From: Blasia pusilla
Taxonomy: Eukaryota
NCBI GenBank assembly: GCA_050084515.1
Contig: CM114271.1
Span: 13,454,001-13,518,000 of the forward strand
Direction of reading: 5' to 3'
Length of the DNA stretch: 64,000 nucleotides
Positions within the stretch are counted from its first letter, which is position 1; each line of letters opens with the position of its first letter. The translations under genes and the position numbers were made by a program. Positions 1 through 64,000 of the stretch are shown here, in pieces. Under the pieces are notes generated by a model. The model was not told the origin of the DNA. It was given only the letters and a program-made list of their open reading frames with translations, and made no database searches.

Positions 1-829
1 GTCTTTGCGAAGACTGGAACATCTTGGTGGAGTAGAGAAGACTAAAATATCTTTGTGAAGAAGAGAAGATTGTCAGCAGTTCCAAGAGGCACACCGTTAG
101 AGTAGTTAGGTTGGGAAGAGTTATGACGTTTCAGGAGAATTAGGAAAGGCACGACAGTTACTTTCAGTTGATTTCTTGGGATCATATGTAAAACACACTA
201 AATCATAGATTAGGAAGTTAGGGAGATCTAAAAAGATCTTTAGAGAGAAAGAAGCGCTTCACATCTCAAGAATATCTTGAGCTTGAACAAGTATTTAAAG
301 GTCCCTCATGTCTTTGATGGAAAAAATGCCTTCCCTTTCTTTATTTTGATGTGCGAATGTATGCATAATCTTATTGGGTCTGCAGAGAGAAGAAAGGTTT
401 GGTCTTGAATTCGATAGAGAAAGAATAAAAAATCACACAGATGTATGAAATTTGTTATACAGAAAAGTAACCCGCGCGGACACATTGAATTTTGATAGTA
501 AAATGAGCCATTGATTAACTATGTTCTCCTTGAGGTTCTTTGTTGTTTAATCGAGACTCAAATCATGAAATCATGAGATCCACTCAAGAAGATACTCTAA
601 GGGAAACAAAAAGATTTGGTATTGAGTGAAGTTGTTCTTGTTCTTTGTTTGATGCAAGGCCGAGGAAGTTCTTGAATTCCTCCCATTCATGAAAAACCTA
701 CCTCTCTTTTCAGGAAATTGTGATCTTCTTGGGGAAAAGACTATGTACTATTTGATCAAAAGATTGCAATTTCCATTCTCTTATATATTACATCCTTTGA
801 CCAAGTTGGGATCAAGTTATAGTTGCCAA

Positions 830-1204
830 GGAGCGACATCAACGTTGTTTTAGGTTATCCATCTTACAGACTAGATTGTCTTGGACTATTGAGGGATTTT
901 GGGTGTTAGATGTTTGTTGAAGAGTTTGGTTTGAGGGGATGTTGTGAGCATCATTGATGTATAAGAGTAGGGGGCATAGACTTGTATGGGATATTCATAG
1001 TGAGAATTATTCCCTATGCTGACTAGGGGATAGGTCAACATAGATTATTGTTGCACCACACTACTTGTTGTTGTGTCATGCAAATCCCATAGTGAGGGAG
1101 TGTAGGTTTGAGTGATATAAGCTTATAGTTTCAAGTGGCTAAGAGTTTAGTCATAAGGGTAATAGTGACTATGTGAGAGATGCACAAGTTTCACCACAAC
1201 GTCC
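830..1204 (+). mobile_element. Decayed 5' leader (pre-gag) fragment of the DNMT-Gypsy family
   Basis: Aligns by eye to the reverse complement of about 26995-27350 of the full-length element (GAGCGACATC..., GAGCATCATT.ATGTAT..., TAGGGG.CATAGAC). Confidence 0.55.
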
Positions 1205-2400
<1,196 letters not shown>

Positions 2401-4639
2401 AAAATAAAAATATTATATCTCAAGGGATAAGACAAGGGACTAATTTATTTGAGGGTGTAAGTGAGAGGCAACATATTTTGGGATTGTTGATCCTAGAACT
2501 TAGGGATTAGTGGGGGGGGAACTCCCAATGTTGGGCAAATTTAGTACGAGGGGTAGTCAAGTTAGTAAAAACAGAACCTGGACCACTTGTCAAGGGGGTA
2601 GTTTAGTGGAAAAGAAATTTGGGGATGGTTGGTTGTGTCTCCAGTGTCCCCATCTTCACTGTTTCCAACACCTCCTCTGGGTCTAGTTGTGCGGCTATCA
2701 CGACGCACTAGAAGGAATAGTTTATTTAGACACTAGAGTATACAACTAATTATGGTTGTATATCACATCTTACAACTAATGACTAGACATACAACTAGAG
2801 AATTTCTAGTGTCAAAGGACTTGTCGTATTGGACATCTAGTTATAAAATGACACGTCAACAATCCTACCTGGAAATCTGGACATTGTTGACATGGATAAT
2901 TTGACACTAATAGTAAGCCTTGTCATTGATGATGTGGCATATGAAATGGCACGTGATGTGTGAATAAAAATTCTAGTGAGCTTAGTTCTGTATTAGTGGT
3001 ACGTTGGAAAATATTTTGCATTAAATTTAGTGGTAACTTAGTCTTATCTTCACATTTGTCATGATTTTACTCAATCTCTTTGGAATTTAGTTATTAGTAA
3101 CTCAGATTTTGCAGTTGTATTAAATGATACGTGGATCACTGCAGTAATATGGAATTTGGTTAATACTACCAATAGTTGTTGTTACAACTACGTATGGTGA
3201 AAATAATACTAGATTTAGTTGTATGGAGTATGGTTTGAGATTGTGTCAATTTCAATGGTAGGTCACTATAAGATGTTATTGATGAGATTATTATCCAATC
3301 AATGGAGAAGATGCTTTGTACTTTTGCAAGATTTCCAAACGAGAGGTACACAAAAGACACAAACATCAACTTGAATGGAAAGAAATAAAATGTCAACTCT
3401 GTTCATGAGATGTTAACTACCCTCAAAATTATCCTCTGGATAGAGTACCATACATACATTGGCAATAAGTTCTAACTTTTTGCTGATACATCAACAATTC
3501 TACAGTTTACAAGTAGGCTAAAGTAGTGTATAGTAAAAAGTAACCTTTTAAATATTCTCTTTGCATCTCTTCTATGACCATAACAACAAAATCATGCATT
3601 TGGTGGAATAATTTTCTTCACAACTCTCTCAGGCCAAAGAACTGAAGTATTTAGTGCATGTTTCAGTTTTGTCTGTGGAGGGTTATTGTGAAGGTTTGGA
3701 TAAGGTAAATCCGCACCATCTTCATTCATAATGAGACATCCATCCACCTTGATCAGCCCCAAAGGGATCAAGTTAGCATGGAATTTATCTCGACTAGAAA
3801 TCCTTGATACCTTGCCTACTCCCACATGAAACCATCCTTTTCGCAATCCGCTTAAGAACACCTGGTCTCCTACCACCAACAACACATGGAAAAAATGAAT
3901 GAAAATGAATGAATGTATTACCAAAGACTATCTAATCCACATGTAGTGTAACTTCTGAAATATGCTCACCTTTGTGAAGCTCCAACCATTCGCAGGAATG
4001 TTGGATGAAAATTTCAAAATTGAAAGAGAATCCGGAGTTCTACAAAGAGAAATAACATAAGAATCAAATTTCATATGAAACATATTTTTTTTAAATAAAC
4101 TAGGAAATAAAAAAAAATTTGATGCATCAGATCTGAAACCCTCAAGAATTAGAGGTGACTACATTGAAGACTTACTGTATTATTCTCCTTCCTATCTTGA
4201 ATAGACAATCGCTTCTGCTTGACTTTCGCTTCCTTGAGGAGAATTCATCTGCTGTTTTTCCTTCTCCTTAGAGAGTCCCGAGACCAACGACTGAGTTGTC
4301 TTGATTGTACTTGTAGTAGGCAAGGGCAGTATGCCAGTGGTTCTCTTATTTTCCCTCATTGTAGAAGGCTCAATCTCAATAGATTGAAGTGTAGTGGATG
4401 TTTTGGGGGCAACATGGACAACAGATGTGACATTCTTACATGAAAAGTCATGACTAGGGAATGCAACGTCAACACATGCAGGTTTAGAGGGGGATATCGT
4501 TTGTATTGAATGAAATGCTTTTCTACTACATGTAGAAGTCTCATCTTCATTCCTTTACACTCATTGCAAGGGCACCTAATCATTCCTTTATACTCATTGC
4601 AAGAGCTTGCTCAACTCCAAATTCAAACACAACTTCTTA

Positions 4640-4748
4640 ACTATGTGTACATGGGGCGATGAAGTTCAGTATCTTCCCCAATATAGTTGGAGTCTTCCGT
4701 TGCATTTCATCAACACTCCTGACAAGGCTTGCAACTATGACTATGCTT
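4640..4748 (+). pseudogene. Captured exon fragment of an S1/P1 (plant ENDO/BFN1-type) nuclease
   Basis: CTWGDEVQYLPQYSWSLPLHFINTPDKACNYDY followed by a GTAAG donor; matches the W-x-D...W...LHFI-x-TPD-x-AC-x-x-DY segment of plant S1/P1 nucleases. No other exons seen. Confidence 0.75.
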
Positions 4749-4891
4749 GTAAGAATCCCACACCTCTTGGTCACTCTTGCCTTAGTCACTACCATATTCT
4801 GATTCTAAGGACTTTCATCTCCTCATCTGCGTGTATTCCATCACCCTTTCAATCATTAGGAAGGAGCATGTGTATGTAGTGGCGACTGGAC

Positions 4892-5078
<187 letters not shown>

Positions 5079-6689
5079 TGCCATAATTATCACCAACCAG
5101 TAGAAATTGCATATGAAACCCATCGGATCGCTCTTCGTTGTAAGAAACCCGAGGCGCTGAGTTCATCAATTTGTTTGTTCGTGTCCGTTTATCATGTCTA
5201 TCTACATGTGCAGTTCACAGATCGAGAGAAGAAGGAGAAACGGAAGAAAAGGGAGGAGTGCTTCCAATGGACAAGATCTACGGCATGCTTACGAGCATTT
5301 TTGCTTGAAACAAAGCCCGAAAGAGAGACGGATGGACCACAAAATCGTACTTGGAATGCATCAAACGGATCTAGCTTTCTACCGCGGTCACGAGCGGCGG
5401 CATCTGCTCCTCTCCTCTCCTCCCCTAGATCACTATTTTTCTTTCATAGTCTCGATGACTTTCTTGTCTCTCTGGCTTTCATTGCTCTCACCTTTTACAT
5501 TCACTCATTGTTGTCAACTAAATCCATGTCGTAAAGATAACAATCAATGGAGAGAGAAAGAGAGAGATAAAAAGTGCCCGACATCGAGGAGGAGGAAAAT
5601 GCAATGCAGCAAAATGATGGAGCAGAGTTGAGGAAGGAGTGATCTAGTCTCAGTTGTCGTGTTTGAAAGTGCAATGTACTCTAAGTTTGTAGTGTGGATA
5701 AATTTGAATCAACCCACAGCTCTGTAGGAATTCTCAAAGAGAATTGTGGACTTCAAATGAAAAGTTCTTGCAATTGAGAAATAGATACTAACCTCAACTC
5801 ATATGAAAACTCCTCTTGTTATCATCCAAGTCCAATACTATCATCGATCTCACAACTTCTCCAACTCACCTTGATTAGTGCAATCACTCCACTCTTCTTA
5901 TCATCTCGACAATCCACTGAAAGCAAGGAAGAGAAAGAGATGGCCTGAGAGATGGTTATGTACAAATTGTTGAAGTGAAATTGTGGAAGAGAAAGACAAA
6001 AGTGGTAACATTTGAGATAGTGATAACTCTCATTGTGTCCTCAGTTCTTAGACTTTGCAATCTCGCCCCTCCCACAATCTTGGCCCCTACTCAAACCCTG
6101 ATTTCCAACTAGTACAAAGGACTAGGGTTTTGGGAAAGGTACTCCCACGCGAACACCCAAGAGGTTCACATCTTCAAATCTTGTTCCTAAAAAAGAAAAA
6201 TCTCCCGCGAACCTAAAAACACCCTTTTATTTCTCCACCAATCATATCTAGCCATGTCATGTAACATTATCTAATACTAGACTAAACTTAGTAGATATAG
6301 TTTTATAAATTCTGCATCATTTATATAAAAATTACATTTTTTTATAATCTAAGAATCTTCCAAAATTTACAAGTGTCTATTATATGTTTATTTTTTAGTA
6401 TTTATTTTAAAACTAGTTGTAACTACATTTAGTTTTACCAACTAAAGTTAGTATCCATATATGACATGTCAATATTTGGAAATTATAAGATTAGTAATTA
6501 TCCAAATCAAAATTATTAAAGATAAAATAATAATGCCACATCATTAATATATAGCTCATCCTAGTTGTAAAATAAAACTAACATATGACACATCAACATT
6601 TGAAGTTTGACTAGTTGTATATTTAGTGCTTTGGGACCTAGTTGTAAATACGCAACTACCTTGTAATCACTATAATCCATCGACATTTA

Positions 6690-7095
6690 GCCCTGATGTA
6701 AAGATGGCGACTACGAGAACATTAGTTGCAATTGTAATAGGTAAGAAGTGGAGATTACATCACATGGACGTCAAGAATGCCTTCTTGAGTGGAGATGTTT
6801 ATAAGGAGGTTTCTATGACTCAACCACCAAGATATGAGCATTCACAATTTCGATTCCATGTATGCAGGTTATAAAAAGCTCTATACGAGCTCAAACAAGC
6901 TCCAAGATCTTGATATAGCAAGATTATATACGTCTTATAAGAGTTGGTATTTAGGGTATGTGATTATAACTCCTTATTATATGTCTTGAGAGGACAAGAT
7001 CATACGGTTATCATTGTGTTGTATGTTGATGACCTCTTGATTATTCGGAGTATTGAGGATATGGTACAAGAAGTCAAGCTAAAGTTATATGCAGA
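6690..7095 (+). mobile_element. Ty1/Copia reverse transcriptase fragment (pseudogene)
   Basis: WRLHHMDVKNAFLSGD...TQPP...VCRL*KALYELKQAPRS...VLYVDDLLI, with stops. Confidence 0.9.
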
Positions 7096-9277
7096 ATTTG
7101 GCTGGATTGGATTTTTCCAGGTGTTATATCGATGATATCTTGGTCTTCAACACCACATTTGGGGAGCATGAGCAACACCTTGTGGAGATGTTTTGACGAT
7201 TGCAATTACATGGGCTGAAGTTACATCCAGACAAGTTCTTTTTGTACCAGATTGAGTACTTTGATCATACGATATACCCAAGTGGTCTTGGTGTTCAATC
7301 GAAAAAGGTAGATGCTATATCATATATCCTACGTCCTACACATGAGATTCGCAAATGTCTATCGGCGATACGTCAAGGGATTTAGTATAATTACAAAGCC
7401 GTTAACCTTGTTGACAAAGATGGATCATAAGTGGCAGTGGGAAATTGAGCAAGAGAAAGCATTTCCGACGCTCAAGGATAGGTTGACATCTGCGCCTATC
7501 TTGAGGAAATTTGACAAGGGGCGTCCTTTCCAACTGCACAGATATTGGAGTATGTTGGGTCTTAGAGCGGTGCTCACCCAACATGATGATGAGGATAGAG
7601 AGTTTTTAGTAGCTTATGCTAGCTACTCAAAAAATGATGTAGAGGAAAGGTATAGCTCATATGAAGCAGAATGTTTGGCTGCAGTATGGGTCATCGCACA
7701 TTCTAGGTGTTATTTTTTGCTAATCCCTTCACCCTCGTTGGTGATCATCAGCCATTGAAATGGTTGATGGAGTCATAAAAGCTTGCAGGGAAGCTTGCCA
7801 TATGGGCTCTGTTATTGCAAAAGTATGACTTCCAAGTGATACATCAATCTGGGGTAATCAACCAAGATGCAGATGGTTTGAGTCAAAATCCATGTCTTAG
7901 TCAACAAGATGCAAATGGAGCTCGTTAGCATGATGAGAGTGATCACTCTCATCATGCTATCAATCTCCTTGATAGTTCCTAGATGGCACGCTTGTACCTA
8001 TTTGGTTTTGCTGGCTATGGATAGCCATACAGCCTCCACTACTACATTAAGGTTGGATGAAGAGTCCCTAGATCTAGAGTCCGTTGAGAAGGTGACAGGT
8101 GCTTGAGATATCCATAAGGATGAGATAGTCTTGGAGTACTTGTGGATTGGTAACATAGCAAGCACAGTGGGTGCTAGAGAGCGGGATAGGATCATACAAT
8201 GAGCACGATGATTCAGAGGGGAGGAGACACATGTTTTGAGAGTTTGGGATAATGGTAGAGTGGGAGTGGAGCTTCATCCTTTGCAAAGAGCATGATTAGT
8301 GCAACATGCCCATAAGGAGTTAGGACATTTTGGAGTAAGGCAGACATACATGTTGCTCCAATAACAGTATTGGTGGTGAGGCATGCAAATGGGCGTCTTG
8401 TAATTTATCGCCACGTGCATGGTATGTGATCGGGTCTAAGCATCATTCTATTCTTCGACCATACAATTGCATCCACTACCAAACATGGATTTTGGCTATC
8501 GATCAAGTTTGGATTTTGTAGGACCTTAACCATTGAGGGAGCACCACAAATGATATGTGTTGGTGATGGTCAACCACTTCTCAAACTCATTCTCGAAGTG
8601 GATAGAGTTGGTTGCATTGCTCGACAAGGCAAGTAAGGGGGTGGCATAATCCTTCCTTGATCGAGTGCTAAGTTAATATGGTGGACTAGCACAAGTGTTG
8701 ACATACTAAGGCCCCAAGTTTCGAGGAGATTTTCAAGCCTTGTATGAACAGGCATTGATCAAACACTACACAACATCTGGAGATCATCCTAAATGAGATG
8801 ATCTAGCCGAGTGTGTTGTCCAAAAAGGGAAGAGAGGATTTTAGGGTGGAGACATTCCAGAGAGTCATGCATATGGCATTCGAGAATTTGGAAATTGCAC
8901 AACATCGGGACATGTTGAGATATGCTACTATTAAAGGAGGAGGCTATCGACCAATGATCTGGAGGTTCCATCAGGGAGACTATATCTACCTATAGCAAAT
9001 AGAACCGACGATCTTTGATGTGACACAAGGGCGCACCATTTTGAGAATGCATGACGTTTTGCCATTCGGAGTTCTTATGTCAGAAGGACTTGATGGTATG
9101 GTTTGGAAGGACCATGTGCATAATTATGCACCTTGCCACCTTCCCAAAATTGATGGTACACTCGAATCGAGCTTGGTAGTGATATCTACATGCTTGCGGT
9201 GTATGTTATGTACATGTGCTAGGGATGCATCCACAATGCTAATCTATGATGGTTGTTCGAGAGGATGGCATTTGGAA
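7096..9277 (+). mobile_element. Decayed DNMT-Gypsy family pol fragment (RT C-half, RNase H, integrase, first half of PHD)
   Basis: CYIDDILVF; PFQLH..WSMLGL..VLTQHDD; YSSYEAECLAAVW; HKELGHFG; CMLC...DGCSRGWH. Colinear with 19830-22225 of the full-length element. Confidence 0.9.
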
Positions 9278-10329
9278 GGGGGCTGGTATTCAGGCACAAG
9301 AGAGTAAGAGAGGAGAGGAAGAGAGAAGAGTCTCTCTTAAAAAGAAAAGACCAAATACTTAACCTCTCTTCAAAACTTTCTACTATTTTTTAATTTTCTC
9401 CTCAACTTCAAATGCGAGAAATGTTAAGAAGAGATATTTGGTTGGACCAGATTGGGGCAAAAACAAGCCTCATTTTTTTCAGACCAAGATACAAAGTTGC
9501 AAATGTAAGCATGCTTCGGATATGCTAGAATCACTCTATGTGTAAGCAAGATCAGGGAGTGAAGGGTCTCAAAGTTTTTACTAATCTATCTGTGTAAGCC
9601 AGATTTATGGATCAAACAAGGAGATTATGATCACTCTTCTCAATCGATGGAAAGATTTTGGGCTCTTAATGCAAGACTCCTATCCTCATTCCCAACACTT
9701 AGTCAGAATTCAACAACCAGCCATGACAATCTAGGAGATTAAGGAACTCAGAGCCAGGAGAGGTGGTTTGCTGATAGTGCTTCCTGATAGTTTTTTTCGC
9801 AAATCAGAATGTTGCAAGGAATGGATACTAATGATGCACTTGAACTTGGAAGTAGAGGATAAACATAGAAGTAAAGAAATAGTGAGGATCTCGAGAATCT
9901 CAATTGCAATTGAGTCTTTTATTAGATCCATGGGATTTTGGCAAATATGGTTGGACATAGATGTCAGAAGTGAAGGAAGCCAATACGTTGAAGGAAACGA
10001 TTACTTGTTCTATGAGTGCGACAAATCATTTGAGATATTGTGAAACTAAAAAACCAAAGGAAATAGCCTGACCTACACATGAGGATATGACAGGAAACCC
10101 ACTGGTCCCATTCTGATGAGAGGCAAGAAATAAGAAAGACTTGGAGATTTGATAGGGAACACATTGGTTCAAATCAAAGATTAGAAAAATGATAGAGCGA
10201 CTCAAATCATCCGACCCTGCAACCAGTTGAAATCCTACATGTTCCATGATAGGATGTAAGCAAAAAGATATAAGGATAATTTCTTATCCAAATGATTCAT
10301 GTTAGGAAATATTTATCATGTAATGAAAC

Positions 10330-13300
10330 CTACAAGCCGTTGGAATCTAACCGGTTGCAAGAGATGACATCATGAGGAAAAGTTTAGTTACACATAAAAC
10401 TCCCACGAGAATAAAATAATAATAGAAAAATTGACATCGCTTGCAACTTGTTGTAAGGCTTTTCTTTGTTTTTTTTTTATCTTGCAACCCGTCAAAATTT
10501 GACAGGTTGCAAGATAGTAGAACTAACCATAAGATGTTACCAGAGTCTGTCGAAAATGAAAACCTCATAAAACACATGGCCAGTCACACATGCAACCCGT
10601 CGGAATCCAACGGGTTGCGAGCCACTACAACCGAATAGTAGAGTCCATGAGAGCATACACACCACACCAAAAGAATAACAGAAAATCAAGTTTCAACCAA
10701 TGGGAATCCGACCAGTTGAAGGTTGCAGTCAACGTAGAAATCCAAAAAGTAAGAAGAGAATTTCAAGCAAACCGTCGGTTCTCGACGGTTTGCAATAGCA
10801 CAAAAGCCTCCACAATATTTTGGAATCGGATCGCTAAAATAACATCAAACCTTGAGAATAAACGAAATTTGGTGCAAAACATCGAATTCCTTTATTACAA
10901 ACCGTTTGCAAGTTGGATATTTATATTTGATTTCCTGAACAAGAAAAGCTAGTCTATGATCTCTTCAGCCTAACTCTTTCCAATTCCTCTACAAGGCAAT
11001 TCTCTAGGCTATTCAGTGGCTTCTCTGCACGATTGTAGATGGGGATTGAGAAACAAGGAGAATTTGAGAGCATTGTCCCCCTGGAAACCTGGTATCGGTC
11101 CCATGTGACCCGAGAAAAGTCCCAACGTCTGCCTCAACATATGATTTTGAATGCTCTGCAAAGGAACACCCGTCCATAATCAATATGTGCTCCTCTGCTT
11201 CAACCAGTACATTTCAACGCCAAAACGCTTGAAATCCAGGGCACCTACACTCACTCATCATCATCCGAGAGCTCTTCCAGAATCACCTGTGGCCTTGCCC
11301 TCTCGATTCTTGGAATCATTGGTAGTGATGATGGCGTAACAACCAATCGCTTTGTTGAAGGCTCATTAATCCGTGGAGGCAACTTGTAAACGCCCATCAA
11401 CCTCTCGTAATCCGCCTTTGCCTCCCGAAAAAGTGCAAACATGTTATTCTGAGACTCAAGGCAGAGAATATTTCTTCCACTCTACCAAGTAGCTCTAACA
11501 CTAACATGGAAAAGATCCACCAAATCTAGCACCAAGCCACTAGGCCTTGAGCACAGCTCCATGAGGGTCTGCATGAGCGTCGAGGATTTTTCCCTCCCTC
11601 CAAGCAGCGGCATTCCTTCCTCTAGGACAATTCCTGGGGGTGAATTGTAGAGGTTGTTGAGTGTGTAACCATCGAAGGCAGGATCAACAGGATCCTAGAT
11701 CTCAAAAACCTTGAATCTGTGCTCCAATCTAACCAAATAATACACGTAGGAGTATTTGATATGCGTAGAAGAAAGCAGAACAATCATGTGAGATTCAAGG
11801 AACAAGTAATACAAGAAATGATTTTCTTCCATTAGCAACCCAACGCGTTGCAAATGTAAGATGTCTAGGCATTGAATATCGAATGAGGATGGAATAAGCT
11901 AAACAAGAGCCCCTACAACCCCTCAGAATCCAACGGGTTGCTCACCACCTCCCAGAATAGGAGTGGATGTACAAACCATCGAGTTCTGATGGGTTGCACA
12001 ATCTCGATTTGGGTCTATGTGCAACCCGTCTGAATCTGACGGGTTGCACGGTCCGCATTTGGATCTGTGTGCAACCCGTTGGAATCCGACGGGTTGCAAA
12101 AAGTAGTGCACTCTGAAAAAATGTCAATTGCAACCCGTTGAAGTCCAACGGGTTGCAAGAAAATACACACCTACCTTTTCTACTTGCGAATGAATATTAG
12201 CAGGCAGATTTTGCGGACTTACCCGGAGCTAGTTTGTTGGCGATCTCAGCATGTAGTAATTCTTGACTACCCAAGACTATATTTTTTGCCACTTCAATAG
12301 TCTCTTCATGCATTGCAAGTTGAAGAGCTCATCTTCGTGCCTCCAGTGAGAACAAGGAAACATCCCTTGTCACTCATATACGCGTTGGAAAATAAGAAGA
12401 TCAATGCGATATGGTCGTATGTGAAAGGAGTGTTCCAATCCAAAATTGTGTCGTGTGGGTTATCGTCCCACAATCTGAATCCCAATGATAGATCTACGAT
12501 AAGGAGGTCAACTGCAACTTCCTCAGCTATCCCATTGACAGTCCATTGGGCATGGACGCTTTGGAGAAGCTTTCGACCTAAGACTGTGAGCTTCTCCAGG
12601 GCAAGGGTAGACTCCTAACTTGAGAATTTCTCCAATTCTTCCAACGATGAGGTCTAATGGAGCAGGATCATGATTTTTTATGCTGCGTCCCAATGCTTGC
12701 CCAAGGACATTGGAGTATATATTACATTTTTGTCCCCTTGGAGGAACCAGTGTCTCCCTCTTTCTCTTCTTGTGAGTAGGGTGCCTACTGGTTGGGGTCT
12801 CTGTGACCTCGGGGATTGTATTTCATGGCCTCCCTTTGCCATTCGTCACGCTTGGATGATCCTGCCTTGAATGGTCTCAGCCCCTTGCCCTTCGATTCTA
12901 ACCCTGCGCTGGACTTGTCTTTTGCTGTTACTGTCTTTGACAAAATCTCAGTCGTCTCAATCATTTGTGCCTTGGCATCTCCTTCAAAGTACTCCTCGGT
13001 CTTGAAGATGTTGGGGATGTCCTCCTCGCCAACAGCAAGCGCATTATATAAGTCTTGCATTGTTGGATCAGTTAGTTCTTCTGGGTCGTTGAAGTCCAAT
13101 CAGATTGGATAGTTCAGTGCTTCCCAAGGGCTCATGTCTAGAGCCATCTCCACGTCGTGCATGGAGAATCCATCCTCATTCGGAGAATCAGCCCATAATT
13201 TGAACACATTCGAGAACTTGCTCCAAGTTCTTGCATTGACACATGAAGTTAAGAACCTAAAAACATCTACGCCACTCGATGACGGGCGGACTTGACAACC

Positions 13301-15130
13301 TATTCGAGAAGCTCCTTCTTCTTTTTGGCGAAGTCTCATTTCTTCACGTCGCCAATGTCCTCATTGACATCCCCCTACAGAAAAATTTGATTCTTAAACA
13401 TAGTCATGAATTCGGGGTTCTTCACCGGCTTATCCCGGATGTCATTCAACCATAGCTCATAGTCCTTAGCGGACTCAAGGCTTGCCTCCTCTATAATTGG
13501 CTCAATTCTCATGAGCTCGGCTTGAAGACATTGAATCATCAATTTTCCCAACAACCGCAATGCATACTAGAAGGACCATTCTCTCAACCCTTGAGAGATA
13601 AAAAGGTCCAACACCCCCTCGAGATGGTGTGTCGATTTTTTCTCTACCTCCGTTCCCTTGAGAATGATCTTCATGAGTCTTATCCGCCTGAATATCAAAA
13701 TACCTGAAAGGGCAAACGTGTAAACCAGATCCAACGACACCTTCTCTCCTATGCATCCATGCGGGTCCTTGTCCCTCTTTCGTTACTATTTTATGATGGC
13801 CTTCAACTCCTTGTAAAAGTTTGGGCTGAGCCTAGGGTTCAGCAAGGCGATGTAGTGTTGCATCTTGTTGGCTAAGTACTTGGTCCTTGCCGACACAACA
13901 GCCTGTATGAATTTTTCCCTCTTAGAAGCTGAAACATTCTCTCTGCGCTCCAGCTCCAGTGTCGCGCTTCTCTTTGCTGCGTGGATTTTCAACGAGCACA
14001 TAATTGTAACAGCTGAATTTTGGGAGATGTATGTGTTTGCCCAAGTCTTTTTCTTGATTTGTGCTCCTTTTGCGAGCATCTCATTCACCCACTCCTCTCC
14101 CAGGAATCCTTTGTATTACGCAGGGCGCGTTATAAGCACCTTCTTCACTCGGTCGCATTCCTGGATCCAATGATGTATCACATTCCCTTTCAACACGATG
14201 TTGCAAGGTACAATACTTTTTTAGAATGTTCCCACATGCAACCTGTAGGTTTTCGACATGTTGCGAAAATACTGTCAGCCATACTAAAATATAGATCAAA
14301 TAACAGAAGCGTGTGACCCATTGGAGTCCGACGAGTTGAAATTAATGGGTGGAAAAGAGCCCCATTGGCTTACGGCTTCTTGAGTCTCAGCAACCCGTCA
14401 TAGTTTGACGCGTTACACCACTGGGAAAAACTACATTCCTGGATGCAATCCGTTGGAAACCGACGGGTTGCATACATTCTATCTCAGTACCACACTTCGA
14501 GGCCATGTATTTTCAAATGATAAATTAGATATTTTACAACCCGCCACAGTCCGACAGGTTGCAATTCCCCAACAACTTGTAAACTCTAAAGCACCTTCTA
14601 GACTCTTAAGCAACCCATCAGAGTCCGATGGACTGCACCACTAGGGAAAACTTTGATCGTGGATGCAACCCATCAGACTCTGACGGGTTGCAATTTCCTA
14701 GCAACTTGTAGATTCTCAAGCACCTTCAAGGCTCTAAAGTAACTTGTCGGAGTTCGACGGGTTCTTTTGGTCCAAGATCATGCTTATATTGAATAAATTT
14801 TGTTGAAGTTGCAACCCATCGGATTCGGACGGGTTGCGCTTGAACTAATATAGCCCTAATAGGAACACTTTTGAAAAAGAATTGCACTCGGGTGTGAATG
14901 GCCTTGGAACCCATCGGAGTCCAATGGGTTGCAAGAGAATCTTTTGAATAAAAGTAAGAGGTCTTTGGGAAATGGGATACGCAATCCGTCAAAGTCTGAC
15001 GGGTTGCATATTCGCCAGGGAAGAAGTACTTGTCTTGCAACTCGTCGAAGTCCGACGGGTTGCTGATCTAGTAAATAATTTTTTTACTGAATCAAAAAGC
15101 AACAACCTATCGGAGTCCGACGGGTTGAAA
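10330..15130. repeat. Dispersed 29-bp palindrome TGCAACCCGTCGGA-N-TCCGACGGGTTGCA, more than 20 imperfect copies
   Basis: Clusters at about 10330-10800, 11910-12160 and 14235-15130. Confidence 0.9.
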
Positions 15131-15790
15131 ACCTACCAAATTTGGAAAAATATTTACAAAATTCTTACGTGTTCATTAAGTGCATGGCCATGTCCACCGT
15201 GGCCATGTGATTCGGGAAGGGATGGAGGATCACTGCCCTCATGCAAAAATGAACCTCCAGGGAGTTTGGACGCTCTGATGCAAGTTGCGACCACGCCATG
15301 AATCTATGGTTGTCATCCCACATGAAGAAGTACAAAATCTGCATCCACTTGTATTGCATTTCTGCAACTGCCTTCCGGATCTCTACGTCCCTCACTCTCC
15401 AAAATGCATCCAAGTTCTCCAGGTCTTCCTCAATAACCAAGGCCTATGTTCCATGTTCATCATAAGGCTGAACATAGAAAGGAGGAAAGTTATCTACATA
15501 TGAAGTCGTTGCAGCTGACTGCTTCAACTTCTCAATGTCTTCATCGGACTGAATCTCTCAAATGTATTCCATAGTCTGGAGTGGACAGAGGGGAATCCTT
15601 GGGGCATTAGGGCCATCCACCATTGCCATTTACTTCATAACGTGCGCGAATGTCAACAATATCAATTCCAATTTTCATTCCAATGAAAAGCAATGGAATG
15701 AACCGAAACAAATGTCGAAGAATGCATACCCGCTCGAAAATTGGGTCGGTGTTAAGGTCGGCGAGTTGCCACGGCCACAGCCTTTTCCTT
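11250..15790 (-). pseudogene. Decayed TE-borne gene: ParB/Srx-like N-terminal domain and C-terminal amino-methyltransferase-like segment
   Basis: IPLCPL...DIEKLK...FYV...FFMWDDNHRFMAW (15285-15600) resembles the ParB DG-x-HR motif; VDLLIVDLSLG...DWN...YMSDKGCFLV (12340-12515) resembles the DPPY region of N4/N6 MTases. Multiple stops and frameshifts. Confidence 0.5.
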
Positions 15791-16157
15791 CCTGGCTTTG
15801 GCCAATTCGGCTTTCCGGTAGGCGGCGTCCTACCTCTTCTTATGGTTGATCTGAGCCTCCATCCGTTTCTTCTCCGCCTTTGCAAGTAGTTTTGCTTCCC
15901 TCCTCGCCTCTTGCTTTGTGAGCTTCTCAAGAGCAAGCTTTGCCACCAACTCTTGCTTCCGCATTTTGATTTCGAAGCAAGAGTTGGTGAAAACTCTTGC
16001 TTCGACACGTAACCGCTCCTAGATCTCCTCTCGCCTTACGTCTTCAGCCAGAAGGAAGTTGGGTTAAAGGAAGTTTCCTCTCTCCTTCTCTCCTCTCTTC
16101 CTCTCTCCTCTCTCCTCTCTCCTCTCTTCCTCTCTTCCTCTACTCTTACCGCGCCTC

Positions 16158-17278
16158 CATATGGAATGTGTAATACCACCTCGATCTTATTTAAGTTCCT
16201 CGGAGACAAGAGATATGCCCCACGTGTACATAGGATGGGTAGTCGAATATTTATACTTGCTCAAGTGGCATGGATGATATGAGGGCGATTAACAATGGTG
16301 CCACATGTGCACCTGATCTTCTTACTCTTACCATCTTAGAGGTGTATGCCACAAATAGTTGAGATGGGTGGCTATCTAGAGTAAGACTCTTAGAGGGACC
16401 TAACTACCATCTAGGGGGCGATTTGAGATATTTAGGTGATGGCTTGCCTCCATGATTATATTCATTGGATGTTTGAGTTAGATTAGTATTTGTGTGTTGA
16501 TTATTGACAGCGATGTGTATGCATACGAACATTGTCATGCCTTTTTTATAGTGGAACAACAAGTTACTATGCGATGTTTTGGTAGAGATTAGAGGCATAG
16601 TCCAATAGGTCATGGATGACCTGCTAGTGAATAGGATAGCCTCCTATAATAGGTTTCCCTTTTGTGTAAATCCATTTTGAGGTCATATGAGGAACTTATT
16701 ATTCCGAGCAAGTTCCCCAATTATGTGAGCTTTAACTTTTTTTATGGAAGATGGCTCTTGACCCACTATTGTAGTTTTAGGGTCAATTGGTGACTTTGGT
16801 GTGCAAGTCACCAAGGGGAGGACTTTGAGGAAGACTTTGCAATTGGTGCACATGTCACCAAAGGGAAAGACTTTGAGGAAGTCTTGCAAGAGGACCAAAG
16901 GGAGGACTTTTGGAAAGACTTTGAGGAGAACCAAAGGGAGGACTTCGGGAGAGGGGATACATCTCAAGGAGAGTGAGCTTGGAGATCTCATTCTCTCCTT
17001 ATTGAACCTTTTGAGCATGAGGCGGCAGAGATATGGTACCTCTTACCTTGTGAATAACCTCATCCTCTCACCATGAGAGTGGGTTTGGTTTGACAAGAAA
17101 GAAAGAGTGAGTGTGCATGAAAGCCATGGAGCTTTTTGTGTGTTGTGTCAGATTTTTCATCCATTTTATTGGAGATATTTGGTGACAGCTTGCATCCATG
17201 ATTATATTCGGTAGATAATTGAGTTAGGCTAGTATTTGTGTGTATTGATTAGTGAGAATAATCTGTATGTGCGAGACA
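16158..17278 (+). mobile_element. 3' end of the decayed Gypsy copy: PHD C-half, PPT and B-A-B terminal repeats
   Basis: PPT-like TAGGGGGCGA at 16412-16421; B1 16421-16531; A 16533-17167 (starts TGTCA, has internal short tandem repeats at 16810-16950); B2 17168-17278 ending in CA. Confidence 0.75.
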
Positions 17279-17620
17279 TCTTCCTTCATATCCTATTCTT
17301 CAATATGATCTTCTTTCTTTTCTTCCTATGAGTCAACTTCCTTTAAGTCTCGATATGTACAGTTTTTCATCAGCGCTCGTAAGTACACGATATTAGATCA
17401 GCTCCCAAATGGTTAAAAAAATATACAGGTCTCGAGTTCGTTGGTATGGTCAAAGATATGGTGGTAACCAATTTTCCTCATTTTCAAAGAGAATGTCAAC
17501 CAACTTAAACAAGTCCTTGGGATTTGGTTTTTCACATTTGGCTTCATCCACAATTCCACATCCTAGATTCAACTCCCGCTTAGATTTTTTCCTAAATGCC
17601 TAAAGGAAAAAATATGTTTT

Positions 17621-18085
17621 CTCCATAACATGGATAATGACTTACCACTAGACCTTACTTGTTATAGTCTGCTTGAAACTCTTTATCATCTCCATTATAG
17701 CTTCCATCACAAAATAGAGCATTCTCGTAAGCTCAAAGTGCCTTAAATCAATAGGGAACATCAACTATGGCAAGCATGTAATCCCTTTTCATGACTAATA
17801 TTGACTCTGATTTCAACATTTTTGACATCCTTGCAAACCAAAATATACTCACTTTACTTCTCCATAACATGGATAATCATAAACCACTAGACCTTACTTG
17901 TTATAGTGTGCTTGAAACTCTTAATCATCTCCAAATAGCTTCCATCACAAAATGGAGCATTCTCGTAAGGCTCAAAGTGCCTCAAATCAGTAGGGAACAT
18001 CAACTATGGCAAGCATGTAATCCATTTTCACGACTATGATGTCAACATTCTTGATATCCTTGCAAACCAAAATATACTCACTTTG
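17621..18085. repeat. Tandem duplication, two units of about 235 bp
   Basis: CTCCATAACATGGATAAT...CTTGCAAACCAAAATATACTCACTTT starts at 17621 and again at about 17859. Confidence 0.9.
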
Positions 18086-18815
18086 AGTTTTGTCATGTAA
18101 AACCTAGGTGTTGGTTTCAAGCCCTATCCTTGTACTAGCTGCATTTGTTGAAACCAATCTCTTCCCACCACTTTGTACAACATTGAAACATTATGTGAGA
18201 AAGCCTTTGGAATTTGAACTCCAATTGGCATCTCATCATCCTCCTCTACTTACTTCTTTCCCTTTCCCTTGCCCCTAGCACCTTTCCAATGCATTTTGAT
18301 CTTAACTCATCAAGAAAGAAGAAACAAAAGTTAGAACCTCCACAATAAAAAAGAGCTCGACAGCCTAGATAAAATAATACATGCAACCAATCATACCACT
18401 CTCAGAAGAAATTTCATTGCATAAAAGATGATGCAATCAATCACACTTGTAAGCACTCCTCAAAGTGATTGTAATTGGATGCATGAGAAGTCATGCATTG
18501 GATCATAGGTTGGTAGCACTCCGCAAAATGATCAACCATATGAGATGTCATGCAACCGATCACTATCCTTGTCGTGTGCCTACTCTCCTTGAACGTCAAT
18601 CTTAGTGTTGCGGAAGCGTACGTTCAGTAGGACACTCTCTCATCGCCAATCTGCACCCAAATGCACTCATCTTAGTCTGGCTTTAGGTCAAGCGGCCTTC
18701 CAACCCATCGGGTCCTCAACCCAGCATCTAATCAAGCTCAACCTTCCCTCATTCCTAGGTGCCCAACACGGCAAGTCCTTCAAGACTTGGAACAGACTTT
18801 CTGGTTAGTCCAAGA

Positions 18816-19576
18816 TGTCGTGCGCATACACATCGCTACACAACATACATCGCTGTCACTGAACACACACACAAACACGCACGATCCCATGCTAACTCAT
18901 GGCATCCAAACAACGAGACAAGAAGTACCAAATATCTCCAATAAAGTAAGATCCAATCTCTCTCTACACAATCTCACACCATAGCTCTCAAAGGTGCGCA
19001 CTCTCTCTCATGTCAAACCAAACCCACAAATGAGAGGCTTGGGTTACACTCACAAGGCAAGGGACCATAGCTCCGCCGCCTCATGCCAAGAGGTTCAACA
19101 AAGAGAGAATGAACTCTCAAGCTCTCTCTCCTTGGGATATATACCCTTCCCCTCTCCCAAGCTCTCTCCATGGTAACCTATTCTCCCAAGTCACCTCTTT
19201 GGCTCTTGACCTGATGTAGGAGGTCAAGGGCCAATTACAAGTAAAGTCAATCATATACTCAAAATGGTACTTACCTAAAATAGTAAGTTCCTCAATATGG
19301 CTCCAAATGAGCCAAAACAAAGGGGAAACCTACTCTCTCAGGTTTCCCGGGGCCTCAGCAGGTCATCCTCGACCTCCTAGGCCTGTCCTCCACTACTCTT
19401 GAAGACGCTCTACTAGATCTCACTGATCTATCCTAAAGGACGTGACAGCTATCGTGCGCATACACATCGCTACACAACATACATCGCTATCATCTAACAC
19501 ACACATAAACACGCACGATCCCATGCTAACTCATGGCATCCAAACAACGAGAAAAGAAGTACCAAATATCTCCAAT
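18816..19576 (-). repeat. 3' terminal repeat block B1-A2-B2
   Basis: 127-bp B at 19450-19576 and 18816-18942 flanking a 506-bp A; the element ends ...GCGCACGACA. Confidence 0.92.
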
Positions 19577-19763
19577 CGCCCCCCTAGCTGGTGGTTAGGT
19601 CCTTCTAACTCCAGATAGCCATCTATCCCTACCTACCATGACATACATCTCTCGAACACTAAGAGCAAGAAGGCCGGGTGCTCATGTGGCCTCATCGTTA
19701 GTCACCTTCTTGTCATCCATCTCAGAGAAAAAGTCAGGATCGAAAACCTACCTAGTATCTCCT

Positions 19764-19905
19764 CTATGTACATCTGGGACACATCCATCGTCCCTGAGGA
19801 ACCCTAGTGAGAGGTGGCGTCAGACATACCATATGCCAACCTCTCGAAAAACCATCACAGACTAGCATCGTGGCCGCACCACGGGCAGAACCACACAACA
19901 TACAA
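19764..19905 (-). pseudogene. PHD finger at the integrase C-terminus
   Basis: CMLCGSARGAATMLVCDGFSRGWHMVCLTPPLTRVPQGRWMCPRCT*, a C4HC3 pattern with one C>F; intact in the copy at 53480-53620. Confidence 0.93.
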
Positions 19906-21010
19906 CGCAAGCCTGCAGGAACTACTGCTAAGCTCGGATCTATTGTACTATCAACGTTAGGAAGGTGACATGGCGCACAAATACGCACATGGTCCTTCCA
20001 TACCATACCATCGCGTCCCTCCAGCAAGAGAACACCGGATGGCAAAACGTCACGCACTCTCAAGATAGTGCGCCCTGCAGTCACATCCAACGTCGTCGGT
20101 GCCGTCTGCTGCAAGTAGACATAATCTCCTTGATGAAACCTCCGGATAGTTGGTCGTAACCACCACCCCGAATAGTCGCATACCTCAACGTATCTCGATG
20201 CTGCGCAATCGCCAAGTTCTCGAACGCCATGGGCATCACTCTCTGAAACAACTCAGCCCTCTGAGAACATGCTCGCACCCATACATCTGGGTCATCAAGG
20301 TCCAGCACCTCACCAGCATCTCGATGAATGGCCGCAGGTAAATCTGGCTCTCGGCCATAAAGTAGCAAGTACGGTGAATAAGACGCTAAGGATGCCTGCC
20401 TGCTGAATCTATATCCCATCGCCAACCATGGAAACTGGAGGTCCCAATCTCCTAGGTGCCCTCTCTACAAGCCATACTTGCGTAAACCCCTCTTTACCGT
20501 TTGCACAACTCTCTCCGCTAATCCATCCGCCTCGGGATGATCTCACGAAGTCGTGCGGTGGTCGATCAGTGCCTGATCACACAAGGCCTGGAACTCACCA
20601 CGAAACTCGGTACCTTGGTCTATCAACACCTCAGCCGGTGCGCCATAATGACTCAGCACTCTGTCAAGGAAGGCATAAGCTACTCCCTCACTCGCTTTGT
20701 CAGGCAATGCAACCAACTCGATCCACTTCGAGAAGTGCTCGACCATCACCAACACATAACGACTGTGACGCTCTGTCAAAGGAAAAGGTCCTGCGAAATC
20801 CAAACTCCATCTATACCCTAAGCCCATGATCGGTAATGGATGCAACTGTGGAGTCGGAGCATTGAACGATGCTCGGACCCGATCACACACCATGCACCTG
20901 GCAACAAATTGTTGAACGTCAGTCTGCATGCCTTGCCACCAATACTGAATCTAGAGCAAGCTATACGTCCGCTTCACCCCAAAGTGACCCAACTCCTCAT
21001 GGGCATGCTG
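19906..21010 (-). pseudogene. DDE integrase with HHCC zinc finger
   Basis: HEELGHFG...CMVC; WSLDFAGP; LIDQGTEF; ERVVQTVK. Contains stops and frameshifts. Confidence 0.95.
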
Positions 21011-21399
21011 GACTAGTCCTGCTCTCAGCGAAGGATATGGCACTACGCATACTCTGCCATCCTCACAAACCCTCAAAATATGTGTTCCCTCCCAACGGAA
21101 TCGTCTGGCCCGCTGTAGGATCCGATCTCGCTCTCTAGCACCCACAGTGCTCGCAACGCTGCGTGTACGAAGGTACTCCAAGACTATTCCATCATCATGA
21201 ATATCTCGGCCACCTGTCGTCTCCTCACTGGCCTCGGGATCCAAGGACTCTTGACTAGATCTCCCCATCGAAGTCTCCACACTCTGGCTCTCAATAGCCA
21301 ACATGCCTAAATAGGCTGACGTGTGCCATCCTGGCACTGACTCCTCATCACTCTCTCCATGCCATCGAGCTCCAGTCGCATCTCGCTGACTCGGGCATG

Positions 21400-22740
21400 G
21401 GTTACGACTCAACCCATCTGCATCCTGGTTGAGCGTCCCAAGTCTATGTACCACCTGAAAATCATACTCCTGCAACAATAGAGCCCATCTCGCAAGCTTT
21501 CCTGTAAGCTTGTCGGACTCCATCAACCACTTCAGTGGTTGATGATCAGTGATGATGGTAAAGGGGTTGCCTGAATAAGTAACACCTGAAATGCGCGATA
21601 GCCCACACCGCAGCCAAGCACTCACCCTCATACGAGCTGTACTTCGCCTTTGCAGCGTTGTTCGAGCGGCTAGCGTAAGCCACCACGAACTTTCTACCCT
21701 CATCATCATGCTGGGTGATCACCGCTCCAAGCCCCAACATGCTCCAATCTGTGTGCAACTAGAAAGGACGCCCCCTGATCGGTCTCCTCAAGATGGGCGT
21801 AGACGTCAACCTGTCCTTGAGCAACTGAAATGCTCGCTCCTGCTCATCCCCCCAGTGCCACTTGTGATCCACCTTAGTCAGCAAGGTCAGTGGCTTCGCA
21901 ATCGAACTAAATTCCTTGACGTATCGCCGATAGAAGATCGCCAATCCCATGAATGCGCGAACCCGGCTCACATCTGTAGGGCGTGGAATGCGTGAGATAG
22001 CCTCTACCTTCATTTGTTGAACACCAAGGCCCCCTGGGTATATCGTATGACCCAAGTACTCAATCTGGTCGTAGAAGAACTTGCACTTGCCTGGATTTAG
22101 CTTCAGCCCATGTAATTGCAATCGTTGAAACACCTCCTCTAGATGTCGCTCATGCTCCTCAACGGTGGCGCTAAAGACTACGATATCATCAATATAATAC
22201 CTAGCAAAATCCAGACCAGCCAAGATCCTATCCATCACCCTCTGAAACTCAGCCGGGGCGTTCTTTAACCCAAATGGTAAGAACCGCCACTGGTACAAAC
22301 AATCCTTCCTGTGAGGATCAATGCCCCAAAATGCCACCATACACTTTTGTCCTCCAACTGATAGGCGGTTGATGGTATCTCGGCTCATAAATCAATGAAT
22401 CAAGACCTTTGCATGACCAATCGCATCAAAGATCTCCTCAGGGGTGGGCATGGCATACCTATCGGACTTCGTCTGCCGATTGATAGGCCAGTAATCCCCA
22501 CACATCCGCCTATCCGTCCAGTTGCCATGCACATCCTTCTTGGCGGGCATGATAGTGGCAGATGCATACTCCCCAAGTCCTGGCTCCTACTCTGAATTAG
22601 AGCCCTCTCCATATCACTGTACCTGTAGGGTCGTCGGAAGATTGGCGTATCACTCGACAACTCAATGCGGATCCCCGGTCCCTTCAGCATACCCAAATCC
22701 TCCATGCTAAACGCAAAGCAGCTCCTATAACTCTTGAGGA
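21400..22740 (-). pseudogene. Gypsy reverse transcriptase and RNase H
   Basis: PIFRRPYRYS; YQWRFLPFGLKNAPAEFQRVMD; YYIDDIVVFS; LHTDWSMLGLGAV; YSSYEGECLAAVWA; TDHQPLKWL. Confidence 0.96.
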
Positions 22741-23139
22741 ACTCATGTATTCGGCGCCCCTCTCCTCCTGTCAACTAAGGGCCCATATCTGGCTCCCAAG
22801 TCTCCATTGTGACTACGGTAGGACTCTCCGGCCCAGGTATCGGTGGTTGCTATGGTGCAAACCCGTCTCGAACAACAACACTCGGCCACTCTCCTACAAC
22901 CAACTGCAAACTCTGATCTCCTCCACGTGCAGTGCCCGAAACCATACTCGATGTTGTGGCTATCATCTCCTTGCGTACCTGCAAAACATCCCAAGAAGTC
23001 CAAGGGTGTCTCTCTCGATCTCCTCGGGTCTCGCCCCCAGCCACTGCCTCCAACGTCTCGGTAGGCATGGGGCTCACCAACGCAACCGTTGTGATCTGTC
23101 GCGATCTCATACGACGCTGCTCAGCCACTCCCAAGCTAA

Positions 23140-24070
23140 GGATCCATGTCAAGCAGTTCAGGTCCATGGCTTGACCCAAGACATGGCGTCGTGATGCCTC
23201 TGACACTGACGGTACTGCCGTCACTCCTGTGGGAAATCCCATCGATGGCTCTCTCTCGTCGGCGTTGGGCTTCACTCACTGCTAAACCTGGTCATCCCAA
23301 ACCAAGCCAGGACTGGCCTCCTTGTATGCATAGGAAGCGGGAAAACTCACAAACGTGGGCAAGGCTGCCCGCGGCCTGCCTACCCTGTTGACCACAGTCA
23401 ACGGTGGTCGATCATCGTGCCTCACTTCCTGTGATCGACGACGTGGATCCAGAATGGAATCCACTAACAAATGGGAAGGGCGCTCCACTCTCGCATACGC
23501 CCTCCGTAACACCGCATGGGGCACAAAGTTGGTCCATCATAGACACGGACGATGGGCTCTAGAACCTACACTCGCCGCATCCAAGAACACTGCTGGGCCG
23601 ATCGAGGCACGCACCTGATGAGCACTCATCACCACCCGTGACCGGGAGTCTCCTAAGATCGGCACATTCTCCAAAATGTAGGTTGGAGAATCCTACAACT
23701 GCCGTAAGACCCTCAACATCTCCCAAAACAACCTCGACCGAGTGTCAGCCAACCCGCTGCCTCGTCCAGCACTCGATTGGCCCTCACATGGCCAACCGGC
23801 AATGACCAAATCAATGGTCCCTACCCGCTCTAAGTCCTACGCCCCCAACAACGAAATATCCCTCGGTAGGGAACTCTGATATCCTTGTACTGCGGACGTA
23901 GACAATAAGTCGAGAAAACGTAGGCATAAATGCGCCACATGTAGTAGTGAGACGCGCCTCGCAACATCATCACTCTCCACATACAGGTACTGCTGTACTC
24001 GCACTCCTGCCTGCAAAACAGCAGCTAACCCGGTGCTAATCCCTCCAAAGAGATCTAACACTCGAATACC
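23140..24070 (-). pseudogene. C5 cytosine DNA methyltransferase domain (DNMT3-like) inside Pol
   Basis: Motif I IRVLDLFGGISTG; II YLYVE; IV IDLVIAGWPCEGQS (catalytic PC kept); VI YILENVP; VIII AHRPCLWWTN; IX PNADERE..MGF; X RRHVLGQAMDLN. Confidence 0.93.
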
Positions 24071-24479
24071 CTCCTCTAGGGTACACCACACAATAGGTGT
24101 GGTATCTAAGGGTGTCATCGTAGCACTCCCTGCTACCTCGGGCTCCTCAGACCCGTCACGCTGCGGTGCAAACGCCTCGCTCCACGCGGTCTGCACGTGC
24201 TCATCTGCCAATCGTCGAAGCTCCTCAGTCGAGCCCCATATCGGCACCTCTCCTCCACGAAATGATGCACCTACCATAACACTCCTCTCCATAGAAATGT
24301 CAGGAACGGGAGTATCCTCTATATGGACATGTCCCTCAATCAAATCACTAGGCCAAGTGATGGCACTGCTAAATGCTGCTAAGGTCGCCATCTCTCCTGG
24401 CCATTGCTCGATCACTGCACATGTGAATCAAACGGGTAATGAGCTAAGGCGCCCATCACCTGACTACCATCCTGGTCTG

Positions 24480-24850
24480 TAGGACGTTGACTCCTCCCAG
24501 TAATCCAGGGAAAACCCCATCGGGTATAACACTGCTCCACCAACCAAGAGGTCGTAGGACTCTGCATCACTCACTATCGCTTTGGCGGGCACCACAGACT
24601 CATCAGTAGGATGTCCTGAGCAAATCCTTACCACGACCTCCTATCGGGTGATATACTATGTGGTACTCGCTCCACCCAAGGATGTCTGCATCCGGAATGG
24701 ACAACGCTCCACATCGGCTCTCGTCAAGCCCAATCCTCTGAATGACGCTTTCCCCAACATCAGGGGTTACGCTCCTGAATCCAACAATACGCGCTACGGA
24801 CTAAAAGCTCTACCTCTAGGACTCACCAACTGGAAGACCTCTCCTCGGTT
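24480..24850 (-). pseudogene. Retropepsin aspartic protease
   Basis: RVLLDSGA*PLMLGK...SYDLLVGGAVL. Confidence 0.85.
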
Positions 24851-25459
24851 ATCCAGCAACACAACACCAAGAGAAGCCATGGCACGCTCTATCGCAGGTC
24901 TAGCAGGCATCTCCGCCATTCTAGCAGCCGCAGCCAACCATGAATCTGACGTGGACAGTCTGAGCATCCGCTCCAAGGGCACGTCCATCACCTCCTCTGC
25001 AATCACCTCTGAAAGTGATGCAGGAACTCTAACTCCGCGCTCACATAGCGACGCGGCCAGCCAAAAAGCCTCGCGGGCGTATCCCCCAACGTCATAACAT
25101 CGGAAGCAGAAAATAAAGGAGTGGGGTACACAACGGTGGCCGCCCCCAACAATGTGCTCGACACATGACCCTCCTGAGCATCAACAATAGGAGTCGTCGC
25201 GCTCGCTTCTCCCATCGCCCTCCATGCCTGCACACCAACAACATCACCAACTCTCATGGAACTTTGATGAGGACCCATCGATGGGGTCCTCATCGCTTCG
25301 GACAATGTGAAAGACTGAGGAAGCCTAGTCTATTTTCTAGCTTCCCCTCGCTGTGGATCCAACTCTGCGGTTGCTCCACGCGTCACAACTACGGCGGCCT
25401 CCATCTGGGCAACTCTGCACATCCAATCAGGATCCTGCAGATCTCTAGCTGCTCCATAT

Positions 25460-26925
25460 GATGTCGATGCCACGGATACGGCATCGTGTAACCTCAATGC
25501 CATAGCGGCAATCTGCTCCTGTAGCTGTTGTATCTGAGCAGCCATCCCAGCCTCATGTCCGGCGTCTCCCTCGGCGCGTCTAGGTGGTGGTACTCTACCT
25601 CCTTCACGGGCAGCTCCACCACCCTGTCGGGCAACTCCAGCTCCTCGTCCCCCAACGGGACCATCTGGTGCACGATCTCTAGGCCCATCCGGACCGGCTA
25701 CTCGCTCTGGTGCCCTCTCTAGCCCTCAGTCCAAATGTAACTGAGAATATAAACTGAAACATTTGGTGCATGTATGACCATACCTCTGACAATAGTCACA
25801 CTGATAACCTCCTGGTGCAGCACCATCTCCTCCTCCATGCTGAGGCATACATCCATGACCCTGACGAGTGTAATGGCGCTCATGATGGGCTCCACCACAT
25901 GACCAACAAGTAATAGTAGGCGGTTGCTTTTGAGCCGCATATGAAGGCGCAGGTCTCTGTGCCACCGGCTCCCGGTATCCTCCCTGAGCTCGTGGTGCCA
26001 CAGTTGACCTATCTCGGAGTCCACGTTGTCGCACGGTGATGCGACCAATCGCGCTCGCCGCCGCCGAACTCATGGTGGCTACGCTCTCCTCCGCCATGTT
26101 GCGCTCAATGTTCTTGGCGGTCCTAAAAACATCTCTCAACGTAGGGGATGTGTTCACAAGAAGCACCCCCTTCCGCACCCGTGGCCATAGGGTCTGGTCC
26201 AGCATCGCGTACCATGATTGGATAGCCTGAGCCTCTGTCACCCCTTGAGTGACGTTGATCAACTGGCGCAAGCGAGTGTAAGCCTCACGTAAACTCTCAC
26301 CCGGGCGCCTCTAGAAGTTGTGGATGCTCCGCAACTTTTCCGTCCGTACCCCTTGGTAGTTCGCCCTCAACTCAGCAAAAAACTCAACCACGGGGTTGAA
26401 CCTGGGATGAACCCGACTAGACGGTGCAACTGCTCCAGTGCGAGTGACCCCTCCTAAAACATCACTAGTGGAAGAGGAAGTAGCCTCTCCTGACTCCTCC
26501 TCCTCATCTGGGAACGGCTCCGTCCATGACACATAGTGTGGGTTGTAGTAGAGTCGCCATGCCTCAATCTCATGGGCATATCTGTGGGAAAACTCATGGT
26601 AATCGTCCATGGGTGCCCCCTCTAAATGCTGGAACATACCGTTCCATGCTGTAAACGGGTTGAACTCTCTAGAGTTTCTGGCCCATTGGGAGTCGCACCA
26701 ACTCCTAAACTCTGCTATGAAATCGTGCAACTCAATCGTACCTACTGCACCTGAAAACCTACGCTGTCCTCTACCCCGGTCATCCATCTCGTACGTCCAA
26801 CCGGTAGGACCACTCACAATGTGTGGCGATGTGCTCACAAATTCCTCTACACCCTCCCCCTTGTCTGACGATGACACAGAAGGAGGTCGAGGTGGTCCCT
26901 GAAGTGAAGACCCTCGGAACCTCAC
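25460..26925 (-). pseudogene. Gag with two zinc knuckles
   Basis: F*RRPGESLREAYTRLRQL (major-homology-like); CWSCGGAHHERHY and CDYCQRYGHTCTKC. Confidence 0.85.
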
Positions 26926-28588
26926 GCCACTCCCCGTAAAACCTCTAGAGTTACTCTCGGGTTCACCACCTCGCCTCTCAAATTCCCGAACGGACGCCGT
27001 GATGACCCTCGTGCCCTTCTCACACGATCACTCTTGCCTCGCGTGTAATCCCTCAATCACTCATCCCAAATATGCGGCACTCGATCTACACTCTCCCTCC
27101 CCGAGACATGTAACGTGTGACAATAAGCGGCGTGGTGCGGCTAATCGACCAGGCTATCATCTCATCGACAATCTACCCTCAACTCCGAACATCTCACATA
27201 GGTCTATGTCCCCTAAATCACATACATAAATGATGCTCTCAGCATCCACACACCCAATATCCCCAAATAAACTACCCAAATCCCAGAATCCCTCACACGT
27301 GCAGGGTAAAGGACCAGAATGGGTAACCTGAACACATGTCGATGTCGCTCCTCAGCAACTGCGAATCTCGACCCCAACTCGGTCGTGGACCTCTAATCAG
27401 CAAGTCATACTCCTCCCGTACTGATGTTTCTCAAAACTCCTTGATAGACGGCGCAGTTCCAACGGAACGGTGCGGCGTTGCAGGCGGCACGGAACGGCTA
27501 CAAATGGCACGGCCCTCGATGATGGGATGCGGCACTCGACGTCATACCCTCCTCAATCAACAATAAACCCACACTCTGCTCCACAATGCCGGAGCGGCTC
27601 CGTGATCAAGACGGTGCGGTGCGGCCATGAGTGGCACAACGCGGCAATCGGCGGCGCGTTGCCGTTACGTGCGTCACGGCACGGTACCGATCGTCGTTGA
27701 GTGGCTACCAATCACAACATAGCAGCAAGAAATCAAAACTCAAACACTATAACATGAGGTCATATGCCATCACAAGTTGATGACGGTGGTGGCCAAAACA
27801 AAGTACGTGATGGCGACGCAAGTCCGAGAATCAACGAACGTTGTGGAAGACCCTCCACTCCGTAACGGTGGCAATCGCAACCAAGGGTGGACAACGGACG
27901 GTGGACCATTGACGGTGACGGTTGACGGTGACGGTTGACCATTGATGGTGATAGACAAACGGTGATAGTGACGGTTGAAAGTGACTATGATGGCGACGGC
28001 GACGGCCGCCGCTGGTGTGGCGGCTGGTTTAGGGTTTGCACAATTTAACCCTAAAAATCGCCTAGCAATACCAGTTTTGCAAGATTGACCATAACTTTTT
28101 GCTCGCAACTCCAAATTGCACATTGTTTGTTGCACAATGTGTACAGCTTCATGATCTACGCCAGCATCAAAAATATTTGGAATCGAACATTCCAGTAAAA
28201 ACTGACGGGGACTGTCATAAAGCCCAATGTCTCTTTCTTCTACCCAACATTCGGCAGCGCTTCCGCGATGATTCCTCCCAACAAAAATGTAAAACCTATA
28301 AAAATAAAAATCAGAAAGCGACATGGTGCTCCCAAAAGCACCGGCATGGGGCAACCCGCCCCCATACTCAATCCCTATGAGACGCGCCAGTCTTCCACAC
28401 GAAAAATTGGCAAATGCAAAGAACAATCCAAGCAACCCTTGCTCCAATGAGCACTCCCATGAACCGTTGAACGGGGAACACGGTCCCCAACCTGCAAAAA
28501 CAACAAGTGACCAGCGAGCTCCCCCATGAAGCTCTCTCACTCTCTCATTCTCGCATTCTCTCTTTCTCTCATTCTCTCATTCTCTCTT

Positions 28589-29101
28589 TGTAAAGTAAGA
28601 TCCAATCTCTCTCTACACAATCTCACACCAGAGCTCTCAAAGGTGCGCACTCTCTCTCATGTCAAACCAAACCCACTCTCTTAATGAGAGGCTTGGGTTA
28701 CACTCACAAGGCAAGGGACCATAGCTCCGCCGCTTCATGCCAAGAGGTTCAACAAAGAGAGAATGAACTCTCAAGCTCTCTCTCCTTGGGATATATACCC
28801 TTCCCCTCTCCCAAGCTCTCTCCATGGTAACATATTCTCCCAAGTCACCTCTTTGGCTCTTGACCTGATGTAGGAGGTCAAGGGCCACTTACTTGTAAAG
28901 TCGATCATATACTCAAAATGGTACTTACCTAAAATAGTAAGTTCCTCAATATGGCTCCAAATGAGCCAAAACAAAGGGGAAACCTGCTCTCTCAAGTTTC
29001 CCGGGGCCTCAGCAGGTCATCCTCGACCTCCTAGGCCTGTCCTCCACTACTCTTGGAGACCCTCTACTAGATCTCACCGATCTATCCTAAAGGACGTGAT
29101 A
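28589..29101 (-). repeat. 5' terminal repeat A1 (LTR-like)
   Basis: Direct repeat of 18942-19447; reads TATCACGTCC (A2 has TGTCACGTCC)...CTTACTTTACA. Confidence 0.93.
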
Positions 29102-32100
29102 GAGCATTGACAAGATGGTGGTCATGCCACTCCTCCAAGTGAGCGTCCATACTTGCATTTGGGGGATTCGAAAACCCAATCCAAAACAATTGCCACCACT
29201 CTATCCAAGATCCAGTTGATGTCGTTCATTTGGGTTAGAGACCGAGTCTAAGAAACACCCATCTCAACTATGGCTCCAAAAAATGTATCCCCGTCTAGAG
29301 GGTTCTTGGAACCACTCTTGAAGGTACCTCATCCAAACCCTCCTTCCCCTCATCCATGGAAAAAAATAGAAAGAAGAAGAAGAACAGTCCGTCGTGAAAC
29401 AACAAGCTTGTTGTTTCACAATGGACGATTTAAGGGCTTGGCCGCGTCTTACGTGAGTCTCTCTACCAAAGAGAAGGCTGAATCCAAGGATGAAAAATGA
29501 GAAATAAGGAAAATAAAGGGGCGGGGAGGTGGGGGAGTCCGAATTTTTTTTGCAACTTTGGTTTGGTACTTTCTTGCGATTCTGTTGAGGTTGTGTTGTG
29601 AATGTCTCCGTTAAGGTTTGTGCGAGTGCCTTTCGACTATCGTGCAAGCATTGGAAGATACAATATGGGTCCATTTTATGGCTATTGACAATCATATGGG
29701 GGCACAATTTTGAAGAGTTATAAGTTCAAATCAGTGCTCGTCAAAGTACTTACATGACACTCACAAATATAGAAATTGCAACTTTCTTGGAGCCGCAAAT
29801 GAGAGCCGCAATAGAGCCATAAATAGGACTTGAAACCATGATGAATTTTTTCTAAGTATTGAGTTCAAACTATCACACAAAAATCAAAAATTCTGATCTT
29901 TTCCCTACGTAAGCCATTTGGGACTTTATTTTCACAATTTTATTTCTTGTGGCTAGTCGTTTCCCATATCCTTTGCCTTCATATGTGACAAGATTTTGTG
30001 CTAGAAGAGGATTCCTGATTTTGAGTGGCGGCCACCAATTTTATCCCTAGAGTTTTAGCAACTCCTTGAGTGAGAGTAGGCTAGACATATCTGAGCATTA
30101 TGTGATTACCAAGAATAAGCTCAAGCTCATGCTTTCTACCAATCTTCTATGAAGGTGCACGAGCATGATGTTGGGGAGTCGTCTAAGCATAAATTCTTGT
30201 GTGTCTGCTCAGTATTAGATGTAAAGATGGTTGTTCATGCCGAAGGTGTTAGACCACATCACAATGCATGGTCAATATGATCCAAAACATCTCGTTCGCA
30301 CTTAGGTAATGATTCCCAGCTACAACTCTGATTAAGTGTTTTTCTTTCTTTGCACCTATTGTGGTGCAAGGCTAAGTATATGCCTACATGTGGAATTTGT
30401 AGCATGTATGCACCACAAGGTTGCATGTAGACAAAGTCCATATCCGTGGACTTATGTCCATCCTATGGAAGGACTTGTCCATATGACCCCACCTTTCCAT
30501 TCTTTCTCATTCCTCTTACTTGCCTTCGTGTTCCATACTCCCCCATTTCTTCCTCCCTCCACCTCCACTCCCTACTTCCTCATTGCTCCTCTCGTCCTTG
30601 CCTTGCCTTCCATCATGGACTAATTTTGTGGGTCCCATCTCTTGGAACCCATGTATGTGAACATGTCCAGTCTTGTCCGTCCATGTCCGTCCTAAGGAAG
30701 GACTTGTCTATTTTTGTGCAACCATGATGCACCATCACACGAAGGTGTAATGGAAAGACATCCTCCAAAACATAACTCAATGAAACCCTTTTGAATGCTT
30801 GTCCACGAACACGGATGTGTAAAATGGTTCTACTCTTGGACCTCTTCATGCCCCCATAGAACCATTGCCCCCTCCCTCCCAATGAGATTGAGATCGACCA
30901 ATGATCCCTAAGCATACGAGCCTCTCATATTAGCAATGTTGTAGGAACTGTCGAGTTTAATATTTTGATGATTAAGCGTATAGTTTGTTTCCCTAGAAGA
31001 CCAAATATCTCTTGTGAATGGATAATTTCTTCAAGAAAATTATGAATAATTTATTGTATCATCTCAACCCTCATATCTCTCAAGAATTGAGGTACTCTAA
31101 CTAAGAAAAGTAGTATCACTTCCTCCCTTGGTCAACATCTTCTCAAGTGGAAATGGAAATTATTCTAATTTAACTAAGAGAATCATATAATGATTAGATA
31201 TTAACAAGATGCCTCTCCCTATTTTGAGAACTTAATCAGTCCTCTCAAGTTCCTCTCGGTCTAATAGATTTCATACATTCCCATTACAGTACCCTCTCGC
31301 CCTCCACATAATTCACAACCAACAATTTCAATGCATCTTGCACACCCAATGAGATTAAGACTAACACCTCTACAGCTCGAGATATGAAATCGCATTCTCA
31401 ACTACTTCCATCGAAGATATATGGGGACCTCAAAAGATTACAAAGCTCAAGAAGCTACTTTGTCTTAAGCTTGGACCATTCTAACAACATATCTTTCTTG
31501 TTCTAGTCTCTTTCTAAATAGGAAAAATCAAAGGCCTTACATCATATATGAAATGTTCTTTCTTGCTATGTCTGTTAAGATAACTCCCTAACTACTTAAT
31601 CAAAGGTCTATCTTGGCCTAAGATCAATCCCACCAAATCCACTTGTTCTTTCCTAACGTTGCACCTCTTGGAAGCACCTTCCCCAAGTGTCGTTTCCTTC
31701 ATTAATCTTCATTGGTTCTTCCTTGGCTTTACAGTCCTCGTTAGAGAAGCCTTCGGTCTTCGCCCTGTATTAGTAAGTACTTTGTGCCTCTATCACATAG
31801 TCTTCGTGGCTTACTCTTTCCTACAAAGTACTTCATGACAAAGTATCATTGTAAAGTACTTTGCTTATTCTTTTTTTCAAAAAGCCTTTGCCAATTTTTG
31901 CCTTCCTAGTCTTATCCTACAATCTTTCTTAAACTTTCTTCTTGCAAAGACCTCCGCTCTTCATACATACAAAAGTCTTCCCCATTAGTATTTTTCCTCA
32001 AATCCTATTCACAAATTCTGACAAAAAATCCTCCCTACTTCTTGGAAAAAATTCTATTTTTACAAAGACTACTTCAACACTCTTCACAACTTCTGCCATT

Positions 32101-32609
32101 TATAGTTTCCCATTACAATAATTTTTATCCATACCATTACATCTTCTTAGGGATTTCCTTCTTAATAATTTGACCTCTTTTCACTTCTTCCATAAATTGA
32201 CCCTTCCAAAATACCACTATCCTCCACATGCACTCAACTTAACATCACACCTTCTTGTAGGAAAAGTCTTCGTCCTCATTGACCTCTTCTTCCTATCTTC
32301 AAAAGTCCATCCCCTCTTTTATTCAAAACTTGATTATACTTTACTCCTCATACTTTACTCCAAACTTCCTTCATCCTAATATTTGTATAACATAACCCTA
32401 ATTTCTATTTTAAATGTTTAATCGATTTTATTTTTTTAATGGTGGATACCAAAGGTACAAGACCTTGGGTATATACGCAAAATATATGACGTTTGCATCA
32501 TGCCTAGTAGAAGTGGACCTAATTGGTTGTTTCTGTAGAGTACTACATTAAGTGCAATGCAACCATATGGGAATGCCCATCTACCATCCATATTGGGGTA
32601 CCTATAGAG

Positions 32610-33080
32610 GTATGGGGTAGGAGATATATAGCAAAGAAATCTACCTTAGGTCCAAAGACCGGTCTTGGGATATTTGCACTAAACAAGATAGTATTTGTTG
32701 AGGGATGTGACGTGGATGCTTACTCCATCCAATTCCTTTATGTTGGAACTATTTACTCCCATACCGTATGGACGGAGTTGGTTCATACTTCTCTGTCATT
32801 TTTAGAGTATCTCTTTCCCCCCACACGATATTAGTGTGTGTAACTCTTGCCAACGAAAATATATAGACCGTAACCCCATAAATTGCGGTACTATAGCTTG
32901 ATACATTGAATCATCTAGGATGTATAATGATGGGAATCCCACGTGGGAGTACATAGAAGGCCAACACGAGTATTTTGGTTTGAGACAGGATGGGGATTTT
33001 TCCATTTCCAGTGTCAAGACCAAGACCATACACATAGGCGAGGAAATTTTTGTTTGTTATGACTTGGGAAAACCAAGATG
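32610..33080 (+). pseudogene. Relic intronless stand-alone SET domain
   Basis: AKKSTLGPKTGLGIFA...YVG...YIDRNPINCGTIA*YIESS...KTIHIGEEIFVCYDLG follows the SET motif order GxGLFA / IDA...GN-x-ARFINHS / I-x-x-GEEL-x-YDY. One frameshift and one stop. Confidence 0.6.
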
Positions 33081-33749
33081 AAATGTGTTTGTAACCTTTG
33101 TACATAAATGTAAAATGAAACGCACTATTTTTTACATATTTTGGTGGATATTTTTATAATCTTCCTATTTGGGTTTATAATGGCTAATTCCATTCTTTTT
33201 TTTAAGGCTTCCACCATCTTAGAGTCATCACGAGTTGGAGGACTTATTCATAGTGGAGGATGTCAATTTATTCTCATATAAGGAAGCACTTGCAACCAAA
33301 TTAGCCCCCTATAACCAGTTTGACATGGCATGGAGTTACCATATGGGAGGCCTTAAGGACCTGGGAGGATACACAAATAAATTCATGCGATATATCTCAC
33401 ATCAATATTTTAGAATCACAATAAAAACTATGTTTTTGGTGGACGAAGCATCAATCGACTTTGAGGAGCGAGTATAAGCCTTTAGGCACACATGAATCTA
33501 TTGGCCATATATGACATATCATCATGGTCGTCATCAGATTCTAGAGAGGGAGTTTGAGGAGATCAATAGTATGGCACATACCTGATGGAACATCCAATAT
33601 TATATTACATCCACTTATTATCCAAGAAATGCATCATTTAGCTAGAGTAGTGCACATAGAGGTGTTTAGCAATACATTTGTGAGTATGTTGTGCACATTC
33701 ATATTGATTGGTATATTGTGCATTTTCAAGTAAAGAGAGTATCATAGTT

Positions 33750-34750
33750 ATTGAAGATTGAGTTATAGTCAAGCTCATCGGACAAACAAACTGCTACATT
33801 TGATTCTCATACGAAGTAGGAAAGTTTCATATTGGTTAGTTAGTTAAGTATGATTATCTTAACGAGGATTAGTTAATTATGATTAGTATAACTAAAGACT
33901 ATGGTTAGGATTAGGGTTAAGGTCACTTGTACATACCCTATATAATTGATAAGGGGACCAATCTCCATTCATTCTCTCATTGCAAAATTTCGTTCTTCAT
34001 GGTAGTGAGTGTTTGTGAGAGTCATATACCATTAGTTATGCTTATTTAGCAGTTTCTATATGATATTAGAGCGATATGAGAACATCAATTGAAATTCTTG
34101 GTATTTGAGGAGAAAAGAGAGGCAAGAGAAGGAAAAAATTTAGTTTGAGGAAAGGAAATTCAGTCAGAGCTCAGTGGTAGAAGATTTTATGTGGAGCCAT
34201 GATGGTAAAAAAACTTCGTAAGTATTTTTTAAGGCTTCCGAGTCAATTCAAAAATTTGGGTCGGCATGCGTTAGAATGATGCCAAAGGCTAGTTTTGAAT
34301 GTCTTCTGTAGTTTATCGAGAGCTTTCCAGCATATCCAAAAATCATTCGATTTTGAAATTTTGAGCTCATGAAATAGCAATTTCAATGTGCGGAAGTGCA
34401 ACTAGTGAAGGAAAGTTGTGCAATTTGCTATCTACATGCTAATTTTGACTCGTTCTTCCATACAATTGGTCAAATTTGGCAAATTTCATGTCAATTTTAG
34501 CGCAAAAAAACTTTACGCTTTAATTGGAGCATTGGAGATCTTGAGATTACGATTTATGAGTAAATCGTTCTTCATGGGGTATTCCTCAACATCAATCACG
34601 GGCGAAAAGCTAGATGAGCATAATTATAATATCTCGAAGTTTAGTATGAAGCAATTTCTCATGGTTCAAGAAATACATGAGCTTATTATAGATGATGAGG
34701 TGAAGACAAAAGGTAACTCAAATCTGATTCAAAGTACTTAATGTTTGCTA
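33750..34750 (+). mobile_element. Decayed Ty1/Copia 5' end (LTR, PBS, start of gag)
   Basis: TGATATTAGAGC at 34061 is a decayed tRNA-iMet PBS (TGGTATCAGAGC); downstream GEKLDEHNY...MKQFL is a Copia gag N-terminus. LTR start approximate. Confidence 0.65.
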
Positions 34751-37221
34751 GAAAAGCCACAAGATGCTTCATATAAGTAAAATAGATATAAGAGAGAAAG
34801 CACACAAAAGTTATCTTTTGAATGATTTCTTCAAATCCTTCTCCATTCATTTACCTATTACTATAAATATATATTTTCAGAGAAGGAAAATTTCTTGTAG
34901 GAAGATCATAAATCCTGATTATTAAGATAACCTATTTGGTTAAAATTCTTGCATTTTGTCTTCACTAGATTTGAGAGAAAAAGGAAAAGATGTGAACAAC
35001 CCCAATTATGGAATAAAACATAAGGAAGACTAGTGTGGCCCCTTGTGAGTCCAATGGAGAGTGGGGTAGCACAACAACCGTATTATATGGTCTATGGGGC
35101 TATGCATGACAAATTGCATTATTCTCAGTTGGGTATGAGAGATAAAGCAACAAGAAAGCTCCAAATCCATTCAAGGCTCATAGTACGGGCAATAAATAAA
35201 GAAATAAACATAAAGAGCAATAAAACCCTTCAATCTAAATTTCCAATTAGGCTATGTGATTAGGAAAACTATTTTTTCCTTTCCACTTTAGTTGCCCTTA
35301 GCTACATACTAGACATAAGGCTTATAGGACATCTCATCTTATGTCTTGTCATCATCTATGATTCCACCTCATTGTTGCTAAGTTTTTTTCTCAAGGCGCT
35401 CACTCCTATAGTGACAAGTTTTAGTTCCACAATAAAATCCCTTGTGTATTTGCAAATTAGCCGCTCTTGGCCAAAATGGACTCGCAATTTAGCTTTCTCA
35501 ACCTCATAATCCCTAGTAATTACTCCTTGTCCCTACCTTTAAAAAAAAAAAAAAAAAAAAAAGAGGCATAATGCTCTTTCATAGTTATTGCACATTAAGA
35601 CCTTAGCTTTGTCACTGAGCCGGAAGGTTACTTCGGAACTTACTTTGGAGGTGCTATCAAAGATAAGATGTTATGCCCTAGTTGGATAGTGCTAGAGATT
35701 GGGATAGGTGTCGGAAGAGGAAGAAGGTATCGTGTGAGAGTAGGAAGACACTCTCATATAGTGTGAGTGAAGAACACACAAAGTGTTGGTGTAGAGCTTC
35801 AAAGTGTCAACCAGGAAACTCTTTACAACATTATCTACTTTACCAATTGGGATCCCCAATACACATAAGTGGCTGCTAGAACAAGTTTAGGTGTTGAATC
35901 TAGTCATAGCTCCGGGCCATTACTCCCCTTTTTTTAATTCTAAAGTCTATATTTTCCCCTCGTTTCAAACTATGACTAGTGCAATAGCTTTAGACAATGG
36001 AAACATATGTTGATAAGAACTTGTTCTCCTCTAGGCTTTTGGACTCTAATTTGCACATTACAAAAGAACAAAAATGCCTCAATTTAGAAAATGATGGAAT
36101 GCATCAACAAGAATCGGTTTATGAGGTTTACTCACACGAGGTAAGGTACGTGACTTGCAAGTAGTCCAGCTTTGTTAGGTTTGATCGAAATTATATATAT
36201 TTTTGCAATTTTTAAATAGTATGCCTTATTGACTAGTAAGGTGCCCGTGCCATGCACAGGAAATAAAAAGCTTAAGAGCTAGTGTATAGCCCGTGAAGGG
36301 AAGAGATTAATGACGCTGCACACAAATTCAAATTTTTTTCTTATTGCCAGACAATGTAATATGTCAGATAGAGAAGTGTTTGCAAATCAAGAAGGCACTC
36401 TCCCATTATATTATTATGATCACAACTTCATTAGAATTTTTTTCTCCTTAAAGTTTTCCAAACCTTATTGAGAAAAGAATTCTAATCTAATTTATTTACC
36501 CCACTCCATTCCATAAAAAAATATTAAAATGTGACTAAATATGGTGAAATCAACTCGTCATTTCCCTTTCATCGCACTAATCTTCTTACGATTCGAACAT
36601 AATGACAAAGAAAACGCTAATAAGCCCCTCGTTACACGTGACCTAGATTGTGGGAGACCGAGTGCTATAAAGGTCTCCCGGCCGCTAAGATGAAAGAAAA
36701 GCATTCTATTTGGAGTGTGGTCAAGCCAAATTGGGGGTGAACAGTGGAAGGCTGGGAACCGGTGATGACATGCTCTTGGGTGCCTTGATTTAGTGAGAAA
36801 AAAAAACCTCCCAAATGTTGGTGATGATTGTCACGTCAGCAGAGGACAAAGCACCACAACCACCGGCTGGAAGCTCAGTGAGCTAGGCAGTCAGCAAGGA
36901 GCCTCACTACTGCACCCAAAGAATTCCCAGTTGTCTAGTGCTCACTAGCCCAGGGAGGCGTACCAATCGGTTCCCTGTGATTGTTTTTTCCCTCTAATAG
37001 ATAACCGGGTTTGAATGAGAGTGGGGAGGGGTGACAGTGTCATTTGTTCTTCCCCATCCTCTCGTCCAGAGCTTCAAGTGTCGAAATTCAATTCTGGTTT
37101 TGTGGGTGGGTGTTATATGTTGATAGGTTGCAGACACTCAGGGATCAAATTGTGGTAGAAGCAATGCAGAGCTCGAATTTCTGAAGGTGTTTGTGGTTAA
37201 GGAGTGGAAAGCTTGGTAGCT

Positions 37222-40200
37222 ATGGATGATGAAATTTGCACACTTTGGGAGTGGGCACAGGCCCAGGGATGCAGGATGGCGAAGCTAGAAGTGAAAGGGA
37301 GAACAGTCCTGACTCGTGGAATTCTTGCAGCTGGTAGCCCTGTATTTTCGGTGGCTTTCTCCACACTGGTAGTCTCTCGCACTTTGCCTGTCTGTGAGAT
37401 GATCTGAGACGTCTGTTGTCAGCATTCGCCAGGTTCATTTGGGCAGGAAAAAGTGTCATGGAAACACCGCCCTAGACGGAAAATTGGGTGGTCTGTTTTA
37501 CCTTTTGACATATCTGCTGTGGTAGTAAAGTTTCTTTCGATACACTTCCCTACTAATCCAGAACCTCACTATCTTTTGCCTTTGTTCGGTCTGTTAGAGG
37601 CAAGCAAACAACTGCTCAATGATGAAATTAGGCTGGATTTGTGACCAACTTTCTTTCAGAGTTTTGGAGTATAGTTTTTTTTTGTTTTAGCGCTCCCCTA
37701 AATTTCGCCTTACATGGAGCTAGGTGGATGGCAGATGGGTTCGGATGGAAGCATATGAACCATTCATGAATTCAAAGTTTCTGGGCAGTTGACTTGTTGT
37801 TTGAATTATGTGTGCAGATGAATCTGGACGCAGCATTTAGTGACACAGCCTATGGCGAGGCATACAGAAAAGTGTCAGCGACCGGTGCCTCTGAGCGAAT
37901 TGTGTAAGCTTGCTATTCAAATTGTTTTGAAACTCGAACATGCTGTCCCTAGCAACTTCGAACCAGATTGCTATGTGCCTTTGCCCATCGCTGAAATGTA
38001 ACCTGTTTGCTATGCGAGCTACTGTTGATCGTTACAAATCTTCACTTGGTATCCAATTGAGAATCCCTGCACCACTCACTTTCAAGACCCCTTCATCGCT
38101 AGGTTATGTTGCAAATTCTTGGCTGCTTAACTACTGAAGTCCATCTTCTGCTTGGTTCAGAATGCTTCCAGGCTGATCGATCTAGCCCAGAGGTGTCAGA
38201 CCGAGACCCACGCAGTAGGGTACACAAGATTCGACAGTAGTCTTGGAGTTTTTTCATTTTAGCTTTTGCGTTGAGTTCGTAGTGCAGACAATCCATTTTT
38301 TTTAAACTTATTCTGATTCATCTGGTGAACTTGTGGTCGAAGCAATACGTCGCTCACAAACTCGTGAACTTCGTGCTCTGACTTATCCGTCAAATTTTTT
38401 CTCGGCCCTGGTTTGTTTTGTGTGACCTAGTTGCGGGCAAACTTGAGGTTCTTAACAAGTTCCCACTGGAGACAGCCCTTGTCTATTCAACTTAGCCATT
38501 GCAAATTCGGCGTTTTTGTGTGCTTACATGTAGTATTCGTCAGATACAATTCCGTTGAAGCTATCGAGTGAGTCAAAACCACCAATCGTGTTTACTTACG
38601 GCTGTTGCATCATTGGTGTGACCTAGCAGACTGACTCTCTTCGTTGCTGTGGAGAAAATCAAAGGAGAGCTCTCTTTCTGGGCCCCGTATCTTGCGTCTC
38701 TGCCAGCATCGTTTACTACACCATTGTGGTTCAAGTGGGTTATTTGAACTTCGATGTACATACGAACCCACAGTTCTGTCGTTGTGTCCACTCGAAGGTA
38801 AACATGGAAGTTATTTAGCGTTTCTAATTAGACTTACTGCCTCTCAGAGATGAAGAACTAGCTCATCTCCGAGGTACAAAAGTTGCGGCTTCACTGACCA
38901 AAGATCGTGCTGAGCTAGACCAGCTGGTTGCATCATGGGGACCAATGCTGCTTGCTAGTGCAGCTACGCTCAATGAAGACGAAGGTAAGGTCAAGCCTCC
39001 ATTTGTACTGCAGATGATGTAGTTAATTGTGGAAGGTTTTCAAGTATTAGAGATAGGGTCCTCTATGAATTTCTTTCTTAGCATGAATGCATCCCAGGTT
39101 CGACAAGATTGGCTTGGCACAGCATGGAACAGAAACTCTCAAAGAGAGTAATGATTGCATCAAGTGAAATGGTATGCATGGGAAGGCTTGCAAACAGAAA
39201 ATTTGTTATTTTCTCATAATGCTCTTCAAACTTTGCCTGGGTGTTATATCAAACTAGATGAGTTGCACCTTCCACACCCATGGAGGTTGATGGTTTTTGC
39301 AAAGTTTTCTACCTGCACTGGGGCCTACAATCCTGGCAGATCATTCAACCACTACCCATCAGTTCATGTGGTGGATGAAGTAAGTGATGATACACTTTTA
39401 CTGTTTGGATATGCTGTTCGGACCTATTGATTGAGGGTCAATGATCAGTGCTATGATTAGTTTTTCTCATCTCGTTCTTACACAGGAAATGGGTTGGATT
39501 GTTGCTTGTCAAAGAAGGGACTTTATGTGACATCAGAGTTTGTCCCTTTGCTGCTCAGAACTTCTCTAGTTTTACATAATTCAATGTATTGCTTCATGAC
39601 TGAATACAACCTCTGACAGAAATTAATGTCTGCTGTAACTGTATCATATTACGTTGGTGAATTCTTTGTATTAACGTAGCAGTTTGTCAGTCTATATGTC
39701 TGATGTACTCCCACTCCTTCGCAGTACCCATCATCCAGAGAGCAATACAACTGGAATCACTGCTTTGGGCTCGCACTGTCGTCCAGTCTAGAGCATTCAC
39801 GCTCTTACTTGGAGGCAGGCACACGGCATCGATGGTGCCTCTTTTTGATCTGCTCAATCATTCTCCCTCTGCACGGTTTGTTCCAGTCCTGAGTATATCC
39901 ATTAAGTGTGCAGTGCTTCAGTGTTTCAGAGAAGTAAGGATTTCTGTGGACTTACTCCTGCGAACAGTGACACAGCTGATATCGGTGCTATTGGCTCGAC
40001 CTGAGATTTAATCTCAAGCATTCATTCTCTTACTAGAAAGCAGATCTACAGCTTCAATAAAATTAATCTACTCAATCGTTCCAGTGGCAGAGTTTGTTCA
40101 AAATCTGAAATGCATTCATTTATTGTGTAGTGATTCAGTTCTTGAGTGACATAATATACTTCAGTCCACTTCTTAATTCTGTCACTGTTTTCAACATAAT

Positions 40201-43200
40201 CCAGTACAGTTTAGGTTGAACAGAATCAGTAAGATATTAGCAATCTCTTTGAGAATAAAACAATGATGGTGTTTCTTGTTCAAACTAATTGCAGTGTGGA
40301 GTGGATTACGGATGATGCGAAAGGAAAAGTAGAGTTTATTTCTGCCTCTGGTTTACAAGCATCCGCTGAGGTGTATAACAACTATGGCCAGAAGGTGGGA
40401 GAGAAGTTACTCGCATTTTCCATGATATGAGCACTCGCATTAAGAAAACCGTTGTTCTATGCTCAAGAGAAAATATCTCTTGTATTGCAACCCCAATTAC
40501 TGTTTAGCAGACTAACTCACCTTTGCTTTTCATATACCATCTGATCAATGTTTAGTCTCCATTCCCCAGAATGAAACTGAGACAAAAGTGTAGAGCTGGT
40601 GAGTTGCGGTCAAGGAAGTTTGATTGGTGTATACCTCCCTATCCCAGTAATCTGTAAAGATGTCCAGCCTAATTGTTGCACCGGATGGAGTATGGTGGAG
40701 GTTTTGGGTAATGTGTTCATATTATGTTAGAGCCTGCTAAGCACATTCTGAAAACCCACTTTTAACAAGAAACATTTGCAACTAATCTATCCAGGCAAAC
40801 GACGAACTCTTGCAAGGGTATGGTTTCTGTTTGTATCCAAATCCTGCAGATGTGTACTACATTCGTATCGGATTATCGTCACAGCAAGGAGATTCTGTAG
40901 CTGGTCTACCTTCACCTGAATCTGAAGAGTCATACAGTTCTCAAAATAGACCAGATCTTCTGTGGAGGATGGGCACGCCTGCCGAGTTTGAGTTGACTCT
41001 CAAATCATCTCTTCCAACAGCACTCCTTGAAACTGCAAGGCTCTGTCTACTCTCAGACCCTGATCTGTATGCTGCAACTGGCATAGGCTGGAGTTCTACC
41101 GCCAGCACTTCTCCTTTGAGGGTAAGAATCCCAATTGCTTAATGGTTTTTGTGGCTAATCTACATCATCATCCAAAGATGGCATGACACTGTAGGCTTTT
41201 TAAGTTGTGATTGAGGTCTGAGGTATTTTGATTGGAAAGGTTTCTGGGAATGGATGATGGTATATTCCAGTCCTGGTCTGTCAATCTTCAGGAGGAAAAA
41301 TGTATTTTCTGTGATTTCTACTTCGTTCTTATACTTCTATCTTCTGTACTTCCAGATATCAGATACAGACTTTAAAGTGATTTCAAACTTAAGGCAGATG
41401 CTGGTGACCTCTATTAAACAGCTTGCTGGTGGTTCAAGTTTAGAGGAAGACAGAGAAATCTTATTTGACATAAGAGAACAGGATGGAGGCAATGCTCCAA
41501 AAGATGACACTTCTCTTTCTGATGGGGCAAAATTTGGAGTGATGTACAGACTTGGGCAAAAGGTAAGAGTACTTTCTCACTACTGAAATGAAGTTCATTT
41601 CCATGGTGGATTTATCTATCACTGTATGTGATCTCCAGCTTGTTGTACAATGACTGATTCTTGTCCTTTCCACTTTGTAATTTCTTGAATATGCAGAATT
41701 AACCAAGCCCAAATGCAGTCATTAATCTGTTGAGATGCGTAAAGAATTTGGCACATAACCATGAGCCCTAAAAGCCTCTTTCAAAGAAATATGTCTGAAA
41801 GATAATTCAAAATCGCTGAAAGATAATTCGCATGTCTGAAAGATAATTCTCAGATTATTGTGTTGTGATAGGCGAATTTACAGATAATTCAAAATTTTAT
41901 GTTGAGTATTACTTATCCAATTGGATTCCTTGATCATGTACGTTCCTCTATCTGGAGAAGGGATTTTCATTTGATACACATGTTGTCCCTCTGCAGGAAA
42001 TTATTCATGCCACTCTGCAGGCTCTTTCAGATCGTGCAGCCTCACTGATGGAAGTATGCCAGGTCTGTTTTATCTAAGCATGCATGTTGTGATGGTACAA
42101 TTTGGTATTCCAAGTCTCTTCAAACAACTCTTCAAGAAGAGCATGCGCACTGTTTTGTGTGGAGACTTAATCATCTCAAATTCTGACAGGTTTTTGCAAC
42201 AAGATGATGTAATACAGCTTTAGGGTTGTTTTTTGACATTGTATTCAAATAGACTGCAATGTCAACAACCACCAAAAAAGCCAAGCCGCTCTTTAGATTC
42301 CTGTCTGAATAACTTCATTTCAGTCAAGGAGGGATTAGATGGGACTCAACAATCCACTAGAATCAAGAAGAATTAACCAATGTGGGATCTCTCAGATTGG
42401 AAGAAAACAGTTTTCAATCGTGTTTTTCTCTGTATTGTTTGTTGCTAAAAATCCATTTGTCGAGCAGCAGGTTCAAGGCGTTCAATCATGTTCCTCAACT
42501 GAGGATATTTTTCCAGAAGCTTTGGAAGCCACCATTAATTACCAAAAGTGGCTGGAGAATAATGGAGTGACAGAAACACACGTTTGTGAAGTTGTAGTTG
42601 ATGATGTAGATCAATCATATCTGTTCTTGAGGAAGCACGTTGTACCCGGTAATCTTAAACTTTACCAATATGAATTTCATTTTTTCCCCCATCCTTCTTT
42701 TACTGTTCACTTTCGACCATGTTACAATGATAGCGATGCTATTATTTGCAGTCACCTGTATCTAAATCATAGCCTTGCAAATGATTTATTTTTAGTCTCA
42801 CTTGCATGCTGGTAGTAGCATTGCTCCCGTATGTCATGTTGTGTGATCTTCTAGCAGATAACACCATTTCATAAATATCATCGAGATAGAACTTCTAATA
42901 ATTTTATAATACAGGTGAGGTGCTAACTTCTGTTCCTCAACGCTTGCTGCTATGTACTGGAATCGTCCAAATGCCTCCACACCCCTTAAGAGAACTGCTC
43001 CTGGAGGTAACCGTGCTTCCCCTTGTCTATGTGATCATCACTAATCTTAGTGGACATGATTGTACTAAACAACAAAGCTGAAAACGCAACTCCAAAATCT
43101 CTTGCTTTTTGAAGTGTTAATTGCGTCCCTAGAAATTTAATTCAGACTCGAGAGTGGCGGTGCAGGAATATTTGACTGTCTTTCATATCCTACCTAAATG

Positions 43201-46200
43201 ATATGTTGTATTACTTGCAGATGGGGACCTTTGATGAAAGTACCATACTGAAACTTATGCTTTTATACGAGTTTGGAAAGGGTGGTGACTCTCTTTTGGC
43301 TCCTTACATCAAGCAACTAGTGAATCGCATCCATGTTCCAGTTAAGTGCTCGATGGAAATACTCAAGATTGGAGCTCCATAATCTAAAATACATAACACT
43401 TAGTCTCACTAAACAAACCAGATGTTTCAACAAGAATAGAAAGAGAAGAATACATATCTAGGGACCAACTGCATCCACTGCACGTTCATTTCCAATTCTA
43501 CACTAAATCTAATTTATTTTTTTCAAGTACACAGGAATCCATAAAGGTCTTCATCAGCCAATGATAGGATAAAGATCGATCTGAGTAGGTCCCAAAGGAT
43601 ACCATGCAGGCAGTCAAAACCCAGTACACACCAGGCTATTTAACACGCCGAGTGATTTCTATCTTTAGTATACACACATTCCTCCTTATGCACCAATTCC
43701 ACTTACTGGCACATCCAAACAGGGCACAAAGACTAAAGATGTAGGGCTACAACGATCATTAAGTAGTACCAGTCCCATGGGAAGGAATGTCATCAGGACG
43801 TCCATGTTATTTCTTCATCTCATACAATCAGATGGCCTTAAGATAGTTTGTTTAACCCTTGGAACGAAATTTGGAGAGAAAGATTCCATCAGAATATTAC
43901 AGGGGACAGGAAAAGGTCATCAGGAAACAACCAGCATTCAAGGAGTCATACGTCATTACAACTACAACCAACCAGTAAAAAAGCAAAGGGAGAGACAAAG
44001 TCTATATTAGGTGATTTCTGAGAGGTCACAAGAAATATTGGTCCTAAAGCTCTGAACATGGGGATAGACTGGAGCCATATTACACACTCTTTGACAGCAA
44101 CAACAATTTGGAATTCCACTACAAGAGCTGGAACAGTCGAATTAAATACCTAACCTTGCTGTCACTTTCTGAAACTGCTCCTAGACCTAAGTCCCATCAT
44201 AGAGACTCATTGGACCGTCATCATGACTGGGTTGGTTTTAAATTCTCGTCTCGCTTCTTCTTCCATGGACATAGATGAAACTACCGATCAATCAACCTCT
44301 TTTCAATTATCCGGTCTTACCACCAGAACCTATAGACCTCCACAGTCGTTTTTCTTGGTCAGGGTTGTTGTAGCTGTAGATGTTCATCATGCAGAGCCTG
44401 TTCTTATAGTGTTGAAAGAAGAGGTGGTGTAATTTCTATGAGAGAACTTCTGGACAGTATCTGAAGGAAAACTCAAGTATGTTCTTCAAACGCCAAATCC
44501 CCCACTGCTTCCTCTTAACTCCATACCCCAACCTCCACTGCATGGCTAAGATTATAACATCGGGCATCTCAATGAAGTACACAGTCAATTTATCCTTCAA
44601 ATATTGTGGGATGATAGATATGAACAGTAGACTTCTATGTGACATTTCAACTGTTTAAACTCTTGGAACAACTCTTCAGCATATTTGGATCTGGATTTTT
44701 GGAAATAAACTACTCAATCTGCCTTGTTTATGGGGAATGCCAGGTCTATAGTGACGACGACATACAATTACTACAAGGGACAAATCTTTTGGAGCCGTTA
44801 TCAGAGCGTATCCAATTCTATGTTTGCCTTTAAACCAGACTCTATTAATTATTGTCTTTGGGCAAAGATGCAGTTTTCTTCATGTTGTTAAACATCTGGA
44901 AGTCCATCCTTGATACCAACTAATCATGACTCTTGAATTCTATCAGAATGAGAAGATTCAGCCTCTTGCCAATCACCATCAACTAGAACTCAGCTGTGAG
45001 GTTAATGTTCAGAATTGACCCTAAGTTGAAGAATAGCCCGAGATCAGGAGCATGCTTGTGTATGAAGACCTCCTTTGTGTGTTTTGTGCATTCATGTTGG
45101 TTGCAGTCTTCTAGGGGAATGATGGCTAAAAATATACTGCTCGATATTTCCAGATTCTCACCTTTGAACGATGGTTATGGGCACACGCTGTGGTAGAAAA
45201 GCATGCTCATCGAGTAGGACTAGACATCCATCCAAGAGTAAAATCTTCCTGTGGACTTGGTGCAAAAAGTCCCGTACTAGCTCTGGCACCACTCCTCAGC
45301 TCTCTACCTTCTTCACTCAACGGAGCTGCTGTGGAGGTTGTCTTCGAGCATAGCTCAGGCACTCTTCTTTTGCGCTCCCTCTGCTCATTAAAGGTTTGTT
45401 ACAAGTTCTCTTTCAAGGATCCATCCCATGCATACTTTTTAAATGTGAAGCTCATTCTTCTTTGTACTCCAGATCTCAAAAGCCTAATGCCACAAATTTC
45501 ATGTCATGTCCTTAGTCGGCCTTGTCTGCTCTCAACACTACTTACCTGGATAGTCAATTAAACCTGTTCTAGTAGCCTGAGAGCAGGGTTGAGGTTGCTC
45601 CAAATAACAACTTGAAGGTGATGACTTTCCAGGTACTCTTGAATGAGTCTTTTACCGAAATCTGTATCTTACCCTTCCTTACAAGCTCAAACTGACCTGA
45701 AGCATCATGTTTGAATGTACAGCCTTCTCTGTCTGTTGAATTCCAGGGGATCACATGGGAGGCTGAATTCACGACCCATGAAATGAGCCAGTCTGCATAG
45801 GAGAAGATGGAAGGCTCTCCAGTTATCCTGGACCCATGTCAAACCATGTAATTGCAGCGCCTCTGGGAGTTGGGTCTGCTCTGAACACTGACACCAAAGA
45901 TGCGTGGTCTGTGCAGGCTGGCTGGTTCCTCCAGGTACCTGAAGCTGTATTAGATAATGAGACACTTATACTAAAGGTACTCTTTTTCTCGGCGATTTTC
46001 ATTCATCAAGTTGTTTTCTAAGGACTTGTTTCATGGCACCAGTGACAATCTATCATGCATGTCCCAAGAGCGGCGTTATGCGGTGATTTAACCATTGCTC
46101 CTGAATGTGTCCGTCTACAGTGTGCAGCAGAGTCTGCTTCCTTAGATAATCAACATGATGTCATCGAAGTTTGCTTTGGGTCAGAACCGGGTGATGTATT

Positions 46201-47310
46201 TGCCGGTGAGAGGCGCAACTGTTAAATCCTATAATGTGTGACTGTAAGATGCTCTCAAGTGCAAATCATATCAAAGAGTTTGCATTACACTTGCATCAAC
46301 TGTTTCGCACCACTGAACTGCTGCTATCACAAGCTTTGAGAGATGCATTTCCCACACGGATTTGATTGTCCTCTCCGGCCTTCACTGAATGTCATAGATT
46401 GTGCAAATGGGGAAGAAATCTTCATCTCAGCAGTCTTTGAATGATTCTTTATAACTTTGTTCTGTGTGTGTGAGTGCAGAGCTGAAGCAGCGGTTGCTAC
46501 AAGCCTCAGGCTTAGGCATGGTGCATTATTTGAAGGGGACTCCTCAACCTGCACTACCTCTAGCATCTGTTGCCCTTTGTTCGCTAAGTAGCAAATCGGA
46601 ATTTGAACAATGTGGTGCATTTCAGCTACTGGTAATACTTCTCACATATCGTATAGTCTTTCCAGTAACCAAACTCAGACCAAGCACTCGGATAGTGAAC
46701 CGATGACGACATGGTTTTTAAAACGTCGCATGCAGGAATTGGTGCAGAATGCTAAGCTTCTCTCCGCACGTGCGGAACAGAGTTGGTGTGCACTGCGTGG
46801 AGAGGATTCGGGCTGCCTGGAACACCTGGACAAGTATCGTAGGGAGGCAAAAGATGCACATTCCATAGCAACCGCAGCAGCGCTAGAGTTTGTCCAGGAA
46901 CTGCAGTCACCGGCCAGGTGAAGGCAAATAATATCTTCGGGAATCCGCAATTTCGCTTATTAGTATAGCACATGTTCCTGTCCATGCATCGTCGAATTCA
47001 AGACTTGCCCGATTGCCATTCTTGCAGGTACCGAAATGCAGCAGCGTCGCTACGGGAGCTGTTCCGGATCATGCTGAAAAGTATGGCAGGCGCTTCTGCC
47101 AAGGAGGACCTTGAGCTATACGCTTCCATACAAGGAAACCCAATCGGGAGAAAGATTATGCTACCATTGTTGGCATATCAGCATGGGCAGAAGCATATTT
47201 TGGAAGCCTGGCGGTCCTGGCTGAGACCTGTATCGCGAGGAAAGAAGAATTGTAGCCGTGAAAAGAAAAAGATGAGATGTATCAATTCTAAGACCAATTT
47301 CGGCCAGTGA
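37222..47310 (+). CDS. Multi-exon protein with two tandem SET plus Rubisco-LSMT substrate-binding modules (SETD3/LSMT family)
   Basis: About 19 GT-AG exons: ~37222-37350, 37818-37903, 38630-38735 (SFWAPYLASLP..TPLWF), 38848-38983, 39725-39875 (WA..VVQSRAF..MVPLFDLLNHS), 40295-40394 (EVYNNYGQK), 40795-41121 (NDELLQGYGF..NP), 41357-41562 (EED..YRLGQK), 41997-42062, 42471-42648, 42914-43006, 43221-43340, ~44723-44810, 45154-45392, 45917-45976, 46121-46205, 46479-46631, 46736-46917, 47028-47310. Boundaries approximate; first-exon junction unresolved. Confidence 0.85.
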
Positions 47311-47858
47311 GGATTGTAGAATTATAGCTAGACGTCCTGATAATGGGGGCAAGTTTTGGTTCATTTTTTTCACACCTCAGGGGTGTTGCATGTAGTTCAT
47401 CACAATGGCATTTCCCTCATCTTTACATACATCATCACACATGCATCTGCATCATCCATTATATCATCCAATCTTACCATAAACTGGTTTATGAGTTCCA
47501 AAATTGGAAAGTGGGTTGTGAAAGATACTCAATTGTAATGTGTCATTGGTGATTTCCGAGTGGATTGCCACCATCGCGCAGCACTGCGAAACATGTACCA
47601 TTACAGATTTCACCTCCGGGAGAGGATGATCGATTTCTACTTTCGTATCGTTCAAACAGCCGTCATTTCGTCTACATATACACCTAATCTACTTTTGGAA
47701 GGCCGTTCTGCTTTTACGTCTGCCCCTCTAGCTTTGTTCCTCTACTTATAAATTCTGCTGGGAAAGTAAACGTTTGGCGTGCATCTCCTTTCCATGTACA
47801 GAATGCACTCTAAAATTGTGGACAGTCACCATCCTGTTCAGCCCTCCAATTCTTCGAC

Positions 47859-49871
47859 TTAGTCTTTCTTCGATGTTTTGTTGATCAGCGACTTGTGAAT
47901 ATGAGGTATCACTCCTCCGCCTGCGATAGTCCCCTTGATCAATGTATCCAACTCTTCATCTCCTCGTATGGCCAGTTGCAAATGCCTGGGAGTGATACGC
48001 TTAACCTTCAAATCTTTACTGGCATTTCCTGCTAACTCCAACACCTCTGCAGTAAGATACTCAAGTATAGCGGCAGAGTAAACTGCGGCTGTGGCACCAA
48101 CTCTTCCATTGGCAGCCACACGTGACTTCAACAGCCGGTGAATGCGCCCGACCGGAAACTGCATAATGATGCACATTCAAAAAAGTCGTAAGGTTCCGAT
48201 TACTTCGAATCTGAACATTGACGTAATGACTCGCAATACAAATACACGGATGGCTGTACTTCAGAGACACCAATCGAAGTTACAAATGGAAAGAGAACGT
48301 GCTAATCACTTTCTTCCAGACAACTCTAGAGTAAACAGATAAACACTAGGAGATCTAGAGATCACTCACACTAATGAATTTCGAAAACAGTGTGCACAGC
48401 TCCGCTAAGCTCATAGACCACCACACTACCTATCTACAGAGAGGAGGCACGACTGACACCGTACCCAACAGAGGAGGATAGAAAGACATCACCACGGCAC
48501 GTGGTATCCCTTGCGACTCAGAGTCAAAGACCACGGCGCGCTTCAGAACTACCAGACACGGACTTGGCAATCGGTCAGACAACCTCAAAACCAGATCACG
48601 GCGCACGAGGCTTACGACATCCGACTGGAGATTGACACAAAGGTTCGAAGAAAATTGTCCACATTCTCGGCTGTGCCAAAACTCTATCCTCGTAACGAAA
48701 AATCCGCTTACTACCAGTCATTGCTAAAACATGAGTAATCCAGAGAAAGCTCCAATTTCCTTCAGACTAAGTGAAATCAGGCAAATAGACTTCCCGCATG
48801 ACCTTGCGAGGCGAGATGTGACTTCAGGGGTGTAGTTTCACCGACAAAAATGGCGCTGGCCAATGGAATATGTGCACGGACAGCGATGATCAAATGGTCA
48901 CATTTTGCAGGTGTTACGCAAAAACCGAGCGCTTCAGTTGCAGGAGAATACACTAGAATTTGCGATGACGCTCCATGCATCCACTGAATGATACAACACA
49001 TAAAATGAAATGGCAGGGAAGGATATTTGGACAAATTCCTTTGCAAATATTATTGATAATTGAGACAGGTATTCCGGTCTGCACATGGCAGGATACTTGT
49101 AGGTTTACCAGTTCCCAGAGCCTTAATCCACGGTACGTATTTTTAAGCGTAGGCTGGGCATCCAAGACCCGGTCACCAGAACTACTTCGCGGTAGAACCT
49201 AGCAAGTTTGACGAGACGACAAATGTCGCTATAGCCAACTGGTCTTTTACTCTTGGATGTTCGGTGCCTATGCTGCCACGCAGCCTCATTGTTCCCTCTA
49301 GCGGTAAGCGATACTAATCAGTTGCTTCTCCTCAAGTGGCCAAGAGAGAACAAAATTCCAGCTACAAATATCTGTAATGTATTTTGATATAATCCTTAGC
49401 ACGACTCAAACAGAGGCACCTCGACTTACGTAAGCTGAGAGAGCAACTTGTAAGGAAGAAGAGCAGCTCTAAAAGAAATAAGGTTCCTTTGTAACTCGTA
49501 AAGCTAAAAAACCCCAACGTGAACGCAAGAGATAGAACCGTTACGACACATAAACAATGACAACTGACCGCAAAAGTCAAAAATCTGCATTGACTTCCTC
49601 CCGCTTACACAAGAGGGGCTCATGCCTTCGCAGGAGTCGAGGATGGTGAACTTGTGAAACCTCTAAAGGTTGGCAGTTTGGAAGAAAACGAAAGATGTCC
49701 AGGTACAGAACCACGATGTCAGCATAAAATAGAGCTGAGGCACACCTGCAAGCCGGCTCGAGAGGACCTCGACACAGGTTTCTTTTTGTCCTTCTTGTCC
49801 CCTGCGTCCTGAGACTTCCCAAGTAGCAAGCCCTTCGCCCCTTTACCCGACTGATTTCCTCCTACCACCAT
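47859..49871 (-). CDS. H2A.Z: Histone variant H2A.Z, 141 aa, two coding exons (49871-49746, 48158-47859)
   Basis: [19 protein letters not shown]...[21 protein letters not shown]...[43 protein letters not shown]; phase-0 GT-AG intron; probable 5' UTR intron about 49894-50460. Confidence 0.97.
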
Positions 49872-50459
49872 GTTCTCTGAACTGAGGCACACACTGCAGA
49901 AGAAAATCGAATTTTAAAAGACTATTCCAAGATCGTGTATGCCCGAAGAACTCAGAGAAACAATTCAGAGAAAGAAGACGCGAAGGAACAACGGGACGTT
50001 GGATGAGAAAGCCTAGAGGATTTTATGACAAGAGAAACATATCCCAGAACAGCGTAACTGTTGATCCACGGGAAAACAAATGTACGAAAGAGATATTTCC
50101 AGGGGTGGACGAGTTCGATCCGTCAAAATAGACGCACGATATGACACTCGTTTTGTTGAACACGAAGGATAGGGACAGCAGGTTGGCAATTAGATACTTC
50201 GGCCACAAACAAAACTGGAAGGAAAAGGACGCGAGTTAAAGACGTGGACACTACCAGGGACGTTGCTCCCAGAGGACTGTAGCACATGGAGCAAGGCAAG
50301 GCGGCGGGGGCCCGGGTTGACGAAAGAAGAGGGAGGCTTACACCACAAATACCAAACCGACCGCTACAGAGCTTCGAGCGCGGAAGACCACACAGGGGGG
50401 CAGAAGCTGAACTACGGCCTGAGGTGATAATCGGGAGTGGAGGGAAGCTGGAAAGATAC

Positions 50460-51420
50460 CTCGAGGCAGCGATAACAGAGAAAATTCAAAAGTTGAAATG
50501 ACGGCAGGCAAGAACCCGCGCACGCAGATGACACGAGTAGAGACGAGAGATGGATCGCTTGCGGGGAACAAAGCCCAGCAGAGCCCGCTAAAGGAAGCAA
50601 GAGCGCGAGGGCGCGCGTTGCTGCTGCAGCGATGCGCCGAGCCGCAATAAGGAGACGCAAAGAAAGAAACGAAGTGAGCCGCGAGCGAGCGTGGCAGACG
50701 CTTGAAAAGGGGGGAAGCAATAGAGTGGTAGGCTGGCTGGCTACGCTGCCTTGCTTTGCCCTGCGCTGCGCGGGGAGAGCGGGTGGACGAGCGGACGGAC
50801 GGAGTAGTTCCCGCAACAACGACTAGAAAAAGAAAGCTGCCACTGCACACACAGACAACACCACCTCACAAGAGAAGAGACACAACAGACGAGAGATGCT
50901 TGCGCTGCTCCCCTTCCGCCGTGCCCTCGATCTCGAGTGTGCTTCCCTCCTTCCCTCTCTCCCTCCCCGAGACCAGGTGACCAGCTTCAACAACACCAGC
51001 AAAGGGGGGGAGCTACATCCCGCCTGTTAGTTAAACGCATGGACAGACAATCTCGCGGCGCGAGCCCGTCACCTGGAACACGTGGCAGAATCGTATTAAC
51101 TCCTCGATGGACAGGAACCTGGCAGCGAAACCACACACAGGAGAACGCAGTCTGCTAGGCGACAAATTTGAGCCTAGCGCGGTACCCACGCGAGCCGGTT
51201 TAGCCCACCACAGGTTTTGAAGCCTTGTCGACGTGTCACTGCACAATTCCATTTCAGAACAATCAAAGGAACCACGTCCTGTGCGGGACTGACGACGTCG
51301 CAGGACAACGCGAACCGGTACTATCGGTATCCGGTATCCAGCTGAGTGCGACCAGACGAGCGTTGCCGGAAATCGTAGGACCCAACGGACAAATGCTGTC
51401 GCCACCAGGGACCGATGGAT
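50460..51420 (-). promoter_or_regulatory. GC/CpG-rich 5' UTR and promoter region of H2A.Z
   Basis: CpG-retaining GC-rich stretch upstream of the 5' UTR intron donor (GAG|GTATC at about 50460). TSS not located. Confidence 0.5.
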
Positions 51421-51842
51421 GGAGATCGGACGGTTTTTAAATTCTGCGATTTGGAATTTGAGATTATGGTGAAAGGCGCCATTTTTTCAAGAGTGCTTCT
51501 TACCGCTCAAAGGAAAGCGATCATGATCAAGCTTCCATTAAATCTGCCTTCTCGTCCCTCAATCTAGTGACCCTCTCGTAATAGTGAGGCCACTACTCCA
51601 AAAGGTAGATATTTTGGATCACGTTTTAGATATGGTGGATAGATGATGGTTGCATTAGATTATTAGCACAGTAAAGTCAATTTTTTTGCCATCTATGTTA
51701 TTTATGAAACACATGGGAGTTATTAGGAATAAAGGATAAAATAGTGTGCGGCCTTGAAAAGCTTTGTCATAACCGGTGTAAGAAAAATGGTGAAAATTGA
51801 CTTGTAGGTATAAATGATTGTATTTGCAACAAAAAGGAGCAA

Positions 51843-54558
51843 TTGTGATCATGAGCCACTTAAGTGGTTGATGGAGTCCGAAACGCTTATAGGGAAGCTT
51901 GCAAGGTGGGATCTTTTGTTGCAGGAGTATGACTTCCAAGTGGTGCATAGACCTAAGACGCTCAACCAAGATGCAGATGGTTTGAGCCGTAACCCATGCC
52001 CGAGTCAGCGAGATGCGACTAGAGCTCGTTGGCATGATGAGAGTGATGAGGAGTTGGTACGAGGATGGCATGCGTCAGCCTATTTGGGCTTGTTGGCTAT
52101 GGAGAGCCAGATTGTGGAGACTTCGATGGCGAGGTCTGATGGAGAGTCCTTAGATCCACAGGCCGATGAGGAGACGAGACATTCACGACAATGGAGTGGT
52201 CTTGGAGTACCTGCGTAGTGGCAACGTCGCGAGCACAATGGGTTCTAGAGAGCGGGATCGGATCCTACAACGAGCCAGACGGTTCCGGTGGGAGGGCACA
52301 CATGTGTTGCGAGTGTGGGAGGATGGTAGAGTGCCTGTAGTGCCTCATCCTTCGCAGAGAGCACGTTTGGTGCGTCATGCCCACGAGGAGTTGGGTCATT
52401 TTGGAGTGAAGCGGACGTATAGCTTGCTCCATATTCAATATTGGTGGCGAGGCATGTAGATTGACGTTCAGCAGTTTGTTGCGAGATGCATGGTGTGTGA
52501 TCGAGTCCGAGCATCGTTCAATGCTCCAACTCCACAGTTGCATCCACTTTTGATCATGGGTTTAGGTTATAGATGGAGTTTGGATTTTGCAAGACCTTTG
52601 CCTTTGACGGAGCGCCATAGTCGTTATGTGTTGGTGATGGACGAGCACTTCTCAAAGTGGATAGAGTTGGTTGCATTGCCTGACAAAGCGAGTGAGGGAG
52701 TTGCGTATGCCTTCCTAGATCGAGTGTTGAGTCATTACGGAGCACCGGGTGAGGTGTTGACATACAAGGGTACAGAGTTCCACGGGGAGTTTCAGGCCTT
52801 GTGTGATCAAGCACTGATCGACCACCGCACTACTTTGCGAGATCATCATGAGGCGGATAGACTAGCAGAGCGGGTTGTGCAGACAGTGAAGAGAGGACTA
52901 CCCAAGTATGGCTTGCAGAGAGGTCACCTAGGAGATTGGGAGCTTCAGTTGTCGTGGTTGGCGATGGGATACAGATCCAGCAAGCAAGCATCCTTAACGT
53001 CTTTCTCACCGTACTTGTTGCTTTATGGCCGAGAGCCACATTTACCAGCGGCCATTCATCGAGATACGGATGAGGTGTTGAATCTTGATGACCTTGATGT
53101 ATGGATGCAAGCATGTTTTGAAAGGGCTAAGTTGTTTCGAAGAGTGATGTCCATGGCGTTTGAGAACTTGATGATTGCGCAACATCGGGATACGTTGAGG
53201 TATGCCACTATTTGGGGAGGTGGTTATCGACCTACTATCCAGAGGTTTCATCAGGGAGACTATTGTCTACTTGTAGGAGATGGCATCCTCGACGTTGGAT
53301 GTGACTGTAGGGCGCACCATCTTGAGAGTGCGTAAGGTTTTGCCATCCGGGGTTCTCTTATTGGAGGGACGTGATGGTATGGTTTGGAAGGACCATGTGC
53401 ATAATGTGCACCATGTCATCTTCCGAACATTGATGGTACAATTGATCCGTACTTAGCAATAGTTCCTATAGGCTTGCGGTGTATGTTGTGTGGTTCCGCC
53501 CGTGGTGCAGCCACTATGCTAGTCTGTGATGGGTGTTTGAGAGGATGGCATATGGCATGTTTGACACCACCTCTCACTAGGGTTCCTCAGGGCCGATGGA
53601 TGTGTCCTAGATGTACATAGAGTAGGCAGTTCTACATTCTAACTTGTGTCTGTGATGTGGATGACAAGAAGGCGACTAAAGATGGGGCCACATGAGCACC
53701 CGACCTTCTTGCTCTTAGCGTCCGAGAGATGTATGTCATGGTAGGTAGGGATAGATGGTTGTCTGGAGTTAGAGGGACCTAACCACAAACTAGGGGGCGA
53801 TTGGAGATATTTTGGTACTTCTTGTTTCGTTGTTTGACTGCCATGAGTTAGCATGGGATCGTGCGTGTTTGTGTGTGTGTGTTCGGTGACAACGATGTAT
53901 GTTGTGTAGCGGTGTGTATGCGCACGACAGTTATCACGTCTTTTAGGATAGTCGATGAGATCTACTAGATGCCTTTGTATGTAGTGAAGGACAGGCTCAG
54001 TAGGTCGAGGATGACCTGCTGAGGCCCTGAGAAACCTGAGAGATCAGGTTTTCCCATCTTTTCGGCTCATTTGGAGCCATATTGAGGAACTTACTATTTT
54101 AGGTAAGTACCATTTTGAGTATATGATCAATTTGCTGTTTTTGGTAAGTATCCCTTGACCTCCTACACATGAGGTCAAGAGCCAATGAGGTGACTTGGGA
54201 GCATAGGTTACCATGGAGAGAGCTTGGGAGAGGGGAGGGGTATACCTCAAGGAGAGAGAGCTTGAGAGCTCGTTCTCTCTTTGTTGAACCTCTTGGCATG
54301 AGGGGGCGGAGCTATGGTCTTGCTTGCCTTGTGTGTGTAACCCAAGCCTTTCATTAGGAGAGTGGGTTTGGTTTGACATTGAGAGACACATGTGAGAACT
54401 ATAATGTTGTGAGAGAGATTTGATCTTATTTTATTGGAGATATTTTGGTACTTCTTGTCTCGTTGTTTGGATGCCATGAGTTAGCATGAGATCGTGCGTG
54501 TTTGTGTATGTTCGGTGACAGCGATGTATGTTGTGTAGCGATGTGTATGCGTACGACA
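51843..54558 (+). mobile_element. 5'-truncated DNMT-Gypsy family copy (RNase H end, integrase, intact PHD, PPT, B-A-B)
   Basis: DHEPLKWLMES; HEELGHFG; WSLDF; PHD 53480-53620; PPT 53791-53800; B1 53800-53929, A 53932-54432, B2 54433-54558 ending in CA. Confidence 0.93.
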
Positions 54559-54899
54559 AGCATCATGAATGGTTCTTTAGCTCCCTTGCTATTTACCAAA
54601 GCCAAATTGAATTGTGTGCCCTCTAATTTTATTCAACTATCCTCTCCAAATAGGAATTAATATGAGATTTCAAAATATTTTACTCTTACAAGCCATGACG
54701 ACAATTCCACCTGAATATCCACCACTTTGTGCTTACATGCAGGTTGAAATAGCAAGCCATTTGGCCAAAAAACGTGCACGACTCCTAGTTCTACAACATC
54801 ACAAACTCAACAATCCCAACAGAAAACGATGTTTCTATAGCTCGTGGCCTCAAATGCACCAAATTTCTTCCACACAAAACTCAACCCAACTATATTCTA

Positions 54900-55092
54900 A
54901 ATTCTAAACCCTAAACTTACCCGAAATGGTAAGTTCCTACATATACCTCCAAATGAGCCCAACCCATGGGTAATTTGCACACTCATGTTGCCCAAGTCCT
55001 CATCAGGTCATCCTCAACCTCTTCAGACCAACATCCAACCTCCGTAGATACGTCGCACGGATACTTGTCATTCCACTACAAAAGACATGACA
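54900..55092 (-). repeat. Diverged relic of repeat A from a related family
   Basis: CTTACC.GAAAT.GTAAGTTCCT...CTCCAAATGAGCC...CAGGTCATCCTC.ACCTC...GACATGACA matches 19270-19447. Confidence 0.6.
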
Positions 55093-58000
55093 AAAACAAA
55101 AAAAAATTTAGGGGCTATGATGGATGGAGGAGGGACCTAAGGATGGTGAGTATGGTAGAATATGGTGGATTGATGAGAGATAAAGATGAGTATTGAATCC
55201 ACACAATGGAGATATGTGTCATGCGAATACACATCGGTGCCAACATACATCAGCTGTCATGCACACACATGTCTAAGATCCATCTAGCTATGAATCCTAA
55301 CATCTCTACACATGAACGATTGGACAACCCCAATATAAAGTTGAATATGCACTGTAAACTCTGATGAAATCCGCAATCAACCGTGCTACCATGACATATG
55401 GGAACGAGGCTCTTTCCAATATTACCACGAGGCGTAAGGAGTTTCACATCGTGTTGGAAATGAAGATTAGGCCGAAGGCTCGAGGGTTAGGTGACTTAGA
55501 AACGGGAAGCTCCAAGAGAACCCCACAGGAATATAGTGGGAGACTTCTCTCACTTATTATCTCCTCATGACTAGGGATTATAAACCAAATACACCTTTAA
55601 GGTTGTAAGTTAAAATATTATTCAAGGAGCACCTTGAGGGTAACCAACCACTCACGGACTTGGAGAAGTATGGTCAAACGTGAGGGGAAGAAAAGAGGTC
55701 TCAATAGAAAGCGGGTGATGGAAAACCCATCCAGAATTTTTAAAAAAAGGGGAAGAGGCTTTGTAGGAGACTAACTATCTTCCCAAGGGAGATTGGGTTC
55801 ACTTGATGCCGCCATGCCTCAATCTCGCTAAGTCTTTGAGAGCCAACCCAAGTCTTTCGCCGCACAAGGCTTTGGATGACCATCTCTTCCCACAATCACC
55901 CCAACTGAACATGGACCCCCTTGTCTCACTCTAAGGGACTCTAGCCCACATGACACCCCATTCCATACTAGGTCATGAAGCTTTAGGGTTAGGGCCCAAG
56001 CACAAAAAAAAGTCTCATCAGGTCATTTGTCCTCATGAGCATTGACCCTTCCAACCTCCACACCTCAAAACTTTCCTTCTAATGCTCAACTGAATTCTGT
56101 CTTGAATTGAATTCCGCAGGATCTGTAGCAACCAGTGCTTGGGATTGCTGCGCACTTCAGGTGCGGCCGAAAGCAGAGCAGTGCAGCAGAAAGAGAGGGA
56201 ATACAGGAGTTTCATGAAGGTATGGTGTCTTCGTCTCAGTGGAGGTTTCAGGCGCTCCCTGTCTGGAATTTTGCAAATTGACGCATTGGTCGTTTAGAAG
56301 AATGATAGGTGCGGTGAGCAGTTTCTAGTTCAATCGCGTTTGGATCCCGGAAGGTTTGGAGTCTTCGTCTGTGCTCTCTGGAGGTTTCAGGTGCTCGCTG
56401 CGTGGAGTTTTGCAGAAAATAGAGGGGAGTCTGGTGCTTAGTTTGAAATTGTGGCTAATTGATTACAAGCAGAATCTGGGTGAGCAGAGAGGAACCATCA
56501 AGATGAGCTAATGCAGGTCAATGAGCTCTGCGAGAACAGGGAAGCATGAGGCCAGCTCCTTTCCGGTGGCAGCAAGAGTGGATCCACTTTGCTACGTTTA
56601 GATCAAATGGTTTTCTTCTCTCTCCTGGCCATGTGAAGCGAAGCATCAGCATCACCATAGGCATTGAGCACAATTGCATTTCAAGCTTGCAGTTCGGCGG
56701 ACGCAGGTGTGACTTGAAACATCATCTACTGCTTTAGTGGAATTGTGGCAACCGTTAATAGCTGCAAGCGAGTGACGGTGAACTCTGGGCGGGCACCGGG
56801 TTATCATGGAAAATAAAAAGCGGGCCGTGAATTCCTGGAAGCATTTTAGGTTAGAATGATGTAGTCTCCTTGACATCCAATTGCAATTTTTGGTTCAGTG
56901 CCTAGATTAGAAGTGTTGTTTGTAAGATGTATGTGTCTCTCATATTGGAGACTGCAATTTGAGGTTGATCGCAGCGATTGCTGGGAGCGACAAAGATTTG
57001 AAGGACATGGCTCTCAGACAGGCGTTGGGTGAATCCCATGGAGAGCTCATGCGTGAAGATGCTATGCCTTGCTCTCGAATCACAGGCGCGTTGGCAGCTG
57101 CGGCATCTGTGGGTGGATTCATCTGCTCTTGGCCTCTTTGTGTCATATTCTACGGTCAGTTTTCGTTTCTATTACATACTCCCACCTGATCTGCCTGTCT
57201 GAGATCATCAACCATTCATTTATGTACATACTCTTCATGTTAGCTGTCATGTGGCAGTTAGTAGTCAAGCATAATGTCAGGAGATTCGGGGATAGTGCTT
57301 CTGTGCAATGCTGGTTTCCTGTGGTTTCTTGGGTGAAAGGGATTCAAGAATGTTACTTGTAGTCCTGTTTTGTGTCTCTTCAGGTGCTTGAAGTGTTCTG
57401 AAGGGGATGTCTTCTTTCTATACTTGGCCCATGGAATGAAAGTTAGGTATTGCACTTCATTTGTAGCCCCTGTCTCTGATCCAGTTCTTTCAGCTCCTTG
57501 GTAGTGCGACGACTGGGATTTCCTCATTGTGTGAATGCTTTACACCTACAAACCTCAACTTGCAATGGATAGACACTTGATTATTTGGTGTTTGCCAAAT
57601 TTCTCTTGAAGCCTTGCCAGTTTGATGTCCAGATGATGATTGCATGAGCTCCACCATCAAATAAGGAATCAACTTTTAGGATACTGGTCTTGATAAGTGA
57701 ACCTCATTCATCAACAGATTCTATACTAAAGGTTTGATGTACAATTGTGGATGTGCAAAAGGTCCTCGAATGACGAGACCCAGATTGTTGAGGTGGCAGT
57801 TGTGTGGGACTGTTGGCGCTGGAGCTGCCATGGCAGTTTATGCAAGACTCTGGGAACCTGCTTGTGAGCCACAAAACATTGCTGCATATGATAAGCCAAG
57901 GGCATAATGTCTGGCTCACAACCTTGTGAGCTTAATGTTGTGTTCACATGCTCCTCCAGTCTGGTTGTCGAGATCCATTGCCAAAAGGACAAGAATGACT

Positions 58001-58993
58001 TGTACGAAGGGATGGCAGAGATGGGAGAAAATTGTGGATGGGATACAAGCGGTTTCTTTGAATTGAACCTAGACAGTAAGACTCATTGTTTGACCTTCAT
58101 ACTCTTCCCCGCTGTACCAATCCAGAAGCCCAAAAGAAGCAAAATGCAGATATTCTTGTCCCCTTGCAGATGCTCTACAAACCTTCATAGATAACAAGAT
58201 TAGAAAATGGCTTCATTTGAGGCAGACTCCAGGTATCACACTACCCCAGGTAGTGAGGTGATAGTATTGGGAGTCTAGAATGTACTCTATGAGATGAGTC
58301 TTTGGTCATCAAAGTGAAACAAGTTTTCTCATTTTCAGGATAGCTGTTTGGAAAGATATTGTTTTGCCCCCATCTCCTATCTATGGGCAGTGGGTGAGAT
58401 ATTTTTGATGCGTTGTTGTGATTGTGTTTTAACTCTTCATGGCTGCAAGCAGACGATAGGGCATTTTGGCTCTGATACAGGAGAGTTATAAATGAAAGCG
58501 TGTGCCTTAGAGGTGATGCCATTTCCAACCGCTTTATTGTGTCGAATATGACTTTCGTCTATTTTTTTCTGTAAGTGGATGATGCCATCAGGTTAAATAA
58601 CTACAAATGCTTTGATTTTAAGTTGACAAAGTTCTTCACAAGAAGAAAGGGAATACAAATCTATATAATTGAAAGACATGTATATTTAATGGTCTCCTCC
58701 ATAAAACACGGACATTGGAGTTGAATTGACAATCGTCTTTAACAGATAATTAAATTGATGTCTTTTCTTACTATGATTTTCACCATGCATATCTATATAC
58801 TTAAAGGCTTATTTATGCATCTCTCATGTTTAAACTGACACATATATTATTTAACAATTGACAATTGTATTATTTAACAAGAGTCTTAACTATGATTTTC
58901 ACCCTTGCATAGCAAGAGCACTATGCTAATCCTCCCAAATTGAAGAATTTTTACTATCCGTCCATCGTGATAATGAAAACATCTTGAACTCAC

Positions 58994-59050
58994 CTGTATA
59001 AACATTCGCTCTGCATCGGGTCCCTTGCCTTGATCCTTTAGCAGCACACC
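58994..59050 (-). pseudogene. Isolated 57-nt exon, TPR-protein-like (GVLLKDQGKGPDAERMFIQ)
   Basis: Clean TTACAG acceptor and GTGAG donor, phase 0; resembles a C-terminal TPR segment of plant proteins. No partner exons found. Confidence 0.5.
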
Positions 59051-59992
59051 CTGTAAGAACAGAGTATCATAAAATTGCTGCGTAAGGAAGCTTCTGACTT
59101 TACTGCAAAATGCTACAAGTACAAAACATGAAGGTTTAAGTAGAAGGCAGAACGTGTACAGCAAGTGAAAGAAGACAATGATCCCATTGAGCGAGCCCAG
59201 TAAGATTTCTATAATGCCGAGAGCATCATAGGAAGCTTAGATTGACAGTGAGATTTTTATAATGCCGAGAGGATCATAGGAAAAGGAAAAAGCATCATAG
59301 ATTTAGGTAGTTACAAATGTTGAAGAGACACCAGCTTCATCAAGAACACTTCGAATCTTGGAAACGCTATTACTTCAGAAAGAATTTAAGAAGCAGGAAA
59401 GTAACCATCATCATCATTCTCTTACGAAGTTCTTACGCTGTAAGAATGGTTCGGGCAAGAGAGTAGTACCCTCTCGAGCTTGTATACACTTTGAAGCTTT
59501 CTCGTTCTTGATGGAGTAGTAAAGCACTCTTTCATTCATTTTGATGTGCGATGCTTATGTTTGAGTATTCTTTTTGGGTCTGCAGAGTGAAGAGTGAAAT
59601 CAGGCGAATCTTTCTCATCAATGGAATGATCAACATGTAGTTGTAGGAAATCTGTTTGACATAGAGTAGCATGCCGAGACGGATTGAGTTCCGAAAGTAG
59701 GAGAAGCCAACTTTCTTGTTGAGATCTCTATGAGGTTTCTTGATGTCGAGAGGAAACTTGCCTGAGCGTGATTTCAATTCCACTAGAGAGAATCGAGAAA
59801 GGAAACCTTGGTACTGAGAAAGATTTGAAGATATTGATGAGATACTGAATTTGAATTCTACAATCGCACGTACAACTATTACAAGATAATTGTAATTTTG
59901 AACCCTCTTTCCATCAAACAATGATCCTCTTGGGGTTCGAATCAGTTAAATTATTGTAAAAACCCTTATTCTTAACTTTCTTGTACATTACA

Positions 59993-60440
59993 GTCCGCCA
60001 TTCAAGGTTACCAGAGTTCCCTACCGAGGGACTTTTCATTGTTGGGGGCGCAGGACTTGGAGCGGGTAGGGACCATAGACTTGGTCATTGTTGCTTGGCC
60101 GTATCTAGGCCAATCGAGTGTTGGACGAGGTAGCGGGTTATTTTGGGAGATGATGCGGATCTTGCGACATTTACAGGAGCATCAGTCTCCTTCTCCAGCA
60201 TACAATTTGGAGAATGTGCCATTTTGGGCGATTCAAGGTCCTACGTGGTGAGGAGTGCACATCAGGTGCGTGCATGGATCGGCCCGGCAGTGTTGTTAGA
60301 TGGAGCGAGTGTGGGTTCACGAGCACATCGCCCGCGTCTTTGGCGGACCAACTTGGTACCACATGAGGTATTGCGGAGGGCTTATGCAAGAGTGGAGCGT
60401 CCCTCCGATTTGTTGGTAGATTCTATATTGGCTTCGGGCC
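59993..60440 (+). mobile_element. Isolated DNMT fragment (motifs IV-VIII) of the DNMT-Gypsy family
   Basis: GTIDLVIVAWPYLGQSS; YNLENVP; GSRAHRPRLWRTN; close nucleotide match to 23440-23900. Confidence 0.9.
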
Positions 60441-60859
60441 GAGAGCATCATAGGAAATCAGTGTCAATCTAAGCTTCGCTTCGTTGGACTTCTTGAGGAC
60501 AAAGCGCTCCATTCTTCGTTCTTGTTTCAGGTGCTTTGTGCTTCGCGTTTCGTGCAAGAGCGAAGTACTTCTTTCTCTTCCTCTTCATGCTTCGTTCAAG
60601 AGCGTAGCACTTCATAAAAAGGTTCTTAACAGTGCTTCGTTGTCTTATCCAACCTTCGCGTTGGTTCTTTATGCTTCGTTACTGCATTTCCCTCTTCTCT
60701 AAGGAAAATCCTTGATCTTCCATCTCTCTGCCTTGTCCTAGGAGCTTTGTGATTCACTTTCATCTTACTCATTCCTCCCCATGATAATATATAATAATCA
60801 AAATCATAATGTATATACAAGTCTTCGTTGAATGAAAAGATGTATTTCTTCAAAAGTAC

Positions 60860-63800
60860 AAAATTGTGGGTATCACAATTGCTCAGTTGGAGCAACGCCT
60901 TCAGGTTGTGACGGCCCAGCAGACATCTACATGAGTGTAGGGGGCGCGTCAACTTCCGAATCTGCTCAAGCCCAAGATATGGTGGGAGATCTAGGAGGTA
61001 TGGGAGTTTTGTGCAACACCGCACATGTGGATGCAAATGAAGTGGTTACGGTAGGGGCGGTGAGAGCTTCTGAGCCACGAGGATCCGATGTGGAGTTGGA
61101 TTCCCAGAGGGGAGAAGCTGGCACACACACTAGACTTCCCAAGTCTTTTAGATTGTCAGAGGCTCTTCAGACTCCATTGATGGTCCCTAGACGGCCTTTG
61201 AGGAGTGTTGTTGTCGCAGATGTCGATGCAGTGAGAGGAGCGGGTGAGGTGAGTATGTCTACCAGACCTATGCAGCCTTCGACATGGCCTAGTACTAGCA
61301 TGTTATGAAGATGGCAACGGCTTTGTGTAGCGTCCAATTATTTACGGCTAGAAATTTTTTGACATGTGGAGGTCGACCAGCTAGCCGCGACGCTCTGTGA
61401 GAGCGATGAGTTTGGTTCTTTTAGTGTTGAGACTCGCACATGAGATGTTGCAGACGTACCCTTAGAGCAAGTGTTTGGGACGAGAGCCACAGAGAGTTGG
61501 CATGCAGCAAGGGCTAGAGTGGCGGAGTTTCCAGCTAGACCAGCGATAGAGCGTGCAGCCATCTCACCAGGAGTTGTTGTCTTGGACAACCGAGATGGAA
61601 TTTTCCAGTTTTTTGGTCCATCCAGAGTCGTGTATCGACCGTAGAGAGTGCTACTTGATTCAGGAGCACAACCCCTTATGTTGGGGAAGGCAGCACGTGT
61701 AGCGATGGGATTGCAGAAGTGTGAGATCACTCCATGTCCATTCTAGATTCAGACTTCACTAGGAGGCACATGCCCGACATAGTTCATGACTCACGATGAG
61801 ATTACAGTGAGGATTCGGCCCAATCATCCTTCGAATAGTACGATGGTGCAGAAGAGAGCGGTTCTGACATCGGCCGAGTCTTATGATGTTTTGGTAGGGG
61901 CTACCATATTGTATCCTCTAGGATTCACACTTGAGTTTTGGGAGGAGACATCCTCCTATCGATCAGGTTGGCAGTTAGGTGAGGGACGAGCCAGTCAACT
62001 GCCCGTGCAGTTTGCAGGGAGACTTGAGGGTTCATTCCGAGGGTCGACCACAGCAGTTGCTACTTATTTTGGCACATTATGTTGGCCTGGATATTTCCTG
62101 GAGGGGAACGCCAATGCAGAGGATATTCTTGTAGATGATAGTCTTGAGGAGTGGCATGTGATGACGAGCGTGGCTACATCTGATGGCGATACTCCTTCAA
62201 ATTTTTGGGGGACGAGCATCGATTTGCAAAGGAGAGCAAAAATTTCGTGAGGAAGGCGTGGAGCCGAGAATATGCTTTAGAGCGAGACGTGACAGAGTTA
62301 CCACGTGCACTAGGAGTGGAGACGTTGACACCCTTGGACGTCACACCGATTGTGTGGTAGTATCCCGAGAAGGATGTACCTATACTAGATCTCTTTGGAG
62401 GGATTAGTACAGCGTTGGCTGCAGTGTTGCAAGCCGGAGTACGAATACAGCAGTACTTGTATGTTGAGAGTGATGAGACTGCATGTAGAGTCTCATTACA
62501 TCATGTGTCGAGACTAGTCCGGAAGTATCCTCAGTTCCTGCCAATGTTTGTAGGTAAGGGATATCAACATGTATTGTCGACCGACATTTTGTTGTTGGGG
62601 GCACGAGATCTGGATAGGGTTGGTCCGATACACTTGGTGGTGGCAGGGTGGCCATATCAGGGTCATTCTTCGGCGGGTCAGGGACTTGGTTTGCAGGACC
62701 CGAGATCGGCCATGTTTTGGGAGATGTTGCGTGTTCTTTGTCACTTGCAGACTATCCAACGATGTTCTGCAGCTTACATTTTGGAGAACGTCCCATTGTT
62801 AGGTAACACTCGAGCCCGAGTGATGGTGAGTGTACATCAGGTGCGGTTGTGGATAGGACCGGCGATGATGTTGGATGCGGCGAGTGTTGGATCACACACA
62901 CAACGTCCACAGTTGTGGTGGACAAACCTTTTATCATCCGAGTTATTGAGGCGGACTTATGATGGAGTCCAGAGACCATCACTTCTTACAATGGATGCGA
63001 TCTTGGATCTAGGGCGGCGATCTCAGGTTGTTACTTGTGATGATATACCACCGTTGGCAATGGCCAATCGGGTGGGCCAGCATAGGGCAACATTTCCTAC
63101 GTTGGTGAGTTTCCCGTCATCTCATGCTTTTTGTTAGGGAGGACCAGGCATGATATGGGATGAGCAGGCAGGTACACTGGTGGAGCCCAACGCCGACGAG
63201 CGAGAGCGAGCTATGGGGTTCTCTAAAGGTATGATGGTGGTGCCTATGATGGTAAAGGCATCCTGCAGACAGGTATTGGGTTAGGCTATAGACCTGAACT
63301 ATCTTACTTGGGTGTTCAGTCTCAGTTTGGCCGAGCAGAGATGGATGCGAAAGGCGTATGTGACATTAAGTCCACTTTGCAACGCAGCATCTACCGGGAC
63401 GGGTGAGATATTGGCTGGGGGCGCAATGGTGATGGAGAGGCATCCATGGACTTCATGGGATATGTCACGAGAGCACAAAGAGATGGGAGCTCATTTTGCT
63501 GATGCAAGACATAGTTGAGTGCCTAGAGAGTTGGTGTTTGAGTTGGGAGTGCATGTTGTTGCTCCAGAGGTTGCTAGTCAGCAACCACCACCCTCCTCTT
63601 CTCCAGAGGTCACGAGAGAGACTTCGGAGCCATTGATTGGTCCTAGGTTGACAAGGGCGGAGAGGAGATGAGTGTTGTAGTTCTTGTGGAGATTCAAGGA
63701 TTGTTTTGCATATAGTATGCACGACTTGGGTATGCTAAAGGGTCCAAGGATTCGGATCGAGTTGGATAGTGATACTCTTATCTTCCGACCACCCTACATA

Positions 63801-63890
63801 TATTCTGACATGGAGCGAGCCTTGATTCAGAGTAGAAGTGGAGACTTGGCTGACGTTGAACTGGTGGAGAGATTTCTTGGAGAGTATTGT
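60860..63890 (+). mobile_element. Diverged DNMT-Gypsy subfamily copy: end of Gag, protease, DNMT, start of RT
   Basis: VLLDSGAQPLMLGK at about 61650; DNMT about 62375-63310 (ILDLFGGIST, VVAGWPYQGHS, YILENVP, TQRPQLWWTN, EPNADERERAMGF, QVLG*AIDLN); FAYSMHDLGMLKGP at 63700. Confidence 0.92.
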
Positions 63891-64000
63891 CACATCTGAG
63901 TAGCCGATAGGCCGAGATCTATCGTGGATGGGGCATAGGAGCCATCGGACTATCTTGAGTGTAACTTTGTCCCACGGTGTCAGATGAGGTTGAGGATAGG

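Follow-up and report, generated by a model that had tools for sequence, protein, structure and literature searches.

The stretch of DNA analysed here (64 kb, hereafter the window) contains on its minus strand a decayed inserted unit, element 1, with the order A1-gag-CCHC-PR-DNMT-RT-RH-INT-PHD-B1-A2-B2. The features of this element and of the other copies found in the window are collected in Table 1. The Pol order PR-RT-RH-INT with a DDE integrase is the one that defines Ty3/gypsy elements, and a DNA methyltransferase (DNMT) domain is inserted after the protease.

Table 1. Position, strand and supporting evidence of the features of element 1 and of the other copies in the window.
Feature	Coordinates	Strand	Evidence or remarks
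Element 1, whole inserted unit, about 10.3 kb, decayed	18818..29110	(-)	Self-comparison, repeat alignment, Pfam, flanking 7-mer
7-mer CATCTTG outside the 5' end of element 1	29111..29117	(-)	Candidate target-site duplication
Repeat A1 (5' long repeat, 512 bp)	28591..29102	(-)	493/512 columns identical to A2 (96%)
Gag and decayed zinc-knuckle region	25726..27027	(-)	ORFs; frame differs from pol; no Pfam match
Retropepsin (LLDSGA and YDLLVGG), in the frame of the DNMT, with stops	24434..24907	(-)	Aligned to P0385
Predicted DNMT3-like C5-MTase core, motifs I to X	23140..24070	(-)	Catalytic PC kept; whole in-frame stretch 22850-24427, five internal stops
Reverse transcriptase	21759..22774	(-)	RVT_1 E=1.4e-24, match 21759-22391
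RNase H	21464..21854	(-)	RT_RNaseH 6.3e-10, RT_RNaseH_2 4.2e-4
Integrase (H2C2 zinc domain and rve core)	20549..21034	(-)	rve 1e-13, Integrase_H2C2 1.5e-6
PHD finger, C-terminal end of integrase	19770..19904	(-)	PF00628 E=4.1e-9
Repeat B1, 125 bp, directly upstream of A2	19452..19576	(-)	95.2% identical to B2 (self-comparison)
Repeat A2 (3' copy of A)	18942..19448	(-)	Self-comparison, repeat alignment
Repeat B2, directly downstream of A2	18818..18942	(-)	Self-comparison, sequence reading
Copy 2 DNMT	62196..63491	(+)	55% amino-acid identity to copy 1 over 434 columns; PF00145 E=3.7e-6, 27 bits
DNMT fragment 3, motifs IV to VIII	59994..60430	(+)	One frameshift; motif IV is PY
5'-truncated copy, RH-INT-PHD-B1-A2-B2	51846..54556	(+)	85.6% identical to element 1
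5'-truncated, more diverged copy, RT-RH-INT-PHD region	7098..9275	(+)	Self-comparison

Taken together, the terminal repeats of element 1 form an A-coding-B-A-B layout, in which a G-rich purine run precedes B1; the B1-A2-B2 part recurs at 53800-54556 in the truncated copy of the plus strand. A tandem array was considered as the source of B2 and rejected, since A2 is trailed by the sequence that precedes A2 and not by the one that follows A1. Inspection by eye of the sequence after A1 revealed no tRNA-type primer-binding site. The 7-mer CATCTTG that flanks the 5' end was found again at 18811-18817, just beyond B2; it occurs 11 times on the minus strand of the 64 kb, and the length of any duplication is ambiguous in this one element.

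The gag region showed 37-56% identity by tblastn to the gag/CCHC position of metagenome loci. The LLDSGA motif, at about 24780, shares the frame of the DNMT, and the retropepsin stretch around it was aligned with residues 772-923 of the intact relative P0385 (E=3e-11), which span the Asp_protease_2 match of that protein; the Pfam search of the window copy itself gave no protease match. After the integrase Pfam found no chromodomain but a PHD finger, one of whose zinc ligands is mutated in element 1. Its best relatives of solved structure were CHD4, PHF12, KDM5A/B PHD1, PHF21A, BAZ2A/B and AIRE, and PHD fingers of this type are readers of unmodified H3K4.

In copy 2 an open stretch of 258 codons (62361-63137) carries PY and not PC at motif IV, with a protease-like stretch upstream (61513-61691) and the start of an RT downstream, up to the window end. 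Neither of the two fragment 3 queries matched a Pfam family. The three DNMT copies of the window are all dead, because copy 1 has five in-frame stops and both copy 2 and fragment 3 lack the catalytic cysteine, and there is no intact copy of the element within the window. Beyond the elements, Rfam gave no match in the window, ten further ORFs had no Pfam family and no host gene was recognised.

The methyltransferase domain of copy 1

A single frame of 526 codons (24427-22850, minus strand) holds the DNMT domain of copy 1 with neither intron nor frame change. Motifs I, IV (GWPC), VI (ENV), VIII, IX and X follow each other along it in canonical order, from motif I (IRVLDLFGGISTG, 24067-24029) to motif X, which ends at about 23168; this order is unpermuted, unlike that of DRM. 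The in-frame stops are at codons 197, 245, 297, 382 and 384. The read-through, with X replacing the stops, matched the DNA_methylase family of Pfam (PF00145) with E=1.1e-10 and 41.9 bits (cut-off 22); none of the four separate stop-to-stop pieces gave a Pfam match.

Against the sequences of solved structures, copy 1 was closest to DNMT3A (7.8e-9), followed by 3B, 3C, DRM2 and M.HhaI, and the best match of the intact relative P0003 was also DNMT3A (6e-12), so that DNMT3A outscored DRM and the bacterial enzymes for both. The AlphaFold model of P0003 reached a pLDDT of 90.4, and every row listed by Foldseek for this model was DNMT3A, 3B or 3C (best E=2e-18), with a target-normalised TM of 0.79-0.85 against the catalytic-domain chains. 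Among 63 aligned relatives, catalytic motifs I, IV (PC), VI (ENV), VIII, IX and X are kept. Both the sequence and the predicted fold of the relative support the assignment of the domain in the window as a DNMT3-like C5-MTase.

These results agree with the preliminary description of the locus, which had placed cytosine-5 methyltransferase motifs in canonical order on the pol strand, without introns, between LDSGA and an RT, had recognised a DNMT3-like pattern and had proposed a profile search for DNA_methylase as a check. The extent given there, 23140-24070, fits the span of the motifs, and the RVT_1 match follows downstream. Considering element and domain together, we hold it highly probable that the region is the DNMT3-type domain of a dead Ty3/gypsy-type copy, organized as gag-CCHC-PR-DNMT3-RT-RH-INT-PHD and bounded by A-coding-B-A-B repeats.

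The DNMT as a conserved and selected part of Pol

Public DNA runs yielded 27,027 and 21,194 contig pieces with a likeness to the element of 90% or more, which covered the DNMT bins at 0.4-1.0 of the depth of the flanking bins; air-metagenome rows with shares of 0.14-0.27 were left out of this evidence. The domain was followed by RT, RH, INT and PHD in 9 of the 10 long metagenome loci listed, and in 7 of those 9 gag, CCHC and PR also lay upstream of it; a PHD was present downstream in 22 of the 31 loci with an integrase match. Among 25 metagenome loci of at least 11 kb in which the repeat layout was checked, A-coding-B-A-B was complete in L056 and L073, and the B-A-B part was seen in L015, L036 and L079. 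Of the 77 metagenome copies with a residue at that site, 72 retain the catalytic Cys. Among the relatives there are intact frames with the order gag-PR-DNMT-RT-RH-INT, of 2,138 and 2,327 residues, and a further 269 clusters matched at E<=1e-30. The Atlas search returned generic DNA_methylase clusters only, the best being a eukaryotic cluster of 57 members, commonest in Streptophyta.

Between the sublineages of the window, the dN/dS of the DNMT (NG86) was 0.107 for copy 1 against fragment 3 (139 codons) and 0.18 for copy 1 against copy 2 (316 codons), similar to the integrase core (0.079 and 0.165); the RT gave 0.337 and RNase H 0.21 and 0.28. Of the 71 metagenome loci in which 300 or more codons were aligned, only 2 were stop-free, and pairwise dN/dS among those decayed copies was 0.57-0.67, so that much of the sampled bryophyte-clade family is relic DNA. 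The DNMT is a conserved, selected part of Pol and no one-off capture. This bears out three further points of the preliminary description: the diverged second copy announced at 62375-63310 is real, the domain is a family trait (three window copies, abundant pieces in the DNA runs and the same gene order in metagenome loci) and dN/dS, proposed there as a check, is far below 1 between the window sublineages.

In RNA runs that carry the species label of the best-matching DNA run, 3,247 and 2,865 reads covered the element. First mates were biased to the plus strand about 15-fold in the first RNA run and mostly 20- to over 100-fold in the second, which, given the usual stranded libraries, indicates sense RNA. 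Of these reads only 1 and 2 were at least 99% like element 1, so that the sense RNA is that of the family and not demonstrably of this copy. Joints seen in RNA reads (for example, 21641 to 22682) were considered as introns and rejected, their ends having no splice sites; they were read as deletion variants.

The same domain order was found in relatives from Marchantia, Calypogeia, Sphagnum, Riccia and Closterium; most of the algal and metagenomic relatives carry the DNMT behind RNase H and ahead of the integrase instead. In the DNMT tree, with P0056 as the sole outgroup row and few named rows, a clade of 29 rows (99*) unites the window copies with Calypogeia, Sphagnum and Marchantia; every named row in it is a bryophyte, and Closterium branches outside it. 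The RT-RH tree joins the RT of the element to P0064 and P0075 of Marchantia (100*). The DNMT-bearing elements are separated there (97*) from five DNMT-less Gypsy rows, which come from a biased search (proteins of 1,904-5,000 residues; PHD columns drew animal BAZ2B; 3 relevant matches). As judged from these transposon trees only, the host would be a land plant.

The preliminary description knew of no established land-plant family. This holds for the literature searched, in which we found no described bryophyte or land-plant retrotransposon DNMT, with the proviso that supplements (de Mendoza et al. 2018, Supplementary Fig. 13; the trees of PMC12344493) may already contain bryophyte sequences or the Klebsormidium domain order. 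In the databases, proteins of this sort are already present for Marchantia, Calypogeia, Sphagnum and Riccia, annotated as unnamed or hypothetical. Papers of 2025 and 2026 speak of 'streptophytes', citing de Mendoza et al. (2018).

Possible roles and known systems

Taking into account the domains present, a function in live copies can be proposed. The DNMT would be made within Gag-Pol and would work as a self-contained module, whose position in Pol differs, after the protease in the bryophyte and Closterium form versus after RNase H in the algal form, and it could methylate de novo the newly made or newly integrated DNA of the element. The PHD on the integrase would belong to the class reading unmodified histone H3 tails, and it may direct integration into chromatin that lacks H3K4 methylation, in the way chromodomains do for chromoviruses. 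We advance this joint proposal, of a self-contained Gag-Pol enzyme acting on the DNA of the element and a PHD steering its integration, tentatively and as one possibility. The preliminary description had supposed that the enzyme would be released from Pol and could methylate the cDNA or the insertion site.

Alternatively, host chromatin, either at the target site or throughout the genome, might be the main substrate of the encoded enzyme rather than the cDNA of the element, and the enzyme would build or mimic a methylated state that would shelter the insertion or blunt host surveillance. In the algal form the DNMT adjoins INT-PHD (72 of 144 new representatives fit RT-RH-DNMT-INT-PHD) which would bring the enzyme to the site of integration; the PHD finger is similar to histone-tail readers, and the text of de Mendoza et al. 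(2018, PMC5890265) raises host-epigenome effects. In the window form, however, RT and RNase H lie between DNMT and integrase, so that a covalent link to the integrase would not be required, and we consider an action mainly on host chromatin rather unlikely. Very improbable, in our judgement, is a catalytically silent, DNMT3L-like scaffold that recruits or regulates host methyltransferases or readers. Two observations point in that direction, the PY of motif IV in 2 of the 3 window copies and the behaviour of the related KnitGypsy-Dnmt3 in yeast, where no methylation was detectable, a result that its authors deem inconclusive (PMC5890265). The loss to PY looks secondary, however, because the PY copies show other decay too, and the conservation of all the catalytic motifs across relatives, with the Cys in the large majority of metagenome copies, speaks against such a scaffold.

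As for origin, the host could be a streptophyte alga and not a land plant, in which case the element would simply be the one already described. Closterium shares the domain order and no host gene was recognised in the window, but both window copies sit within the all-bryophyte clade that leaves Closterium outside, the RT goes with Marchantia, and the best named identities were 68% for Calypogeia and 66% for Marchantia versus 38% for Closterium; an algal host is thus improbable. A chance landing of a host DNMT3 piece in one element, or an assembly chimera, has nothing in its favour beyond the odd arrangement and is refuted by recurrence: the same in-frame position is seen in the two diverged copies of the window, in proteins from Marchantia and Closterium, in metagenome loci and in the intact long frames, besides the 269 clusters. 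The element is in all likelihood a member of the Gypsy-DNMT3 lineage, which was originally reported from Klebsormidium, and lies in a sub-clade that has bryophytes as its named members.

In plants, transposons are held in check chiefly by cytosine methylation, and a transposon bringing its own de novo methyltransferase would turn this logic around. The sole published plant-lineage case that we found in the literature is one streptophyte alga. To it we add that public annotations of bryophytes, the model liverwort Marchantia among them, contain the same lineage with its odd repeat layout; that the family is very abundant and sense-transcribed (in RNA runs labelled as above); and that the enzyme is paired with a predicted histone-reading PHD finger, in two domain orders. 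The family offers workable material on what the DNMT does for the element, which the window copies, as relics, do not. It is conceivable, if distinctly unlikely, that bryophyte-grade plants carry a high-copy, transcribed Gypsy-DNMT3-PHD family of algal descent, whose DNMT moved from behind RNase H to behind the protease, and that some copies still make an active de novo enzyme that would add to or interfere with host DNMT3/DRM methylation; in that case a transposon would write part of the plant methylome.

The kind of element is already known. KnitGypsy-Dnmt3 of Klebsormidium nitens is described in the article text as a Gypsy-type element with A-coding-B-A-B repeats and a Ka/Ks between copies below 0.2 (de Mendoza et al. 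2018, PMC5890265). No Klebsormidium protein was among the matches of our homology searches or among 30 proteins whose names were looked up, which added names for Closterium alone, and the likeness is thus by published description: an intronless DNMT3-like domain within the Pol ORF of a Gypsy-type element, the A-coding-B-A-B repeats (here in element 1 and the copy at 53800-54556), key catalytic residues kept and a dN/dS of 0.11 and 0.18 here. It differs in that the nearest named relatives of the window family are bryophytes and the window copies are dead. The window family is very abundant in DNA runs, whereas K. nitens is described as having fewer such copies than Symbiodinium (PMC5890265), and it carries a PHD finger after the integrase, a word that is absent from the main text of that paper, its figure apart.

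Also related are algal elements that we call type B (Chromochloris P0090 and many metagenome polyproteins), of which we found no publication in the literature. Their DNMT is related (33-37% identity, E 1e-40 to 1e-52), as is their RT lineage, and their PHD is at the same place after the integrase, but the DNMT lies between RNase H and integrase and not, as in the window family, between protease and RT. In SymbioDIRS-Dnmt3 of Symbiodinium, too, Pol includes a DNMT3-like domain, the repeats run A-coding-B-A-B and two domain orders coexist, but a tyrosine recombinase takes the place of the DDE integrase, and the paper describes its RT lineage as unrelated (PMC5890265).

Other systems share parts of the arrangement. 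The catalytic fold and motif order of vertebrate DNMT3A/3B match those of the window family, at an identity of only 20-23%. DNMT3A/3B pair the enzyme with an ADD domain, a zinc-finger reader of unmodified H3K4; the window family has neither PWWP nor ADD, and its reader is a classic PHD elsewhere in the polyprotein. Chromoviruses also have a chromatin-reader module at the C-terminus of the integrase, to which a targeting role is ascribed (PMC6673714), but it is a chromodomain and they have no DNMT. Finally, the EpiLTRs, as far as the preprint describes them (bioRxiv 10.64898/2026.05.21.726589), are LTR elements that likewise join a cytosine methyltransferase to a chromatin-reader domain; their DNMT differs in being sister to DNMT4 and in being added to the 3' end of pol, where an adenine methyltransferase and a chromodomain accompany it.

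The methyltransferase domain and the element that carries it

Element 1, a decayed Gypsy unit of about 10.3 kb delimited by self-comparison and Pfam, carries its DNMT (copy 1) in a single frame. As the preliminary description had proposed, and at the positions it named, motifs I (IRVLDLFGGISTG), IV (GWPC), VI (ENV), VIII, IX and X follow one another in canonical order with no frame change; five internal in-frame stops interrupt them. With the stops replaced by X, the whole frame matched the Pfam DNA_methylase profile, and none of the four stop-to-stop pieces matched Pfam when taken one by one. Against solved structures, copy 1 was closest to DNMT3A (7.8e-9), followed by DNMT3B, DNMT3C, plant DRM and bacterial M.HhaI, in agreement with the DNMT3-like class suggested previously. 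The diverged second copy was also recovered (copy 2), since tblastn with the copy 1 protein located two further places in the window, and in both of them motif IV was PY instead of PC. None of the three copies can encode an active enzyme; all are relics.

The domain order of element 1 is gag, decayed zinc-knuckle region, retropepsin, DNMT, RVT_1, RNase H, integrase, and PHD finger. The proposed location of the DNMT between protease and RT held, with the LLDSGA stretch before it in the frame of the DNMT and RVT_1 after it. Pfam recognised no protease in the window copy; the stretch aligned with the Pfam-recognised protease of an intact relative, P0385 (E = 3e-11). An open frame between the first A repeat and gag, with a GA-rich beginning, matched no Pfam family. 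It may encode a leader protein that has escaped recognition, or it may be spurious.

Features of the window (E-values from Pfam)
Feature	Position	Strand	Remarks
DNMT, copy 1	24427-22850	-	526 codons; DNA_methylase E = 1.1e-10, 41.9 bits (cut-off 22)
DNMT, copy 2	62196-63491	+	55% identity over 434 columns; PF00145 E = 3.7e-6
DNMT, fragment 3	59994-60430	+	tblastn with copy 1 protein
Open frame	27770-28576	-	268 codons
gag and decayed zinc-knuckle region	27027-25726	-
Retropepsin, LLDSGA		-	frame shared with DNMT
RVT_1		-	E = 1.4e-24
Integrase (rve)		-	E = 1e-13
PHD finger (PF00628)	19904-19770	-	E = 4.1e-9
Repeat A, 512 bp	29102-28591 and 19448-18942	-	493 of 512 columns identical
Repeat B, 125 bp	19576-19452 and 18942-18818	-	95% identical; flanks second A
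7-mer CATCTTG	29117-29111 and 18817-18811		just outside each end of element 1
Truncated copy	51846-54556		ends in B-A-B
A-coding-B-A-B ends	18818-19576 with 28591-29102; 53800-54556
Repeat-A-like pieces	1202-1761 and 16947-17183		73-81% like A
(GA)66	1653-1784		perfect array
(CT)89.5	4895-5073		perfect array

The ends of element 1 are not two plain LTRs. Considering that repeat A stands at both ends and repeat B directly before and after the second A, the layout is A-coding-B-A-B. A tandem array as its source was rejected, because B is what precedes the second A and not what follows the first. The truncated copy ends in the same B-A-B. Among the 25 metagenome loci of at least 11 kb, the complete A...B-A-B was seen in two (L056, L073) and the B-A-B part in three more (L015, L036, L079). 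The CATCTTG pair fits a target-site duplication from insertion of the whole A...B unit, in this one case. Such a layout is usually tied to tyrosine-recombinase (DIRS-like) elements; in element 1 it is combined with a DDE integrase and the possible target-site duplication.

In its overall make-up the window resembles transposon remains nested in one another. Its 64 kb showed no recognisable host gene and no tRNA or other Rfam family. The repeat-A-like pieces probably derive from related elements, as solo repeats or fragments. The G+C content was 36-46% in the background versus 52-55% in element 1.

Relatives and the two positions of the domain within Pol

The homology search with the DNMT part gave 56 proteins (E<=1e-5) of near length and 40 more among longer proteins. 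The named near-length matches came from Marchantia polymorpha (12), Calypogeia fissa (3), three Sphagnum species, Riccia sorocarpa (1) and Closterium (1), and the longer ones from Marchantia (15), Sphagnum fallax (1) and one read from its identifier as Chromochloris zofingiensis; the rest are metagenome or assembly proteins. The top identities were 68% (Calypogeia) and 66% (Marchantia). When P0003, an intact relative, was the HMMER query, 4,268 cluster representatives were found at E<=0.001; 965 of them reached 1e-10 and 269 reached 1e-30.

The DNMT tree had 65 rows: the 77 of 115 matched proteins whose profile coverage reached 85% or more, minus 14 near-identical cluster members, plus two partial rows. 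Copies 1 and 2 fell in a 29-row clade with Calypogeia, Sphagnum and Marchantia (SH-aLRT 99), with Closterium outside it, and in the RT-RH tree the window RT joined two Marchantia proteins (support 100). Judged by this kinship of the element, the host is very probably a land plant, and probably a bryophyte.

Domain mapping on the long relatives revealed two architectures. The order PR-DNMT-RT-RH-INT was found in the window, Marchantia (P0064, P0075), Closterium (P0053, P0373) and a few other polyproteins; P0385 (2,327 residues) and P0390 (2,138 residues) are open gag-PR-DNMT-RT-RH-INT frames, and P0098 of this group also has a PHD finger. The order RT-RH-DNMT-INT-PHD was found in the Chromochloris protein and most other polyproteins (including P0087, P0090 and P0091), and these relatives are probably algal. 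A G-patch domain (PF01585, E = 5e-5) lies between DNMT and integrase at residues 737-780 of P0090. Among 144 new representatives, 72 fitted RT-RH-DNMT-INT-PHD, 6 fitted PR-DNMT-RT-RH-INT and 66 had the DNMT alone. No publication on this difference in position was found in the literature.

The DNMT tree separated the two groups (support 96). In the RT-RH tree, which took 20 hand-picked rows of the 66 RT-RH-DNMT-INT-PHD rows and five outgroups from a biased search, that group formed one side of a branch (support 99), and all 28 DNMT-bearing rows split from the 5 DNMT-less Gypsy rows (support 97). These trees fit, and do not prove, a single DNMT acquisition with a later move of the domain within Pol.

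The scan of metagenome contigs gave 80 loci. In 9 of the 10 long loci listed the DNMT was followed by RT, RH, INT and PHD, and 7 also had gag, CCHC and PR upstream; an integrase match was present in 31 loci, and 22 of these had PHD downstream. Together with the diverged window copies and the relatives, these loci repeat the position of the DNMT, which is a family trait and not a one-off capture, as had been anticipated.

Selection, decay and transcription

The dN/dS comparison across copies was carried out with Nei-Gojobori estimates. For the DNMT it gave 0.107 between copy 1 and fragment 3 (139 codons, dS 0.81) and 0.18 between the cores of copies 1 and 2 (316 codons, dS 1.6, near saturation), similar to the integrase core (0.079 and 0.165 in two copy pairs). 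The other values were 0.337 for RT (one pair), 0.21 and 0.28 for RNase H, and 0.42 and 0.28 for the PHD ORF (two pairs each). Therefore, the DNMT was constrained as tightly as the core enzymes during sublineage divergence. Pairwise comparison of the metagenome copies gave a median dN/dS of 0.57-0.67 (1,923 of 1,927 scored pairs, those within dS bins), the level expected if they decayed mostly neutrally once inserted. Among the 71 loci in which 300 or more codons aligned, only 2 were stop-free, and the catalytic Cys was kept in 72 of the 77 having a residue there. The motifs DLFGGISTG, AGWPCQGHTR, ILENVP, RAHRPRLWWTN, ERERAMGF and RRQVLGQAMD were strongly kept in 63 aligned relatives.

Contigs were compared with the internal 9 kb of element 1 (19580-28580) at 90% likeness or more. 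Two DNA runs of the same species label contained 27,027 and 21,194 such contig pieces. Summed depth was 4,363-9,856 in DNMT bins versus 9,563-14,743 in RT bins, so a large proportion of copies contain the DNMT; a deletion inside the domain appeared in one contig, at depth 7. The element was covered by 3,247 and 2,865 reads from two RNA runs carrying the same label. First mates favoured the plus strand about 15-fold in the first run and mostly 20- to >100-fold in the second, which in most stranded libraries means sense RNA of the element. Nearly all RNA reads were 90-99% identical to this copy, mostly 90-95%, and only 1 and 2 reads reached at least 99%, so that relatives of element 1 are transcribed rather than element 1 itself. 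RNA reads of both runs skip 21641-22682, 21389-21484 and 19831-20081 without splice-site ends; such reads probably stem from transcribed family members with deletions.

Two of the five stops, within the 40 differences listed of 1,640, had another letter in all DNA contigs and, depending on the run, in 17/30 to 39/39 RNA reads, and are therefore private to copy 1. In 29 of these 40 near-fixed differences a C or G of the family is replaced by T or A in the window. This is the signature of cytosines deaminated once the element had inserted. The contexts were CHH (16), CHG (7) and CG (6), so the decay was not restricted to CpG.

Possible role and comparison with known systems

The AlphaFold model of P0003 (32 aligned relatives) had a mean pLDDT of 90.4 and a pTM of 0.89. 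All Foldseek matches listed were DNMT3A, 3B or 3C (best E = 2e-18), with a TM normalised to target of 0.79-0.85 against catalytic-domain chains and 20-23% identity. Pol carries a conserved, selected DNMT3-type domain at two positions, with catalytic motifs intact across the family; a DDE integrase always accompanies it and a PHD finger usually does. The nearest fingers to the window PHD were those of CHD4, PHF12, KDM5A/B (PHD1), DPF3, PHF21A, ATXR5, BAZ2A/B, AIRE and UHRF1. Most of these read the unmodified H3 tail (H3K4me0), a lead to what the PHD finger of the element may read.

Given that different domains can flank it in the polyprotein, the DNMT may be a self-contained module. It would probably methylate the element's own new DNA, as suggested by de Mendoza et al. 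2018 (PMC5890265), and the PHD finger could keep integration clear of promoters with H3K4 methylation, much as chromodomains are cited as guiding chromovirus integration (PMC6673714). As worded jointly, this proposal is possible, although we would hold it only tentatively. That the DNMT acts mainly on host chromatin is possible but somewhat less likely. An inert, DNMT3L-like role might be considered given that in yeast the Klebsormidium enzyme showed no activity, which its authors called inconclusive (PMC5890265), but it is unlikely because the catalytic motifs are kept.

Searches of the main texts of the literature yielded no account of such elements from Marchantia, from mosses or liverworts, or from land plants generally. 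Gypsy-DNMT3 is ascribed to "streptophytes" in one 2025 paper and one 2026 preprint, both with reference to de Mendoza et al. 2018. According to that study's description, KnitGypsy-Dnmt3 of Klebsormidium has intronless Dnmt3-like domains inside the Gypsy Pol ORF, Ka/Ks below 0.2, and repeats "the same as a DIRS retrotransposon", defined as A-coding region-B-A-B (PMC5890265). By comparison with this published description, element 1 shares the intronless DNMT3 in Pol, the Ka/Ks below 0.2 and the A-coding-B-A-B layout, and it belongs to an already known kind. The new points, though modest, are the lineage in bryophyte-grade plants, its very high abundance and sense transcripts, the PHD finger on the integrase, and the two domain orders.
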